From positions 4,245 to 68,244 of IMG/VR virus record IMGVR_UViG_3300020428_001187: 64,000 bases of DNA; one strand, written 5' to 3'. Numbering within the stretch: the first letter of the stretch is position 1; every line of letters starts with the position of its first letter. Of this stretch, positions 1 to 64,000 are shown piece by piece. Source of the stretch: a virus. The translations under genes were made by a program, and so were the position numbers. The notes under the pieces are model-generated. The model was not told the DNA's origin. It saw only the letters and a program-made list of their open reading frames with translations, and ran no database searches.

Positions 1-1044
1 AAAGGTATTTCAAGTAAGCGTCTATGGGAAACTGAAGAATGGAAACAACGTGTAGACTTTGATCAACTCATTGCTAGTACAAAAGAAGATGGTACTGCAC
101 CTGTAAGTATTCCTTACTTTGATTTACGTTTAGGTAACCTATGTCAACTTAAATGCGTTATGTGTAGTCCACATGATAGTTCAAGTTGGATTAAGGAATG
201 GAAACTACAAATGCCACAGTATAAGAATAAAGATCTTATTGCAGATCAAGGTTGGGACGATCAATTTGATTATACTTGGTATAAAAAAGGATCCTTCATA
301 GATACAATGAAGCATCAAGCATTTAATATACAAGAATTATATTTTGCAGGTGGCGAGCCATTGTTAATACCAGAACATTATAAAATATTAGAGTTCATGG
401 TTGACGAAGGATATGCCAAAGACTGTAACTTAAGATATAACTCAAATGGTTTAGAATTGCCAGACAAGTTATTTAAGTTATGGCAACATTTTAAAGAAGT
501 ACGTTTTAACTTTAGCATAGATGCTTACGGAGAACGTAACGATTACATACGTTACCCAAGCAAGTGGTCGGACGTTGAAACTAATTTAAGAAGGCTAGAT
601 GAGAATACAAAGGATAATACAGTTATTAATATTGCCTGTGCAGTACAATTACTAAATGTAGGTTACATAGATGAATTAGCTGAATGGAAAATGGATCAAG
701 GCTTTAGCAAGATTAATCCTTCAATGTTTGGAGGAGGTATTATAGGAACACATTTGGTTTATTTGCCATCATATCTAAATGTACAAGTTTTACCACAGGA
801 AGCAAAACTTTGGATAAAGGGCAAAGTAGAAAACTTCATAGATAGACAGAAGTTTAATTTGGAATTCAACCAGCACCCATATGGTGCTCAACGTTGGAGA
901 GGGTTGATTAAATACATGATGCAGGACGATTGGAGTAATAAGCTACCGGCTTTGCGTGAGTATTTGGCTGTAACTGATAAAACTAGAGGGACTGATTATA
1001 GCAAAACTTTTAAAGAATTAGGAGAATATATTAATGGACATTAA
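1..1044 (+). CDS. Radical SAM protein (5'-truncated by window edge)
   Basis: Frame open from base 1; LRLGNLCQLKCVMC (CxxxCxxC), YFAGGEP, YNSNG, SIDA..YIRYP motifs. Confidence 0.9.
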   Translation, partial: KGISSKRLWETEEWKQRVDFDQLIASTKEDGTAPVSIPYFDLRLGNLCQLKCVMCSPHDSSSWIKEWKLQMPQYKNKDLIADQGWDDQFDYTWYKKGSFIDTMKHQAFNIQELYFAGGEPLLIPEHYKILEFMVDEGYAKDCNLRYNSNGLELPDKLFKLWQHFKEVRFNFSIDAYGERNDYIRYPSKWSDVETNLRRLDENTKDNTVINIACAVQLLNVGYIDELAEWKMDQGFSKINPSMFGGGIIGTHLVYLPSYLNVQVLPQEAKLWIKGKVENFIDRQKFNLEFNQHPYGAQRWRGLIKYMMQDDWSNKLPALREYLAVTDKTRGTDYSKTFKELGEYINGH

Positions 1045-1681
1045 TAGAGCGATGCTATGGAACGGACTTACTAATTTAGGTGATACAGTTAAACTTAAAT
1101 TAAAAGTTGATCCATGGGAATGTGTACGAGATTTAGAACAGTTTAAGGATAACTGGTGCCCGTACAATGTTAAGAAAGATAAAGTTAACAATAGATGGGG
1201 ATTACCTATAACAAGCCATAGTGGTGATGTGATGGATAATTATCATCTGAATAGTTTTGGTCATATGCAACGTTATCATGATGTTGAAATGAAAGAAGAA
1301 AACTTCACAACTCCTACTGAAGTATATCATAAGATGCCTGAACTAGCAAAACTTGTTGATGTATTTTCACCAGACATTGGGCGTGTTCATTTATTACGTG
1401 TTGACCAAGGAGGATTCTTTCCTCCACATAGAGATTGGCCAGGAGCAGATCCAGAATACTTTAGATTGCTTATGGTAATGGGAAATTGTAAACCTGAGAA
1501 CTTTGTTCATATGCTTGACGGTAAGCCTATGTATCCAGATCCAGGATTTTTATATTTTATTAACTTTCAAAAAGATCATAGTGTGTTTAGTTTTAGTGAC
1601 GGGCTATATGCTTTAATTTTAACAGTTAAGTTAAATGAACGTACACACGATCTTATTATAAAACATAGTATGAGTGAGTAA
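1034..1681 (+). CDS. AspH-like 2OG/Fe(II) oxygenase
   Basis: FPPHRD (HxD) and distal H (KDHSV) in a jelly-roll pattern. Confidence 0.75.
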   Translation: MDINRAMLWNGLTNLGDTVKLKLKVDPWECVRDLEQFKDNWCPYNVKKDKVNNRWGLPITSHSGDVMDNYHLNSFGHMQRYHDVEMKEENFTTPTEVYHKMPELAKLVDVFSPDIGRVHLLRVDQGGFFPPHRDWPGADPEYFRLLMVMGNCKPENFVHMLDGKPMYPDPGFLYFINFQKDHSVFSFSDGLYALILTVKLNERTHDLIIKHSMSE

Positions 1682-2619
1682 TGAAACTAGGCTACAAGGA
1701 CATTACAAAGAACGATTGGTTTTTAGTTAGTTGGACACTATCTAATAAATGTAACTATCGTTGTGAGTATTGTCCAGACATACTACATAATGGTAGTACA
1801 GGACAGCCACGTTGGGAAACTGTAGAACGTTTTATAAAAAATTTAAAAGTAAAAAAGGATATTTGTTTTAGAATAAGTGGCGGCGAACCTACATACTGGA
1901 AACATTTTATTGACATGGCCGAATGTGTTAAAGAACAAGGACATAAGTTTTCATTTGTAAGTAACGGTAGTCAAAGTCCGGAATACTTTAAACGTATTGC
2001 TCCTTTCACAGATGCTATGATGTTAAGTTATCATAAAGCATACGCAGACCCAGAGCATTTTATAAAGGTTATTAATGAATCTAAAATTACAACAGTAATT
2101 AATATGATGTTGTTACCAGATGATTTCGATGAAGCATTTAGTATATCAGAAAAAATCTTTAGTAGTACAGCTAACGCAACAATATGGCCAAAGGTAATTG
2201 TTGATAAAACGTATAGCGATAACATTACAAATGAAGTAGTTACTTACACAGACAAACAAAAGGATCTAATAAAAAATTGGCCTTTTACTAGAAAGATTGA
2301 TGATAAAGATGTACACAGAGGAAAGATGCAATTAAAACTTAATGATTGGTTTGAAGATGCTAAAGACGTTGACGCTAATGAACTTATACTAGAAGGCAAG
2401 AATAAGTTTGTAGGTTGGAAATGTTGGGCTGGCATAGATGGTGTCAATATAGATATGTGGGGTAATATGTATAGAGCAGACTGCCAATTCGGAGGAGCAA
2501 TAGGTAACTTGGAAAGATATAAATTGCCTACAGAACCTATAGTTTGTGGTAAGAGTATATGCAGTTGTTTAAGCGACATATACATAAGGAAGGAACAGGA
2601 CGAATGGAAGATAACGTAG
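1681..2619 (+). CDS. Radical SAM protein with C-terminal Cys-rich (twitch/SPASM-like) region
   Basis: CNYRCEYC, ISGGEPT, C-terminal CWAG...C...C.C. Confidence 0.9.
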   Translation: MKLGYKDITKNDWFLVSWTLSNKCNYRCEYCPDILHNGSTGQPRWETVERFIKNLKVKKDICFRISGGEPTYWKHFIDMAECVKEQGHKFSFVSNGSQSPEYFKRIAPFTDAMMLSYHKAYADPEHFIKVINESKITTVINMMLLPDDFDEAFSISEKIFSSTANATIWPKVIVDKTYSDNITNEVVTYTDKQKDLIKNWPFTRKIDDKDVHRGKMQLKLNDWFEDAKDVDANELILEGKNKFVGWKCWAGIDGVNIDMWGNMYRADCQFGGAIGNLERYKLPTEPIVCGKSICSCLSDIYIRKEQDEWKIT

Positions 2620-2801
2620 CACTTGCTGAAGGAATGAATCAAATCTGGAACTGGCTCTGCGGTGTCTGTGGTTGGAGAGGTGTAGCACAGGATCTAGCAA
2701 CAGATGATAACACAGATGAATGGTGGGTATGTCCTAAATGCAATAGCACAAATATTCAAGACATAGGTTGGCATAAAGGAAATAACAAACATCATGAGTA
2801 G
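2604..2801 (+). CDS. Small zinc-ribbon protein
   Basis: CGVCGW...CPKCNS; ATG at 2604 follows AGGA. Confidence 0.6.
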   Translation: MEDNVALAEGMNQIWNWLCGVCGWRGVAQDLATDDNTDEWWVCPKCNSTNIQDIGWHKGNNKHHE

Positions 2802-3348
2802 AATATTAGTAACAGGAAATCCTAACTATGAAGGTTTATGCAAAGGTATTTACGAAGCATACAATAACAATAGGGTAGAATTCATAGGACGTCATAATGG
2901 CTGGGATATGAATGACGCAGAAAAAGTTGCCAACCATGCGAAAGACTTTGATGTATTTGTAAACAGCTTGTATGGTCCAGATGGACAACAGAATAGAATA
3001 CTAGAAGAAGTTTATAAAAAGTTTGAAAGAGGACACATAATAAACATAAGCAGTACTAGTTCTTATTGGGAATCAGGTTATAGTCCTCAAAATTACATTG
3101 ACAATAAAACATTATTAGACGGGTTGAGTAAGAAAATGAGTAATGATAGTTGTTGGGGTAACAGCGAAATAAAAGTTAGTAATATAGCATTTGGACAATT
3201 AAGTTCACAGAGTCAAAAAGAAAGAAAAGACAATAGGAATAAGATTAGTTTACAACAAGCTGGACAGTTTGTTAAGTGGGTAATTGATAGTCCTACAGAT
3301 ATTAATATTCATTATATGGCAATGGATCCTATACAAAAAGATCAGTAA
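2794..3348 (+). CDS. Short SDR-like Rossmann oxidoreductase
   Basis: ILVTG, DVFVNS, IINISS, YxxxK (YIDNK). Confidence 0.75.
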   Translation: MSRILVTGNPNYEGLCKGIYEAYNNNRVEFIGRHNGWDMNDAEKVANHAKDFDVFVNSLYGPDGQQNRILEEVYKKFERGHIINISSTSSYWESGYSPQNYIDNKTLLDGLSKKMSNDSCWGNSEIKVSNIAFGQLSSQSQKERKDNRNKISLQQAGQFVKWVIDSPTDINIHYMAMDPIQKDQ

Positions 3349-4447
3349 GTTCCGGACAATGATCTAAAACATTTGTATCTCTAATTTTATCTAAATCTTT
3401 AGTATAGTTTACAAACGTATCTAATAGTTTACTATCGTTATTTGTATAGTTTATATTAGGAAATCTAAAATCAATCTTATCAAGTATCTTATTAGGTAAA
3501 ACTCTTGGATTCAAATATGCAGGAGTGGCTACTACATTATTAAAATATATTTCCCAGTTGTCTTTTTTATTTTCTTCAAACCACCAATGTATTTTATCTA
3601 AGTGTGAGATATTATATGCCATCACAGTTACAGCAATAATGATCCTATCAAAGTCATATTGTTTTAGATTTTCATTGAGCTGTTCAAATGTAAAGTTCTT
3701 ACCACCTCTAATGTATTCGTATAAGCTACCAGTACCTTCTAAACTTACTGTCCATTTAGTTTCGCCAAAGTGTCTAGCAAGTTCCTGTACTTCTTCATCA
3801 ACGATCGTACCATTCGTTGTCCAGTCAAGTGTAACATTTTTTGCAACTCCTAAGTCAATAAACTTCTGCAATATCTTTTTGTTTGCAGGTTCCATGTAAG
3901 GTTCTCCACCTTTAATACTTAGATAACGTAAGTTCATAAATGGTGTAGGATCCTCAAATAATCTTTGAATAATTTCTTCACTTTTATTAGTATAACCAAA
4001 TTCAGGATGATCTACTGGGCGTTGGTAGTCTGCTGATATTTCAGCTAATTTCTTTTCTTCTTTGACCCAAGCACTTGAACTAATACCATTACACATACGG
4101 CATTTTAGGTTACAGATATTACTCATATTAAACTCCAAAAATAGTATGTCTGTGAAGTTTTTGGAGTAATCGTACTCCTTGTTTTCAACCATTGGATTAA
4201 GTATATCACGGAAGAATAAACGCCTACTATGACCCACAGATTCTTCTTTTAAAGCACATTGTTCGCACTCGGGTGGTAGTTGACCCATACGCAAAGAATC
4301 TTTAGTGTGCGTTGCTGTATAGCTGTTTAAGACGTCATTTAAAGACGATTTAAGCACGTTTCCATAGCGAGCCTTGTATACTCCGTCCGGTACTATATCA
4401 CCGTTAAAACGTACCAAAATACTATGCCATGGTGCTAGACATTTCAT
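3329..4447 (-). CDS. Radical SAM protein with N-terminal twitch-like domain
   Basis: N-terminal CLAPW...CEQC; CNLKCRMC; IKGGEP; TTNGT. Confidence 0.9.
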   Translation of the reverse strand: MKCLAPWHSILVRFNGDIVPDGVYKARYGNVLKSSLNDVLNSYTATHTKDSLRMGQLPPECEQCALKEESVGHSRRLFFRDILNPMVENKEYDYSKNFTDILFLEFNMSNICNLKCRMCNGISSSAWVKEEKKLAEISADYQRPVDHPEFGYTNKSEEIIQRLFEDPTPFMNLRYLSIKGGEPYMEPANKKILQKFIDLGVAKNVTLDWTTNGTIVDEEVQELARHFGETKWTVSLEGTGSLYEYIRGGKNFTFEQLNENLKQYDFDRIIIAVTVMAYNISHLDKIHWWFEENKKDNWEIYFNNVVATPAYLNPRVLPNKILDKIDFRFPNINYTNNDSKLLDTFVNYTKDLDKIRDTNVLDHCPELTDLFV

Positions 4448-5583
4448 ATTTTGGTAACCTCATGTATCCTTAACCATTCATCTATTGTAACCAAACTATG
4501 GGTATTATCAATTGTGTTGAAAACCAAGGTATAAAGTTTTTCTTTATATATAATAGGTCTTCCAAACAACTTTGAGTTGTCCGTTTTTGTTGCATGAAAC
4601 GTACCATCTGTTGCTACACTTATAATAGGTAAGCCTGGAGTTCCACTAGGCAAAAATATTGCTCTGCCTTTATATGCAATACCGCATTTAAATCTGTACT
4701 TGCCACCGTAGCCTATTTCAATATCAAAAGGTCTACTCTGTTTTGTTACTGTATCAAACACAACACCGTACTTACTTTCAAAGTCATCTCCGTCACCATA
4801 TGGTACACCAATAATAGTTTCGTCAACTAACACTTGAGCATTATATTTTTTAGCAAAGTCTGGAACGTTTAGTTCGTGTGTAGATACACTATTGTATTCT
4901 GTATTAAATTCTACAACCTGAGTAAGTCCTGCTGTTTCACCATATGGTAAACTGTATAACGTATCTCCTACTGGAATTAAATCTGTAAACTTTCTACTTA
5001 AAGTATGGTCAACAGGTATTGGATACTTCTCTATATCCTTGCCGTCATAACTTACTAATACATTATAGTTTCTAAAGTCACCTCTAGGCATACTCCAATA
5101 TCTTCCATTACAGTATGCAGTACCCATATGACTCTTTCTCATTTCAGCATCAAAGTCTTGTGTATGCAATCCTTTTTCATCAATGTATAGTAAAAAAGAT
5201 GTGTTAGAAGTTCCTAAAGGAAAACTACAAGCAGTAGTTCCGTTAGAAGCACAACCATAAAATTGTCCCATACCGCCTTTGTCTAGTGTATGGTATATAG
5301 GTGTAGTACCTTTTAACTCTACTACTGTTCTAAACTCGTCCCAATAGCCATATGGAATTAACCAAGTGCTATCATTAACTCTTGCAGTAGCATTAATTTT
5401 ACTTGTAACAGGAGGTAAATCTAAATCTATATAGGAAACGGAATCCCCAAAAACTGCCACCTTACTATAATCTTTACAAAGCTCAGTTGCAAAGGGTGGA
5501 GATATTAATTCACCATCATGCTCTGCTAATAACAAATGCTTAATGTCTAGTTCTCTATAATGATCTTCAAATGCTTTATACAT
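4444..5583 (-). CDS. Repeat (probable beta-propeller) protein
   Basis: About 7 repeats of a hydrophobic-P-[YFRL]-G motif (LIPYG, SMPRG, SLPYG, GVPYG); paralogue of the neighbouring gene. Confidence 0.6.
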   Translation of the reverse strand: MYKAFEDHYRELDIKHLLLAEHDGELISPPFATELCKDYSKVAVFGDSVSYIDLDLPPVTSKINATARVNDSTWLIPYGYWDEFRTVVELKGTTPIYHTLDKGGMGQFYGCASNGTTACSFPLGTSNTSFLLYIDEKGLHTQDFDAEMRKSHMGTAYCNGRYWSMPRGDFRNYNVLVSYDGKDIEKYPIPVDHTLSRKFTDLIPVGDTLYSLPYGETAGLTQVVEFNTEYNSVSTHELNVPDFAKKYNAQVLVDETIIGVPYGDGDDFESKYGVVFDTVTKQSRPFDIEIGYGGKYRFKCGIAYKGRAIFLPSGTPGLPIISVATDGTFHATKTDNSKLFGRPIIYKEKLYTLVFNTIDNTHSLVTIDEWLRIHEVTKI

Positions 5584-6808
5584 CTCTTAAATCCATTGTT
5601 CTTGCTTTCTCTGTAAGAGTATCAAATATTAAAAGTTTATGAAAGTCTTTAGATTGTCCGTAAGGGAAAGCATATATTACGTCATCTAAAATTACGCACT
5701 TATTATATTTTTCAATACTTGTATCATCTTTAAATAATTTGCTTACATCTATTGTAGTAAACTCTTCTGTTCTAATATCTAGTTTAAGTATTTCTGTTAA
5801 GTCACCTTGGCTTTTCCAAGTACTTTCAGGTTCGCATACGCAACCACCTCTTGGCATAAAGTAAAGATATCCTTTACTGTTTTCAACACCTGCAAAGAAT
5901 TTTTTACTTTCTTTTCCTATACCTAAATTAACTGTGTGCCAATACGTATCATGACCGTTATCTGCTGAAGGGTCTATAACTAACATTTCACTCCATGTTT
6001 CTTCGTGTCCTGCTGGAGGGCAAAATATTTTACCATTACTTGCAACACTATGAGCAAAGTATGTTCTGCTTGTTTCTTTAATACCTGTACGTTCAGTAAT
6101 CCATTTACCATCAACAAATTTAGTTAATACATCAAAGTTAGGGTTTTCACTATAAGGCGGAGCATATAACCTATTGCCAACCTTAGCCATTGTAGTATAC
6201 TTTTTATTATTAAAGCCATCGTGTTCATAGTCTTCCCATTCAGGTAGCATATCTGTTAATTCATATTCTTCATTACTACAATCAAATTCTATTCTATAAT
6301 TAAAGCTATTATCTAAACTTTCACCTCTAGGTAACCCATATATAATTCCATCTATTATTTGTGTAGTATGCCATTTCTTACAATCGTTAGTAGGTAACTT
6401 TAATTTTTCTTGGTCTGGATACATATAAGGTAAAGCTAAATTTAATACGTAGTCATATGGTTCGTGTTCACCGTAAGGTAAAGCGAATAAATTATCTCCG
6501 TGTATGTGACCTTGTATATATTTTCCTTTTCCTTTTTCTACTTCACTATACTCTACACTATCATCGTCTGTATCTATAATAAGAATATTATCTTCGTTAT
6601 AAGGTAGCACAATAATTTTGTTTCTCCAAGCAGTTCCCCATATCCATTTTTCTGTGCAATCACTAACGTCTAATTTAATTCTTGTAAATGTTTCGTCTTT
6701 AGGATTAAACTTTAACATATAGTCAATAGACTCTGTCAGACCAAATGGTGGAATATAAATCATTCCATTGTTTGCTACTATAGGATAACTAAATGCTTGT
6801 GGGGTCAT
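5576..6808 (-). CDS. Repeat (probable beta-propeller) protein
   Basis: About 8 repeats: IYIPPFG, LFALPYG, IYGLPRG, LYAPPYS, IFCPPAG, LYFMPRG, IYAFPYG; ATG 6808 after GGAGG. Confidence 0.65.
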   Translation of the reverse strand: MTPQAFSYPIVANNGMIYIPPFGLTESIDYMLKFNPKDETFTRIKLDVSDCTEKWIWGTAWRNKIIVLPYNEDNILIIDTDDDSVEYSEVEKGKGKYIQGHIHGDNLFALPYGEHEPYDYVLNLALPYMYPDQEKLKLPTNDCKKWHTTQIIDGIIYGLPRGESLDNSFNYRIEFDCSNEEYELTDMLPEWEDYEHDGFNNKKYTTMAKVGNRLYAPPYSENPNFDVLTKFVDGKWITERTGIKETSRTYFAHSVASNGKIFCPPAGHEETWSEMLVIDPSADNGHDTYWHTVNLGIGKESKKFFAGVENSKGYLYFMPRGGCVCEPESTWKSQGDLTEILKLDIRTEEFTTIDVSKLFKDDTSIEKYNKCVILDDVIYAFPYGQSKDFHKLLIFDTLTEKARTMDLRDV

Positions 6809-7244
6809 AAGAACCTCCAAATGCAGATTTTAAATCTTTTTCTATCTTGGTGTTAATCTCTTCAGGGGAATAAATGCCTACGTTATCCCAATCAACTAGA
6901 TAAGTGTTATCTCCGTCAATCATTATATTACTTAATACCCAATCGTAGTGTGCATAAGGCAATGTTTGTTCAAGTGTCTCATGACAGAAATCGTGTATTC
7001 TTTTTATAAACTGAGGAGTGTGTGCGAATGTATTTGCAGGAGTGCCTGGCACAATATGATAGTCTATGTACATACTGTTTTCTGTCTTGCCATAATCTAA
7101 AACATATCCAGGAATAACATCTTCAAGTATAGTTACGTGTTCTTCTAAACGATCCATATCTATATCATACCAAACTTTACGATATCTATCTTCAAGTTTA
7201 TAAACTTCTCTATTCTTTTCTAAATTTTTCTTAATCAAGTCCAT
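6789..7244 (-). CDS. Small APH/choline-kinase-like phosphotransferase
   Basis: HYDWVLSNIM (HxDxxxxN) and LVDWD motifs. Confidence 0.7.
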   Translation of the reverse strand: MDLIKKNLEKNREVYKLEDRYRKVWYDIDMDRLEEHVTILEDVIPGYVLDYGKTENSMYIDYHIVPGTPANTFAHTPQFIKRIHDFCHETLEQTLPYAHYDWVLSNIMIDGDNTYLVDWDNVGIYSPEEINTKIEKDLKSAFGGSYDPTSI

Positions 7245-8301
7245 AGGCTTTTGCTACCTCTGGTAGGTAATCTTTAATATGCATACCTCTCCAGTTATCT
7301 AATTTTGTTATATATTCTCTAAACTTATCTTGCCATTCAGGGTCAGCATCAACGTCAGCCCACTTGGCAATGTTTCCTGTAAACTTTTTCTTTAATTCGT
7401 CTGGTGCATTTTTTACGTGTAACCAATAAGGAGTTATTAGTAAGTTATCATAAATTTTAAAACGATTCTTTGCACAATACTCTCTTATTTCGTCATCGTA
7501 TATTGCATTTAATACACTGGTAGTTGGAGTAACATCTACAGTACAAAATTCTGCATACCTTTGTGTATTTTCTGATATAATATCCCAATCACTTCCGTGT
7601 CTAATATAATCTATTTTATGATCTACCGCATCAATACTCATACTCATAATTACTGTACGGAACTTTTTTAATATCTTTGATACTTTAGGGTTCCATAATG
7701 TTCCATTAGTATTAAATCTTACACATACAGTAGGGTCTAGTCTATCTAAAAAGCCAGGTAAGTGTTTAACCATCATTGGTTCTCCACCTGTTAAGTAAAC
7801 TTCTTTCATATCAGGTAAGTTTTCAAAGTGTTTTAATGTTTCCTCAGTAACCCAATTAAAGTTAGGCTCATCTAGTAAAGGCATATGAAGTGGTTGTACT
7901 CCTGCTTTCTGCATAGCAATAGCCTCTTCGGCTAAACTACTACTAGATAAATGGAAACAACTAATACATTTTAAGTTACAACTATTACCAAATCGAAGAT
8001 CCCAATGCGAAAGTCCTGGGCCAAAGTGATTTCTAACGTATCTAGTACCATCTTCTTTAACTTTAGTACGCATACTCTCTAAACCTTTTTCTTCTGCTTC
8101 TTGACATTTAATACAAGCATCAGGCCATTCGTCACGATCTAATTGTTCACGTACACCTTTATGGAAATCACTATCGTGCCATTGTTGTGGTGTATGAGTG
8201 TATATGGTTTCTTTGTTATCTTTTTCAAAGCTAGTACAACATAAACGATATTGACCGTCTGATCTTGTACAAATTTGATGTTCTAAATACTTACATTTCA
8301 C
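7231..8301 (-). CDS. Radical SAM protein with N-terminal twitch-like domain
   Basis: N-terminal C...CC...CIKC; CNLKCISC; LTGGEP; NTNGT. Confidence 0.9.
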   Translation of the reverse strand: MKCKYLEHQICTRSDGQYRLCCTSFEKDNKETIYTHTPQQWHDSDFHKGVREQLDRDEWPDACIKCQEAEEKGLESMRTKVKEDGTRYVRNHFGPGLSHWDLRFGNSCNLKCISCFHLSSSSLAEEAIAMQKAGVQPLHMPLLDEPNFNWVTEETLKHFENLPDMKEVYLTGGEPMMVKHLPGFLDRLDPTVCVRFNTNGTLWNPKVSKILKKFRTVIMSMSIDAVDHKIDYIRHGSDWDIISENTQRYAEFCTVDVTPTTSVLNAIYDDEIREYCAKNRFKIYDNLLITPYWLHVKNAPDELKKKFTGNIAKWADVDADPEWQDKFREYITKLDNWRGMHIKDYLPEVAKAYGLD

Positions 8302-9286
8302 CGCAGGTTACCTCACATATTTTAAATCTGTTTTCACTAGGAGTTGTTAGAACATCACTATCTAATATATGTTCTAAAGAATTGTTATTAATGTTAAGCC
8401 AGTTCATATCTGTTACATCTTTTGCGTATATGCTATTAGCATCTTTGGGATATCTTTCAGCTTCTAAATAACAACAAGGAAATACTTCTCCTACATGACT
8501 AATTTGTATCTTCTTTTTCTTTTGCCACTTACAAGTAATATGTCCTTTGTCAAATCCTTCTTTTAATAATCCTTTTACACGATCTACATTATCTAAATGT
8601 TCTTTGTTATATTTAATTGTTCGTGCATCGTCTTTTTTACTTGCCTTAAATTTTTCTATAGCTTCACCTACCACACTATCTATTGCACTAAAGGTATAGC
8701 CACCATTAATATCAAACTTACCGAAGCCCATGGCCTTGCTTAATTGTTCTGCGTCTTTGAGTTGATGTGCATTATGTTCAAATACTATCATACGCCAACG
8801 TGCAAGTCCACCTGCGTCTATAAAACTCTTTGCATTTTCCATAACCTTATGCCATTGTACATTTCTTCTATACAAATGATTAGTATCTTCCAATCCATCT
8901 ATGCTAAAAACTACATGAGTTGGAAAAGGAAAGTCTTTTAAACACTCTGCCAGTTCCGCAAAAAACTTAGGTCCATTCATTCCACCATTGGTATGTATAT
9001 GTATCTCTGGTTTGTTATATTGTTTTAAATAATTTAAACACTCAAAGATATAAGGATTACGTAACGGGTCTCCATAAGACCCATTGAATATAATTTTGTT
9101 AATGTTTTCCAATACTTTTTCAGTAAAAAGGTTCTTCCAAGTAGCAGGTTTCATGTGTTCAAGAGGCATACTAGGATTAACTTGTACTCCACCTATGTTT
9201 CTTGCACAGTTTCCGCACATCGCATTACAATGGCTCGTAAAGTCTACTGTCACCGTATCTATGTCTTTTAATTTCAAGAATGGCAT
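8291..9286 (-). CDS. Radical SAM protein with C-terminal SPASM/twitch
   Basis: CNAMCGNC, GSYGDP, HTNGG, FSIDG, C-terminal PCC...CxxxC; start reassigned to ATG 9286. Confidence 0.9.
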   Translation of the reverse strand: MPFLKLKDIDTVTVDFTSHCNAMCGNCARNIGGVQVNPSMPLEHMKPATWKNLFTEKVLENINKIIFNGSYGDPLRNPYIFECLNYLKQYNKPEIHIHTNGGMNGPKFFAELAECLKDFPFPTHVVFSIDGLEDTNHLYRRNVQWHKVMENAKSFIDAGGLARWRMIVFEHNAHQLKDAEQLSKAMGFGKFDINGGYTFSAIDSVVGEAIEKFKASKKDDARTIKYNKEHLDNVDRVKGLLKEGFDKGHITCKWQKKKKIQISHVGEVFPCCYLEAERYPKDANSIYAKDVTDMNWLNINNNSLEHILDSDVLTTPSENRFKICEVTCGEM

Positions 9287-9290
9287 ACTG

Positions 9291-9298
9291 TATTTAAC
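9291..9298 (-). promoter_or_regulatory. T4-type late promoter (GTTAAATA), 4 nt before ATG
   Basis: TAAATA core directly upstream of the rSAM start; divergent partner at 9331. Confidence 0.55.
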
Positions 9299-9330
9299 GT
9301 CATAAACAGAGTATTTAATGGGGTTGTGGC

Positions 9331-9338
9331 AATAAATA
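9331..9338 (+). promoter_or_regulatory. T4-type late promoter (AATAAATA), leaderless arrangement
   Basis: AATAAATA-TGTGT-ATG(9344), no SD. Confidence 0.65.
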
Positions 9339-9343
9339 TGTGT

Positions 9344-10039
9344 ATGCAAGAACTACACCAATTTCATGATACAAATGGTATAATAAAGACTCAAAAATAT
9401 CCAGAACAGTTCGATCCAAAGTGGATTGTAACGGAAAGTGGATGGCCTTATTTTCGTCTAAGTGCTTTAGATAACCAACCTTGGAAGGGTATGTACCATG
9501 AAGCGGAAAACTTAATAGATTCTTTTCATGAACACAGAGAAGAATACGGAAAAGGGTGGCGTAGTTTAACACTACACGGATTAAATGAAGATACACAGAG
9601 CCTTGACAGCTATGGAGATAGACAAGACTCTATCAAACAGTTAGATTGGACCTGGGTAGCTGATAAATGTCCTGAAACTAAAAAGTTTTTAACTGATGTT
9701 TGGCCAGCAGAGTATCTAAACCGTGTGCGTTTCATGTTGCTTGAACCAGGTGGATATATATTACCACATCAAGACAGAGATGATTCAGAAAAACGTTTAA
9801 GTGTTTGCAATATTAGTTTAAACAATCCAGAAGGTTGTGATTTTGTTTTTAAAGATCATGGTAAAGTTCCTTTTGAAGATCAAGGTAGTGCGTTCTTAAT
9901 GGATATTAGTAACGTTCATAGTGTATGGAATAGAAGTGATAAGCCACGCATACATATGATTATACATTATGAGTTAGGAAGACGTATTAGAGATTTCTTT
10001 TATGTGTTAAGACAAAGTTATTTCACCAATAGGGGTTAA
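9344..10039 (+). CDS. AspH-like 2OG/Fe(II) oxygenase
   Basis: RVRFMLLEPGGYILPHQD, HSVWN, RIH. Confidence 0.85.
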   Translation: MQELHQFHDTNGIIKTQKYPEQFDPKWIVTESGWPYFRLSALDNQPWKGMYHEAENLIDSFHEHREEYGKGWRSLTLHGLNEDTQSLDSYGDRQDSIKQLDWTWVADKCPETKKFLTDVWPAEYLNRVRFMLLEPGGYILPHQDRDDSEKRLSVCNISLNNPEGCDFVFKDHGKVPFEDQGSAFLMDISNVHSVWNRSDKPRIHMIIHYELGRRIRDFFYVLRQSYFTNRG

Positions 10040-10040
10040 T

Positions 10041-11531
10041 ATGAAAGATTGGAATTCAGTTTCAGTAGACAGATACTATGATACCCTTAATGTAGGTAAC
10101 GAAGTAGCCATTGGCATACTTGATATTTCACGAGATATTCCAGATAAGTTTGTACAAAAACGTTGTTTTGACATGACATACTTTTATATTAATCGTATGA
10201 TTAAGATGGGGTATTGTAAGTATGTAGGATCTAGTAATAGTGTTAAAACTATTTTAGAAAATGCAATCAAAGAAGATAAAAAGTATTGCATGATTGCCGC
10301 ACAGGGATTACTATTAACTAGAGGACCAAGCCTCTTAGATCAAAGTTTAAGTTACGCAAAAGATAATCCTAATTTCTTTGTTGTAGGTCATATCATGGAC
10401 AAAACAAAACAACATTACCTTACAAAAGGTGCGTATCCAGGATTACATAGACAGTATCTATTTGTAAACGTAGACAAGTGGGTAGAACTAGGTAAGCCAG
10501 AGTTTGACGAGATTGGTGTTTATAAAGATAGAAAGCCCAAGTTACAAAACTTTAAATTAAGTGAAGAAACTGTTCATGCTGATTATACACCTGCTTGGAT
10601 TGACTTTGCTGAATCACAAAAACAATGGGAAATAACTTCAGACGGATCTAATTGGATTGACATAGCCTTAAGAGAAGGCATAAGAATAGATAACTTAACT
10701 AGCGATATGAGAGCTTGTAAAATATTTTTATATCCGTATAACAAGTCAGATATATTATCAAAGAGCTGGATACACAAAGATTATTGGCAAGTAGATGAAT
10801 TAAATCAAAGCCAAAAGGCTTGGTTACGCAAACTAGACTATCAAGAGAAGATAGAAAAGAATCGTGTTTATGCTTTTAACACAGAAACACTTTCAAGCGA
10901 AGGAATACGTACAACACAACCTATTGAACATTTGTTTAGTGCGGCCGCAGGATTTAAACCACTTGCAATATTAAACGCAAATAGATTTCATGATCGTACA
11001 ATGGAACACCCTGGTACTAAGGTACATTACTTTGATTGGTGTGATGCTAGTTTATTGTATAAAAGAGACCTAATAGAAACATGGGATGGCTACGATTTAC
11101 ACCTATGGCTATTGGAACACGACCTAAACTATAACTTCAGTTCAACATATAGAGGCAATTACGAGTCGTTTTGGTTACAAGAAGTTGAAGAACATGGTGG
11201 TAGAGAAGCATTTAAAGAGCTATGGGATAGATATGTAGAACTAGATCATGCTTACTATAAGATTGATATTGTAAATGAACCAGAAGAACTATTTCATATA
11301 ATTAATGCACAACAAGGTAACAAAGTGTTATGGACTACAAACATTTGGTCAAGCGAAATGCTTCATTGGAATTTAGAACCAGAAGTATTAGAAAACAAGT
11401 TTAAAAAATTTAGAGAACTAGTACCTAATGATTTAATATTATATGGTCACGATTATGTTGCAATGGATTTAAGACAAAGTATAAGGAACACAGATGGAAC
11501 AACACACCCAAGATTTCAAACGGTACATTGA
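10041..11531 (+). CDS. Hypothetical 496-aa protein
   Basis: Long ORF in operon with RBS; no motif I can assign confidently. Confidence 0.55.
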   Translation: MKDWNSVSVDRYYDTLNVGNEVAIGILDISRDIPDKFVQKRCFDMTYFYINRMIKMGYCKYVGSSNSVKTILENAIKEDKKYCMIAAQGLLLTRGPSLLDQSLSYAKDNPNFFVVGHIMDKTKQHYLTKGAYPGLHRQYLFVNVDKWVELGKPEFDEIGVYKDRKPKLQNFKLSEETVHADYTPAWIDFAESQKQWEITSDGSNWIDIALREGIRIDNLTSDMRACKIFLYPYNKSDILSKSWIHKDYWQVDELNQSQKAWLRKLDYQEKIEKNRVYAFNTETLSSEGIRTTQPIEHLFSAAAGFKPLAILNANRFHDRTMEHPGTKVHYFDWCDASLLYKRDLIETWDGYDLHLWLLEHDLNYNFSSTYRGNYESFWLQEVEEHGGREAFKELWDRYVELDHAYYKIDIVNEPEELFHIINAQQGNKVLWTTNIWSSEMLHWNLEPEVLENKFKKFRELVPNDLILYGHDYVAMDLRQSIRNTDGTTHPRFQTVH

Positions 11532-12147
11532 AAAACATGAACCTCTTGACTTAGGCTTTAAAGTTAAGAAACTGTTTGAAGTTGATGTAGATAAAATACA
11601 AACTTGGTATAAAGACCTTGAAGAAAATTTTTCTGATTGGAAGTTTGTTATAGGTGAGAATCATCATGTGTGGAAGTTTCCTATTAGTGACCCTGAAGCA
11701 AAGACAGGACATTACTTGCCAGACGATGCGGCCTATTATACACTTTGTTGGAACAGTGATGAACCAGGACCTAAACCTTTTGAACAAGGTTGTGCAAAAG
11801 AAGAATACAAAGATAACGATAACGATGAACTAAATCCTCGTAAATGTTTTACTGGTTACGGACTAGAGCTTGTAGAAAAATTACCTATGCGTAGTAAGAA
11901 GTGGTTAGTAACTATACACACGCCAGGTACTAAACTAATTACGCATCAGGATAGCACAGATAAGATTAGAGTACACATACCTATACACACCAATGAAGAT
12001 AGTAATTGGATCATAGGCGGAGAAGAGTTTCATATGGAACCAGGTTGGGCTTATCTAGTAAACACAACAATTCCTCATAGTGTGGAAAACAAAGGTAGTA
12101 CAAATAGAATACATCTATATGGAAAGGTTTGGACCAATGACATATAG
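11494..12147 (+). CDS. AspH-like 2OG/Fe(II) oxygenase
   Basis: THQD, RVHIPI, PHSVEN, RIH. Confidence 0.85.
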   Translation: MEQHTQDFKRYIEKHEPLDLGFKVKKLFEVDVDKIQTWYKDLEENFSDWKFVIGENHHVWKFPISDPEAKTGHYLPDDAAYYTLCWNSDEPGPKPFEQGCAKEEYKDNDNDELNPRKCFTGYGLELVEKLPMRSKKWLVTIHTPGTKLITHQDSTDKIRVHIPIHTNEDSNWIIGGEEFHMEPGWAYLVNTTIPHSVENKGSTNRIHLYGKVWTNDI

Positions 12148-12889
12148 TTTAGAATATTTAAATAGCAAGGATTGGGATATAATAGAATTAGATTGGAATC
12201 TTGATTCTTTATTCTTACAAAGCTGGTATGAGCAAGTACATGAGCAATACAATCATCTATATTTTAGTTGGCGTAAAGAAGAATATTTAAAAGAGAAATA
12301 TCATTTAAAAAACATAGACACAGCATTTGCAGGAGAAGTAGGATCAGAAGGCAGAGGTGTACATGATGAAGGGTATCATATAATAAAATATATTAAGGAT
12401 CAATTAGAAATACCAGAAGAAATATTAGTAATGGAGATCAGTTGGTATTGCGAAAAGGAAATTCCTTGTACTCCTAAATGGGCAGGAAGAGAAGACCTAT
12501 ATCCAGAACTAATTAATCCAGGTGAAAAATCTGTTCAGGAAAAGTTTAAGTTCGGATACTTTAAAAAATTATATGATCAACTAGGTGAAGCTGTATGGAG
12601 AGATACAAGTATTAGACATCATCAACCTGGTGTTGTATTAGGAAAACACATCGACGGGCCAGACGTACAACGATTGCACATACCAGTAGACAGTGATCCA
12701 AATGCTTTATTCTTGTACGGAGAAAATTTAGAAAGAGAATATAACATGAAGCCAGGCAAGGCTTATGTAATTAATGCCGCTATTCCACATGGTACAATTA
12801 ATAAAAGTAAAGAAAGTAGGGTGCATATACAAACAAAACCTACACACGAAAACTTATTAAAGATACTTAACAAGGAAATAACTTTATGA
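12137..12889 (+). CDS. AspH-like 2OG/Fe(II) oxygenase
   Basis: KHID, RLHIPV, PHGTIN, RVH; start reassigned to ATG 12137. Confidence 0.85.
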   Translation: MTYSLEYLNSKDWDIIELDWNLDSLFLQSWYEQVHEQYNHLYFSWRKEEYLKEKYHLKNIDTAFAGEVGSEGRGVHDEGYHIIKYIKDQLEIPEEILVMEISWYCEKEIPCTPKWAGREDLYPELINPGEKSVQEKFKFGYFKKLYDQLGEAVWRDTSIRHHQPGVVLGKHIDGPDVQRLHIPVDSDPNALFLYGENLEREYNMKPGKAYVINAAIPHGTINKSKESRVHIQTKPTHENLLKILNKEITL

Positions 12890-13467
12890 ACGTAGCGATA
12901 ACAGGTAGTAGAAAAGGAATTAGACATTCGGGTAGTTACATACTCAATTGGCTACATGACTATTTTGCCAAGTTATCTAAGTACCAAGGTTATAATGTAA
13001 CGCAATTAAGCAGAGAAACAGGGTATGATTTTAATGAAAACTTTGACGATATTGTAAATGAAATATTAAAAAATGATGTGTTTGTTAATGCTAGTTGCAT
13101 AGACGACTATCAAATAAAACTTTTAAATGCAGTATACGGTAAAGTAAAACATATTATTTGTATAGGTAGTATTGCTGGAGACTTTAATACTGACGAAGAT
13201 TATGCTAGAGTAAAACGCAATCTAAAGCAAAGATGTAAGATGCTACCTATTGAAACATTAAATACACATACGAATCTATTTCACATGACAATAAGCGAAG
13301 TAGAAAAAGACGGTAAAGGAATGAGTCAAGAAGAGTTTAACAAAGTGCTAGACTTTTGGTTTGAAAATCCTACAATAGCAAATATTGACTTTAAGCATTA
13401 TGTTGAAAGTTATGATGATTGGAAGAAAGAAAAAATAAAAAGGATAGTAGATGAACAGAGATCTTAG
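12886..13467 (+). CDS. Short SDR-like Rossmann oxidoreductase
   Basis: VAITG, DVFVNA, IICIGS, YARVK. Confidence 0.7.
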   Translation: MNVAITGSRKGIRHSGSYILNWLHDYFAKLSKYQGYNVTQLSRETGYDFNENFDDIVNEILKNDVFVNASCIDDYQIKLLNAVYGKVKHIICIGSIAGDFNTDEDYARVKRNLKQRCKMLPIETLNTHTNLFHMTISEVEKDGKGMSQEEFNKVLDFWFENPTIANIDFKHYVESYDDWKKEKIKRIVDEQRS

Positions 13468-14041
13468 AGTACTAAAGCCTAGAATAGATATAAACGAGTT
13501 ACGAAACTTCTTTATAAGTCTCCAGCATGACCATAATGATATGAGGTGGGTATGGGAAGGCAATGAAGAAGAAGGAGTTGGTGGACATAAACTTAAAGGA
13601 GTAACCGGTTGGGCATTACAAAGTAATCTAGAAGATCTAACTAAACCTTGTCCTCCTTATAATATCACTAAAGAAGAAAAACAGGAATATAAAGATACTA
13701 AATGTATGTTTGGATTAGCAAAGAAGTTACAGGAAAAGTTTCCGTTCGCACATCAGTTTAGTGTAAGTGTACACCCGCCAGGAGCATTAATAAACTTTCA
13801 CAAGGATACTGATGATTATCTAAAGGTGCATATTCCTATAGTAACTAACAAGAAAGCATATTTTACGTTTGAACCTAATAGGAAATACGTATTACCTGCT
13901 GATGGGCGTATGACTCTTGTTAATACTAGCATACCACATGGTACACATAATGAAGGCGAAACAGATAGAGTTCATTTGTTTTTTAAAGTTCCTAAAGACA
14001 AGGAAATGGAATTGCTTAAATACAAAGAGGAAACACTATGA
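13451..14041 (+). CDS. AspH-like 2OG/Fe(II) oxygenase
   Basis: FHKD, KVHIPI, PHGTHN, RVH. Confidence 0.85.
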   Translation: MNRDLRVLKPRIDINELRNFFISLQHDHNDMRWVWEGNEEEGVGGHKLKGVTGWALQSNLEDLTKPCPPYNITKEEKQEYKDTKCMFGLAKKLQEKFPFAHQFSVSVHPPGALINFHKDTDDYLKVHIPIVTNKKAYFTFEPNRKYVLPADGRMTLVNTSIPHGTHNEGETDRVHLFFKVPKDKEMELLKYKEETL

Positions 14042-14742
14042 TAATCAAAAATTACGATCCTAAAGACATTGGTTGGAAAATGCTATATGAAGAAGATCAT
14101 TGGGGAGCGATAGAATTAAATTTAGATCTTGATGTAGATAAACTACAAAAGTATTACTCTGATGTAAAGAAAAAATTTAATCATATGTATTTTGATTTCT
14201 ATAACTTTCCTGATAGATTAAATGTTGAAGTTAGTAAACAATATATGGACTTAGGTTATTGTGGTTACTACTGCGGTCCTATTAGTGGATACACACTAGC
14301 ATGGCCAAAAGAAAGATACGAACCATTACCTCCTCCTAGTCAAGCTAATACAGATATGTTTCCTGAAACACTTGACCCAGAATTTTATGATAAGTGTAAT
14401 ATATTGCCTAAGTATCGTTTTGATTATATGAATGATTTAATCGAAATGCTAGGAGAAGAAAGTTTTAAACAATGTATAATCACAGTACACGGTCCTGGTG
14501 CAGAAATTAAAACACATAAAGATAGTAGTGTAAAGAAATTACATATACCTTTAGAAACAAACGAAGAAGCAGTTTTTTGTTTTGGAAAAGATAGAGAAGT
14601 AAAGTATAATATGAAAGTTGGCAAAGTTTACATATTAAATACCAATGCTTACCATGGAACAGAAAATCCAGGTAAAACTGATAGAGCTCACTTTTTAACT
14701 AGAGTAGACGAAACTAAAATTTTAGATATATTAGCATTATGA
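14038..14742 (+). CDS. AspH-like 2OG/Fe(II) oxygenase
   Basis: THKD, KLHIPL, YHGTEN, RAH. Confidence 0.85.
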   Translation: MIIKNYDPKDIGWKMLYEEDHWGAIELNLDLDVDKLQKYYSDVKKKFNHMYFDFYNFPDRLNVEVSKQYMDLGYCGYYCGPISGYTLAWPKERYEPLPPPSQANTDMFPETLDPEFYDKCNILPKYRFDYMNDLIEMLGEESFKQCIITVHGPGAEIKTHKDSSVKKLHIPLETNEEAVFCFGKDREVKYNMKVGKVYILNTNAYHGTENPGKTDRAHFLTRVDETKILDILAL

Positions 14743-15845
14743 AAATAACAATAGTAGGTGGTGGAACAGCTGGTTGGATGACTGCAAGTTATCTTGCAAA
14801 GAAAACTGATTGGAACATCACTGTAATACAAAGTGAAGATATTCCTATAATAGGTGTAGGCGAAAGCACGTTGCCTAGTATGTACGACTTTATTACAGAA
14901 CTAGGACTAACAGAACAAGACCTATTTGACCATTGTGATGCAGTAAGAAAATATACAATATGTCATAAGGATTGGCACAACAAAGAATGGTGGCACCATT
15001 TCTGCTTTGATGAGTCTGAACATAGAGAACAGATTGAATGGATGCGTAATTATACAAAGCCTACTAAAAAGTGGCGTCATGCTTATCATGTTGATGCTAA
15101 CAAGTTTGGTATTATGCTGAGAGATAAGGTTGCACTACCAAACGGTGTAGAACTTATTAATAAAACACTTGATACTATAGACGACCTTGATGCAGATTTA
15201 ATTATTAATTGTGCTGGATTTAGTGATCTGTTTCCTGCAAAAGAAATGATTAAAACTAACCTAAAAAATAATTGTGCCATAGTTGCACCTAGTTACGATA
15301 AGATGTTAAAATACTATACGGAAACTACTGCATTAAGTAACGGGTGGATGTGGAATATTTACTTACAGAATCGCATTGGAAACGGATATGTGTTTAGTAA
15401 AGATCATCAATCAGTAGAAAGTGCCAAAGCAGAATTTATAGAAAAATGTCCTCACAAATTAGAACTAGATAAGTTAAGAGTGATTGAATGGGAAAGTCAA
15501 TATTGTCCTAACCCCTACGAAGGTAACATTTTAAATATAGGATTAAGTGCAGGATTTATTGAACCGTTAGAAGCTCAAGCAATATGGCTAATACAATATC
15601 AAATTGAAATGCTAGTAAGACTAGTGGACAAACCTAGTGTGTATAACAAGCAATGGTTAAACGTAGTAAAACACGTAGAAGAATTCTTAGAACTTCATTA
15701 TACTGCTACAAGTAAAGACACAGACTATTGGAAAAATGAAATGAAAGAAATTGTAATTAAAAAGAAACCTTTTACAATTTTTGATCAATATTCTTATCGC
15801 TCTTTAGCGAGAGGTTACGCTCTTCCTTATAACGTTGAACATTAA
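14739..15845 (+). CDS. Flavin-dependent tryptophan-halogenase-like protein (compact)
   Basis: GGGTAGW, GVGEST, GWMWNI (WxWxI), RIGNGYV, GFIEPLEA. Confidence 0.85.
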   Translation: MKITIVGGGTAGWMTASYLAKKTDWNITVIQSEDIPIIGVGESTLPSMYDFITELGLTEQDLFDHCDAVRKYTICHKDWHNKEWWHHFCFDESEHREQIEWMRNYTKPTKKWRHAYHVDANKFGIMLRDKVALPNGVELINKTLDTIDDLDADLIINCAGFSDLFPAKEMIKTNLKNNCAIVAPSYDKMLKYYTETTALSNGWMWNIYLQNRIGNGYVFSKDHQSVESAKAEFIEKCPHKLELDKLRVIEWESQYCPNPYEGNILNIGLSAGFIEPLEAQAIWLIQYQIEMLVRLVDKPSVYNKQWLNVVKHVEEFLELHYTATSKDTDYWKNEMKEIVIKKKPFTIFDQYSYRSLARGYALPYNVEH

Positions 15846-16344
15846 TACGCCATAAGTTCTGCGGTACATTATATAATTCTATTTGTTGATCTAAAGACCA
15901 AATACCACGTTTAGCTAGTAATGGCATCATAGTATTATTCATACGTTGACTCTTACCACCATCGTCGTTTATATTTGTACTAATAAACAAGTCTGCTGAC
16001 TTAGGTGCCCATTCTATTTGTAAGTTTAGTAAGTAACTTAATTGTATACCTGTCTTAAAAATATCTCTTCCTGTACCTAGTGTGTATCCTGGTAGTTGAG
16101 CTCCGCGGAACAAACATCTATAACAGTTATGTCCAGCTTCAGGCAAGTCATGAATACCTGCAATACTAATAATTTTATCTTCATGAATTGCAACAGTCCA
16201 TGCACCATTGCGTAGGCACCATTCCCATTTCATTGCTTCTAAAGATGTATTGTTTGAATAGTTCTGTGATTTACAAAACTGTTCTACTAAAGGTCTATCT
16301 CTTTCAGTAGCAAGTCTAAAAGTTGTTTTTCCAAGTATGTCCAT
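15772..16344 (-). CDS. GNAT-like acyltransferase
   Basis: N-terminal FRLATERD, beta-strand pattern IISIAG; overlaps the convergent halogenase 3' end. Confidence 0.45.
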   Translation of the reverse strand: MDILGKTTFRLATERDRPLVEQFCKSQNYSNNTSLEAMKWEWCLRNGAWTVAIHEDKIISIAGIHDLPEAGHNCYRCLFRGAQLPGYTLGTGRDIFKTGIQLSYLLNLQIEWAPKSADLFISTNINDDGGKSQRMNNTMMPLLAKRGIWSLDQQIELYNVPQNLWRINVQRYKEERNLSLKSDKNIDQKL

Positions 16345-16993
16345 TTGCTTCTTTTAATCTACCGTGGTATTCTTTTGTGTCCATGTTAAAAATATCACCA
16401 GTTGATCTGCCGTTGATAATACAATGTTGAAGGTTAGTGCCAGTAGCTTGTAATGGCATAAACATCACATGATTCTCTTGATGATTTATAGTGTTGAAAT
16501 CAAATGCAGGTGAATCATAACCTATCATAATTGGTGGAGGAAACTCAGTCATGCCGTACCAGTTCGCGACTTTTTGAACTCCCTTATTTTTAAATTCATC
16601 TATAAAATTTTGGTCTATTTTTGAACTGCCTGTAACCATGTATTTGACGCAACTCATATCCAAATCCTTAAAGCCTTTAGTGCCTAATAACAGTTCTAAA
16701 TGACGTGGTATTAACGCAATATACGTCGGTTTAAAGCGTCTAAATAAGTCGAGGTAGGTGTATGCACTAAAGTTGCTAGAAACGTACTGTGCGCCGCTTA
16801 AAAACGCAGGAACACCGGTGATTGTGTAGTGGGCTATAGTGTTCGCAGGAAACACATCTAGCACTCTATCCTCTTCAGTCAATCCAATTTCTTTAATGCT
16901 TTTGGTCGCACATTTCTTAATATGATCCCACGAATGGGTCACGTCTTTTGGTTGGTCTGTTGACCCTGATGTAAAGAGAGTTATAGAGCTCAT
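16316..16993 (-). CDS. Miniature AMP-binding (ANL adenylation) enzyme
   Basis: FTSGSTDQPK P-loop, WYGMTE, TGD; only 225 aa. Confidence 0.8.
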   Translation of the reverse strand: MSSITLFTSGSTDQPKDVTHSWDHIKKCATKSIKEIGLTEEDRVLDVFPANTIAHYTITGVPAFLSGAQYVSSNFSAYTYLDLFRRFKPTYIALIPRHLELLLGTKGFKDLDMSCVKYMVTGSSKIDQNFIDEFKNKGVQKVANWYGMTEFPPPIMIGYDSPAFDFNTINHQENHVMFMPLQATGTNLQHCIINGRSTGDIFNMDTKEYHGRLKEANGHTWKNNF

Positions 16994-16998
16994 ACTGT

Positions 16999-17006
16999 TA
17001 CTTATT
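16999..17006 (-). promoter_or_regulatory. Late promoter variant (AATAAGTA), leaderless arrangement
   Basis: AATAAGTA-ACAGT-ATG(16993). Confidence 0.55.
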
Positions 17007-17037
17007 TTTAAATTGGTTTGGAAAAGTTAAAGCTGAA

Positions 17038-18408
17038 TTAGTGTAAGTCGACCCAAGCAACACCAGTACGTAATTGTAACTTACTTAATGTAGTATTGTA
17101 AATTACCATACCAGCACTTACTGAAGATAGTCCGTCTCTTTGAGTAGTTGTTAAGTTAGCAAACTTAACTGTACTTGAAAATTGTGCATCACCAACAACA
17201 TCTAAGTTAGCACCTGCAACATCACCTGGAGCACCGTTAACTTTTAAACGTCCTTTTGCATCAAATGACATAGCTTTTAAAACTGGTGAACTTCCTGTTC
17301 CTGCATTACTAATGAATAGTAATTTACCTTTAACTTGGTCTGATGCAACAGTCTCATCTGGATCAACTTGGAATGCCATAACTGCTGATGGAATAAAAGC
17401 ACTTGTATTTGTATCCCATGATTGAGCCGTTAATGCACCATTCCAGTCACCTGCTGTTGGATCTACTGGAGTTACCAATGATCCATGGTAAGCTGAAAAT
17501 GTTAACTTACTTGTATTGTTAACACTTGTTCCTGCCTTGTTGACAAAGTTAATTGGAGCACTTGCATCTGCTGATGTAATTTTAAATGTAGGACCAGCTG
17601 AGTCTGTAGTTTTACCTAGTTTAACTTCTGTTACATTGTTAAGCTCAAGTTGATTCTCAACAAAACTTACAACGCCATTGTTTAGGTTTACTCTACTGTT
17701 GACAGCATCAACTAATACAGTTGAATCGTCACCAACAATAGTACCTTTGAAATTTCCTGTAAATGCTTCTGCATTAATAACAGGAGCACTAATAGTTCCT
17801 GTTGCCGTAATAGCACCGGCGTTTACTGCCTTTGAAGTTGCATTAAAGAAGCTAGTGTTATCAGTTGCATTAACATCACCTTTGAAAGTACCTGAAGCAT
17901 TAATGGCTCCAGTTGCTTTATTTAAAACTACTGTAGAATCATCTGCAACGATATTAGCATTTACTGATCCAGCATTAATATCATCTGTTACGTGTAAAGC
18001 ACCAAAGTAACCAGCACCCCATCTTAGTACACTTGAACCAATGTTCCTTGCACTATCAACGTCTGGTAAAATATGTGATTCAACTTTGGCTGTTAAGTTT
18101 AATGTATCTGATGTAGCATCACCAACAGTTAAGTTACCACCTAGTGTTAAATTACCGTCAGCAGTGATGTTTCCAGTAGCAGTAATATTTCCAGTAATAT
18201 TAACGTTACCTGTTCCAGTTAAGCTATAATTGTTTAAGTCTAAATTTGAACCTAATGCACTACCGGCTGTATCAACGGGATTACCACCCGCAGTAGCACC
18301 GTCACCTATAAACAGTTTTTTAGTATCTGTAGTATAGATTAATTCACCATCAGCTGGCGTTATAAGCCCTCTTTGTGAGTCTGTACCTCTTCTTAGTTTT
18401 AATGCCAT
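17038..18408 (-). CDS. Tail fibre / virion structural protein
   Basis: N-terminal LKLRRGT...GELIYTTDTKKLFIGDG fibre-anchor motif, G/N/T-rich repeats, C-terminal GMVIYNTT; perfect late promoter upstream. Confidence 0.8.
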   Translation of the reverse strand: MALKLRRGTDSQRGLITPADGELIYTTDTKKLFIGDGATAGGNPVDTAGSALGSNLDLNNYSLTGTGNVNITGNITATGNITADGNLTLGGNLTVGDATSDTLNLTAKVESHILPDVDSARNIGSSVLRWGAGYFGALHVTDDINAGSVNANIVADDSTVVLNKATGAINASGTFKGDVNATDNTSFFNATSKAVNAGAITATGTISAPVINAEAFTGNFKGTIVGDDSTVLVDAVNSRVNLNNGVVSFVENQLELNNVTEVKLGKTTDSAGPTFKITSADASAPINFVNKAGTSVNNTSKLTFSAYHGSLVTPVDPTAGDWNGALTAQSWDTNTSAFIPSAVMAFQVDPDETVASDQVKGKLLFISNAGTGSSPVLKAMSFDAKGRLKVNGAPGDVAGANLDVVGDAQFSSTVKFANLTTTQRDGLSSVSAGMVIYNTTLSKLQLRTGVAWVDLH

Positions 18409-18435
18409 TTATATAACTCCTGGATCTGTTATATG

Positions 18436-18443
18436 TATTTATA
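18436..18443 (-). promoter_or_regulatory. T4 late promoter TATAAATA
   Basis: Exact T4 gp55 consensus upstream of the fibre gene, followed by AGGAG SD. Confidence 0.8.
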
Positions 18444-18457
18444 CCTTTTTAGTAATA

Positions 18458-18769
18458 TTACTTACGATGCTTGATGAACTTTGTGGTGCGTTTTTGTACA
18501 TCTTTTTTAATACGATCAGTATCTAGCTTAAAATCAACGTGCTTAATACTGCTATCATAAGTATTAAACAGTTCTTTTAGTGTTTTTTCCAAGGATTTAA
18601 CAGGGTTCTTTTTATCGTCTACTGCTATATCCCAAGCCTTACCATTAGTAAAACGAACTCGTAATGAGTGTAAGTACTCTAACGGTATGGCGTGAACGTC
18701 AACGTCTCCGAATACATCGGGCCATTTGTTCACAACGTCGGGTGGAAGGCGTTTGCTACGCCTTGGCAC
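18458..18769 (-). CDS. Hypothetical protein
   Basis: ORF tiling with neighbours. Confidence 0.6.
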   Translation of the reverse strand: MPRRSKRLPPDVVNKWPDVFGDVDVHAIPLEYLHSLRVRFTNGKAWDIAVDDKKNPVKSLEKTLKELFNTYDSSIKHVDFKLDTDRIKKDVQKRTTKFIKHRK

Positions 18770-19355
18770 TGGATTTGCCTTTTTTCGTAGGGCTTAAATC
18801 CTCAGCTTCTTTACGTAGTCTTTCAGCTTCTTTGAACATACGATCAGCATCTGCTCTCATGTTCTTAGCTAGATCTTCGTCTGTTAAAGGTTGCTCGTTT
18901 GCCGCGTCCACAGTTGCTGATGCTTCTCCTGATGGCATAGTTGTTGCAGTTGCTACTTCTTCAACTGAACTACCGCCAACCGCTAGGTCCTTAACTGCTA
19001 CACCTTTTTGCTCTGCGATGACTTTGTTTAGTTCATCAAGACCAATAGTAGTCTGTGTATCTGGTGTCATTTCAATATCTGAAGTTTTCACCTTAGTTAA
19101 TTTTCCGTTAACGTGGAAGTTTGCTAACATAATACTACCGTCTCCTAGTGGAGTACGTTGCATAGCATCTGCTAGTTCATCAGCACTTTGACCAGTGTTA
19201 CTTTCTAACATATTGATCAATGTGTCGTGTTCTGAATCACCTAAGTTTTCAGTTTGTACCACTAAAGCACTTTCTGGATCATCAGGTAATGTTCTAAAAA
19301 CAACGGCAACTTTTCTTCCGTTACCTTTGAATCTTCCTATATGTTTTAGGGCCAT
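18756..19355 (-). CDS. Hypothetical protein with C-terminal coiled coil
   Basis: ORF with GGAGAGG SD, stop/start coupling. Confidence 0.65.
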   Translation of the reverse strand: MALKHIGRFKGNGRKVAVVFRTLPDDPESALVVQTENLGDSEHDTLINMLESNTGQSADELADAMQRTPLGDGSIMLANFHVNGKLTKVKTSDIEMTPDTQTTIGLDELNKVIAEQKGVAVKDLAVGGSSVEEVATATTMPSGEASATVDAANEQPLTDEDLAKNMRADADRMFKEAERLRKEAEDLSPTKKGKSSAKA

Positions 19356-19693
19356 TATTTTACCTCTCCTGTAGCAGGATCAATTGGCTCACTTACCGGA
19401 GCAGTTGCTGGTGCAGTTGCTGGTGCTGGAGCATTTGGATCTTTAGCTACTTGTTGATTTTGAATTGAAGTTAGAAACGCCTCTAGTTTAGAATACGTCT
19501 TTCCAACAGCCTCAAGTTCGTTGGCTTTAAACGCCCCACGACTTTGTGCTACTTCAATGATTGTTTTCAATACCCCTAAGTCTTGAACTGTAAGTTCTTG
19601 AACTGGAGCATTAGCAGGAGCACCCGTCGGTGCAGTTGCCATACTTGGTTCCGGAGTTGCCGGAGCCGTTGCAGTTTTATTTTCTTCTGACAT
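19355..19693 (-). CDS. Hypothetical protein with Ala/Pro/Thr-rich ends
   Basis: AGGAG SD; late-type AATAAATA at 19739-19746. Confidence 0.65.
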   Translation of the reverse strand: MSEENKTATAPATPEPSMATAPTGAPANAPVQELTVQDLGVLKTIIEVAQSRGAFKANELEAVGKTYSKLEAFLTSIQNQQVAKDPNAPAPATAPATAPVSEPIDPATGEVK

Positions 19694-19744
19694 TTATGTC
19701 TCTCCTATTAATAGTAGTATAATTATATACCTACTTAATATTTA

Positions 19745-20011
19745 TTAGTATTTCAAATGTGGACACGCCAACATGAAATAAGATAACTCTTTTGGATCTT
19801 CAAAACCCACAGTAACATTATTTTGGTATTGGTTTTCTCTATCCAAAACCAAAGTTTTGCCTATAAAGTATCTGCCTTTGAGATTATTTCCAATCCACTT
19901 ATGAAGTGCGGTTTCAAAGTTATATTGTTGTTGGAAATGAGTGTATTCGAAATGAGGAGCCTGAAAATCAACCTCTCTCATTTCAAAAAAGTTTAATGCA
20001 TTTGGTTTCAT
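19745..20011 (-). CDS. Hypothetical protein
   Basis: ATG 20011 overlaps the stop of the VWA gene. Confidence 0.6.
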   Translation of the reverse strand: MKPNALNFFEMREVDFQAPHFEYTHFQQQYNFETALHKWIGNNLKGRYFIGKTLVLDRENQYQNNVTVGFEDPKELSYFMLACPHLKY

Positions 20012-21318
20012 CTTGCCTCTTCGTAATGACAAGTAAGACCGAATGGCGCCTGTAAATTCTTATCGTGATGTCCGTGGATTACAAATACTGTATCACAGTA
20101 ACTTTCATCACCCCAGCTATCCCAAGGATAACCATCAGTAAACATTATGAATCTCTTAGGAACAATATCCTGTTCTTTCATATATTCCCAATTGGCATTG
20201 AAGTCTGTTCCACCGCCACCCATTAATTGATACTGATTAAGATCCATACCATTATCAGCAGTAAAGTCTTGTTCGTTGTAAACCTTAGTATCAAAACACC
20301 ATACCTTAATGTTATAGTCTTGATACTCTGACATAATGCCTTGTACTTCTCCTAAGAAGTCTGCACCTTGTTCGTTACCAATCGAACCTGACATATCAAT
20401 ACCAATACAAATATCAATTGTTTCGTCATAGTTAATACCAGGAAGAACTGCTCCTGTGTGCCAACCTTTTCTGCTAGGACGTATGTAAGTATAGTCGTTC
20501 TTAATAGTTGACTGAATCTGTTGTCTAAGAATCTCTCTCCAATTCATCTTAGGCTCTGTAAGTTCCTTGATCATTCTTTCAATCTCTGCAGGAACCTTAC
20601 CAGCACCAGCGGCCTGTGCCGCACCCATCATACTTTCTTTAATCTCATCTCTGATCTTTTTAAGTTCTTCTTTAGAGTAACTAGGTTGTCCTTGACCTTT
20701 CTTGTTACCCTTCTTGCTAGGTGCCTTCTGATTATCTTGGCTATCTTTATCCCAGTCAATATGTTCGTCAAGTAATTGACCTAATTGTTTTAATTCTTCT
20801 TCATCATACTTCTTGTAGATGTCATCATATACTTCTTCTGAAGTTTTACCATCATATTTAAAGTCTTGGAAAATTGGAATATCTGCAGGCTTCTTACCAA
20901 TACCATCTCTAACAAGTGTATTGTTTACAATATAGTCTGCCGCGATATTATGTATCTGTGGATCTCTATCTTCTCTACGTGTCATGTGATCAAATACACA
21001 ATGAAGTATTTCATGTGCAATAACGAATTCAATTTCTTTGTTATCCATCTTAGCAAAGAATGGAACACTATAATATAAATGTCTACCATCAGTTGCGGCA
21101 GTAGGACACCAATCACTAGCTTCTTTAATGATAAGTCTAGTTGCCATATTACCAAAGAAAGGATGTCTAAGTAGTAAGCCTACTCTTGCTACAATAATCT
21201 TATCTAGAACTTCTGCTTTAAGTTCGTCAGTAATTTCAATTTCTGGTATTTTTTTGATCTCTTCGTATCTATCTAATACTTCTTGATCTTGTGTTGCTAT
21301 ATTAGTCATGTGTGCCAT
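20008..21318 (-). CDS. DUF2201-like metallopeptidase + VWA domain protein
   Basis: TAATDG, HEILH (HExxH), IDMSGS (MIDAS), GGGGTDF, FTDGY. Confidence 0.85.
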   Translation of the reverse strand: MAHMTNIATQDQEVLDRYEEIKKIPEIEITDELKAEVLDKIIVARVGLLLRHPFFGNMATRLIIKEASDWCPTAATDGRHLYYSVPFFAKMDNKEIEFVIAHEILHCVFDHMTRREDRDPQIHNIAADYIVNNTLVRDGIGKKPADIPIFQDFKYDGKTSEEVYDDIYKKYDEEELKQLGQLLDEHIDWDKDSQDNQKAPSKKGNKKGQGQPSYSKEELKKIRDEIKESMMGAAQAAGAGKVPAEIERMIKELTEPKMNWREILRQQIQSTIKNDYTYIRPSRKGWHTGAVLPGINYDETIDICIGIDMSGSIGNEQGADFLGEVQGIMSEYQDYNIKVWCFDTKVYNEQDFTADNGMDLNQYQLMGGGGTDFNANWEYMKEQDIVPKRFIMFTDGYPWDSWGDESYCDTVFVIHGHHDKNLQAPFGLTCHYEEAR

Positions 21319-21341
21319 CTTTTCCTAATTGTTATATGTAT

Positions 21342-21370
21342 ATTATAGTATATTTAATTGAGTTTGTCAA
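21342..21370 (-). promoter_or_regulatory. Sigma70-type promoter TTGACA-N17-TATAAT
   Basis: Perfect consensus; spacer also contains TAAATA. Confidence 0.8.
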
Positions 21371-21372
21371 CC

Positions 21373-21407
21373 AAAAAGAGCGGGGAGAACCAAAAAAGAT
21401 CCTCCCC
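21373..21407 (-). terminator. Rho-independent terminator
   Basis: GGGGAGGATC...GGTTCTCCCC stem (two G-U pairs) followed by GCTCTTTTT, after the AAA ATPase stop. Confidence 0.65.
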
Positions 21408-21421
21408 TAATAGCCAAAATA

Positions 21422-22513
21422 TTAGCTACCATCTCCTTGTGCGGCTTTAATATACTTGCCGAAACGTTCATGGAACTCATCAAAGCACTCAACTTCATCT
21501 GGATCGATTGGAAGTTGATATTGTGTAAGAGCTAATTTGATACCCATGACAACCAATTCGGTATCAAAATTGTCCATCGCAAAACGTAAAAAGTTATTAA
21601 CTTTGTCGTCAAACTTTTTATCGCTCTTATCACTAGCTTCTTTCAACTCATAACACAATGAAACAGTCAAGGAATACATGGCACTGATTTCTTTAGTTTC
21701 CATTGTTTTTACCTTACCAGCAAGTACTTCGCTAGGGTTAGGTAATTGAGCTGACACTTTTCTGTGTGCCATAAACTTAACGGCTAGTCCTTCGCCGACT
21801 GAACCACTAACAAGATCTGTTGTGGTTGTTTCATCGTCATCGTCTTCCAATAAATCGGAAACAAATGACCACGAACGAGGTGTAGCAAAAGAACGACTTG
21901 GACTCTTAGGATCAAAGTCATATAAGTCCTTCTTGCTAAATGACAAGTAACCTACTACATCTTGGTGTACATCATTTTGTACTGCCCAAGCAAACCAGTC
22001 ATCAAAGTCCACTTTAATTTCTAAGTGAACAAATCTGTTTGCCAATGGACTTGGCATCCTGTAAGTTACACCTTTATCTGCTTCTCTGTTACCAGCGGCA
22101 ACAATCAAAACATTATCAGGTAATTTATAAGTACCAACCCTTCTATTAAGAATAAGTTGATATGCCGCGGCTTGTACTGCCGGAGCGGCTGAATTCATTT
22201 CGTCTAAGAATAAAATAATATGCTTATGCTTCTTAGCCAATTTTTCATCTGGCAATTCAACAGGCGGTGCCCATTTCATTGTATTATCGTTTGCCGCATA
22301 ATAAGGGATACCCTTAATGTCTGTTGGATCCCATAATGACAATCTAATGTCAATTACTAATGCTGACATATCTGAACCAATTTGTCCAACGATGTCTGAT
22401 TTACCAATACCTGGAGGTCCCCAAATAAAAATTGGTCTTTGTTTTTTGAATGCCCTAATAATGCTCTTCTTTGCACCATTTGGACTAACTTGTCTAACTG
22501 CGATGTTTTCCAC
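21422..22513 (-). CDS. MoxR-like AAA+ ATPase
   Basis: Walker A GPPGIGKS, Walker B LFLDEMN, AAGN, PLANRF; adjacent VWA partner. Confidence 0.9.
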   Translation of the reverse strand: MENIAVRQVSPNGAKKSIIRAFKKQRPIFIWGPPGIGKSDIVGQIGSDMSALVIDIRLSLWDPTDIKGIPYYAANDNTMKWAPPVELPDEKLAKKHKHIILFLDEMNSAAPAVQAAAYQLILNRRVGTYKLPDNVLIVAAGNREADKGVTYRMPSPLANRFVHLEIKVDFDDWFAWAVQNDVHQDVVGYLSFSKKDLYDFDPKSPSRSFATPRSWSFVSDLLEDDDDETTTTDLVSGSVGEGLAVKFMAHRKVSAQLPNPSEVLAGKVKTMETKEISAMYSLTVSLCYELKEASDKSDKKFDDKVNNFLRFAMDNFDTELVVMGIKLALTQYQLPIDPDEVECFDEFHERFGKYIKAAQGDGS

Positions 22514-22573
22514 TTTGTACTCCTTTGTTACGTTTTGTTTTCAGTGCCATACTTAATTTCTAAGTATGTATAT

Positions 22574-22602
22574 ATAATAACACCTATTACTCAAAAGGTC
22601 AA
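22574..22602 (-). promoter_or_regulatory. Sigma70-type promoter TTGACC-N17-TATTAT
   Basis: Near-consensus boxes with 17-nt spacer in the intergenic region. Confidence 0.65.
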
Positions 22603-22643
22603 CCAGAAAATGCAATTTTTTTAAGAAAAATTATGTAGTAAAA

Positions 22644-23039
22644 TCAAGGGTTTACCAATTCATCTGTCCGTTTTAGAGCTTTGTTCAAGCCATATTTTCG
22701 GACATCACCACTGAAAAGATGCAGTTCGAGTGCTTTCTTTTCTTCCGTTACTGTGATTCCACGATTGGTTAGGTAGTATGGACAGTCAATAAACTTGTCC
22801 AAAAATATAATAACTTGGGTAGTTATTTTAAAGTCTGCTGGAAATGGAACTTCATACGTAGCTAGTTCTATCTTTTCCATTAAGAAAAGCATACCTTCTT
22901 CTGTTAGTCTAAGACCACCAGTTTCTTTACCTCTAGTATTCTGCCACCACTTAGGCATATACTCTGCCATAGAGCTATCGCTTATTGCAATATCGGCCTG
23001 TTTCAAGAATACCTTGGTATAGGTTTCTTTCCAGTTCAT
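22644..23039 (-). CDS. Hypothetical protein
   Basis: Stop/start coupled ORF. Confidence 0.65.
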   Translation of the reverse strand: MNWKETYTKVFLKQADIAISDSSMAEYMPKWWQNTRGKETGGLRLTEEGMLFLMEKIELATYEVPFPADFKITTQVIIFLDKFIDCPYYLTNRGITVTEEKKALELHLFSGDVRKYGLNKALKRTDELVNP

Positions 23040-23329
23040 TACTCTTCCTTAACTGTTTCGCCGGAAGTTAACTTAACAACTGTAAAGTCTTCGCTTGTAA
23101 AAAGGTCGTTTAATTTTTTAGCTAAATTGTGTGCATGGCCTGGATTAGAGAAAGATACCTTTTTGTATTTAGGTCCAGGGTAGTTTGTTAGTGTGTTAGA
23201 ACTTTTCAAATTAAAAGGCTTATCTTTGTGAAAGACGGCCCATATAGCTTCAGCCTCCAAGACCTGCTCGGACTTGTAAGTTTTTCTATTGATATTTTCT
23301 AAAACAACTGTTGGTTTAGGTCTGCTCAT
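23039..23329 (-). CDS. Hypothetical protein
   Basis: GAGG SD; late promoter GATAAATA at 23349-23356. Confidence 0.65.
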   Translation of the reverse strand: MSRPKPTVVLENINRKTYKSEQVLEAEAIWAVFHKDKPFNLKSSNTLTNYPGPKYKKVSFSNPGHAHNLAKKLNDLFTSEDFTVVKLTSGETVKEE

Positions 23330-23395
23330 TTGTTATCCTCTATACATATATTTATCTCAAAGAGATAGTAATATACGTAGTTTATAGGATAACTG

Positions 23396-23638
23396 CTACC
23401 ACTGTTGACCGCCGTCTGCGGTAACGTTAATGACTTCTTCTGTTTTATTTTGTTGATCTACTAGCTTCTCTAAATCACCATGCAATCTAGACATTACTTC
23501 GCCTAGTGTAAATGCAAGTATCTTAGATTCTTGTAGTGTAAGTCTGATCTCAGGTTGCTTACTAGCATCAGCAACTTTTACTCTATCAATGAACTGTTGA
23601 AGTGGTATAGGGTTTAAAGGTTTAACCTCTGTTGACAT
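23396..23638 (-). CDS. Hypothetical protein
   Basis: AGGAG SD, ORF tiling. Confidence 0.6.
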   Translation of the reverse strand: MSTEVKPLNPIPLQQFIDRVKVADASKQPEIRLTLQESKILAFTLGEVMSRLHGDLEKLVDQQNKTEEVINVTADGGQQW

Positions 23639-24104
23639 TACTTAACTCCTGACGCATTTCTAATTCAGTCTTAAATGGTCCTTTATGTTGATACTTCTCT
23701 AGTGTAACTAGCTTCGGACAAAAACTTTTTACCCAACCCTTTTCAAAACTAATGCAAAAATAACCTGCACAGTATAGGCTCTTGGATTTTTTACTTTTTG
23801 TAAACAATGCAAATTTACGTTTTAAATCAAACATAGCATTGTAAGGCGTAGTTGATGTAGGTAGTTTGTATATCTCTTTACTTACATCTTGTTTATCTGA
23901 TATTGTACCTTTTGTCCATAGTATCTCACCAAGTGTCTTTTCTACTTGGTTCTTATTATCATAGAAGTATGAACCAGTGTCGCAACTATACATATATCTA
24001 TTGTCATTATCTTTGGATAACGTGCCAACTTTATTCTTACTGTCAGCATCCTCGATGATCCAAAATTTATTTTTTAAAATTTCTTTTGCTTTTAAACTTG
24101 TCAT
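23622..24104 (-). CDS. Hypothetical protein
   Basis: ATGA overlap with rnh. Confidence 0.65.
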   Translation of the reverse strand: MTSLKAKEILKNKFWIIEDADSKNKVGTLSKDNDNRYMYSCDTGSYFYDNKNQVEKTLGEILWTKGTISDKQDVSKEIYKLPTSTTPYNAMFDLKRKFALFTKSKKSKSLYCAGYFCISFEKGWVKSFCPKLVTLEKYQHKGPFKTELEMRQELSNVNRG

Positions 24105-25087
24105 AATACAGGATACCTCGCTTGTAATGGCTCAGCATAAGCCTGAGCATTATCAGTTATTCTTTGCATATCATATAATGCACAGAATTTCATTAGACGC
24201 AACCCAACTTGCTTTATGTTCTTAGGTTGTGCATTTTCTTTAATTGTTGTCATAATCTTTTCTTTTACATTTTCAGGTTGTGCAGAAAGATCACATAGCA
24301 TTACATTTCTATTATAGTCATCTAATACTCTGTGTTCCTTACCATCATGATCAACCCAACGTTGTAACATCAAGTTATTCCAAGCATAGCCTTTGTTGCT
24401 TTTATCTGCAAATGCCTCTTGTAAGCCTACTTTGTTCTTTGTGCCTTTTACTCTAACGCCAGGGTAAGCACTAAACACGTTATCACTAGTGTCACCTCGC
24501 ATACATTTTTCAAACAATAACCACTCAGGGTTAGGTGCAGGCTTCTCTTGTTTAGTCTTGTTATCAATTACACGTTTACCCTTATCATCAAAGTAACCTT
24601 CATGTGTAATAGTTGTATTGCTAACACCATTGTATTGTGCAACCTTAGGACTAATCAATTGTGCAAAGTCACCATCTGTACTGATAATAACGTGTTCATC
24701 ATCAGGGTGTGCTTGTACCCAACCTGCAATCAAATCATCTGCTTCAAGTTCATCATGTTGTAGAACTGTACAGTTTGTTTTTTCTGTAATAAAATTCTTA
24801 AAATTATCAAACGTTTCCCAGAACGTTTTTTCTTCTTGTTGTTGTGCTTCTGTTAGTGCATCACGTGATTCTTGTCTATTACGTTTGTATGGAGCATAAA
24901 CATCTTTACGCCAACTTCTACCTTCCATACAAAATACAATATGATCAGCATCGAAATCATTCCATGCCTTTTTCAAACTATTAAAAGTAATATGAAATGC
25001 CATACCTACCTTTATATCCAATTCGCCTCGTACTACATGGCGAGCTCTAAAGAAAGTATTAGCAGTATCTACCAAAACATATTTCAT
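24101..25087 (-). CDS. rnh: T4 RNase H-like 5'-3' exonuclease (FEN/PIN)
   Basis: LVD..N, YKRNR, LEADDLI, ISTDGDF, GDTSDNV. Confidence 0.85.
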   Translation of the reverse strand: MKYVLVDTANTFFRARHVVRGELDIKVGMAFHITFNSLKKAWNDFDADHIVFCMEGRSWRKDVYAPYKRNRQESRDALTEAQQQEEKTFWETFDNFKNFITEKTNCTVLQHDELEADDLIAGWVQAHPDDEHVIISTDGDFAQLISPKVAQYNGVSNTTITHEGYFDDKGKRVIDNKTKQEKPAPNPEWLLFEKCMRGDTSDNVFSAYPGVRVKGTKNKVGLQEAFADKSNKGYAWNNLMLQRWVDHDGKEHRVLDDYNRNVMLCDLSAQPENVKEKIMTTIKENAQPKNIKQVGLRLMKFCALYDMQRITDNAQAYAEPLQARYPVL

Positions 25088-25121
25088 AACATTAACCTAT
25101 TTAATTTACTATTATGTTTAA

Positions 25122-25150
25122 ATTATAGCACAAAATTAGCACGTTGTCAA
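25122..25150 (-). promoter_or_regulatory. Sigma70-type promoter TTGACA-N17-TATAAT
   Basis: Perfect consensus with TG extended -10. Confidence 0.8.
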
Positions 25151-25530
25151 CTAACTTCTGTCTTACCGTCTTTTCGTTTATTGATCTTTATATGACCAGC
25201 TTCTCTTTTAGGATCCAAACCTTGTTCTTCCAAAATGTTTCTTGCAATAGTTTTGAACCATGCATCAACAATCTGCTCATTTGTTTCCCCAGAATAACCT
25301 GCATCAAGTAGTTGTTCAATAAATTCGTTATTCCAATCAAGCTCAAAGAACCCATTCTTAATGTCTTTTTCATTAACATGAGTATTCAAAACTGCAACCC
25401 AAGGTTTTTTGTCTTTTGTTGCTTGTTTCTTTTCTTCTTGTAAAAGACGCAGTCTTTTCTCTTCAGATGTTTCTGCAACCTTTTCTTTCTTAACGAACTT
25501 ATCTTTAACTTTGTTTATAAAGTCTTTCAT
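25147..25530 (-). CDS. Hypothetical protein
   Basis: GFFELDWN core; ATGA overlap with the upstream gene. Confidence 0.65.
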   Translation of the reverse strand: MKDFINKVKDKFVKKEKVAETSEEKRLRLLQEEKKQATKDKKPWVAVLNTHVNEKDIKNGFFELDWNNEFIEQLLDAGYSGETNEQIVDAWFKTIARNILEEQGLDPKREAGHIKINKRKDGKTEVS

Positions 25531-25868
25531 AAGTTTTTTCCTTTTATTGTCCAATCCGTGCCATAACTAATAATACAATAGCTCTCATAACCAGGATGGT
25601 ACTCTATTATTGTATATGATTTTGTCGTTGGACTGACGTATATTGACAGCGGCAAATATGCCGGAATACCTGACAATCCAGTTCCATCACGTACAGTTGT
25701 TATTTGGATTGACTCAAATAGTTTGATTTCTCCTCTATTTGCCAACCCTTGTTTCATTTCAGATTCGGTAACACAAACGATTGGTTTGTCTTGCCATTCG
25801 CCTGCATTCGCATCTGTGTAAACTGCTACCGCAGTAAATAAAATTAGTATTGCTATTAATAATCTCAT
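25527..25868 (-). CDS. Secreted/membrane-anchored hypothetical protein
   Basis: Signal-peptide-like N-terminus ending ANA; AGGAGG SD. Confidence 0.6.
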   Translation of the reverse strand: MRLLIAILILFTAVAVYTDANAGEWQDKPIVCVTESEMKQGLANRGEIKLFESIQITTVRDGTGLSGIPAYLPLSIYVSPTTKSYTIIEYHPGYESYCIISYGTDWTIKGKNL

Positions 25869-25878
25869 AATGGCCTCC

Positions 25879-26775
25879 TTAAGTGCCTATTGCATTTCCG
25901 AATAGATAAACGTGTACTCTTGCCGCCACATTATATCCTCGTTGAAAAGCCAGTTTAGCAACGTCTCCGGCTGTTGCAGTTTGCTCTTCTTCTCTGGCTC
26001 CTACAGGCATAACCCATACAGGCCAATCTACACCTTCTGCTCTAAATTTTTCTATAGCAGAATCCATTTCGTCCCATTGTCTTTGCTCAGAGCCTACAAC
26101 AAATTTTAATTGTCCTGCTTTAGAAACTTGTCTGTATTCTCCAACTACTTCTGGAATAATTGCTTTTTTAGATTCTTCACCTGATACTGTAAACAGTTTA
26201 GGACTACAACTAAAGAATACTTCTTGATCAATTCCTGTAGCCCATTCTTTAAAAGGCTCTTTTAACTTTTGTGTACCGTTAGTTTCAAAAGTCATCGACT
26301 CGGGTAAATTACCTTGTTTTAATAATTCTTCATATATACCAACACTTGCTAACTGTCCTGTAACCATCAAAGGCTCACCACCAGTGAAACATAAGTGTTG
26401 TCTTTGTTTACTCATAGGGTGTAAGAACTTACCTTCTGGGTTCGACTCTGTCTTTAGTATATCAACAATCTTATTTGCTAACACACTAGGAACTTCCTGT
26501 CCCATTAGATGTTTATATTTCTTTGCCCAAGTATAAGAACTATCACAACCTTTTTCCCACACAGGCAAGTCTTCAACTCTTTTTACCTGACTAACGTCAT
26601 AATCCAAAAACGGCAAATCGTATGTTTCTGGATTTGTAGGATCTATCTGTCCAAAGCCACTACATTGTAGATTGCATAGAAAGAAACGTATCCAAGCAGT
26701 AGGCACACCTGTATAGTGTCCTTCACCTTGTATGGAATGAAATATCTCACTGTAATATACTTTTTTCTCTGCCAT
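25879..26775 (-). CDS. queE: 7-carboxy-7-deazaguanine synthase (radical SAM)
   Basis: EIFHSIQGEG..TGVP...IRF..CNLQC, GCDS, TGGEP, ETNGT, SPKL, RVH. Confidence 0.9.
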   Translation of the reverse strand: MAEKKVYYSEIFHSIQGEGHYTGVPTAWIRFFLCNLQCSGFGQIDPTNPETYDLPFLDYDVSQVKRVEDLPVWEKGCDSSYTWAKKYKHLMGQEVPSVLANKIVDILKTESNPEGKFLHPMSKQRQHLCFTGGEPLMVTGQLASVGIYEELLKQGNLPESMTFETNGTQKLKEPFKEWATGIDQEVFFSCSPKLFTVSGEESKKAIIPEVVGEYRQVSKAGQLKFVVGSEQRQWDEMDSAIEKFRAEGVDWPVWVMPVGAREEEQTATAGDVAKLAFQRGYNVAARVHVYLFGNAIGT

Positions 26776-26777
26776 AT

Positions 26778-26963
26778 TTAATCACTTATTTTACAAAGGG
26801 GTTCATCAAAATAACTATCGTTATAGTCACCGTTACTATGAAACTGTCTTACAGTACTTTCTTTTACAAGCATACCGTTCTTCTTACGATACGTAATGAA
26901 CTCTTGTTTCACAACGCCTACAGTATCACGTTCTACGTGAGCTTTCATTGGACCATCCTCCAT
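26778..26963 (-). CDS. Small hypothetical protein
   Basis: GAGGAG SD, stop/start coupling. Confidence 0.55.
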   Translation of the reverse strand: MEDGPMKAHVERDTVGVVKQEFITYRKKNGMLVKESTVRQFHSNGDYNDSYFDEPLCKISD

Positions 26964-27211
26964 TATACAATCTCCTCTATGATTCCTAAAACTTCTGCTA
27001 AGAACAGAACTGCTCCTGCTCCCATTAACATAAAACCGGAATCAGCAATAAAAATATCTGAATATTCATTTGCTGACCACAGTATATACCCTGCCCAAAC
27101 TAAAAGTCCACTTGCTACAAATCTGAAAACACTTTTTACTAGACTTATTGCAAAGTGATTGTCGCCTGGATCTTTACTTGCGGGGATAATAATCTTTTCT
27201 GGTATTGGCAT
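26963..27211 (-). CDS. Small membrane protein
   Basis: Two hydrophobic helices; ATG 27211 after AGGAG. Confidence 0.6.
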   Translation of the reverse strand: MPIPEKIIIPASKDPGDNHFAISLVKSVFRFVASGLLVWAGYILWSANEYSDIFIADSGFMLMGAGAVLFLAEVLGIIEEIV

Positions 27212-27212
27212 C

Positions 27213-27323
27213 TTATACTCCTGCATGATTGGCCGCTAGTATTAAACCAAATGCAAATACTAATCCAACCCATATTGTTGGTAGGTTATCTAATATAACC
27301 CATTTAAAACTTTTCTTATTCAT
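27213..27323 (-). CDS. 36-aa single-TM protein (absent from ORF track)
   Basis: MNKKSFKWVILDNLPTIWVGLVFAFGLILAANHAGV fills the gap exactly. Confidence 0.55.
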   Translation of the reverse strand: MNKKSFKWVILDNLPTIWVGLVFAFGLILAANHAGV

Positions 27324-27699
27324 GCTCACCACCTGGATCACCTTTAGGCAAGTTTACTTTATAAGGATTACCATTTTTATCTCTCATAATAACATGACCT
27401 CTGCCTCTACCATATGAGTGATATCCTTTAACAAAGTTAAAGGCGTTTGGATTACTTTCAGCAACCTTAAATGTTGCAACAGTAATAACCACTCCTCCGA
27501 TAAACATGATATGAGCAATAGCACTAATACCAAATGCCCATACACTATCTACAATTAAAATTGCAAAAATACTTGACCACATAAATGCTAACACCTGCAT
27601 CATCATATGACGCACTTGTAAGTCTGGAATATGTCTTAATGGATTAATCTTATGATCCATAATACCATTCCAACCTGATACAATCCATTCCTTAATCAC
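27316..27699 (-). CDS. Membrane protein
   Basis: Two TM segments; GTG start 27699 after AGGAG. Confidence 0.55.
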   Translation of the reverse strand: MIKEWIVSGWNGIMDHKINPLRHIPDLQVRHMMMQVLAFMWSSIFAILIVDSVWAFGISAIAHIMFIGGVVITVATFKVAESNPNAFNFVKGYHSYGRGRGHVIMRDKNGNPYKVNLPKGDPGGEHE

Positions 27700-28378
27700 G
27701 TGCAAACTCCTGTTGTAATTTGATGTTATCCATAAACTCTTTTTTAGTACCCATGTCTTTTTCAAATGCACCACGTAAGACTGTAGTTTGTGTTAAACTA
27801 CTTCTTGCCATAATACCTCTGTTCTCACAACAACCATGTGTTGCTTGAATGTAAACACCTACGTTAGGACTGTTAGTTGCTTGTTGAATCTCATTAGCAA
27901 TAACATTATTAAGTTCTTCTTGTAGTGTTCCACGTCTTGCACACCATTGGGCAATACGTGTGTACTTAGAAAGTCCTATAAGTGTTTCCGCGGCAATAAT
28001 ACCAATGTATGCAACACCACTCACTGGTTGGTGATGATGTGAACACATACTTTTAATTTCGCTTCTTACAACAAGCATACCTTTATAGCCATCTTCAATA
28101 TGATTAGGAAATGCAGTTGCATTAGGCATTGGGTTATAACGACCTGACATTAGTTCATTGATGTACATCTTTGCTAGACGTTTACCAGTGTCCATACTGT
28201 TAGGATCATTAAAACGATCTATAACCAAGCTATCAAGCACTTCTTCAAACTTTGGTGTAAGTTCTTCGATAAGTGCTTCTTTGTCACCTGGTTGTAGATG
28301 CTTAGATATGTTGTCACCAGCCCAGTATCTATCTCCTGAGTCTTGTAACTTCTGTATTATTTCTTCACTTTTCTTCAA
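27692..28378 (-). CDS. folE: GTP cyclohydrolase I
   Basis: SMCSHH, GLSK..R, LQEEL, HGCCENRG. Confidence 0.95.
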   Translation of the reverse strand: MKKSEEIIQKLQDSGDRYWAGDNISKHLQPGDKEALIEELTPKFEEVLDSLVIDRFNDPNSMDTGKRLAKMYINELMSGRYNPMPNATAFPNHIEDGYKGMLVVRSEIKSMCSHHHQPVSGVAYIGIIAAETLIGLSKYTRIAQWCARRGTLQEELNNVIANEIQQATNSPNVGVYIQATHGCCENRGIMARSSLTQTTVLRGAFEKDMGTKKEFMDNIKLQQEFARD

Positions 28379-28385
28379 TTCTCTT

Positions 28386-28412
28386 CTCCGATGTTAAGGC
28401 AGTGGATTGCCT
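28386..28412 (-). promoter_or_regulatory. Candidate cis-regulatory RNA (hairpin/pseudoknot) in the folE leader
   Basis: AGGCA-AUCCAC-UGCCU stem-loop; loop UCC complementary to GGA of the SD. Confidence 0.4.
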
Positions 28413-28423
28413 GTACTCTAAAT

Positions 28424-28452
28424 AGTATACACTTATTTAGGTTTTTTGTCAA
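28424..28452 (-). promoter_or_regulatory. Sigma70-type promoter TTGACA-N17-TATACT with embedded TAAATA
   Basis: Read directly upstream of folE. Confidence 0.75.
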
Positions 28453-28454
28453 GT

Positions 28455-28664
28455 TTATTCTGGAAAATATCTGTTCAATACTTCCAATTCATCCATGTAC
28501 TGAGCGATGACAGCCAATTCTTTTTCGACTGCTTCTAATACGTCCGGATGCTCACCAATACCAACACTATTATCTAAGTAAACATTAACATTCATTTTAT
28601 GTTTGTCAATGTGCCCTTGTGCATGGCTCTTAAGTGCTTTGATCATTTCTGTTCTATTAGACAT
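28455..28664 (-). CDS. Small hypothetical protein
   Basis: VGIGEHPD motif; AGGA SD. Confidence 0.65.
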   Translation of the reverse strand: MSNRTEMIKALKSHAQGHIDKHKMNVNVYLDNSVGIGEHPDVLEAVEKELAVIAQYMDELEVLNRYFPE

Positions 28665-29538
28665 TTGATTTCCTTTCAAATTGTTGTGGCAGATATTCTA
28701 AAGCAATCGTCTTATGCACATCTTCTCCAAAATGTTCTCCGTCGATTGTTTCTTTAGTTAGGTCTACCTTTTTCTCACGTAGAAACCATTCTTCTACATG
28801 ATTCGTTGCGACTTGGATGTAGTCAAAGTTATAAAAAGAATTTCTTAACTTTGGAATAAGCATTTCATCTGGTATCCAAGTCCATTTGTTTAAGCCGAAT
28901 AATTTAAGTTCAGCCCCATTACTTCTACATAACTCCTGTAGTATATACATCTCCTTAAACCATTCTCGTTGTGCTTTAAGTGACATAATTTCCATCCAAG
29001 TTTTTACTTTCATATAAGGTTCAGCTCTTAGGTCTGGTTTACCCATCATAAACCTTGGATCGAATTTTACTTCGAAATGTAATCTATCTTGATAATCCTG
29101 CGGATAGCATTGTAAAGGAATATCAAATACATTTCTCTTTTCGTTGTGTAATCTTTTTAACCAACAATCGATGTTGCCTTTTGTTGTCTCTTTTTCGTAT
29201 AGTTCGTCTAATGGAATCATATTTTCATAATCAGGTGGATCCATCATACTTAATCTAAAACGATTCCAGTATGTGTTCTGTACTATTACTTCATCAATAT
29301 CATCATATTGCTTAAACAAGAAACTTAACCATTCGCTATATTCCCACCAACCATTACTACTGTTGGCAAATATAACTCCGTCTTTGTTTGCATTGTTTGT
29401 ATAAAACTCTGCCCAGTTGTTGTCATTCCACTTGCCACTGAAAGGCCAAGTGTTAATATCCAATACTGCATCTTCAGGCATACCATTAACATGATATCCG
29501 CAAGTATGACTACAACCTAATGCGGCTACTCGTCCCAT
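28657..29538 (-). CDS. SGNH-hydrolase-like protein
   Basis: N-terminal LGCSHT (GxS) and C-terminal DGEH (DxxH). Confidence 0.55.
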   Translation of the reverse strand: MGRVAALGCSHTCGYHVNGMPEDAVLDINTWPFSGKWNDNNWAEFYTNNANKDGVIFANSSNGWWEYSEWLSFLFKQYDDIDEVIVQNTYWNRFRLSMMDPPDYENMIPLDELYEKETTKGNIDCWLKRLHNEKRNVFDIPLQCYPQDYQDRLHFEVKFDPRFMMGKPDLRAEPYMKVKTWMEIMSLKAQREWFKEMYILQELCRSNGAELKLFGLNKWTWIPDEMLIPKLRNSFYNFDYIQVATNHVEEWFLREKKVDLTKETIDGEHFGEDVHKTIALEYLPQQFERKSNV

Positions 29539-29882
29539 AGTCTATAGTTTCCTTTCTCTGGTATCACGTGTCTTACACCACCTCTTGGATCTTCCATATC
29601 GCCTTTGCGTCTTGGAATTAAATGTACGTGTGGCCACATAACAGTTTGTCCTGCTTCTTTACCTACGTTTTGTCCTATATTAAAAGAGTCACAGTAACCA
29701 CGTTCTACCCAATCATATCCCCACTTGTAAGCGGCCTTGAAACAAGCAGTCAAATGTTCCCAGTCTTCTACCTTGGGTACAAAAAGAACGTGTCCTTCTG
29801 TAACAGGGAAGCCGTCTCTAAAAACAGTAAACTCTTTAGTATCGATTAATACATTAGTCCAAGGTATATCTTTAAACTGCAT
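29526..29882 (-). CDS. HIT family hydrolase
   Basis: FPVTEGH, AGQTV, HVHLIPR. Confidence 0.9.
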   Translation of the reverse strand: MQFKDIPWTNVLIDTKEFTVFRDGFPVTEGHVLFVPKVEDWEHLTACFKAAYKWGYDWVERGYCDSFNIGQNVGKEAGQTVMWPHVHLIPRRKGDMEDPRGGVRHVIPEKGNYRLWDE

Positions 29883-30270
29883 GAAATTCTTCCTCAATAT
29901 ATCTTTTTAATTCGTGATCACCTACGTTATCAGGAACACGTTTCTTATAAAATAATTCATAACTATCACTACCGTACTTACCAATGCCATACAGTTTAGT
30001 TGCATCTTCCTGGTCCCAAGTTAAGTAGTCCTTTGTCATTTGTCTAATAGAATTCTCACGTCTATTATAAAAGCCTAAACTTTTAATTACTTTGATAACA
30101 GTTGCTTTTCTGCTTCTAAGAAACTTCTCTGGCGTTGGCCATCTATCAAAGAATTCAGGTAATACTCTTTTAACTTGTATTCTGCCTGTTTGATTAAGAC
30201 ATATTACACCAACGAAGTGTTGCCATAGGTTATCAACCTGTTGCTGAACCATTAAGTCTTCACGCATCAT
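29872..30270 (-). CDS. MBD4-like HhH-GPD DNA glycosylase
   Basis: ICLNQT, WPTPE, LGFYNRR, LYGIGKYGSDSY, DHELKRY. Confidence 0.8.
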   Translation of the reverse strand: MMREDLMVQQQVDNLWQHFVGVICLNQTGRIQVKRVLPEFFDRWPTPEKFLRSRKATVIKVIKSLGFYNRRENSIRQMTKDYLTWDQEDATKLYGIGKYGSDSYELFYKKRVPDNVGDHELKRYIEEEFHAV

Positions 30271-30503
30271 TCTACCCACTCTGTAACCTGTATCATTTTG
30301 TGTAGTTTTTCTTTTGCTTCTTTTAAATTCTTTGCAGGTACCCAAGCCTGTCCTAGTCCTTCTGTTGGACTTAATCTTTCAATCTCTAATGCAATATCAC
30401 TATCAGCTTCTTTGCTCATACGTATAACTGCTGGTACTTTAAATTTTAATATATGTACCGTATCTTTTATCTCTGGAAATTTTACTATATTGTCGTCGCT
30501 CAT
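30267..30503 (-). CDS. Hypothetical protein
   Basis: ATGA overlaps on both sides. Confidence 0.55.
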   Translation of the reverse strand: MSDDNIVKFPEIKDTVHILKFKVPAVIRMSKEADSDIALEIERLSPTEGLGQAWVPAKNLKEAKEKLHKMIQVTEWVE

Positions 30504-31204
30504 AATCTCGGTTTACGTTTAATTAATTTTTTGGGTCTTAGTTTCAAAGCTCTACTCATTAACTTTATTATACCACCTTTTTTGAATTCTGTCAAGAACC
30601 TTTTTCTATCTAATTCTTTAATAATATCATCAGTAAGTAAACATTCATTTAATGAAACTTTTGATTTCAAATCTGGTGTAGTAAACTTTACATAACATAA
30701 TGGATCACCACGTTTTACTACAAGTGGCTTTTTGATGTCGTTAAAAACAAAACCCCAACTTATACTTCTAACCCAACTATGTATGTTATAACTTCCACCA
30801 ATTACTTCTCCAGGAAATTTATCCTTGTGCATAAACGGAGGAAGTATTTCCATTAAGCAAGGCTCATCTGCAATAAACAAATAATTTAAATTAAATTGAA
30901 ACATTGGCTTTTTTATATCGTGCATTTCTTGTGGTTGATGTAATGTAACTAACCCTTGTAATTGATTTGTACTAACTTCATCACTTGATATATCAACTGC
31001 ACCTTCTTTGGGTGTGGCAGTAAAAGACACCGGCGACTTTAAAAGAAATAGGTTACTATAGAAGCCTTGATAACTTGGGCAATCTATTACACCTCTTTTA
31101 TTATAATCTTTGTTTACTATCTTTGGTGTTTTAAAACGTTCTGGTTCTATTACTAATAGTTCAGGTACAGTTCCAGTCCAACACCAACCTATATCAGCTG
31201 TCAT
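30500..31204 (-). CDS. Hypothetical protein (possible dUTPase-like beta-clip fold)
   Basis: CP...SP and KRGDPLCY motifs; similar to 61016..61792. Confidence 0.5.
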   Translation of the reverse strand: MTADIGWCWTGTVPELLVIEPERFKTPKIVNKDYNKRGVIDCPSYQGFYSNLFLLKSPVSFTATPKEGAVDISSDEVSTNQLQGLVTLHQPQEMHDIKKPMFQFNLNYLFIADEPCLMEILPPFMHKDKFPGEVIGGSYNIHSWVRSISWGFVFNDIKKPLVVKRGDPLCYVKFTTPDLKSKVSLNECLLTDDIIKELDRKRFLTEFKKGGIIKLMSRALKLRPKKLIKRKPRL

Positions 31205-31739
31205 ACTTTCCTACGTTTTCCCAAGGATAAACTAACCAAACGTCTTCCTCAGCTTTATTAACTTCATCACAACGGAAACTAACCATACCAAAGTCACTTG
31301 CTAGGTTTTCAGTTAGTACTGCAAACTTAACATTGTTTCCCCATATTCTTTCCCACTTACCGGGATCGTTATGTCTTGTTTCCCAGTCATTCTTAATCCA
31401 GTTAAACGTAGCACCAGTATCATTTATATCATCTACAATTAAAATCCTTTTAGATGAAGGACCACCTGAAGCTATCTTTCCATCAAGTACACCATATGCA
31501 TCATCGGCCATCCAAGCAACACTATCGCCTGTTTTACCTGTTTCGTTATCTCTTAAACTTACTTTAATTGACTCACAACGTATGCCAGTCATGTTACTAA
31601 TAATTGTAGCAGGTACATTACCGCCTCTTGTGATGCCTACAATGTAATCAGGCTTCCAATTACAAGAGTACATATCAGTTACTATCTCTGTACACATCTG
31701 CTCTACGTCAGTCCATGTGTAATACTTTTTCTTAACCAT
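31194..31739 (-). CDS. Type I purine phosphoribosyltransferase
   Basis: IVGITRGG, PRPP motif IVDDINDTGAT, WLVYPWE. Confidence 0.9.
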   Translation of the reverse strand: MVKKKYYTWTDVEQMCTEIVTDMYSCNWKPDYIVGITRGGNVPATIISNMTGIRCESIKVSLRDNETGKTGDSVAWMADDAYGVLDGKIASGGPSSKRILIVDDINDTGATFNWIKNDWETRHNDPGKWERIWGNNVKFAVLTENLASDFGMVSFRCDEVNKAEEDVWLVYPWENVGKYDS

Positions 31740-32913
31740 CGTTGCTCCTAATATTAAAGTTACCACTAATAGAGTACCTATCAGTGTTTGTTACGTTCTT
31801 TCCAGTGTAGTGGGAAATCTTAGAATCAAATATTAAAAGCATACCTGCCTTAGGTTGTATGACTTTTTCAAAACGAGGCATATCATTTATAAAGACTGTA
31901 AAATGTATGTCACCTTGACCTTCTTCGTGTTGTGGATAATACACAAACGAGTATAAACTTTTTGTATGACTGTGGAATGCAGTACTGCCATTAGGTTCAG
32001 TTTTATGTGTCCAGATACCCGTCAGTTCGACGTCTTTATTTGCATACGCCGTTACTGCTTTTTCTACTTCCCCCATGAAGTGCATACAGGTATCTGAACC
32101 GGGGAACTTAATGTCTTCATAATGGGTATCTTCAGGGTTGGCGTCAATTCTTTCTTGCTCGTTATTAACTATTTCATACATTAAACTATCATTGTCAATG
32201 TTTGGTAAGTTAGTTTCATATACGTCAATACTTGCAATAGTATGTTTGATATCTGTAATAGGCAATGGCGGAGTGTATTCTTGGTGCCACGGGTATGTAT
32301 TTTTGTTACCCATAACAATACCACCTTCAGCCTTGCCGTGTTTTTCTTTTAAAAATTTAATAAATTTAAATGTTGGAGTAAACCTATGTGTATTTCTCAT
32401 AGGTGTTGCAGTATGTAATACGTTACTTTTCCAAAGTAACATTCTGCCTGGAATAGGTGGAATAGCAATTATTTCAGGATACTCAGTTCCTTCATAATTT
32501 TCTTTCTTGTTTTGTAAGTTTGTAATAAACTTTGTTTCACCACCATCATTAATATCCCAATTATTATTTGCATAAAACATAAATGTCCATGCTTCATCGC
32601 TTTCATCATCTACATGATAATAAGCAGGTTCTCTTGGAGCGAATATATTTGCGTGTGATCTTTTTAAAATACAACCATGTGTTTGTGGAAGATGTTCTTC
32701 ACAGAACTTCCATAATGCATGAAATGTTTTTGTGCCTGTGTATTCTCCAGTACTCATTCCTGTTGGAGGTAAGTCTCCATCATCTACTTCTCCATATAGA
32801 TAAGGCCAGTTCTGTACATCACGTACTAGTTCATTAAGCTCTGGTGCACTAAAATAATCATCAATGATTATAAGTCTGCCGTCTAGCTTTTCTGTTATGT
32901 TAGGCGTACTCAT
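31732..32913 (-). CDS. Tandem two-domain 2OG/Fe(II) oxygenase
   Basis: Domain 1: HVD...GGET...LH..R; domain 2: HSH..FVYYP...SH...RYSISGN. Confidence 0.8.
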   Translation of the reverse strand: MSTPNITEKLDGRLIIIDDYFSAPELNELVRDVQNWPYLYGEVDDGDLPPTGMSTGEYTGTKTFHALWKFCEEHLPQTHGCILKRSHANIFAPREPAYYHVDDESDEAWTFMFYANNNWDINDGGETKFITNLQNKKENYEGTEYPEIIAIPPIPGRMLLWKSNVLHTATPMRNTHRFTPTFKFIKFLKEKHGKAEGGIVMGNKNTYPWHQEYTPPLPITDIKHTIASIDVYETNLPNIDNDSLMYEIVNNEQERIDANPEDTHYEDIKFPGSDTCMHFMGEVEKAVTAYANKDVELTGIWTHKTEPNGSTAFHSHTKSLYSFVYYPQHEEGQGDIHFTVFINDMPRFEKVIQPKAGMLLIFDSKISHYTGKNVTNTDRYSISGNFNIRSNDG

Positions 32914-33403
32914 TTCTCTCTCTATCCTTTAAATACTCCTCATGACTTATCCAACGATAACCTGCATCTTTCCAATTAGTTTCAGTTGCGTTAACGTGTC
33001 TTACAAAGCCCCAATCTTTTTCTTTTTTACCCATGTAAAATAAACTCCAACATGGTATTTCATTACCTTCTTCGTCCTTGGCTAGTTCTAACCAATGCAA
33101 ATCACTTGCCTTTCTAAAACGTAAATGTCCTGGACCTCTCCATTCTTTGGTAGATCCTACTACATTACCTTCTTGTGATATAATAGGAATGTGTTCCCAA
33201 TATCCACCTTTAATAATAAATGCTCCCCAACTCCACGGATGATCATGCAATACGTCTTCATCGCTTACTAGTATTTTATGCAAAGTAATGTTAAAAGGAA
33301 AGTCTTTTCGATCCTTAAGGAATATATACCAACGTACTAGGTATGGTATCTTTCCTGATCTATCATATATTGTTCTTTTTCTATTCTTAAAGAAATCAAA
33401 CAT
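32900..33403 (-). CDS. Cupin-like phage protein
   Basis: LHK...LHDHPW...GGYWE...H. Confidence 0.65.
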   Translation of the reverse strand: MFDFFKNRKRTIYDRSGKIPYLVRWYIFLKDRKDFPFNITLHKILVSDEDVLHDHPWSWGAFIIKGGYWEHIPIISQEGNVVGSTKEWRGPGHLRFRKASDLHWLELAKDEEGNEIPCWSLFYMGKKEKDWGFVRHVNATETNWKDAGYRWISHEEYLKDRERNEYA

Positions 33404-33809
33404 CAATGTCCTTTCCTGCAAAGTCGTCCTTGCATAGATTGTAAACTTCTAAAAATCTTTGATACTGTAATTTTAAAGCAGGATACTCAGCAATCATTTC
33501 TAGTATTCTATCCTCAGTTGGCCATGTTTGAACACCAGTTCCCATATCAAAATCTAATCCAAAGTCTCCGTCACCTAATGACCCTGCTCCTGTAAATGAA
33601 GTATTATATGTTACACTAGGTTGTACGCCGTACCTGTCTATACAACCACCTACAGATGCACCTGTTATTGTGTAATTATTATTATCTGTGTCAAAGCTAT
33701 ATTCGTAGTTTGGACTAGCAATACGTGATTCCTCGCTACTAATAGTAACGTCGTTGCCGCCGATTGTTATCTTAAAGTCTTTATTACTGTTAATGTCATC
33801 AGGATCCAT
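33396..33809 (-). CDS. Hypothetical protein
   Basis: ORF tiling; C-terminal YPALK..Y helix. Confidence 0.55.
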   Translation of the reverse strand: MDPDDINSNKDFKITIGGNDVTISSEESRIASPNYEYSFDTDNNNYTITGASVGGCIDRYGVQPSVTYNTSFTGAGSLGDGDFGLDFDMGTGVQTWPTEDRILEMIAEYPALKLQYQRFLEVYNLCKDDFAGKDIDV

Positions 33810-34872
33810 TGCCTATCGCTCCATAAAGTTTTTCACCACTAAAGAAATCTGTTTTCAACTTTGCCACTTGTTTCCTTAAAGTAGGAAGATATTGATCATA
33901 GTTTTCTATGTAGTCTTTTATTCTTTCTATTATCAACACTCTGTGATTTTCATAATCACCGAAACTTTCTGTCCACTTGCTTGGATACTTGAATTGATCC
34001 AAAGCCATTTCCGCATAACTTAATCTATCTGGAACCATTGGAATAGTATCTACTAGAGCACCTTCATACCAACTAATACCTAGTGTTTCTTGTAAGTTAG
34101 CACTAAACACTAGCTTTGCTCTGCCTAATAAGTTATGATATTCCATCTTTGTTAATGATTGTTCTTGACAAACAATTAGTTCATAGTCAGGTAAGTGTGT
34201 TCTTAAATCTCTAAATATATCTGGTTGTTTCTCAGGAGCAACTCTATGTGGAAATAATATAATGTTTTCCTTAGGCATATTCCTGTAACTATCTAAACTG
34301 TTAGCAAGATATTCCATAGGCCAACCAACACGTTGTACCTTAGTCTTATCTGTTGAAAGTCCTACGTAGTTGCCTACTTCTCTAAATGCATCTACAAATA
34401 TGTTTATATGAAAGTCACTTGCAAAGAAGTTGTTATCATAACATTCAAACATAGAACGTTCTGCATTTCTAACCCAAGGTTTATCACCTATAAGCCTTCC
34501 TAGAAAATCTTGCGGATCATAACTACCTGCGTGCCACAAACCACCAACGCGAATATCAACACCCAATAGTTCTGCCATATACCGTAGTTGAATAACTGTA
34601 GGATTCCAGGCATCGGTATAGAGAAAATAATCACCGTCTTTAATTTGTCCGTTACAAAACTTTTCACCTATGATCTCTAACTGCTTACTCTTATAGACAT
34701 TAGTTCCGCCAAAGTTTAAAAAAGCACCAGGCGTAGTTGCCTGTGGTGTTTCTCCTCCACTTATGACTTCAACAGTTTGATTCGTTGCACGTTTTAATTG
34801 TTTAGGAAGATAGTCCTTCCATTGCTTTGTGTAACGAGTGTCTACTGCTTCTATGTCTACAATATATATCAA
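33799..34872 (-). CDS. GT-B fold glycosyltransferase
   Basis: HAGSYD, FPHRVAPEKQ, ETLGISWYEG (ExFG..xxE-type), PDRLSY. Confidence 0.85.
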   Translation of the reverse strand: MIYIVDIEAVDTRYTKQWKDYLPKQLKRATNQTVEVISGGETPQATTPGAFLNFGGTNVYKSKQLEIIGEKFCNGQIKDGDYFLYTDAWNPTVIQLRYMAELLGVDIRVGGLWHAGSYDPQDFLGRLIGDKPWVRNAERSMFECYDNNFFASDFHINIFVDAFREVGNYVGLSTDKTKVQRVGWPMEYLANSLDSYRNMPKENIILFPHRVAPEKQPDIFRDLRTHLPDYELIVCQEQSLTKMEYHNLLGRAKLVFSANLQETLGISWYEGALVDTIPMVPDRLSYAEMALDQFKYPSKWTESFGDYENHRVLIIERIKDYIENYDQYLPTLRKQVAKLKTDFFSGEKLYGAIGNGS

Positions 34873-35087
34873 TTATATCTCCTTCTATTCTTTAGACGTG
34901 CTTGTCTTTTTTCACGCCTTTCTTTCTTTGCTTTTGCCGGATCAAGGAATGCTCGAAACGACTTAGACTTTTCATTATACAGATCTTTCTCATTAAACCT
35001 GTATCCTTCAAATCTACAAAAATCACGAAACTTATCTAGGTCGTCAAAGATTTGTACGACTTCGGGGTTTTTAGCAAAATAAGACAC
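34869..35087 (-). CDS. Small basic hypothetical protein
   Basis: GTG start after GGAGG; Lys/Arg-rich tail. Confidence 0.6.
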   Translation of the reverse strand: MSYFAKNPEVVQIFDDLDKFRDFCRFEGYRFNEKDLYNEKSKSFRAFLDPAKAKKERREKRQARLKNRRRYN

Positions 35088-35100
35088 GTTCAGTCCTCCT

Positions 35101-35586
35101 CTAGTATTTTGCGTATTCGATGTGAGCACCATTCTCTCCATCTTCTGAAACATCAATTTGAACTTCTCTGCTAGGATACTTTTCACTTATCTTTGCATAC
35201 AAATCATCGCTAATCATTTCACAAGATTTGTAGTCAAGCTCTAAAGTTTTTTCGCTATACAGTTTTTCCAACCAACGTTTGAATTGAATAAATTCAATAT
35301 CTCTATCATCATGGAATACTTCGATAGCAACTTTAAAATGAAAGATATGCCTATGTGGATAACCTAAGAAGCTAACATCATATTCGTCACCAGTTGCTAG
35401 TTTAGGATCATCTAACGCCGCAGGATATTTGTGGATACCTTCTTTTCTAAATGTAACCCAAATCATTCTTTTTGCAGTATTCATAGTCTTTGCTTTGCCT
35501 TCCTCTTTGTATTTTTGTCTAATAAATTCATCTGTAGACAACCGTTCATGTTCTTGTATTGTAGCATCTTCTAACATATTAATCAA
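35101..35586 (-). CDS. QueD-like T-fold 6-carboxytetrahydropterin synthase
   Basis: GIH, HRH (YPHRHIFHF), SCE, VSEDGENGA; folE/queE context. Confidence 0.7.
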   Translation of the reverse strand: MINMLEDATIQEHERLSTDEFIRQKYKEEGKAKTMNTAKRMIWVTFRKEGIHKYPAALDDPKLATGDEYDVSFLGYPHRHIFHFKVAIEVFHDDRDIEFIQFKRWLEKLYSEKTLELDYKSCEMISDDLYAKISEKYPSREVQIDVSEDGENGAHIEYAKY

Positions 35587-36106
35587 CCTCTTTTATTGGT
35601 TTATCTTTAGTATATTCTCTCCAATCTGTGAACTTATCAGTATTTTTGAGATCGTGTACCCTGTGTACCCAAACACCAGGATTTGTTGCTTTGAAATCTG
35701 TGTCATCAATTTTGATACAAGCATTATAGTTCAGTTGATCTATGTGTGGCATCTTTACACTAATTTGGCTAATAAAATTACTATATTCATTATATCCCAT
35801 ATCTAGTATTTTTTGATGAAACTGATGATCATAATCTAGTGTTGTATACCAACCTTCATCTAATAATACACTAATCATATCGTCCCAGTCTTCCAATTGA
35901 TCACTGTTAGTAGGATTGAAACTTTGATTAGCACCTAAATAAATGTGTTTGCAATCATGCTCTCTAGCTTTGTCCATGACATCAACGGACATCTGAGCAC
36001 CAACGACAAACAAAGTTTTCATACCATAAGCAGGAGTGTCTTCTACTTCAACACCTGTGAAATATGTAATGTCGTCTTTTACACCATCTTTATAATCACG
36101 TTTCAT
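35579..36106 (-). CDS. Hypothetical protein in the deazaguanine operon
   Basis: FTGVEVE, TLFVVG, HIYLGANQSF, KIDD..F.ATNPGVW. Confidence 0.65.
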   Translation of the reverse strand: MKRDYKDGVKDDITYFTGVEVEDTPAYGMKTLFVVGAQMSVDVMDKAREHDCKHIYLGANQSFNPTNSDQLEDWDDMISVLLDEGWYTTLDYDHQFHQKILDMGYNEYSNFISQISVKMPHIDQLNYNACIKIDDTDFKATNPGVWVHRVHDLKNTDKFTDWREYTKDKPIKEVD

Positions 36107-36680
36107 TTATATCTCCGTTAAATGCAATACTAATTCTATCTCTGTTACTGTGATTTATATCTGCACTATGTAACAGGTAACTTGGAAAACAAACTAGTTT
36201 GCCTGGTTCAGGTTTAATACTAAACCTTGTACTATTCCATGCATTAGGTTGTTTAATATATCTATACGGAACTGCAAAATCATATAACTGATGTGGCGCC
36301 ATTAGTGTAAGGTTACCACAATGATTGTCTGCTTGTACATAATAAACACAACTTAAAACATTTCTGTCATGCATATGAACTTGATTGATATTGTTCGTAT
36401 CACCTTTTGGATAGTTAATGTTCACCCATTCGTTTGTAATCTTTATAGGCTTATCAATATGGTAATAATGTTTTTGTACAGTATTCATCATACCTTGTAC
36501 AGATTTCTTTAACTCATCAAAGCGATCGTCTTTTAGTGACCAATCACTCTGCCAACCCCCTGGGCTTTCGTTGTGCGGACTTTGTGTTTTTAGATCATAA
36601 CAAGCTTCTAAGAGAATCTCATTATTAATGTCCGGAAAGTCCTCCAGTAACAGGGTTGGAAAGAGTGTTGTTTCTTGCAT
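36096..36680 (-). CDS. TIGR02466-like 2OG/Fe(II) oxygenase
   Basis: LFPT, GWQS, HMH, SCVYYV, FPSYLLH, RISIAFN. Confidence 0.85.
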   Translation of the reverse strand: MQETTLFPTLLLEDFPDINNEILLEACYDLKTQSPHNESPGGWQSDWSLKDDRFDELKKSVQGMMNTVQKHYYHIDKPIKITNEWVNINYPKGDTNNINQVHMHDRNVLSCVYYVQADNHCGNLTLMAPHQLYDFAVPYRYIKQPNAWNSTRFSIKPEPGKLVCFPSYLLHSADINHSNRDRISIAFNGDINET

Positions 36681-36856
36681 TAGTGACCTGCCAATTTATC
36701 CTTAATTGCTAGTTTTATTTTTTTAGTTCTTTTTAAAAGTTCTTCTGTTTGCCAAGATCTGTTTAACTTTCTTTCCTTTGTAAGTTCACCAGTAATCTTG
36801 TCATACCACTTATGTTCGTTCTGTAGCTTTTTCTCGCTCTTACTTGCTTTGTTCAT
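36680..36856 (-). CDS. 58-aa DUF465/YdcH-like coiled-coil protein (absent from ORF track)
   Basis: MNKASKSEKKLQNEH...KKIKLAIKDKL fills the gap; GGAGGAG upstream. Confidence 0.55.
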   Translation of the reverse strand: MNKASKSEKKLQNEHKWYDKITGELTKERKLNRSWQTEELLKRTKKIKLAIKDKLAGH

Positions 36857-38378
36857 TTTCTAACTCCTCCAACTTACTTTCTTGTAAGTCTTCTTCGTCT
36901 GTTTCAGCAACGGCTACACTATCAGCATCATCAAACAATGCATTAAATTGTGTCTGTGCATTGACAGTCTTTTTACCTGTTGCTCCTCTAGTGCCAATGA
37001 TTGACATCCAGAATCTTGAAAACTCTTCAATGATCATATTTGCTTTATCTCTGTCATCAGTTGCAAAGATGGCATCTATTACATCTCTGAAGTATAGTCT
37101 ATCAAATTTTTCTTGTACTAACATATTAGGATAACTACCTGCGTCATACTGTCTGTTAGCTTCTTGTACTGCATTAATATGGCTCCATACATTATGACCC
37201 ATCTGTATAGCATAACTAAAACTATCCCAACTAGTTTTGCCTTCCTTACCTATCTTATTTAGGTCACCTGGAGCATAAATGCAAACGTCTTTAACAGTTA
37301 ATCCTTTAGTTATTGGACTATCTGTAAAGTTTTTAAATATACCATCTGCCAATACTGCATCTCTAAAGTTACGTGTATCCTGTGCATACTTCTTATCATC
37401 AATACTTGGAACCATTCTATAGACCCATTTAGATCTATCCATTGTTTCTGTTTGAATATAAAGTTGTCCGTTAGCAGTTGCTAAGAAAGGACTTGCACAA
37501 TCAAATGTTGCAGTATAGTTTTCGTTGTGATACTTACGAACTGCTCTTTGAATGTCAGTAAGTAGTACTGCCCATTCTAGTTTACTTGTACCTAAGAAGT
37601 GCATAAAGTCATGCTTACCTTTTTCAAGTAAGCCATCAAAACGTAATGCTACCAATCTTTTTAATACTAGATGTATATCACACATATTTTGTCCACCCAT
37701 GGACCAACCATTAAAGTGATCTGTGTATTTCTTAGGATCACAATAGTCTTTCATTTGTTGATACCAGTCTTCAGCATCTGTATGATTTTCACCTTGTAAT
37801 ACATTTAAGAATTTACAATTACCATTACGATTTTTCATAAAGTAATCATTGTTAATACGTGTAGCATTAACGGCATCCTGATAGTTATCAATACCCGTTG
37901 CTTTTGCACCAGCAGGGGATCTTGACACCCAGGCAGGAATATCAAGTATCATTCCATAGTCCATATAAGCATCCATCCACGTAAGAACTTGTTCACGTTT
38001 CTTTTTAGCTTTAGGACAGTTAGGATCTTTCCAATCACCTTCCCATACACCCTTACCAATCTGGAAACCACCTGAGTCTCCTAGTAACCAACTATTGTTA
38101 CGATCCCTGTTACGGATCATATCTTCTTTGGGTGAATCTTTATTAACGTCTAGCTCGGCGTGTCCTGCCGAATATAGACTCCAGTGATAATTAAACATAC
38201 TAGCTTTAGGTTCAAGCCAGTTCATACTCTCTACTTCAGTTGGAAAGTTACTAGGTATCCTAGTCTTATCAACATATTCTTCATAACGTTGCTTACCTAT
38301 AAACGTAGCAAAGAATCCACTAATGGCAGGGAGAAATACTGCATAGTCTTTTTGGGCATTAGTAAGATTAGTGTTCAT
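36840..38378 (-). CDS. TGT-fold guanine transglycosylase (DpdA-like)
   Basis: DSGGFQ, MILDIP, VLQG, WSMGG, HFLG, TFDCASP; no C-terminal CxCxxC Zn site. Confidence 0.8.
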   Translation of the reverse strand: MNTNLTNAQKDYAVFLPAISGFFATFIGKQRYEEYVDKTRIPSNFPTEVESMNWLEPKASMFNYHWSLYSAGHAELDVNKDSPKEDMIRNRDRNNSWLLGDSGGFQIGKGVWEGDWKDPNCPKAKKKREQVLTWMDAYMDYGMILDIPAWVSRSPAGAKATGIDNYQDAVNATRINNDYFMKNRNGNCKFLNVLQGENHTDAEDWYQQMKDYCDPKKYTDHFNGWSMGGQNMCDIHLVLKRLVALRFDGLLEKGKHDFMHFLGTSKLEWAVLLTDIQRAVRKYHNENYTATFDCASPFLATANGQLYIQTETMDRSKWVYRMVPSIDDKKYAQDTRNFRDAVLADGIFKNFTDSPITKGLTVKDVCIYAPGDLNKIGKEGKTSWDSFSYAIQMGHNVWSHINAVQEANRQYDAGSYPNMLVQEKFDRLYFRDVIDAIFATDDRDKANMIIEEFSRFWMSIIGTRGATGKKTVNAQTQFNALFDDADSVAVAETDEEDLQESKLEELENEQSK

Positions 38379-38386
38379 GTAAACTC

Positions 38387-39118
38387 CTACTTGCTTTGTG
38401 CAGGTAAAATATAATTATATGTTGCCATACCTGAATCAACAGTAATTTGCATAGCACCTTGATCTGAAATCTTCATTGTAAGTTTACCATCAAGTCCAAG
38501 TATCGATTGTACCTGTGCTACTGGCCAACTCCAACTATGTTTAAGTTCACCTGTAATACCTTTAGCAAAGTCAAATGATCCTGCGTGTGTGCTATGATCA
38601 CCAAAGTAAAATACAAGATTGTTATTTTCAGTTTTTACTGTAAACACAGTTTCTTCTGTGTGTGCCGCACTTTGCAATTTCATTCTTTGAATACTTGCCA
38701 TGCTTGGCTCTAGTTCTACTTCCCAACTAGCACCTTTAAACTTAACACTCTTAAGTTTTTCATTAATGATTTCTTGATTCATAAATCTGTAATCATTCTG
38801 GAAGTCACCACTTTCATTTTCAAAGTGAATATGTGTAGGAACTTCAGCACCATTTCTAGTTGCTTTCTCTACAGAAAGTTTTGCGTTCTTCTGATACTCT
38901 GGATTCTTTAAGTGTAATGCTAACTTGTCTAAGTTAGGCATACCAAATGTTGCCGCAAACTCTGTTACAGGATTTTTAGTATCAGCAGTTAGAATAACAC
39001 TTCTGTCTTCTGCCATACTTTCGATTTGTGTATTTGCGTCATCTCCTGTAACCTTCACTAGATTCAAAAAACCTAGAGAATGTGTATGTGCAACTACATC
39101 TTGTAAGATATCTTTCAT
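38387..39118 (-). CDS. Sliding clamp (gp45/PCNA-like)
   Basis: 243 aa, C-terminal ISDQGAMQI...YNYILPA; near polB. Confidence 0.75.
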   Translation of the reverse strand: MKDILQDVVAHTHSLGFLNLVKVTGDDANTQIESMAEDRSVILTADTKNPVTEFAATFGMPNLDKLALHLKNPEYQKNAKLSVEKATRNGAEVPTHIHFENESGDFQNDYRFMNQEIINEKLKSVKFKGASWEVELEPSMASIQRMKLQSAAHTEETVFTVKTENNNLVFYFGDHSTHAGSFDFAKGITGELKHSWSWPVAQVQSILGLDGKLTMKISDQGAMQITVDSGMATYNYILPAQSK

Positions 39119-39141
39119 TTACTTTTCTCCTTTGATCTTAT

Positions 39142-39170
39142 ATTGTACATAACTTTAATCATAAAGTCAA
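39142..39170 (-). promoter_or_regulatory. Sigma70-type promoter TTGACT-N17-TACAAT
   Basis: Near-consensus, directly upstream of the clamp-DpdA run. Confidence 0.65.
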
Positions 39171-39890
39171 GTCCTTTTGCGACTTTAGGTACTCAAATAA
39201 TTTGATTTTAGGTGACCATCCAAAGTCTGTTAATTTCGAAATGTCAGCTTTATTGCATAACCTTTCGTTCTCACCACCGATTCTTTCTTCAACTTTTAAA
39301 TCGAAAAAATCCGTAATCTCTTTTAGGGGTGTGCTTATACCCGTTCCAATATCATATACACCAGGTGCTTCACGATTCATAAGAAACGTAATGGCACTAC
39401 AAACATCATCTATATGGATAAAGTCTCGTTTATGATTAGTATGAATATACTCTATTTGGTTTCGTAGTAAACGAGGTACGAACATATTGGGCCTTTGCTG
39501 ACTGTTACTGTATATAGTGCAAAAACGTAGTCCCGTACTTGTATGTGGTGCAAGTTTTTCTAATGTGTATTTTGTCATCGCATAAGGATTTCTATCTGGT
39601 TCTTTTGCAGTACTAGAACTTGCATACATAATCCTTGTGCCTTTAAAATGATCAAATAATCTTTTTGTTGCTATAACATTGTTCTCCCAATATAGTTCAG
39701 GGTGGTCTAAACTCTTACCTATACCGCTTTCACCTGCTAGATGAATTACTAGATCAACATCATAGTTTAAATCACAGGTAAGTAAGTCTTTGCCATCAGC
39801 TCTATCAATACATTGTACCTGATGAGCCGTCAATTTTTTGACAAGGTGGCTTCCTAAAAATCCCTTACTTCCTGTTAATAATATCTTCAT
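39159..39890 (-). CDS. NAD-dependent nucleotide-sugar epimerase/dehydratase
   Basis: TGSKGFLG, IHLAG, YASS, YAMTK, RDFIHIDD. Confidence 0.9.
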   Translation of the reverse strand: MKILLTGSKGFLGSHLVKKLTAHQVQCIDRADGKDLLTCDLNYDVDLVIHLAGESGIGKSLDHPELYWENNVIATKRLFDHFKGTRIMYASSSTAKEPDRNPYAMTKYTLEKLAPHTSTGLRFCTIYSNSQQRPNMFVPRLLRNQIEYIHTNHKRDFIHIDDVCSAITFLMNREAPGVYDIGTGISTPLKEITDFFDLKVEERIGGENERLCNKADISKLTDFGWSPKIKLFEYLKSQKDLTL

Positions 39891-40051
39891 CTTCCTAAAA
39901 ACTTTTTCACCCCTTCGATTGGATTGCGTAAACCTTCATATGTATTGTCAATAAAGTCAATATGTTTGTCTAATTTCTTAGTTAACTTATCAAACTTCTT
40001 TTCAATCCTTTCGAGTCTTTTTTCTATTTCAATTAGTTTCTCTTCAATCAT
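39887..40051 (-). CDS. 54-aa coiled-coil protein (absent from ORF track)
   Basis: MIEEKLIEIEKRLERIEKK...HIDFIDNTYEGLRNP; ATGA overlaps at both ends. Confidence 0.6.
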   Translation of the reverse strand: MIEEKLIEIEKRLERIEKKFDKLTKKLDKHIDFIDNTYEGLRNPIEGVKKFLGR

Positions 40052-40590
40052 TTTTTAACTCCAAAGTGTTTAAATGTAGACTGTATACATTTTGCTTGGT
40101 AGTAACAGTCAGCCAATGCATTGTGCATTTCTTCTTGAATAGCTTTACGTGGATCACTTGGCATCATACTAAACACAGTTCTACTATCTCTAATTTGCCA
40201 GAAGTTCCACGGACAAGGTTTTTTAACATTCTTATATAAATTTTGTAATATAGCATAATCAAACAATGGACCTTGGCACCATAACTGATCAATACCCACA
40301 CAGAACTTATTTAGAGCTTTTGTAAGTTGATCCATGTTTACACGATCCTCGTGTTCACCAAATGCTTCGTCCTGAATGTTCTTTGGTTGTTTGGTCCACC
40401 ATTCCATTGTATTGTCATCTATAGTTCTACCTAGTTCTTCTGATTGTTCTTCGATGTCGCAACGTAGATACAATCCACTATGGGGTTCAACATCAGTATA
40501 AGGATCAAACTTAATTGCTCCTACAGTGATGATAACACTATCTGGCTCAACGCCTAGTGTTTCTAAATCTATCATTCCATGTACTGCCAT
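40048..40590 (-). CDS. DEDDh 3'-5' exonuclease (DexA-like)
   Basis: MIDLETL, FD..IL, RDSRT, HNALADC. Confidence 0.85.
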   Translation of the reverse strand: MAVHGMIDLETLGVEPDSVIITVGAIKFDPYTDVEPHSGLYLRCDIEEQSEELGRTIDDNTMEWWTKQPKNIQDEAFGEHEDRVNMDQLTKALNKFCVGIDQLWCQGPLFDYAILQNLYKNVKKPCPWNFWQIRDSRTVFSMMPSDPRKAIQEEMHNALADCYYQAKCIQSTFKHFGVKK

Positions 40591-43265
40591 TATTCTGCAC
40601 CTCCAAAGTCAAATAGGTTATTAAATGTGTTCTTTTGTAGTGTACTTGCAATATCATAATTAAGTACACCAATTAGATTATCTAGCTTGTTGTCAATGAT
40701 AGTTGACTCCATAGCATCTCCATCAAATGGCAATTCTTTAAACCATTCAGGAATACGTAATTCATCTGTAGGATAAGCAACACTAGTATAACCTAATGGA
40801 TTTTGTTTTAGTTTACAAACAATAACTTTCATACCATCAACAATCTCTTGTGAATACTTGTCATTGTTCATACGTTTAAGTGTGTTCCAATTAATACTTG
40901 CTCGAACGTGTCCGGGCATATTTGCTTTACCTTCACGTTGTTCCTTACGTTGATAATCACCAATTCTATTTGCACGTTTAGGTGAACCTTTCTCATAACC
41001 AGGACGTAGTTTAAACTCTGTTCTAAATTCGCTAATACGTTCTAAGATATCTTTTTCACTTGCTTCTTGTAGCACCATCATTAGCAGTTCACTTAAGAAG
41101 TCTTGCATAAACACAGGAGTATCAGAACGTTTAAGATCCAAGCCCATGGCTTTTACTTTACCTGGCTTGCCATCTACATCTGTACGTTGTCCTTCGTTGT
41201 CATATATCAAGGCCGCATATCTTTTCTTTGTAATGTACAATCCGCTTTCAGCAACAATCTCTCTACCCGCCGCGATAACGTCCGACCGACTTTTTGGACA
41301 ATGGAATGCCTCCATCATAAACTTACCAAATGTTTTGTTTGCTTCTTCGCATACTTGATCATAAAGTTTTATAACACTATCCTTTGTCCAAGGAATCTTG
41401 CCTTCTTCTATTTCTTTTTTCAATATCGGAAATGCACTAAAATAAACGGAGTCAGTATCACCATATATAATGCTGTCTCCTACGTGATCATATTTGCCTG
41501 TAATAACTTTATTAACTTCGGCGCTCATGTGCTTTGCAATAGCTCTACCTGTAAGTGTTGTTGATTGACCAATACGTTTATCAAAGAATCTACAACCTGG
41601 ATTAAGTATTGCACCATATAAACTATTTAGGTTAATCTTCTTAACTAGCTGACGTTTATCCCAAAACGCAATTTCTGTTTTATTACCTGCATCAATGGCT
41701 TTTCCTTTCATAGCCTGTAGCTCTTTACGTTCGCTATACCAACGTTTCAATAGTCCTGGAATAACACCATCAAATTCATTTGTAAGGATAGTACCATTAG
41801 CAGTAAGCATCCATGGTTGATTGCTATTATAAATTAGTTTGTATACTTCTGCACCACTTAATATTTCACTTTCGCCATTCTCAAAGTCAACAGTAAGACT
41901 AACATCTTTCTTCTTCTCCATGACAGCTTCATATTCTATTGTGCCGAACTTACCTTCCCATGCACCTGCAAATGACTTCTTCTGTAATGTCATTTGATCA
42001 TCTACAAATGCCTGTGTTAGTTCGGGACGTAGTTGTCCAACAATAGTTGCTGGATCCATATTCAATGCTCTAATAACAGATGGATACAGTGAATTCAAGT
42101 CCATTGATCCTATCCATTTGTGTAAACCTTTTTTAGGAAATGCCACATAGGCACCTGCCGCCGCAGTATTTTCCTCATCACGTTTAGGCCTGTTAGGAAC
42201 CTGTAGTCCTCTGTGATGTGCTTCATTAATAATTGCTTGTTCTGTAACTGCTACTGCACCCATTGTGGTCTGTAGCAAAACAGTATTTGCATGAGCTAGT
42301 TCATTACTAAGATCGATAAACCTTAGTTTTTTGTCCAGCTTGTCCAGTAGTGCAACGTCTTGTCTGTTGTACTCAATGAATGTCTTGAAGTCATTGTTAT
42401 AAAGTTGATCGAGTGTACCTTCGTAAACAGTTTTGTTTTCACCGATCTCAAGTTCGCCAATAGCGTCAAGTCTGTAAGTGTGTCGTTCTTCATATGTGTA
42501 TTTACGATATAATTCTAAACTATCTAAATGCACTCTACCTATTAGGTCATAGGTTTCAGCTTTCTTACCATACTTCTCATACTCACGTTTCTTAGGAAGT
42601 TGTTTCCATAAACAGAAACGTCTAGTATCATCTTTACTTAAAACTCTTGAAACACGGTTAACTGTATAAGGAATATCATAACCTTCACTGTTCCAACCTG
42701 TTAGTATGTCTGCGTCTTGTATGATATCAAGAAATGCTTCTAGCATATCTCCTTCTTTTTCATACAAGTATGTGTTAGGGAATTCTTCTACTTCTTTCTT
42801 TGCCTGTTCCATTGTTAAGCCCTTGGGCGGAAGTGCAAATGTTACAAGACTATCTAGCCATTGTAAGTGTACTGTGATTGCAGTAATTGGCATGAAAGGA
42901 TCACTAGGATCAGCAAATCCTCTTTCAGGATCAAAGTCTGTCTCAATATCAAAAAAGCAAACATTTAGTTTAGGAGCATCAACATTTAAGTATTGTTCAC
43001 TTAAACATTGGAATATTGGATTTACATCACTTTCAAATAATTCTTTGTTTTGATTGATTGCAAGTTCTTTGCGAAACTGTTTTGTATTTCTAGCAACAAT
43101 CCTACTTAATGGATCGCCATAGATACTTTTGTATTTGCCTCTGGCATCTTTATAAAAGAATGTATATTTGACCGGGTATTCTGTAAAATGTCTCTTTCCG
43201 TCTTTTCGTTCTACTACACGGATAACATCTTGGTCTCTATCGAATTGTGCGTCTACGTAACTCAT
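40590..43265 (-). CDS. Family B DNA polymerase (gp43-like)
   Basis: FDIET exonuclease, DLNSLYPS, KINLNSLYG, YGDTDS, KKRY. Confidence 0.97.
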   Translation of the reverse strand: MSYVDAQFDRDQDVIRVVERKDGKRHFTEYPVKYTFFYKDARGKYKSIYGDPLSRIVARNTKQFRKELAINQNKELFESDVNPIFQCLSEQYLNVDAPKLNVCFFDIETDFDPERGFADPSDPFMPITAITVHLQWLDSLVTFALPPKGLTMEQAKKEVEEFPNTYLYEKEGDMLEAFLDIIQDADILTGWNSEGYDIPYTVNRVSRVLSKDDTRRFCLWKQLPKKREYEKYGKKAETYDLIGRVHLDSLELYRKYTYEERHTYRLDAIGELEIGENKTVYEGTLDQLYNNDFKTFIEYNRQDVALLDKLDKKLRFIDLSNELAHANTVLLQTTMGAVAVTEQAIINEAHHRGLQVPNRPKRDEENTAAAGAYVAFPKKGLHKWIGSMDLNSLYPSVIRALNMDPATIVGQLRPELTQAFVDDQMTLQKKSFAGAWEGKFGTIEYEAVMEKKKDVSLTVDFENGESEILSGAEVYKLIYNSNQPWMLTANGTILTNEFDGVIPGLLKRWYSERKELQAMKGKAIDAGNKTEIAFWDKRQLVKKINLNSLYGAILNPGCRFFDKRIGQSTTLTGRAIAKHMSAEVNKVITGKYDHVGDSIIYGDTDSVYFSAFPILKKEIEEGKIPWTKDSVIKLYDQVCEEANKTFGKFMMEAFHCPKSRSDVIAAGREIVAESGLYITKKRYAALIYDNEGQRTDVDGKPGKVKAMGLDLKRSDTPVFMQDFLSELLMMVLQEASEKDILERISEFRTEFKLRPGYEKGSPKRANRIGDYQRKEQREGKANMPGHVRASINWNTLKRMNNDKYSQEIVDGMKVIVCKLKQNPLGYTSVAYPTDELRIPEWFKELPFDGDAMESTIIDNKLDNLIGVLNYDIASTLQKNTFNNLFDFGGAE

Positions 43266-43278
43266 CTTTTCTCCTGTA

Positions 43279-43325
43279 TGTCATTTGAGGCTGACAAATA
43301 CCAAATAAGTCGCTTATGGCCGACT
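43279..43325 (-). promoter_or_regulatory. Tandem stem-loops in the polB leader (candidate translational operator)
   Basis: AGUCG-GCCAUAAG-CGACU and UGUCA-GCCUCAAA-UGACA immediately 5' of AGGAG. Confidence 0.55.
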
Positions 43326-43334
43326 GTGCCTTCT

Positions 43335-43592
43335 TCATAGTGTTGCTAATATTATACCTGAAATCCCAACTAATGTCAAGACCCCATTTGTTATTATCAA
43401 CGCCGGTTCTTTCCACATAAATGAAACTATTAACCAAACTGCTCCACCTAGTGCTAGTAAGCCTGGTCCTATTGGATATAACTCAGGAAATCCTGCGTTA
43501 ATAAAAGTTCCAATTATTAGTATTAATGTTGCTACCCATTTTAGTATAACATCAATCTTCAATGCCTTGTTGTTTAAAATATTCTCTATCAT
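43335..43592 (-). CDS. Small 3-TM membrane protein
   Basis: LKWVAT...W...WKEPALI..N; hydrophobic. Confidence 0.65.
   Translation of the reverse strand: MIENILNNKALKIDVILKWVATLILIIGTFINAGFPELYPIGPGLLALGGAVWLIVSFMWKEPALIITNGVLTLVGISGIILATL
43351..43379 (-). promoter_or_regulatory. Sigma70-type promoter TTGACA-N17-TATAAT for polB
   Basis: Perfect consensus inside the 3' end of the upstream ORF. Confidence 0.8.
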
Positions 43593-43863
43593 TTATTGCC
43601 TTATCGTCTATCCAAATATCGTATACTTGTTTGCCTGTTTTTATTGTTGTGGCTCTTACACCCCAATTCATTAATTGTCTTACGGTAAATTCCTGCCAAT
43701 CTGTGCCTGAATTACCGCCCCTTGCAGTATAGTAATGTATCTCATTACCTGCGTCATATAGCCCGTTTAGGTGCTCTATGCGGTCTCTACGTGGCTGACT
43801 TTCCTCATAGTTACTGTTTACAGTATAACAGATAGTTCCGTCTATGTCAACCATATATTTCAT
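43552..43863 (-). CDS. HAD-family (capsule-phosphatase-like) protein
   Basis: VDIDGTI, YTARG, WIDDKA. Confidence 0.8.
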   Translation of the reverse strand: MKYMVDIDGTICYTVNSNYEESQPRRDRIEHLNGLYDAGNEIHYYTARGGNSGTDWQEFTVRQLMNWGVRATTIKTGKQVYDIWIDDKAINDREYFKQQGIED

Positions 43864-44132
43864 AAAAATAACTTCCAAAGTGCTATGGTATTCATAGTAG
43901 TAAACCATGCGGTTAAAACCATAACCCATGCTGAACTTCTATAATATGCTCCAAAGAATCCTGTAACACTTCCAATCCAATAAAATGGAATGAATATGTC
44001 TGGCCTTGGTGCAAGAACTGTATAGGTAAGAATACCACTACCTATAATCACCGTAATAGCACTGACCATTTCAAGGTAAAATGCTGTTGGGTGCGACTCG
44101 TAGCTTTTTCTAAAAAATGACGAGATACTCAC
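43860..44132 (-). CDS. Small 3-TM membrane protein
   Basis: Three hydrophobic segments; GTG start. Confidence 0.6.
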   Translation of the reverse strand: MSISSFFRKSYESHPTAFYLEMVSAITVIIGSGILTYTVLAPRPDIFIPFYWIGSVTGFFGAYYRSSAWVMVLTAWFTTMNTIALWKLFL

Positions 44133-44392
44133 TACTTGTCTTTGCCTACAGTAACAACCAAAGTTTCTAGGTCGTCAAATGCATCTGCAACTTTATGCCA
44201 GTCACCTTTGTGTGCAATCTTAATTGCCTTGTTAATGGTTGCTGGTTTGATGTTCAGTTCTTCTGCTACTGCTTTTACAGTATCCTTAAGACCTGTATTT
44301 AGGTCCTCAACCTCTTGCATCACTTGAGCACCTTCGTTTACAAGACGTTCTAGCTTTTGCTTTTCGTCCTGTCCATATACTCTATCACTCAT
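44132..44392 (-). CDS. Small dsDNA-binding protein (T4 DsbA-like)
   Basis: Helical LKDTVKAVAEEL.IKP..INKAIKIAHK pattern. Confidence 0.5.
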   Translation of the reverse strand: MSDRVYGQDEKQKLERLVNEGAQVMQEVEDLNTGLKDTVKAVAEELNIKPATINKAIKIAHKGDWHKVADAFDDLETLVVTVGKDK

Positions 44393-44422
44393 TATATTCT
44401 CCTTAAATTATAAGTTTGTTTA

Positions 44423-44968
44423 TTATACACTCTTAGCCTGTGGTCTGTCAATAGTTAAATTACCTGCAATGACAACTCTTTCTTTTTCATTTACTTGTGG
44501 TGGCACACTATGAGTTACCCAACCTGGGAATACTATCATAAGTCCTGAATTTGGATATATTGCATTACCACTCGTTGGAAAGACCAACGGAGCATCTTCA
44601 GGTGTCGCATCTACATAATAAACGAAACTCCAAATTGCTGGGTGGTGTGCATGAGGGTTACAACTTTCTCCCTTTTTATATACGGCTCCCCAACAATCAG
44701 TAATTGAATATGTACCTAACTCTTTATGTACCAATCCTCCTTTAACAACATCAATTGCAAAATCGATTATCTTTGCAAAGTCAGGATCTTCAAACATAGT
44801 CCATTTAGTCATGTCGGCTTGGACATTAGTTTTTCTAAATTGCTGATCACCTTCAGCTCTAATTTTTTGATCTAGAATTGGATTAAGTGTTTCAAACTCT
44901 GGATAAACCATTGTAAAAACATCTGCTTGTTCTTTGAATTCTAAACTCTGTACGTTAGGTTCTAACAT
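44423..44968 (-). CDS. TIGR02466-like 2OG/Fe(II) oxygenase
   Basis: WG..Y, HAH, SFVYYV, FPGWVTH, RVVIAGN; ATTAAATA-N5-ATG upstream. Confidence 0.85.
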   Translation of the reverse strand: MLEPNVQSLEFKEQADVFTMVYPEFETLNPILDQKIRAEGDQQFRKTNVQADMTKWTMFEDPDFAKIIDFAIDVVKGGLVHKELGTYSITDCWGAVYKKGESCNPHAHHPAIWSFVYYVDATPEDAPLVFPTSGNAIYPNSGLMIVFPGWVTHSVPPQVNEKERVVIAGNLTIDRPQAKSV

Positions 44969-44985
44969 ACAACTATTTAATCTTA

Positions 44986-45180
44986 TTAAGTTTTGGTAGT
45001 ATTTAAGGTGGCTTTGTAGGCTTCTTCGAACCCTTCTAGATATATGTATGCTTCTTCGTTATACCAAACTCGTTTGAAATAACTATCATAACAATCTAAT
45101 ATACATGATTCGGTTGCGTTGAAATGTCCTTTGACTATCCAAAAAACTCGGTAAGCATCTTTACGTTTTGCTTGATCCAA
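44986..45180 (-). CDS. Small hypothetical protein
   Basis: ORF tiling. Confidence 0.5.
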   Translation of the reverse strand: MDQAKRKDAYRVFWIVKGHFNATESCILDCYDSYFKRVWYNEEAYIYLEGFEEAYKATLNTTKT

Positions 45181-45823
45181 TCTCTTCCTCGTCCTTTGAT
45201 TTATATTGCCACTCGTCAGTATGTCCGACGGACCACTTTGGATTATTTTCTACTGTATAATTTTGTGTACATACTTTGAAGTCTGGCATTTTACGATCAC
45301 CGATCACAAGACTTTGGTCTGTGAATATAACTCTGTTGTTTGGCTGTGCGGCAAACTGACCATTGTTCATTTTAATAAAATTAAATGATTTGTGTTCCGG
45401 ATCGTGTTCTGAAAAATTAACATTAAGAGTTGAATGTTGTGAATGACACGTGTCGAGTGTAAACATATACTCGCCCTTGTGCATCTTTTTATCCTTGCCA
45501 AAGAACTCACAGTCTGCTAACATAGGTTTTTTAATTACTGTAATATCATAATCAAAACAATCCCATATCTGTAACGTATCTAGTGGTAATTGGTCTTCTG
45601 GATTAATGTCTGTTTTCCAGACAAATGCTGACAAAGGAAGTTTATCATATAAAGCACCATACTCTGTTAGTAATGTTTCAACATACAAAGCCTTGCCCAT
45701 TATACTTCTAATTGAAATCCATATTCCAGGAGTAAACTCTCCGTGACCTTTTTGCAGATCATATAGGTATTCTTTTTTAACGAATACTTCGACGGGTGGT
45801 ATGTTATGGACTAGAAAGGCCAT
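45161..45823 (-). CDS. Hypothetical phage protein
   Basis: GAGGAG SD; late motif at 45853-45860; WDCF, GQFAAQPNNR. Confidence 0.7.
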   Translation of the reverse strand: MAFLVHNIPPVEVFVKKEYLYDLQKGHGEFTPGIWISIRSIMGKALYVETLLTEYGALYDKLPLSAFVWKTDINPEDQLPLDTLQIWDCFDYDITVIKKPMLADCEFFGKDKKMHKGEYMFTLDTCHSQHSTLNVNFSEHDPEHKSFNFIKMNNGQFAAQPNNRVIFTDQSLVIGDRKMPDFKVCTQNYTVENNPKWSVGHTDEWQYKSKDEEEIGSSKT

Positions 45824-45860
45824 AGAACTCCTCGTTATGTTAATTTATAATGTATTTATG

Positions 45861-46304
45861 CTAGGCTTGGATTGCCTTGCCTTTTTGTAGGGCAACGACG
45901 AAATTTCTGTAACCTGTTTTGCTATCAAGCATATTCTTACCATCTGACCATTTAGTACCGTCAAATGTCCAAGTAACTTTGCCATCACTATATGCTGATC
46001 CAGGTTTTACGTCTTCTTGTCTTGGTAGTTTTTGTGCAGGCTCCGGAGTAGGCGCCGGTGCTTTTGTATTCTTTTCTGGTGCTTTAGCATTATCTTTGCT
46101 ACTAGAACTGGAAGGTTTGTCCTTGCCAAGTCCGACTAAATTACGTAGTCTATCACCACCTGTTGGTTTCTGTATGTTTGATAACTTATTATCACCGCCG
46201 AATGTTTTGACCAGCTTATCAGAAAAGTCAGTACCATAGTCCGCAACGCCTTTATAAACGCCTTTTGGATCTGGTTTTTCTGGAAGGAAGTCTTTGGCTC
46301 TCAT
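45861..46304 (-). CDS. Putative internal head protein
   Basis: N-terminus MRAKDFLPE resembles a capsid-targeting peptide. Confidence 0.5.
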   Translation of the reverse strand: MRAKDFLPEKPDPKGVYKGVADYGTDFSDKLVKTFGGDNKLSNIQKPTGGDRLRNLVGLGKDKPSSSSSKDNAKAPEKNTKAPAPTPEPAQKLPRQEDVKPGSAYSDGKVTWTFDGTKWSDGKNMLDSKTGYRNFVVALQKGKAIQA

Positions 46305-46308
46305 TGAA

Positions 46309-47331
46309 CTACATCTTTACGCAGTTATCAACAGTCTTGCCACCCTTTTTCTTAGTACCCATACGTTTGTAACCTTTCCAGCATACTTTGCCGTCAACGC
46401 CTTTTTGTTTTTCGTATACATACTCGCCTTGTTCTTTTGCAAGTTTATCTGCTAGGGACTCTTTATAACCGTCTTTCTTTTTAGCAATAGCAATAGCCGC
46501 CTGTTGTTTAGGATTCTTTGCTTTGCCTTCACTTACTGGATCACAACCACAGTCGTCATCACATTTACTATGACTTTCGTGTGTGTCACAACCACAGTTT
46601 GCACTTTCACTTACTTCTTCGAACTTTTGTTCGTAGTCCATATTGTGATATACTGCACCCATATAGTCTGCGGCTTTAGTAATTTTAGATTGTACCCAAC
46701 CCTCTAAGCCTTCTTGCTCAGATACATTCTTTAACATCTCATGCATCTTGATTGAGTATTTTGCAATTTTGTATAGCTGAGCACGTGCCATTTGCACTTC
46801 GTGATCTTGCTCGACCTTGCTGGCCATATCCGCTAAATTTTCAACTAATTCTTTATCTTTGTTCATTGTAAGTTCCTTACTATTATTTAGCCGTTTCATT
46901 GGTTGACCGAATAGTCCATGGCTCTTGTTATCTAGTGCGTTATCTGTTGGTTTTTGTGTCTTAGGCTTCTTTTTGCTGTTTGCTATGTGTGGATTAGCCA
47001 CTGTTGCTATATTACCGGCACTTGTTGCACCAGGTGTAGCAGTTTCATCTACTTTAGGATCGTTGCAATTACAATGCGGACAAGTTGGTTTACATTCACA
47101 GTCTTCACGTTTTACATCTGCTCCACAACACTTGGGCGAACAATGTGTGTCTTTTTCAGATTCATTAATATCGTATGCATCTTTTCCCTTGTGCTTGTCT
47201 TTGCGTGGAATATCTTTAGTTTTGTCACCATGGCTACCTGCGGCTCCACTTTTACGTAAGCTCTGCATAGCCTGGAAATTAGGATCTCTTGGCTTGTTAA
47301 CTTTAGGTTTTTTAACTTCTCTTATACGCAT
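46309..47331 (-). CDS. Modular putative internal head (poly)protein
   Basis: Basic and Cys-rich modules separated by INE/VDE/LVE/VSE/VYE; C-terminal CWKGY...NCVK. Confidence 0.6.
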   Translation of the reverse strand: MRIREVKKPKVNKPRDPNFQAMQSLRKSGAAGSHGDKTKDIPRKDKHKGKDAYDINESEKDTHCSPKCCGADVKREDCECKPTCPHCNCNDPKVDETATPGATSAGNIATVANPHIANSKKKPKTQKPTDNALDNKSHGLFGQPMKRLNNSKELTMNKDKELVENLADMASKVEQDHEVQMARAQLYKIAKYSIKMHEMLKNVSEQEGLEGWVQSKITKAADYMGAVYHNMDYEQKFEEVSESANCGCDTHESHSKCDDDCGCDPVSEGKAKNPKQQAAIAIAKKKDGYKESLADKLAKEQGEYVYEKQKGVDGKVCWKGYKRMGTKKKGGKTVDNCVKM

Positions 47332-47336
47332 AGCAG

Positions 47337-47344
47337 TATTTATC
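47337..47344 (-). promoter_or_regulatory. Late promoter GATAAATA, leaderless arrangement
   Basis: GATAAATA-CTGCT-ATG(47331). Confidence 0.65.
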
Positions 47345-49295
47345 TTTTCATAAGTTGCATGATCTCTTTTAAACTTCCATTGATCATGTGTACTCTAGCT
47401 TCTTTTTGTCCACGTAAACGTAGTGAATCGTATCTATGATGTCCGTTAATGATATAACCATCTCTATCAACTAGTATAGGAGAGTATTTCTTATCGCCTG
47501 TGCGTTGTAATGCTTTACCTAGTTTAGCCCAGCTACGATCACGTTGTACGGGCTTTAGCTTGTCTAATGGTGTTTTACCCTTACGTGCAATAAACTTATC
47601 TACATCTTTGCTCTTAACTTGTGGAGGTTCTTTGCCATCTGTTGGTTCTGGGTCAAAGTTATGATCCTGATATCCTGATACATTACCAACTTGATATCCT
47701 AAACGTTTTAAGTTAGCAATCATATGTTTAGCTTCTTTATCTCCTCCAAAGAAGTTCAGCATAATATCTTGATCGCCCATGTTAGCATCATCTGGTTCAG
47801 TTGTTGCTATGTTGGCCATGTTACGTCCTAGTTTCATAAAGTCGTAATCAGTAGCATCTGAATCTACTGAATAACTGTTTTTAGGAAATGGTATAAGATC
47901 GCCTTCTTTTGCCATCTTGGTTGCTGTTGCATACATAACCGCATCAGCATCTTTACCGTAACGTTTTTTAAAGTCCTTTGAATTTTTCTTCATACCTTTT
48001 ACGAAACGTTCCTTGTCTTTCTCTTCGCCTTTTGTCAATTCTCTCTCCGTAGCTGGTTGTTCAAAATATTGTTTTAAATTTTTAGCAGTTCTTTCAAACT
48101 TATGATCTTTATGTTTAAATCCTACACCACCTGATGCTTCCCACTTACTAACGTTCTGACCAAAGTCATCAATTAGTATGTTTGGAGTGCCATCTGAATT
48201 TTTAGCATACTTGCTTTTCTGTGCAGTAATAATTACTTCTTTTGGTGGAAATGCTTTTAGGTTCTTTTCAACCCATTCTTTTTTACTAGGTTCTACTCTA
48301 GGGTCATCAGCCATTGGTGCTGAAAGTATAGAGTACTCACCTTTAATATCTTTAATAATAGATAGTAAGTTATCTGCATTAGAAGTAGGTTTTAGATTAA
48401 TCCAAAAGTCTTTTGTATCTCTAATTTTTTGTAATGCGGCATCTACGTCTTTGATTTCTTTCCAATCGCTAACACCCATCATCTTAGTCCACGGACCAAA
48501 GAAGTCTACAAGAACTCCGTCCATGTCAACGTATATCTTACTTGCACTTGACAATTCTGTTTCGTCTTCGTTTGCTTTGTTATTGCCCTTGTTCTTAAAG
48601 TCAAATCTGTTGTTAGGTCCTTTTCCTGCTTTATGTACTAAACCCATTGGTTTAATAGTTTGAGGCATAATCTTCCATTCGTTCCATATTTCTTTCCTTG
48701 ACTCTACCAACCCATCTGGTACATCAAATTGCCATACTTTGCCTTTACCAGTTGCTTTCATTACAGCAGTAAGTCTTGTATTACCGCCTACTAGTTCTAA
48801 ATGCCCGTCACTGTAACTTGCAACAATAGGTAATTCAATTGAACCTTTTTCTAGTTGTTTTAATGCTCTTGCTTGTTTATCTTTATCAAGGTTATCAAAG
48901 TCTTTAACATTAACAGCATCAGTATTACTCATCTTTTGAACTGTTTTAGTATTGTATTCAACTACTTTGCCTTTATTTACAAGCTCAATCCATTTATCCT
49001 TACCTATCTTTTTAAATTCTTCATAACGTGTTGCTTCGTCCCACTCGCTATCAAGATTAGGCTTTGTATATGTTATATCCTTTCTAGACTCTGCCATGCC
49101 CAAATTAAATAATGTATTTGGGTCACTGTTTTTATGAGCCTTCTTGTGCATATTATATACTGGAACTCCTTTTTTGTCAACCTTTAATCCTAGTTTGGCC
49201 GCTTGTTTCTTGATTGCGTCAGGACCTACGTCGTGTGTAGTGTTAACACCCGGTACAATTAATCCAACACCTTCGTAGAGTTGACGTAGTTTCAT
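47340..49295 (-). CDS. Modular protein: ParB/Srx-like + HAD 5'(3')-nucleotidase-like + ParB/Srx-like
   Basis: LPIV...GGNTRL; YVDMDGVLVDF...LIDD; PILVDRDGYIINGHHR; N-terminus MKLRQLYE. Confidence 0.7.
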   Translation of the reverse strand: MKLRQLYEGVGLIVPGVNTTHDVGPDAIKKQAAKLGLKVDKKGVPVYNMHKKAHKNSDPNTLFNLGMAESRKDITYTKPNLDSEWDEATRYEEFKKIGKDKWIELVNKGKVVEYNTKTVQKMSNTDAVNVKDFDNLDKDKQARALKQLEKGSIELPIVASYSDGHLELVGGNTRLTAVMKATGKGKVWQFDVPDGLVESRKEIWNEWKIMPQTIKPMGLVHKAGKGPNNRFDFKNKGNNKANEDETELSSASKIYVDMDGVLVDFFGPWTKMMGVSDWKEIKDVDAALQKIRDTKDFWINLKPTSNADNLLSIIKDIKGEYSILSAPMADDPRVEPSKKEWVEKNLKAFPPKEVIITAQKSKYAKNSDGTPNILIDDFGQNVSKWEASGGVGFKHKDHKFERTAKNLKQYFEQPATERELTKGEEKDKERFVKGMKKNSKDFKKRYGKDADAVMYATATKMAKEGDLIPFPKNSYSVDSDATDYDFMKLGRNMANIATTEPDDANMGDQDIMLNFFGGDKEAKHMIANLKRLGYQVGNVSGYQDHNFDPEPTDGKEPPQVKSKDVDKFIARKGKTPLDKLKPVQRDRSWAKLGKALQRTGDKKYSPILVDRDGYIINGHHRYDSLRLRGQKEARVHMINGSLKEIMQLMKR

Positions 49296-49513
49296 TTCTT
49301 TTTTCTTCCTCTAAAACTAGGAACACCGGTCATATAAGGTTTACCAAACCAAAGTTTAAACCAATCCTTATCTCCAGGCTTTAGCCCTAACTTCTTTTCT
49401 TTTTTTCTAATGGCAGTTGCAGTGATACTAGGATTCTCGTCTACTTTGTATTCAGTATATCCTGTAAACTCATTAATACCTGCTAGTTTCTGTAATCTTT
49501 TTATATCGTCCAT
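49292..49513 (-). CDS. Small putative internal head protein
   Basis: MDDIKRLQKLAGINE; PG...WF..WF. Confidence 0.55.
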   Translation of the reverse strand: MDDIKRLQKLAGINEFTGYTEYKVDENPSITATAIRKKEKKLGLKPGDKDWFKLWFGKPYMTGVPSFRGRKKK

Positions 49514-50541
49514 TACTTCTTCTTGCCACTTTTCATATTAGCACACCAGTGATACATCTTTGCTTTTTCACCTGATGCCTTCTTTGCTCTTGCTCTTAGA
49601 TCAGTTACTGATCCGTTGCAACTTGCACCAGACTTTTTAACACGACCTGGTCTGCTTTTACCTTTTTTTTTACCGTCTGCAAAGTTTTCATCTTGCTTGT
49701 ACGTAAATTTAAAGTTTAAATTCTTAAAAAGATTTACAGTTGTCTTTGCACTTCTTAAAGCCTTTTGCATAAGCTCTTGTTCGTCTTCTGATCTGCCATC
49801 ATAAAAACGTAAAAATTTGTTTGCTTCAGATGGTTCAATATAAACTTTACCACCTACACTTATTTCATTTGAATCTGCGTTCCAACTTAATGGAAAAGGT
49901 TTGCCGTCACTTCTACTTGCTATGTTATTAAGTACATCTAGTTTAGGCTTCTGTTGTTTAACTACTAGCTCGTCTAGGTTTTCTTGTACACCCATACCAG
50001 CCTTAACTTTAGTAAACATCATCTGTGCTAGTTTCTCATCTCCAGCAACACCTTGTTTGAAAGTTTCAAAATCACCTTCAGCGGCCGCGGCTTTCATTTT
50101 ACTTGCACTCATTCCTTCTGCACCTTCGGCATCAGGATCACGTTGACCTGCACTTACAATATTAATGCTGTCAAATGTATAATCTTTTCCGTTGTAATCA
50201 TTTAAAAGTTTTGTAAAGCTATCTACTCTATCACTACCAGCTACATAAATTATATCTGTGTAACCTTTTGCTTCTAAACTTTTCATAGCATCGATAATAG
50301 TTCTTACTTTATTATCACCAATAGCAATACCACTAAAACTTTTTTGTGCAAAGAATACTTTTTCTGCAAATGACAAAGGATCTGTCTTAGGTTTTTGCGT
50401 ATGTGTTAAGAATAGAAAAGGTTCGCCTTGTTGACTTTTTATTACGTCAACTAATTTTGCGTGTCCTATAGTAGGTGGGTTCATTCGCCCAAAGGCAAAT
50501 ACGGCAGTCTTAGAAGCTTCGAATAGCTCTCGCAGAAACAC
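49513..50541 (-). CDS. Cytidylyltransferase-like (HxGH) nucleotidyltransferase with extra modules
   Basis: FGRMNPPTIGH, AGSDR, GMSASKM; N-terminus MFLRELFE; basic C-terminal module. Confidence 0.8.
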   Translation of the reverse strand: MFLRELFEASKTAVFAFGRMNPPTIGHAKLVDVIKSQQGEPFLFLTHTQKPKTDPLSFAEKVFFAQKSFSGIAIGDNKVRTIIDAMKSLEAKGYTDIIYVAGSDRVDSFTKLLNDYNGKDYTFDSINIVSAGQRDPDAEGAEGMSASKMKAAAAEGDFETFKQGVAGDEKLAQMMFTKVKAGMGVQENLDELVVKQQKPKLDVLNNIASRSDGKPFPLSWNADSNEISVGGKVYIEPSEANKFLRFYDGRSEDEQELMQKALRSAKTTVNLFKNLNFKFTYKQDENFADGKKKGKSRPGRVKKSGASCNGSVTDLRARAKKASGEKAKMYHWCANMKSGKKK

Positions 50542-50879
50542 TAGTACTCTCCATCTCTAATCATCTCCATTTCGTCACCATATATCTTTTCGATGATCTC
50601 TGTTTTTTCATCGTCACTTAAAAGTTCTTCTGGTCTTTTTGGGATATCATACTTTGAGCAATAATGTTGACAGCCTTTCTCAATCATTGGCCCCATGTGT
50701 TGCATTTGATCAATTGGCTCGCCTTTTTTAAGTTTATCCTGCATAGTTGCCATTGTTGGATAATACATTTTACGATAGAAGATAGGATCGTTTCTCATGT
50801 GTTGACATAAGTCTTCAACAACATTGAATCCTAAATCTTGTTCGTATTTGTCTTCAGAAAATTCAACTAGTTTTACCAT
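50541..50879 (-). CDS. Putative internal head protein
   Basis: N-terminus MVKLVEFSE. Confidence 0.5.
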   Translation of the reverse strand: MVKLVEFSEDKYEQDLGFNVVEDLCQHMRNDPIFYRKMYYPTMATMQDKLKKGEPIDQMQHMGPMIEKGCQHYCSKYDIPKRPEELLSDDEKTEIIEKIYGDEMEMIRDGEY

Positions 50880-51247
50880 TTACGACAACTCCAATATCTT
50901 GCTTTTGTTCTTGGCCCTGGATTATCGCAGTTGTGTCTTGCACGAAAACTTCTGCGTCTTGCAGGGTTTGATTTTTTGATTCTCATATTAGGATCACCAA
51001 AGTTTACTTTTTTAACATTTTTAGTCTTTGGATCTTTGACGTATACTTTAAACTTCTTAACATCGCCTTGCATTGGCTTTCCAAGTTTTACTTTACGTCC
51101 TTGGTATTCAGCTTCGTCTACAATCTCGTCTTCGTTAAACCACATATCACCATATGCAATATAAAAATCATCACCGTCGTAAGTTTCTTCAACCCAGCGG
51201 TTTTGTTCCTCTGTTTCTTTTAAATAATCAGTAAATGTTTTAGACAT
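50873..51247 (-). CDS. Phage protein with basic C-terminal domain (putative head protein)
   Basis: MSKTFTDYLKE; RRRSFRARHNC...ARYWSCRKW; late promoter at 51269-51276. Confidence 0.65.
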   Translation of the reverse strand: MSKTFTDYLKETEEQNRWVEETYDGDDFYIAYGDMWFNEDEIVDEAEYQGRKVKLGKPMQGDVKKFKVYVKDPKTKNVKKVNFGDPNMRIKKSNPARRRSFRARHNCDNPGPRTKARYWSCRKW

Positions 51248-51287
51248 AGAATACTCCTATACTAAGAGTATTTATCACAGTTTAAAG

Positions 51288-51560
51288 CTAGACGGAAATT
51301 TCGATATCGAAGTTATTGTGGCCTAAATCAAACAATTTGTGTGCTAAACGTTCAGCTATGACGCTTGATTCTTCATCGTTTAGCTGTTTATGTAGCTCTA
51401 CAGCAAGTACAGAGCCACCCTCTATAGTATCATATGTTTCGTAGTTAGTTTCTTCTTCTAATAAGGCCTCATCAGCACACTCTAGCACAGTATCAACTAG
51501 ATAATCGTCTACTTCACTTAAATCTTTGTTTTCCCATACTATATTAATAAAATGTTTCAT
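51288..51560 (-). CDS. Acidic hypothetical protein
   Basis: AAGG SD; N-terminus MKHFINIVWE. Confidence 0.55.
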   Translation of the reverse strand: MKHFINIVWENKDLSEVDDYLVDTVLECADEALLEEETNYETYDTIEGGSVLAVELHKQLNDEESSVIAERLAHKLFDLGHNNFDIEISV

Positions 51561-51569
51561 GATTATACC

Positions 51570-51908
51570 TTAATGATTCAGCAATATGCTTTGTACAGTT
51601 CCGCTTGTAAATGTTACTACTGCTCTAACCCATACAAAGTTACCTGTAAAATTGTAAAAATAAGAACCTTCTGTTCCCATGGATTCAGTACCATCAATGT
51701 CAAAGTAGTCCGCTTCTGCAGGATCAGTTGCAAGTGTTCCTTGCATTTTTATAGTACCGTTAAAGCCTGCAACGTTGTATTGTACTGTATGAAATCCATC
51801 TGCTCTGCCATAGTAACCGTCACCTTTAAACTTGGTACCTGTTACTGTAGAAGAAGTAGAGTCTCCTGCGTGTACTTGGTTTGACATTATTGTTTCTGAA
51901 CTGGACAT
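51570..51908 (-). CDS. Small beta-rich virion protein
   Basis: NFTGNFVWVRA; GATAAATA-ATAAT-ATG late promoter (51914-51921). Confidence 0.55.
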   Translation of the reverse strand: MSSSETIMSNQVHAGDSTSSTVTGTKFKGDGYYGRADGFHTVQYNVAGFNGTIKMQGTLATDPAEADYFDIDGTESMGTEGSYFYNFTGNFVWVRAVVTFTSGTVQSILLNH

Positions 51909-51912
51909 ATTA

Positions 51913-52566
51913 TTATTTATCCGAATATACTAGCCTATCGATCCTCATGATATTGTTATGTAAGAACAATCTAACTATGGTAAGTATCTTGTCATCTTTT
52001 ACATACAAGTACTTGCCCTTCAAATCTCTACCCTGCTGTAAATCACGTATAAGCCTATCACCTGCTTTTACCTTGCTAGTGTTTTTTACACAATAATCTG
52101 CAAAGTTCTTATCAGCAGTTCCATTAAGGTTAATTTTGTAATTGTACTCGGAAGGCTTGTCTAAGTATATTGTATTCTTTTCTAGTGTATCTACTGTTGG
52201 TTCCCATAACCAAGGAACATCATTTATTTTTCTTGAAATCTTCTTCAACCAATCGATATCATTGGAGTATATGCCTAGTCTTGATCCTTCACATCTAAGC
52301 ATAAAGTCTACATCATCTTGGAAAGCATTTACAAGTATCTTAAGATCATCAAAGTCTTCAACTTTTATCTCTTGTTCTTTCTGTGACCACCTATGCATTT
52401 TAAAAGTTAGTGGTTCTCCTTGTGTGGACTTACGTTGTAATTGATCTATAATAACTCTAGCATTGTCAAGACGTTTGTTTCTAAAGATATGTGTGCCAGA
52501 ATTGTACACACCTAGCTTATAAGCATACTTGTCCCAGAAGAGTTTATTAGTTTGTCTTTTGATCAA
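51913..52566 (-). CDS. Hypothetical protein
   Basis: ORF overlapping the clpA end. Confidence 0.6.
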   Translation of the reverse strand: MIKRQTNKLFWDKYAYKLGVYNSGTHIFRNKRLDNARVIIDQLQRKSTQGEPLTFKMHRWSQKEQEIKVEDFDDLKILVNAFQDDVDFMLRCEGSRLGIYSNDIDWLKKISRKINDVPWLWEPTVDTLEKNTIYLDKPSEYNYKINLNGTADKNFADYCVKNTSKVKAGDRLIRDLQQGRDLKGKYLYVKDDKILTIVRLFLHNNIMRIDRLVYSDK

Positions 52567-54805
52567 TTTTCTCTCGCTTCTTAACTTTGGTATTTAATAC
52601 AAATTCTTTTTCGTTAATATCTATATTTAAAGTACCGCCATCTTTTAAGTCACCAAACAAGAGTTTTTTGGATAAAGGTGTCTTGATGTCTCTATCAATT
52701 ACACGTTGTAAAGGTCTTGCACCCATCTTAGCATCAAAGCCTTTGTCAACTAGTAAGTCAATAGCACTATCAGATACAGTAGTTGTAACACCTTTCTCTG
52801 TAAGCATATTTTTTAGTTCTAGTAAGAATTTACCAACAATCTTGATCATAGTATTCTTTTCAAGTTTGTTAAACGTCATTGTTCCGTCTAATCTATTCCT
52901 AAATTCAGGTGCAAAGAATTTTTTAAGTTCTTTATCTTCATATTCTTTTTCCATTTCACCAAAGCCAATAGCATTAGTTTCAGCTTCTTGTGAACCTAAG
53001 TTAGTAGTTAGGATTAAAACAATATTTCTACAGTCGGCTGTCTTACCATTAGATCCTGTAACAAATCCATTGTCCATAATTTGTAGTAATAATGAACTTA
53101 CATCAGGATGTGACTTTTCTATTTCATCTAATAATAGTACACAGTTAGGATGTTCTTGTAATTTGGTAATTAACAATCCTGCATTTTCTTCAAAGCCAAC
53201 ATAGCCCGGAGGAGAACCAATTAGTTTTGATACAGAATGTTTCTCTTGGTATTCTGACATATCAAATCTAACAAGTTTTACACCAAGTTGTTTGGATAGT
53301 TGTCTAGCAGTTTCAGTTTTACCAACACCTGTTGGACCCATAAACACAAACGACCCAATTGGTTTGTTTTCTGCTTTAAGTCCTGCTTGAGCAACAAGTA
53401 TCTTATCAACTATTTGATCTACTGCTTTATCTTGACCGTATATTTCGCCTTTTAGATTCTTTTCTAAGTTAGCAAGGTTGCTTGATTCTTTTTCTTTAAC
53501 TGTTTCCTCTGGCAAGTTAACTGCTTTAGAAAGTTCAAACTGTATTTCTTCTTCAGTAATAACCTTTTCTGCCTTAGGATCTTTCAAATTAAATCTTGAA
53601 CAAGCACAATCAATCAAATCAATTGCTTTATCAGGAAGTTTCTTATCTGACTGATACTTAACACTTAATTTAATTGCACTTTCAATAGCTTCTTCTGTAA
53701 TAGTTGTCTTATGAAACTCTTCGTAATACTTTTTAATACCTAACAAGATATCTTTTGTCATCTCTTTGCTAGGCTCGTCTACAGTTACTCTAGCAAATCT
53801 ACGCATCAATGCTCTATCTTTTTCAAAATACTTTCTATATTCTTCCCAAGTGGTTGATGCAACGACTTTAATATTACCTTTGGTTAATACAGGCTTTAAC
53901 ATATTAGCAAGATCGTTGGAACTTTGTCCACCACCTGCACCTGCACCATTCATCATATGTGCTTCATCAATAAACACGATAGTTTTACCACGTTTCTTAA
54001 GAGCGGCCATAACTAATTTAAAACGTTCTTCAAAGTCTCCTCTGTATTTAGAACCTGCTAACATTGATCCAATGTCTAAGTTGTAAACACTATACTCTTT
54101 TAGAAACTCTGGTACTGTTTTATTAACGATGTTCCAGGCAAGGCCTTCAGCAATAGCTGTTTTACCTACACCTGGATCACCTACTAGCAACACGTTATTC
54201 TTTGCACGTCTACCTAAGGCAAGTGCAATAGAATCTAATTCGTCTATTCGTCCTATAACAGGATCTATTTTTCCTTGATCAACTTCAGCATTAAGATTAG
54301 TTGTAAATGAACGTAAAGCTCTAGTAGCCATACCTGCCATTTCTTCATCTTCATAGTTGTCAGCCATCTCATTGTTAAGATAGTCAGCAAACTTATCCTT
54401 ATCAATGTTAGTTTTTGCAATATGATAGTATGACCAGCTTTTCTTTTCATTCATAATGCTTAAGAAAACATCTGAACAATCAATGTGGCTTCTACCACTA
54501 AACAATACTTGAGTAAATGCCCTATTCAACACTCTTTCTACTGCGTGTGTTTTCTTAGGCTTATACTTTTTAGCTACTGCCGGATCCATCTGAATTTTTT
54601 CAGTCTGGGTCTTTAAATAATTTTCAACATTCTTTTTAAGGAACTCTGGATCTGATCCATATCCTTCTATAATTTTAGCAAAGGACGACTCGCAAAGCAT
54701 AGCAAATAATAAATGCTCAAGGGTAACGTACTCATGTTGTAGCTTCTTAGCTACATCAACTGCTTTATCAAATACTAACTGTAACTGTTCGCTCGGTTCA
54801 ACCAT
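52547..54805 (-). CDS. clpA: ATP-dependent Clp protease ATPase subunit
   Basis: Clp N-domain (HEYVTLEHLL), GDPGVGKT, GPTGVGKT, IGF ClpP-docking loop, GARPL; no ClpB middle domain. Confidence 0.92.
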   Translation of the reverse strand: MVEPSEQLQLVFDKAVDVAKKLQHEYVTLEHLLFAMLCESSFAKIIEGYGSDPEFLKKNVENYLKTQTEKIQMDPAVAKKYKPKKTHAVERVLNRAFTQVLFSGRSHIDCSDVFLSIMNEKKSWSYYHIAKTNIDKDKFADYLNNEMADNYEDEEMAGMATRALRSFTTNLNAEVDQGKIDPVIGRIDELDSIALALGRRAKNNVLLVGDPGVGKTAIAEGLAWNIVNKTVPEFLKEYSVYNLDIGSMLAGSKYRGDFEERFKLVMAALKKRGKTIVFIDEAHMMNGAGAGGGQSSNDLANMLKPVLTKGNIKVVASTTWEEYRKYFEKDRALMRRFARVTVDEPSKEMTKDILLGIKKYYEEFHKTTITEEAIESAIKLSVKYQSDKKLPDKAIDLIDCACSRFNLKDPKAEKVITEEEIQFELSKAVNLPEETVKEKESSNLANLEKNLKGEIYGQDKAVDQIVDKILVAQAGLKAENKPIGSFVFMGPTGVGKTETARQLSKQLGVKLVRFDMSEYQEKHSVSKLIGSPPGYVGFEENAGLLITKLQEHPNCVLLLDEIEKSHPDVSSLLLQIMDNGFVTGSNGKTADCRNIVLILTTNLGSQEAETNAIGFGEMEKEYEDKELKKFFAPEFRNRLDGTMTFNKLEKNTMIKIVGKFLLELKNMLTEKGVTTTVSDSAIDLLVDKGFDAKMGARPLQRVIDRDIKTPLSKKLLFGDLKDGGTLNIDINEKEFVLNTKVKKREKIDQKTN

Positions 54806-55337
54806 ATAATTTTGTGTCCTTAACTTGTCTTGTAATCCGTTTCATTAATTTGTTCTGCTTCTTCTTTGCCATGTCTAATCTCAACTTGCTTACTCTGTCT
54901 ATGTAGTTGATTCCGTATAGATGATCATATTCATGACCAAAGATTCTTGCATTCCAACCTTGTAACTCTATTGTACACTCTTTTCCGCTAGAGTCAAGAC
55001 ACTCTGTTACCAATCCAACTGGTCTTTTAACTTTAAAGTACAATAAAGGAAAACTTAAACAACCTTCTTCGCCTTCTATCATCTCCTCACTTACCGCAGT
55101 AATTTTAGGATTGATAATTGCAAATGGTTTGCCGTCCTCGTAGTCTTTTAAACCTTCTGGTTTAATAATGAATATCTGTGAATCAAGTTCAACTTGATTA
55201 GCCGCTAATCCTACTCCTTGATTCTTGTCCATGATATCAATCATTTCAGATTCAATCTTTTTAGCGTCTTGTTTGTCAAAGTCAAAAGGTTTAACCTTTT
55301 TCTCTAACCAATCATTTGGGTGATATATCAATTTCAT
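54798..55337 (-). CDS. def: Peptide deformylase
   Basis: GVGLAANQ, EGCLS, HEYDH. Confidence 0.95.
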   Translation of the reverse strand: MKLIYHPNDWLEKKVKPFDFDKQDAKKIESEMIDIMDKNQGVGLAANQVELDSQIFIIKPEGLKDYEDGKPFAIINPKITAVSEEMIEGEEGCLSFPLLYFKVKRPVGLVTECLDSSGKECTIELQGWNARIFGHEYDHLYGINYIDRVSKLRLDMAKKKQNKLMKRITRQVKDTKLYG

Positions 55338-56178
55338 CTTTTATCTTTGCTAGTTTCTCTCTTGTTTGTTCATCATTAATCGTTGGCGTTATGCCTAATA
55401 CCTTAACAAATAAGTTTCCCGTTTGTCCTGATCTTTGATCTGGTAATCCTTGTCCGCTTATACTAAAAGTTGTGTTGGAGTTTGTGCCTGGTGGAACATT
55501 AACACTTAAGGTTCTTCCGTGTAATGTCTCTACTCTTATGTTTGTGCCTAATAACAAATCGAATACACTTACATTCCTTGTTATATATAAATTTATGCCT
55601 TCCACGTCATACTCGGGGTGCCTTTTGACTCTTACTTTAACCATTAAGTTACCTCTAGGCATATTAGGTACTTGATCACCACCCATTCCTGGATAACGTA
55701 TTGTATCTCCTGGGCGTACACCCTTTGGTAGTGTGATGTTTACTGTCTGTTGTTTGCCACTAGGTAATCTAAAATTGGCTATTAGTTCTTTGCCCTTTAT
55801 AATATCTTCAAGTTCGATATCAGCGGCTATTGTAATGTCTTGATTACGCATTTGTCTTTGCCTAAAAGGACTATTTGGCTGTGCAAATCCGTCGCCAAAG
55901 AATGTAGAAAAGATATCATTCATATCTCCGCCATTGAAATGGAAAGTTGTACCGTTTTGTGAGAAGCCTTGCTGTTGTGGATCAGTAGTTCCAAACTGAT
56001 CATACATCTGTCGCTTCTGTGGATCTTTTAATGCCGAGTAGGCTTCGTTTACTTCTTTGAATTTGGCTTCATCGCCACCTCTGTCAGGGTGGTGTTGCAT
56101 ACTTTGTTTCTTATATGCTTTCTTTAGTTCAGAGTCTGAAGCTGTTTTATCAACACCTAGTATATCGTAATAGTCCAT
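55312..56178 (-). CDS. DnaJ/CbpA-type co-chaperone (no Zn finger)
   Basis: J-domain HPD, G/F region, C-terminal domains. Confidence 0.92.
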   Translation of the reverse strand: MDYYDILGVDKTASDSELKKAYKKQSMQHHPDRGGDEAKFKEVNEAYSALKDPQKRQMYDQFGTTDPQQQGFSQNGTTFHFNGGDMNDIFSTFFGDGFAQPNSPFRQRQMRNQDITIAADIELEDIIKGKELIANFRLPSGKQQTVNITLPKGVRPGDTIRYPGMGGDQVPNMPRGNLMVKVRVKRHPEYDVEGINLYITRNVSVFDLLLGTNIRVETLHGRTLSVNVPPGTNSNTTFSISGQGLPDQRSGQTGNLFVKVLGITPTINDEQTREKLAKIKDEIDISPK

Positions 56179-56183
56179 ACTAT

Positions 56184-56191
56184 TACTTATC
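56184..56191 (-). promoter_or_regulatory. Late promoter variant GATAAGTA, leaderless arrangement
   Basis: GATAAGTA-ATAGT-ATG(56178). Confidence 0.55.
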
Positions 56192-56201
56192 GGTGCTTAT
56201 G

Positions 56202-56540
56202 TTACTTTTTACCTGATCGTGAACCCGTATATAGTCCAAACCAAGCCGCACCAGCACCTACTACAATGCTAACCAAACCTGATTGTTCCATTGTTGGTCC
56301 TGGTAAAGCCATGTACCATATTACCACTTTATATAATAAAAATATATAAGTTGTAATAAAGATACGTGGAAATATTCTCCAACTATCTACTGCTTTCGCA
56401 AGATCGATAAGTCCTTGATACTTGTTTTTTGAACTGTCAACAACATTAGTATCAACTTCTAATTCTATATTCACTTTTTTCGTAGTGTCTGCCACAGGCT
56501 TTGCCCCCTTCTTATCTACAATTTTATTTTCTTTTTCCAT
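56202..56540 (-). CDS. Two-TM membrane protein (holin candidate)
   Basis: WRIFPR followed by two TM helices; near lysis genes. Confidence 0.5.
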   Translation of the reverse strand: MEKENKIVDKKGAKPVADTTKKVNIELEVDTNVVDSSKNKYQGLIDLAKAVDSWRIFPRIFITTYIFLLYKVVIWYMALPGPTMEQSGLVSIVVGAGAAWFGLYTGSRSGKK

Positions 56541-56958
56541 TTTTTAATTCTTTTATATGTATTTCGTTTTCTTTTATTCTTTGTGTTTGTGCCTTGTCGA
56601 TCATCTCTTGTAGTCTTCGCCCTTTTTCTGCTTTGCTGTCTAAGTGTAAATCTTTGTTTATAATCTTTTCAAGTTTATGAAATTTTAATCTATCATTTGG
56701 TATAAATTGCCATACATAACCTTTGTCTTTATAAACACCAAACACACTTTCACGTAATCCTATCTTAACAATAATTGCATCATGGTCATCTAATATGATA
56801 TGATCGCCTTCATTGAATGCTGAATTCATCTTAAACTTTAATCCACTCATCAAATTAACTGCGAAGTCTTTGAACCAGAAAACTGCTGACAGCGATATTA
56901 AAATAGCTATCCAGGGAGCAAGTACATCTGCGAGATCTAGTCCTAATTGGTCAAACAT
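56524..56958 (-). CDS. Minimal MscS-like membrane protein
   Basis: TM, KDF..N..SG, FNEGD, I.KIGLR, IPN. Confidence 0.55.
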   Translation of the reverse strand: MFDQLGLDLADVLAPWIAILISLSAVFWFKDFAVNLMSGLKFKMNSAFNEGDHIILDDHDAIIVKIGLRESVFGVYKDKGYVWQFIPNDRLKFHKLEKIINKDLHLDSKAEKGRRLQEMIDKAQTQRIKENEIHIKELKNGKRK

Positions 56959-56959
56959 T

Positions 56960-57205
56960 TTACTTCTTCTCTAATGCTTTCAATCTCTTTTCCATGACTT
57001 CAAGTTTTGCTTTGAGAGATGGAAACTTTGCCATTTGCTTTTCTTCATCAGTCAGAATTTTTACATTGTAACGTTCTGCCGCCCAGTTATATAATGAATC
57101 TATTTTATTGTAAAACCAAACGCCTGCTTTAGTTTTTTTAAACCAAGTAGACGAAGCATTACCAATAATCGAACCTGCTATTGCTTTAATTAAGAAAAAC
57201 CACAT
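56960..57205 (-). CDS. Small hypothetical protein
   Basis: AAGGA SD; late promoter AATAAATA at 57228-57235. Confidence 0.6.
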   Translation of the reverse strand: MWFFLIKAIAGSIIGNASSTWFKKTKAGVWFYNKIDSLYNWAAERYNVKILTDEEKQMAKFPSLKAKLEVMEKRLKALEKK

Positions 57206-57247
57206 ATAATATCCTTTGTTATATGTGTATTTATTAAAAAGAGGGGG

Positions 57248-57637
57248 TTATTTTTTGCCGGGTTTCTTGTCAGTACCTTCGTAGTACTCTTTGTAAGACT
57301 TGATTATTTCGTCTTGCTGTAGCATATATGCACGTATTTGTGCGAAGTTTTTAGCTAGAGCTTCGTATCCTTCGTCAGTTAAGCCAAATAACACAGGATC
57401 TACTCCACCTGCTTTCAGCTTTTCAAACACTTCATCAGCATTATCAGAAGTAATAATAGTCCATTTAAGTTCTTCTAACTTAGGTGTTAGAGGAGCAGGA
57501 AGCTCAAGAGGTTGTCTTTCGACTTCTGTCTTAAAAACGTCTAGTTGTCTAACACTACTACATCCACTAATAAGGAACGTACTTAGGATTAGCAATACTA
57601 GGACACTCTGAGTTGATTTCAGACTTTTTAGTAGCAT
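57248..57637 (-). CDS. Outer-membrane spanin (lipoprotein)
   Basis: Lipobox LISGC, Pro-rich segment; overlaps the 3' end of the i-spanin. Confidence 0.75.
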   Translation of the reverse strand: MLLKSLKSTQSVLVLLILSTFLISGCSSVRQLDVFKTEVERQPLELPAPLTPKLEELKWTIITSDNADEVFEKLKAGGVDPVLFGLTDEGYEALAKNFAQIRAYMLQQDEIIKSYKEYYEGTDKKPGKK

Positions 57638-58052
57638 TTTTCTCTTTCTCCGTTAGCGGACTTCCCATGGCAATTTCATTACATCTATTGCCTTCGGAAC
57701 TTCCTTTATTAATTATTCGTTCAACGGAACCTGGTCTTTCATTTGCGAGTGAACCAATATCACGCACTTCACCTTTTCCGTTTATTTTATTGAATTTCTT
57801 GTCTAAGTTTGCAAATTCTTTTTTAAGATCATCATGTTGCTTTTGCAAGTTTGCTTTGATGTTAGCCTGTGCTTCAAAATCTGCTTTCATCTGTGTAATA
57901 ACAGCTTTTTGATCTTCAACACTCTGCTCTAACTTGGCATTATTAGCTTCTGATGTAGCCAAGTCTGCTTTTAGATTCTTTACATATATAAAGCCTCCAC
58001 CTGCACCTGCTAACATTACTACTACTAATGCAATCTTTATAGAACTAAACAC
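57567..58052 (-). CDS. Inner-membrane spanin
   Basis: N-terminal TM, long coiled coil, C-terminal Cys. Confidence 0.75.
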   Translation of the reverse strand: MFSSIKIALVVVMLAGAGGGFIYVKNLKADLATSEANNAKLEQSVEDQKAVITQMKADFEAQANIKANLQKQHDDLKKEFANLDKKFNKINGKGEVRDIGSLANERPGSVERIINKGSSEGNRCNEIAMGSPLTEKEKNATKKSEINSECPSIANPKYVPY

Positions 58053-58269
58053 TTTTGCTCTCCACTAGTTTGATAAAGTCGCCAACAGTTACTACTTCAG
58101 CTTCTTCTTGCTCAGAAATTTTTACACCTGTTGCATTTTGTATTGCAATGGTCATCTCAACGATATCAAAGTCGTCAGCATTTAAGTCATCTACTAAAGA
58201 TGCACCTGGTACGACCTTAGACGCATCAATGCCTAAGTGTTCTGCTATTGCTTTAACTACTTTTTCCAT
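58045..58269 (-). CDS. Acyl carrier protein homologue lacking the phosphopantetheine Ser
   Basis: ASLVDDLNADDFDIVEM vs canonical ASFVEDLGADSLDTVEL; also EEAE...TVGD. Confidence 0.8.
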   Translation of the reverse strand: MEKVVKAIAEHLGIDASKVVPGASLVDDLNADDFDIVEMTIAIQNATGVKISEQEEAEVVTVGDFIKLVESKSV

Positions 58270-58399
58270 CTTTTTCCTCTTCTAAGTAACGTGGATTTTC
58301 ACAGACAACTATTTCAATTGGTCTGTTATCTCCATCTTTAAACTCTTCGATTAATCTGCCTTCGTGCTGTCTTCCGCAGTTTTGGCAATAACCGATCAT
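58253..58399 (-). CDS. Small Zn-binding protein
   Basis: CQNCG..H...C; ATGA overlap with the endolysin. Confidence 0.55.
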   Translation of the reverse strand: MIGYCQNCGRQHEGRLIEEFKDGDNRPIEIVVCENPRYLEEEKDGKSS

Positions 58400-58905
58400 A
58401 TCATTGTTTTTGCTAAATCTGTTGTCTCGTTGACACGTCTTGTCCAACCCTTACCAAACGTTGCAAAGGTACTTAATTGTTCATAGTAACTTTGTCTGGC
58501 CTGTTGGAAACCCTCAATACTTTGCTCAATGCCATTTGCCTCAACATACTCAGCAACCTTCTTTAATGTATTAGGACCAATCCCACCGTCAACTGTTGTA
58601 CCTATCATTCTTTGTAAGTACTTTGCTGAACGTCCTGGACCTGCGTTAACACCGAAGTCGAATACACATAAGTCTAATCCACCTGGTAAGTCATCGCCTT
58701 TTACTTTATCCCAATAATTCTTTTTATAAATTGGAGCAACATCTTCGACTAATAAGTCTTTCATGTCTTTTGTTCCGCCCCATTCTTCGTAAACTCTTTT
58801 TGTAACACCTAAGTTAGTTTCACCACCTGGATCTTTTGGGTGGTTTACATATCCACCTTCGTGGTGTAGAATAGTTTCTAAACATTTATCGTAATTTGAT
58901 TGCAT
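58396..58905 (-). CDS. Endolysin, glycoside hydrolase family 108 with peptidoglycan-binding domain
   Basis: HEGGYVNHPKDPGGETNLG, DFGVNAG, DGGIGPNT, GWTRR. Confidence 0.92.
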   Translation of the reverse strand: MQSNYDKCLETILHHEGGYVNHPKDPGGETNLGVTKRVYEEWGGTKDMKDLLVEDVAPIYKKNYWDKVKGDDLPGGLDLCVFDFGVNAGPGRSAKYLQRMIGTTVDGGIGPNTLKKVAEYVEANGIEQSIEGFQQARQSYYEQLSTFATFGKGWTRRVNETTDLAKTMI

Positions 58906-58907
58906 AA

Positions 58908-59621
58908 TTAATTCCTTGTAGTAACGACTGTGTATCCGTTATTGGAGATCATAATCTTATCTCCATACTTTTCAATATCATAATCGCCTAAGTATTTAGT
59001 AAGGTAAATTGTCTCAGCCCAAGAATTGATATTGTATGATTCTGTAACTGCTTTATCCATTTCATCAGTTTTACCAAAATCTTCAACCTTTAGTGTTAAT
59101 GGATCAGCATATATCTTTTTAAAAGTAATATGATCTTGTAACATCTCAATACTATCTAAGTAACTTTTATTAAAAAAGTTCTTATAGTTTTCCATATTGT
59201 TTTCGTTTACTTTAATATCATAAGCATCATTGTCTAAAGGTACTGTTTCTGCAATAGCTTCTGGACTACAATCATTGCTTTTAAAACTTTTGTAATATCT
59301 AAATCTCATTCCGTCTAGCTCGGATAACTTTTGTACACCATCAACAATCTCGTGTATCTGTTTAGGCACATCTTTGTTACGTTCCATCTCAACAAATACT
59401 TTATAAGTTCCGTCTGCTTGTTCACCTGATGTAGTGTCAGCATCTAAAATAAAACTATAACCTTTTTCTAAAAAATTTTCTAGGTCTTTTGCTGATTCTC
59501 TTGTTCTAGCTGAAAAGCTCAATACAACGATATTCTTATCATCGCCCATCTTAGATTTAAATGAATCTATTTCAAATATATCGTAAACTAATGACCTAAG
59601 GTCGCCTTTGTTTAGTCCCAT
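58908..59621 (-). CDS. Hypothetical phage protein
   Basis: IDSFKSKMG...FLEKGY...VFVE; GGAG SD. Confidence 0.65.
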   Translation of the reverse strand: MGLNKGDLRSLVYDIFEIDSFKSKMGDDKNIVVLSFSARTRESAKDLENFLEKGYSFILDADTTSGEQADGTYKVFVEMERNKDVPKQIHEIVDGVQKLSELDGMRFRYYKSFKSNDCSPEAIAETVPLDNDAYDIKVNENNMENYKNFFNKSYLDSIEMLQDHITFKKIYADPLTLKVEDFGKTDEMDKAVTESYNINSWAETIYLTKYLGDYDIEKYGDKIMISNNGYTVVTTRN

Positions 59622-60139
59622 TATACTGCTCCACCTTCTGCATTAACTTCTGCATCTTGTGGAACGTCATCTACTGCTGGTTGCGTTGATGCAGTAGCAG
59701 GTTCTTTAACAAAATCTAGTTGCTCTTTGTATCCACTGTAAATGTTAAGTATTAGGTCCTTAGGCATTGTAATATTTACTAACCAAATAGGTTGTCTATC
59801 AAGTTTACCTTTTTTAGAACCTGGTCTAATATCGTCTGGTTTACGTATCTTACGTGGCTTTAATAATGAGCTCTTTTTGTATGACACTTTACAGTCATAA
59901 TCTAATAGTCTTTTACCACCCATTGGGTCTGGCATTTTATCTTTAGGCCACATAAATTCACAAGATACCCAATGCTTTTCGATCTTTGGTCCTGATGCTA
60001 ATTCACCATCTTCCCAGTTATCGTACACATATAAATCTAATTCGTCTAGAACACGTTCGAAGTCTTTTAATACACTAAAAGCGGTATCGCTTTCGTATAT
60101 TCCTTCTACGTTTTTAACTATGTCCATTACATCTTGCAT
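59621..60139 (-). CDS. Hypothetical phage protein
   Basis: DFERVLD..D.Y...NW..GE, MPDP.GG; ATG 60139 after AGGTGAG; late promoter at 60165-60172. Confidence 0.65.
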   Translation of the reverse strand: MQDVMDIVKNVEGIYESDTAFSVLKDFERVLDELDLYVYDNWEDGELASGPKIEKHWVSCEFMWPKDKMPDPMGGKRLLDYDCKVSYKKSSLLKPRKIRKPDDIRPGSKKGKLDRQPIWLVNITMPKDLILNIYSGYKEQLDFVKEPATASTQPAVDDVPQDAEVNAEGGAV

Positions 60140-60305
60140 TCGTCTCACCTATAGCTTATACACTTATTTATCCACTTTACTTTTATAACCACGCACTTTT
60201 GTTTCTGTCCCGACCAGGTAAATATTTGTGTAGAGACGCATTTTAGTTGTTTTCTATATAGCTAAGGTGTTCCTTTACGTGATTAACTCATAAAGGAGAT
60301 ACTTA

Positions 60306-61019
60306 ATGGGTGCTAAAAGAGCCAAAAGACGTTACGAACAGCAACGTTCGAACATTATTAACTTTCAACCAAACAAACACAAACAAGTACAAATATTACC
60401 CAGAAATAAAAATCAAGAAACATATATGCTAAAACTGTTGGACGCCCGAAAAGACATAGTCTTTGGAATAGGTCCTGCGGGAACCGGCAAGACCCTATTA
60501 GCGGTCCAGGTGGCTATTAAGAATTTTAAAGAAGGATTGTTTGACAAGATTGTGATCACAAGACCAGCTGTGTCAGTAGACGAGGATTTAGGGTTTCTTC
60601 CAGGAAGTATGGAAGAAAAGATGGCGCCTTGGACTAGACCAATTTTTGACGTATTTAAAGAATACTTCCATCCAAAGGAAATATCAAGTATGCTTGAAGA
60701 TGACATAGTAGAAATTGCTCCACTCTCTTATATGCGAGGGCGTACTTTCAAAAAGGCATTTATCGTTGCTGATGAAATGCAAAATGCAACGGCAAGTCAA
60801 ATGAAAATGTTGTTAACTAGAATAGGTGAGAAATCACAGATGGCAGTTACAGGAGACTTGAATCAAGCAGACAGAATGTCAAATAATGGACTACTAGATT
60901 TTGTAAAAAAATTAGAAGGACATAGAGAAACATCACATATTGATATTGTGCGGTTCCAACATGGGGACATTGAAAGACACAAGGCAGTTAGTGAAGTTTT
61001 AGATATCTACGGAGATTAG
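60306..61019 (+). CDS. phoH: PhoH-family ATPase
   Basis: GPAGTGKT, ITRP, LGFLPG, MRGRTF, DEMQN, LTRIG, GDLNQ. Confidence 0.95.
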   Translation: MGAKRAKRRYEQQRSNIINFQPNKHKQVQILPRNKNQETYMLKLLDARKDIVFGIGPAGTGKTLLAVQVAIKNFKEGLFDKIVITRPAVSVDEDLGFLPGSMEEKMAPWTRPIFDVFKEYFHPKEISSMLEDDIVEIAPLSYMRGRTFKKAFIVADEMQNATASQMKMLLTRIGEKSQMAVTGDLNQADRMSNNGLLDFVKKLEGHRETSHIDIVRFQHGDIERHKAVSEVLDIYGD

Positions 61020-61792
61020 GCTTTATCGCCAGGAAGGTCTGTATCGTGTGAATCAACAGTATAGCTCTTTCTGGCGTGTTGCCATTTAGACCAACCGTTA
61101 AATGTAATCTTATTTGTTTGTATTATAGCATTATGTCTATCAACGGCAGTTTTAGTTAGCTCACTTGTACGAGCAACAATCTTTTCACGTTTAATAGGAA
61201 TAACTTGTACTATAGGATCACCTAGTTTAATCAAGGTTCTTTTCTTTTCAAGCATCATAATATTAATAGGACTCATCAAAGCACCTAAGTCATGATCTAT
61301 TACGCCTGGTACTGCCTCCCAGTTTCTTCCTTCAAAGAAATACATCGGAAAGTATAATAAACTCCAGTCCTTAGGTTGCCATATCTTCCAAGGACAGTCT
61401 AATTTTACTGCTGAACGTACACCAAACTTTTGCATAACAGAACTATACTCATTAGTAACTTGATCTGCTGGGTGATAGGCACTATTATAATTAGTGTCTG
61501 AATATCTAGTTTCAACCATCTGTCCATCTTCACTAGGAAGAAGTTCCATATCACACCAAGCTGGAATAATAAAGCCAGTCTTCATATAGTCACCTATACC
61601 AGGACAAGCTCTTACAGTTTGTTCACTATCAATCTTATGTTTTTCCTTCTTTGTAAAGGTAGGCATCTTTTTCCATTGGCTAGGAACGAATTCAGAAGCA
61701 GGTTTAATAGGTGCGTACTTTCGTACAGCCCAATTTTCTGTTTCAAAATTTACAACAGGTTCCTGTTTTTTCTTAAACCAATTAAACATCAA
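61016..61792 (-). CDS. Hypothetical protein (possible dUTPase-like beta-clip fold)
   Basis: CPG..DY...G.IIP.W, PW, PG.ID, GDPIVQVIP. Confidence 0.55.
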   Translation of the reverse strand: MMFNWFKKKQEPVVNFETENWAVRKYAPIKPASEFVPSQWKKMPTFTKKEKHKIDSEQTVRACPGIGDYMKTGFIIPAWCDMELLPSEDGQMVETRYSDTNYNSAYHPADQVTNEYSSVMQKFGVRSAVKLDCPWKIWQPKDWSLLYFPMYFFEGRNWEAVPGVIDHDLGALMSPINIMMLEKKRTLIKLGDPIVQVIPIKREKIVARTSELTKTAVDRHNAIIQTNKITFNGWSKWQHARKSYTVDSHDTDLPGDKA

Positions 61793-62456
61793 GTTCCTTC
61801 ATTAGTGGAAATATTTTTGCAATTACTTTGGCACATTCATGAGCAATTTCCATGTGTTCTTTTTGTGTACCATTTGCACCACGTAGCTCAATATAGTGTA
61901 CCCAACTTCTTAAGGTACCATTCATGTATAATTTAGTCTTAGTCAAGCCTTCTGGTAGTACGACTCTGGCTTGTTCTTTAGCAATACCGTTTTTAATTGC
62001 CCAATCATATGCTTCTTTGGACATTTTGATTACTTCCTTTTGCATATGACCCCAATCCATTTCTAATTGTTGATCATGTACTTCAATTGAGTTTTGTCTA
62101 TTCTTTGTATCCTGTAGTCTTGGTTCTCTATATGTAAATGCTTCTTCCATGTCTTGTGGATTTGCATAACGTTGACTAAACTCTTGAAAGCTAAAACTTC
62201 TATGACGCACTATTTGATGTGCAATATCTCTTGTTGTTTCAATTTCTAAACAAGCACTAACCATCTCTAATGGTGACCAATGTTTGTGTTTAATTAGATA
62301 CTTAATTAGTTTAGCACTAGTTTCTTTATTCATCTGGTTAGATGGATTACTTACTCTTGCACAAAAGGCAATTAAATCTTGCAAGTCTAGTAAGCCTCCG
62401 TCTTCGTAAGTTTCAAATTCACTTGCCTTACTATACGAGATTAACTTAACTTTCAT
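61782..62456 (-). CDS. thyX: Flavin-dependent thymidylate synthase
   Basis: HWSPLE, RHRSFSFQEFSQRY, EQAR.VLP. Confidence 0.95.
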   Translation of the reverse strand: MKVKLISYSKASEFETYEDGGLLDLQDLIAFCARVSNPSNQMNKETSAKLIKYLIKHKHWSPLEMVSACLEIETTRDIAHQIVRHRSFSFQEFSQRYANPQDMEEAFTYREPRLQDTKNRQNSIEVHDQQLEMDWGHMQKEVIKMSKEAYDWAIKNGIAKEQARVVLPEGLTKTKLYMNGTLRSWVHYIELRGANGTQKEHMEIAHECAKVIAKIFPLMKELDV

Positions 62457-62460
62457 TTTT

Positions 62461-62784
62461 TTATCCTGTTCTATATATGATGTGTACACCGAACTCGGTG
62501 ACAATAGGGTGTGGTCCCATTTCGCCCTTAGGTATTGATTGGCAGGCTGTTGAAAATTCTATTACCATGTCTTCTGGTAAAAACCAACCTAAATCGCCGC
62601 CTGATCTTTTTCCACTTGGACAAGCACTATTCTCTTTTGCGGCGGTCTCAAAAGAAATTCCTCCATCTTGGATTTCTTTTTGTACACGTTCAGCTTCTTT
62701 CATTGCAAACGCAATACCTCTACTGTGAGTACTGTTTTTCGCACCGGCATAAGAAAAAAGTATGTGTGAAGCTCTCATTTTCAT
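62461..62784 (-). CDS. Parvulin-type peptidyl-prolyl isomerase
   Basis: RASHIL, S.CPS, GGDLGWF, TEFGVHII. Confidence 0.9.
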   Translation of the reverse strand: MKMRASHILFSYAGAKNSTHSRGIAFAMKEAERVQKEIQDGGISFETAAKENSACPSGKRSGGDLGWFLPEDMVIEFSTACQSIPKGEMGPHPIVTEFGVHIIYRTG

Positions 62785-62785
62785 A

Positions 62786-63109
62786 TTAATCTCCTTTACC
62801 TGGTTCTTCCGACATAGTAACATCTACTACTGGAATCTTATCTGCTAATACATCTTCTGGCCTTGCTTCAGTTATTTGAGGCCATATATTACTATATTTA
62901 CTATTCCACTGCATCCAAGTACCGTCGTCTTGAGATTCTTCTATAATAGCATCTACAGGACATTCAGGAACACAAACACCACAGTCAATACATTCATCAG
63001 GATTAATAACAAGCATATTTTTACCTTCGTAGAAACAGTCAACTGGACATACTTCTACACAGGTCATATGCTTACAGTTTACACAACTGTCATTTACTAG
63101 GTAAGTCAT
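62786..63109 (-). CDS. fdxA: FdxA-type (7Fe/8Fe) ferredoxin
   Basis: [26 protein letters not shown]. Confidence 0.9.
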
Positions 63110-63355
63110 TTATACTATCCAATTATATATTCCTCTGAGTGCTAATAACAAATAAAATAGTTCCATCAATGCACGTGGAAGATCCTTGTCTTTTATACCC
63201 ATATATATCCATATTGAACATGAAAAGGTTGCAACTAACCAGCCCATCCATTGTACACTAGGATCACCTCCACTTAAAATAAAGGCACCTACCATTGCTA
63301 GTACGAACCCTAACCATCTCCAACCATCAATCTTATGATAGTATCTGATTTTCAT
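63110..63355 (-). CDS. Small 3-TM membrane protein
   Basis: RWLG...W...KD...GIYNW; hydrophobic. Confidence 0.6.
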   Translation of the reverse strand: MKIRYYHKIDGWRWLGFVLAMVGAFILSGGDPSVQWMGWLVATFSCSIWIYMGIKDKDLPRALMELFYLLLALRGIYNWIV

Positions 63356-64000
63356 TTATAGCCTTGCTAGTTTAATTAATGTTGCCGCTAAATTTATTTC
63401 AGGATCTACGACTAGTGTGTGATCTACTAGTCCTTGTTTAATAATAATTACTGCTTTGTCTTGTTGTTCTTCAGTACCGAACAATTCAATGTTATCATAC
63501 AGCCATCTGTAAACTTCTTCCATCTCTTCTGCTCTAGCACTTGCACAAACAAGTTTCCTTGCTTCGCTGATCTTACCTGCTTTAAACAGTTCGACCATTT
63601 CAAGTTTCCAGTCAGCTTCGTTTTTGTCGCTTTCGTTTGGCTTTAATAGTTTACCATCTTGTGAATTCATTTGTACTGTATTAATACACTTACGTAGATC
63701 AGGATAACTTGCTTTTACATAAGTGTCTAGTGTATCCAAGTCTGGAGTAACACCTTCTGTGATTAGTATCTCTGCCACCCTTGCAGTAAACTCTGTCATG
63801 TCTACTTTTGCAATATGAAAGCCTTGACATCTTGAATGTAATGCAGGAATAATTCTGTTTGGATAGTTACAAGTTAAAATAAATCTGCTAGTTGTATGAT
63901 ACTCTTCCATCACGCCACGTAATGCCGCCTGTGCATTTGGACTTAGATAATCTGCCTCATCAAGTAGTACAACCTTAAATGGACCAAATGGAATCATTTG
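63356..64000 (-). CDS. Clamp loader AAA+ subunit (RFC/gp44-like), 5'-truncated
   Basis: VVLLDEAD, AQAALR, FILTCNY, SRC, DLRKCIN. Confidence 0.9.
   Translation of the reverse strand, partial: QMIPFGPFKVVLLDEADYLSPNAQAALRGVMEEYHTTSRFILTCNYPNRIIPALHSRCQGFHIAKVDMTEFTARVAEILITEGVTPDLDTLDTYVKASYPDLRKCINTVQMNSQDGKLLKPNESDKNEADWKLEMVELFKAGKISEARKLVCASARAEEMEEVYRWLYDNIELFGTEEQQDKAVIIIKQGLVDHTLVVDPEINLAATLIKLARL

Follow-up and report, generated by a model that had tools for sequence, protein, structure and literature searches.

Here, we describe a block of eight neighboring minus-strand open reading frames (ORFs) at positions 45861–51560 of a 64,000-nucleotide stretch of viral DNA (the window), which we read, with a probability of roughly 70%, as genes for head cargo that belong to a real polyprotein variant of the T4 capsid-targeting system, one that seems not to have been described before. 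As the genes combine a capsid-address tag with shuffled modules joined at head-protease sites, the phage head probably receives enzymes together with small basic peptides, judging from the sequence. The window is a fragment of an uncultivated marine jumbo phage (IMG/VR record IMGVR_UViG_3300020428_001187; 68 kb, 19% complete by CheckV), and its polymerase is closest to those of Atu_ph07-like and Rak2-like jumbo phages, not phiKZ.

In the mechanism that we propose, each gene would open with a capsid-targeting propeptide, either of 8 residues or of the T4-type 10 residues, which, if it works as in the T4 internal proteins, would attach the protein to the scaffolding core while the prohead assembles. 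The long genes would be polyproteins in which unrelated modules follow one another: many small basic peptides with Cys, two enzymes (a nucleotidyltransferase and a 5'(3')-deoxyribonucleotidase), a ParB-like domain, and a module that mimics the capsid N-arm. The linkers between these modules would terminate in [IVL]-x-E, and a prohead protease of the T4 gp21 type would then cut behind each Glu, removing the leader and freeing the modules inside the head. Because the product of a module would be identical behind its own leader or behind another module, genes could fuse, split, and swap; with such changes unconstrained, the cargo set would be cassette-like and fast evolving. We infer packaging and cleavage in the window phage, and on the analogy of the T4 internal proteins only, the pieces may also be injected into the host.

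The ORF listing exactly reproduces the eight adjacent ORFs and the N-termini quoted in the earlier note, and shows that the ORFs overlap or abut one another, start to stop. From the highest coordinates downward, all on the minus strand, the first is an acidic 90-aa protein (51288..51560) with the T4-type 10-residue leader MKHFINIVWE/N (MKNFINIVWE in relatives), which has an aromatic residue at position 4, hydrophobic residues at 7 and 8, and Glu at 10. It is followed by a 124-aa protein (50873..51247), in which the leader MSKTFTDYLKE/ precedes an acidic linker to VDE45/A and a small basic module (residues 46–124), and by a 112-aa protein (50541..50879) with the leader variant MVKLVEFSE/D, whose relatives begin MKLVEFDE or MKLNEVQE. 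The 342-aa polyprotein (49513..50541) has a GTG start and the leader MFLRELFE/. Next to it, a basic 73-aa protein (49292..49513) begins with a different, longer N-terminal element ending in I-N-E (MDDIKRLQKLAGINE15/F), the leader status of which is uncertain because the same element is found internally in relatives. The last three are the 651-aa polyprotein (47340..49295; leader MKLRQLYE8/), a 340-aa polyprotein of small modules (46309..47331) with MRIRE5/, a truncated variant of a leader that reads MRLKDLVE in a relative, and a Lys/Pro-rich 147-aa protein (45861..46304) with the leader-like MRAKDFLPE9/K. Family searches with this 147-aa protein gave no match, and it has only 7 alignments to related loci. 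The small basic module of the 124-aa protein is widespread: residues 43–124 match phrog_7595, and the match starts precisely at residue 46 in 8 of the 27 phage records listed. The flanking 112-aa ORF (51570..51908, minus strand) has no leader and matches a phage “virion structural protein” family (phrog_14467 at 1.8e-08, phrog_13657 at 1.2e-13).

The earlier note had seen similar Glu-containing start peptides in these genes, and this observation extends well beyond them, to a leader common to 33 unrelated families of related contigs. Within the window, a hydrophobic-x-E site ends at residue 5–15 in 8/8 block ORFs (leader ends LYE, LFE, FSE, LKE, VWE, LPE, and INE), and hydrophobic-x-x-hydrophobic-x-E is found in 5/8 of them versus 4/80 other window ORFs (Fisher p = 1.6e-4), a test that is suggestive yet weak alone because Glu is common. 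The wider comparison set comprised the ORFs of 80 related viral contigs, 1634 on the same strand as the block and 177 on the opposite strand. With a relaxed pattern, an 8-residue leader (M-K-[IVL]-x-[DE]-[LI]-x-E) or a T4-type 10-residue leader opens 185/1634 same-strand and 0/177 opposite-strand ORFs; the strict pattern occurs at 122/1811 ORF starts versus 10/8473 internal Met positions. The leader-bearing ORFs were delimited into the 33 families by the 60 residues downstream of the leader. Among the 29 representatives with an 8-residue leader, L/I/F/V at position 6 and Glu at position 8 were imposed by the search pattern, whereas positions 2 and 5 were left free and are nonetheless biased, to K (20/29) and to D/E (25/29), respectively. 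Across the 33 families the leader varies conservatively (K/R, I/L/V, D/E), which points to selection on the peptide and not on the DNA.

The long proteins are strings of separable modules. In the 651-aa protein, at least seven can be told apart: a conserved low-confidence N-module (9–69), an alpha/beta domain (70–198), a small basic module (199–243), a 5'(3')-deoxyribonucleotidase (244–417; deoxyribonucleotidases are its top Foldseek matches), a helical module (418–464), a further module (465–556), and a ParB-like domain (557–651), which is recognized at the PHROG level (phrog_620 at 9.7e-07, phrog_2859 at 1.8e-07) and only weakly by Pfam (ParBc_2, E = 0.18). The 342-aa protein has three modules: an HxGH nucleotidyltransferase (“cytidylyltransferase”) at 9–187, with a fold that resembles phosphopantetheine and NaMN adenylyltransferases, followed by VQE187/ and LDE191/; module B (192–285), ending in QDE285/; and the basic Cys module C (286–342). 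The order in the 340-aa protein is a basic module, INE57/, a Cys-rich module, VDE96/, the capsid N-arm mimic, a helical module, VSE242/, a Cys module, VYE307/, and a CWKGY basic module. In the AF2 models, predicted cut sites fall in low-confidence inter-domain linkers: low-pLDDT segments 1–20, 47–72, 206–245, and 465–471 of the 651-aa protein coincide with E8, E69, E243, and E464, and the 342-aa protein has low-confidence linkers at 190–199 and 290–301.

Ten x-x-E sites had been put forward in the earlier note as module borders, and all ten lie no more than about 3 residues from positions where the starts or ends of BLAST alignments to ORFs of 80 related loci pile up. They are E69 (MAE/S), E198 (LVE/S), E243 (ANE/D), E417 (ATE/R), and E464 (AKE/G) in the 651-aa protein; E191 (LDE/L) and E285 (QDE/N) in the 342-aa protein; and E57 (INE/S), E96 (VDE/T), and E242 (VSE/S) in the 340-aa protein. 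Two further comparative borders are also at Glu (E556 of the 651-aa and E307 of the 340-aa protein), and one, at residues 147–158 of the 340-aa protein, is without Glu.

Modules that sit next to the leader in one protein recur internally in others, and we collected 101 non-redundant internal junctions of such modules. Glu occupies −1 in 54/101 junctions against a background of 7.0% (p = 2.6e-35) and, with a one-residue offset, +1 in a further 18; I/V/L occupies −3 in 46/101 against 19.7% (p = 3.8e-9). Random segment starts passed through the same pipeline gave Glu in 44/762 and I/V/L in 147/762. At P3 (n = 101) we counted I 19, V 18, L 9, and A only 8; several junctions have A, Q, K, or T there, including ANE, ATE, AKE, and QDE in the window. 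The junctions, with [IVL]-x-E, show the same specificity as T4 gp21, given as L/I-X-E in excerpts of PMC9026906. Since positions −4 to −8 are unlike the leader, the junctions are not fossil leaders, and only the processing determinants have been kept. Module C (NFADGKKKG...) illustrates the exchange: its five contexts differ in the residues before it (KQDE, SIEE, HVDE, AYNE, and KANE), and in contig G011 it stands directly behind a leader. The shuffling of modules among relatives that the earlier note had envisaged is seen as exchange at Glu borders (54/101 junctions vs. 44/762 in the control), and its cassette-like polyprotein reading gains support from each computational test that it had set. 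Because some modules are also present in viruses without a T4-type head (podoviruses, siphoviruses, and archaeal spindle viruses), the modules as such cannot be regarded as head-specific.

The 340-aa protein also carries a mimic of the major capsid protein: its residues 97–113 (46993..47043, minus strand), in KVDE96/TATPGATSAGNIATVANP, repeat the maturation site and N-arm of that protein. The capsid protein of the related contig G004 reads YLSE41/SATAGATSAGNIAT at this site, as do 80/80 capsid-protein homologues, and the cargo motif E/TATAGATSAGNIA matches this maturation site, which aligns with FLTE65/A66 of T4 gp23. Glu precedes the mimic in 30/30 unique cargo contexts, with I/V/L/M at P3 in 27/30. 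G004 combines a cargo block on one contig with head genes, namely those for the portal, the capsid protein, a protease (PF03420, 5.5e-27), and a scaffold-like protein that contains 26 [LIV]xE sites; similarly, G011 and G012 each have a T4-type capsid protein gene and a cargo block on the same contig. A gp21-type (Peptidase_S77) protease was found in only 1/10 related fragments searched (G004), all of them 17–41% complete, and neither a protease nor a capsid gene was found in the 68-kb record of the window itself (CheckV 19%).

It is possible, but in our view doubtful, that the proteins are Glu-cut polyproteins but are processed by a different Glu-specific protease or elsewhere than in the head, or that the pieces remain in the head, where they condense DNA as counter-ions or assist assembly as scaffold does, and are not delivered as effectors. 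Many modules are indeed small and strongly basic, as DNA counter-ions would be, but nucleotidase, nucleotidyltransferase, and ParB-like modules make little sense in such a role. In T4, cleavage at L/I-x-E also breaks up the scaffold and core proteins, and the head loses most of the resulting fragments; the proteins with a capsid-targeting sequence do reach the host (excerpts of PMC9026906). The capsid N-arm mimic could have a part in assembly or divert the protease as a decoy. As to cleavage outside the head, the only Glu-specific [LI]-x-E protease that we know of in such a context is the prohead protease, which is active inside the prohead.

Packaging as head cargo also agrees with virion proteomes of distant relatives, cyanophages with a 10-residue leader. 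A cytidylyltransferase homologous to that of the window was detected in the virions of S-SM1 (T4-GC190; excerpts of PMC3037559) and S-CREM2 (PMC10665884, Table 3), in the latter with a low count of 3 peptides; such low counts could reflect carry-over. In S-CREM2, the cytidylyltransferase, a SAM hydrolase, a kinase, and ORF13 begin MK-x-[FL]-x-x-F-L-x-E, and 5/6 proteins with motif-bearing starts were detected in the virion (ORF6, 13, 14, 15, and 154) versus 47/213 others (Fisher p = 0.0032); the sixth, ORF175 (55 aa), bears the motif and is absent from the detected virion proteins.

These data bear on a further alternative, which we consider improbable, namely that the block encodes ordinary multidomain cytoplasmic fusion proteins, neither cleaved nor packaged, the N-terminal motif of which serves in translation initiation, as a partner-binding helix, or in recognition by a ClpA-like unfoldase. 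The neighbors of the block do belong to replication and auxiliary functions and not to the head, and a ClpA-like ATPase and a peptide deformylase are encoded two genes away; the same enzyme occurs in Escherichia phage JP4 without any leader, and Lys at position 2, which is frequent in well-translated genes, also counts on this side. However, such fusions would leave unexplained the Glu and the I/V/L at −3 of internal borders (54/101 vs. 44/762 for Glu), the copy of the capsid cleavage site in the cargo (30/30), and the presence of motif-bearing cyanophage proteins in virions (5/6), and the residues that would follow the predicted cuts (G, A, K, S, T, D, and N) are not classical ClpS N-degrons. 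That the Glu-ending junctions are non-functional leader remnants of gene fusions, with the leader maybe conserved only as a recombination linker, is very hard to credit: modules do turn up in leader genes of their own as well as inside longer proteins, so fusion and fission occur, and the stop-to-start overlap of the genes makes fusion via small deletions easy, but the junctions keep only P1 Glu and P3 I/V/L, K 2, [IVL] 3, and D/E 5 of the leader are without counterpart at −7, −6, and −4 where a neutral remnant should decay evenly, and the conservative leader changes over 33 families point to selection at the peptide level.

The internal proteins of T4 are among the closest known systems. The T4 capsid-targeting sequence comprises the first 10 residues, with targeting assigned to positions 4 and 7 and processing to positions 8 and 10 (excerpts of PMC9026906); the string itself is given in PMC8442874. 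Both IPI, IPII, IPIII, and Alt of T4 and the block combine a short N-terminal propeptide, ending in hydrophobic-x-Glu, with unrelated, fast-evolving proteins. In the window lineage, contig G004 supplies the counterparts of the T4 head machinery: a scaffold-like protein, a protease of the gp21 type, and a capsid protein of the gp23 type with a homologous cut site. Positions 4, 7, 8, and 10 of the T4 sequence are matched by the 90-aa (MKHFINIVWE) and 124-aa (MSKTFTDYLKE) ORFs and by S-CREM2 ORF6, 13, 14, and 154. Whereas the T4 leader has 10 residues, most leaders here are an 8-residue variant, two residues shorter, which would be equivalent in targeting. The T4 internal proteins are cut once, beside the targeting sequence (PMC8442874), but the block polyproteins have up to seven or more modules with internal linkers. 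Unlike T4, the block has nucleotide-metabolism enzymes and a capsid N-arm mimic among its cargo, and its genes lie in the replication region.

The inner-body/ejection proteins of phiKZ, 201phi2-1, and SPN3US belong to jumbo phages, as does the block. According to excerpts of PMC9026906, many of these head-internal proteins are cut after Glu by gp175/gp245-type proteases, some at several sites, and ejected into the host; their cleavage motif is S/A-X-E, whereas P3 here is mostly I/V/L (46/101 junctions), and the same excerpts describe neither a shared N-terminal address tag nor module-shuffled polyproteins. At P3, the block departs from the S/A-X-E of the phiKZ-like proteins, with A in only 8/101 junctions and I/V/L/M in 27/30 mimic contexts.

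Polyvalent proteins of phages and conjugative elements (Iyer et al. 2017, PMC5512222) are, like the block, large multidomain effectors with extensive domain shuffling. From excerpts of that paper, they are predicted to enter the host with the DNA, ParB-like domains recur in them, and some are processed before packaging. The 651-aa and 342-aa proteins fall within their range of two to fifteen effector domains per polypeptide, but searches for their signature domains (zincin-like MPTase, ART, SNF2 helicase, DdrB-like ParB, and others) gave no Pfam match in the block besides the weak ParB-like one, and marine phages, cyanophages, and cytidylyltransferases occur 0 times in the paper. In the block, the working units would be the pieces and not the whole protein, because prohead-protease sites separate the modules behind a targeting leader.

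The virion-associated “non-structural” proteins of S-SM1 and S-CREM2 (ORF6, 12–15, and 154) include the cytidylyltransferase homologous to that of the window. The papers on these phages do not link the proteins with a capsid-targeting sequence (PMC10665884 contains the term “capsid targeting” 0 times), and the cyanophage versions carry a 10-residue leader, versus mostly 8 residues in the window lineage.

The label “late genes” that the earlier note had given to the block was not confirmed, as its surroundings are replication and auxiliary genes and the late-promoter-like ATAAATA precedes only two of its genes: the 124-aa ORF (51269..51275, minus strand, 28 nt upstream) and the 340-aa ORF (47337..47343, minus strand, 12 nt upstream). 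Nor is the motif enriched upstream of leader genes (17/185 vs. 210/1626 others). The flanking ORF at 51570..51908 has its own copy at 51914–51920. ATAAATA is depleted (10 found vs. 34 expected), and 9/10 copies sit 12–52 nt upstream of minus-strand gene starts.

We consider it slightly better than an even bet (a probability of about 0.55) that marine T4-related phages, including a widespread, uncultivated jumbo lineage of ~360 kb, load their heads with tagged polyproteins that are diced by the head protease, co-injected with the DNA, and free to exchange modules. In the window, the candidate cargo is encoded by eight minus-strand ORFs (45861-51560) of 90, 124, 112, 342, 73, 651, 340, and 147 aa, which overlap or abut stop to start; GTG is the start codon of the 342-aa ORF. 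The source contig is 68,244 bp long and rated 19% complete by CheckV, and the 64-kb window has a GC content of ~35%.

When whole block proteins and cut modules were searched against Pfam and NCBIfam, only NT5C exceeded its cut-off (26.4 bits against 24.8), which places a 5'(3')-deoxyribonucleotidase in the 651-aa protein (residues 250-405); phrog_2643 (1.5e-24) and the top Foldseek matches, which are deoxyribonucleotidases, point the same way. These searches otherwise gave a weak cytidylyltransferase match and a hint of an NMN-adenylyltransferase, and no family match for the small modules. The C-terminal ParB-like domain of the 651-aa protein is seen at the PHROG level only, its Pfam match being weak; residues 70-198 were considered as a second such domain and rejected (BLASTP against the C-terminal domain, E = 0.85; no Pfam match). 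Residues 3-195 of the 342-aa protein form an HxGH nucleotidyltransferase annotated as “cytidyltransferase” (phrog_3041, 1.9e-51), with a fold resembling phosphopantetheine and NaMN adenylyltransferases; a search of solved structures by sequence with this protein gave no meaningful match. With the 340-aa and 651-aa proteins, tblastn recovered no more than scattered modules in isolates.

Two smaller modules deserve mention. Residues 9-69 of the 651-aa protein (49089-49271) form a conserved, low-confidence module directly after the leader (G-R-I-V-K-G-V-N-T-T-x-D-V-G ... A-A-K-[LF]-G), with which the 73-aa ORF (49292-49513) is grouped; a “K-L-G-L”-like stretch also follows the leader in Syn9 gp184 and S-CREM2 ORF14, and the module might act as a second element for targeting or for DNA binding. 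The C-terminal CWKGY module of the 340-aa protein (46312-46410; 33 residues, basic, with Cys) is 83-86% identical in DNA to Synechococcus phages Sf-CH3, Sf-CH11, and S-H9-1, a level far above that elsewhere in the block and a hint that the module was exchanged recently or is strongly constrained.

The leader is a short N-terminal peptide ending in Glu, and the eight N-termini quoted in an earlier note on this DNA match the ORF listing exactly. Scanning IMG/VR with the 342-aa protein gave 599 matching stretches; 593 stood up to confirmation, and we used the best 80 of these 593. A homologue of the 342-aa ORF was readable in 78 of the 80 loci; nearly all open with M-[FLRK]-L-R-E-L-F-E-A-P, and they run from 191 to 1228 aa with unrelated C-terminal parts. 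Under a strict leader pattern, 122 of 1811 ORF starts match versus 10 of 8473 internal Met positions, and under a relaxed one, 185 of 1634 cargo-strand ORFs versus 0 of 177 on the opposite strand. Grouped on the 60 residues behind the leader, these 185 (170 with an 8-residue form and 15 with a T4-type 10-residue form) comprise 33 families, and even pattern-free positions are biased among family representatives (K at 2 in 20/29, D/E at 5 in 25/29). The consensus is M-K-[IVL]-x-[DE]-[LI]-x-E, then a small residue. Within the window alone the signal is weaker, hydrophobic-x-x-hydrophobic-x-E being found in 5 of the 8 block ORFs versus 4 of 80 others (p = 1.6e-4). The related contig G004 (138.7 kb, 138 ORFs) has two leader ORFs only, both within its cytidylyltransferase block. 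Judged from these sequences, the leader is a real, shared N-terminal element. In Escherichia phage JP4, a Rak2-like coliphage, the cytidylyltransferase (L179, 5995-6528; 177 aa) begins with the enzyme fold and has neither leader nor added modules, so the tag-plus-polyprotein form is not universal among jumbo relatives.

Module junctions were located by seeking internal copies, in other ORFs, of the 60 residues behind each leader; 209 instances were reduced to 157 unique 20-mers and then to 101 non-redundant contexts. Glu directly precedes the module in 54 of the 101 (background 7.0%, p = 2.6e-35) and lies one position later in 18 more, an alignment offset, and I/V/L occupies position -3 in 46 (background 19.7%, p = 3.8e-9). 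The same pipeline run from random internal positions gave 44/762 for Glu and 147/762 for I/V/L. Neither a RiPP-type leader nor a ClpA/ClpS degron fits this Glu pattern together with the residues after the predicted cuts, and both were set aside.

The ten x-x-E borders that the earlier note had proposed from the sequence all fall on clusters of alignment starts or ends; comparison adds two borders at Glu (E556 of the 651-aa protein and E307 of the 340-aa protein) and one without it (residues 147-158 of the 340-aa protein). Its idea of modules shuffled among relatives is likewise borne out, as close relatives differ by whole modules at Glu sites. Behind the end of the transferase (...GMGxxE), the window carries modules B and C (residues 192-285 and 286-342 of the 342-aa protein), locus L001 carries B only, in L004 an extra module stands between B and C, and the tails of others are quite different. 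Module C is preceded by KQDE, SIEE, HVDE, AYNE, or KANE, and on contig G011 it stands directly behind a leader (MRASEFITE/NFADG..., the slash marking the predicted cut). In L047 the transferase is followed by the helical module that spans residues 418-464 in the 651-aa protein, and the C-terminal module of the 124-aa protein begins at residue 46, after VDE45, in 8 of the 27 phage records listed. At the GMGxxE border of two other cytidylyltransferase polyproteins (L011:3892-5817 and L014:8001-9479) there follows a long hydrophobic, membrane-like module, which is odd in a head-internal protein.

Predicted structures place many of these Glu residues between domains. The AlphaFold2 model of the 651-aa protein (28-sequence alignment, mean pLDDT 73) has confident domains separated by low-confidence stretches, and those at 1-20, 47-72, 206-245, and 465-471 contain E8, E69, E243, and E464; E198 and E417 are found at the ends of domains, and E556 is in coil. 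The 342-aa model (mean pLDDT 85) loses confidence immediately behind E187/E191 and E285, over residues 190-199 and 290-301.

The same type of site occurs in the capsid protein. G004 carries head genes alongside its cargo block: they encode a portal, a protease of the Peptidase_S77 family (5.5e-27), a gp23-type capsid protein, and a scaffold-like protein in which 26 [LIV]xE sites occur. The capsid protein has the site ...YLSE41/SATAGATSAGNIATLN..., which is kept in 80 of the 80 best capsid-protein homologues. Aligned with T4 gp23, E41 falls in the column of E65 (FLTE/AEIGG), as does T4 gp24 LLRE10/S. We take the T4 gp23 maturation cut to fall after Glu65; the T4 record annotation gives cleavage of gp23 by the gp21 protease and nothing further on the site. 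The 12-13 residues of the capsid site are also a shuffled cargo module, present in the window's 340-aa protein as KVDE96/TATPGATSAGNIATV. Across 30 unique contexts (36 instances), these cargo copies have Glu before them in 30/30 and I/V/L/M at P3 (position -3) in 27/30. Contigs G011 (186 kb) and G012 (135 kb) encode both a YLSE41-type capsid protein and leader-bearing cargo, including MKIREIFE/TATAGATSSANIATV. The link to the head is weakest in one respect: a prohead protease was found in 0/1 for the window's own record, a 19% fragment, and in 1/10 related fragments, all incomplete, the positive being G004.

T4 head proteins themselves have hydrophobic-x-E within their first 6-10 residues (gp67 MEGLIE, gp68 MLLIPE, gp22 MLKEQLIAE, and gp24 MAKINELLRE). 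On G004 (locus L087), head-morphogenesis proteins with leader-like peptides are encoded at 12117-12485, 14340-14966, and 14979-16067; the scaffold-like protein starts with MDILRALLE and the protease (14340-14966) with MMNYLRE, and MILRELYY occurs within a small ORF that lies between the genes for portal and protease. Such starts suggest one shared code for core targeting and processing.

Virion data are available for relatives. As described for IPIII in PMC9026906, the T4 capsid-targeting sequence is residues 1-10, of which 4 and 7 serve targeting and 8 and 10 processing, with L/I-X-E as the motif after which gp21 cuts; PMC8442874 quotes the sequence string. The transferase in the window has homologues in 558 phage records, cyanophages for the most part, and Syn9 gp184 begins with MKKFSAFLSE. 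A “putative citidylyltransferase (T4-GC190)” is reported from purified S-SM1 virions by Sullivan et al. 2010 (PMC3037559). The 52 S-CREM2 virion proteins (Table 3 of PMC10665884) include cytidylyltransferase ORF154 (MKNFSSFLTE), SAM hydrolase ORF6 (MKDFDSFLEE), and kinase ORF14 ((V)KRFDAFLTE), as well as ORF12, 13 (MKDLHSFLTE), 15 (MNFSEFNE), 155, 156, and 160; capsid targeting is nowhere mentioned in that paper. In a six-frame scan of the whole S-CREM2 genome the motif matched 8 times, and 6 matches coincide with annotated starts. Of these six proteins, five were detected in virions versus 47 of 213 other CDS (Fisher p = 0.0032); the sixth, ORF175 (55 aa), went undetected.

By analogy with T4, an address tag of 8-10 residues would dock whole polyproteins on the prohead core. 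A gp21-type protease would then cut after each accessible [IVL]-x-E, removing the leader and dicing the polyproteins, a step suggested by the motif, by the mimicry of the capsid site, and by where the linkers lie. The products would be enzymes of nucleotide metabolism, domains resembling nucleases, and small basic peptides by the dozen, and the freed enzymes and peptides may stay with the DNA and, as in the T4 analogy, enter the host. Fused and split forms would give the same mature modules, which would explain the rampant fusion, fission, and swapping, with protease sites serving as evolutionary joints for free module exchange.

Processing without delivery, the pieces acting for instance as counter-ions or assembly factors, is a possible alternative. 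Plain cytoplasmic fusion proteins would leave the junction Glu, the capsid-site mimicry, and the virion proteomes unexplained. That the junctions are fossil leaders is contradicted by positions -4 to -8, which bear no resemblance to the leader; junctions thus selectively retain P1 (the Glu at -1) and P3 only, the two positions that determine cleavage by the T4 protease, and do not represent leaders in decay.

Protease-diced, tag-loaded cargo would be a variant of the T4 capsid-targeting/internal-protein system. What sets it apart is a tag of 8 residues, an architecture of polyproteins jointed by protease sites, and the copied capsid maturation site. In the open-access literature we found no link of the capsid-targeting sequence with cyanophages or pelagiphages; PMC9026906 alone contains both “capsid targeting sequence” and “cyanophage,” the latter in its reference list only, and the polyvalent-protein paper (Iyer et al. 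2017, PMC5512222) names neither marine phages nor cyanophages nor cytidylyltransferase (0 occurrences). If this reading is right, the system would be the first in tailed phages to handle head cargo as polyproteins, and the T4 mechanism would reach far beyond coliphages. Injected proteins are a phage's first weapons, against defence and for host take-over, and are nearly impossible to spot by sequence alone; a rule that asks for a tag at the N-terminus (M-K-[IVL]-x-[DE]-[LI]-x-E or T4-type) together with [IVL]-x-E joints would predict them directly from metagenomes and read cargo from marine viromes. Relatives of one such gene are present on at least 593 contigs. It would also explain the recurrent “non-structural” enzymes of cyanophage virion proteomes. 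Protease sites would make gene fusion and fission neutral and so speed module exchange, and the tag could serve as a packaging tool for engineering marine phages.

The neighbors of the block are not head genes: they encode a T4-type DNA polymerase, exonuclease, 2OG-Fe(II) oxygenases, a ClpA-like ATPase, and peptide deformylase. The nearest isolates by polymerase are all jumbo phages (Sinorhizobium phage Phosso, 50% identity; Agrobacterium phage Atu_ph07, 47%; Rak2-like coliphages, 43%), and related contigs of 119-148 kb rated 33-41% complete imply genomes of ~360 kb. A tRNA scan found none.

The block genes had been called late. The T4 late promoter TATAAATA has one site in the window, outside the block. 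The shorter ATAAATA is strongly avoided (10 copies observed versus 34 expected; for example 18436-18442, 45853-45859, 51914-51920, 57228-57234, and 60165-60171), and 9 of the 10 lie 12-52 nt upstream of minus-strand gene starts, a promoter-like placement that, with the avoidance, would be the signature of a T4-type late promoter. Copies precede the 124-aa ORF, the 340-aa ORF, and the gene just upstream of the block. Over the 80 related loci and the window, ATAAATA lies ≤70 nt upstream of 227 of 1811 genes, with no enrichment at leader genes (17/185 versus 210/1626), and for that reason late expression of the block is plausible and not more.

Just upstream of the block, 52547-56178 encodes the ClpA-like AAA+ ATPase (phrog_4871, 1.7e-244), the peptide deformylase, and a third protein whose N-terminus we take to be J-domain-like, a protein-quality-control cluster unusual in a phage. 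Farther away, several ORFs at 3329-9349 have Cys-rich N-termini (MKCLAPWH..., MKCKYLEHQIC...) and look like radical-SAM/SPASM-type enzymes, and a QueE-like radical SAM protein is encoded at 25879-26775.
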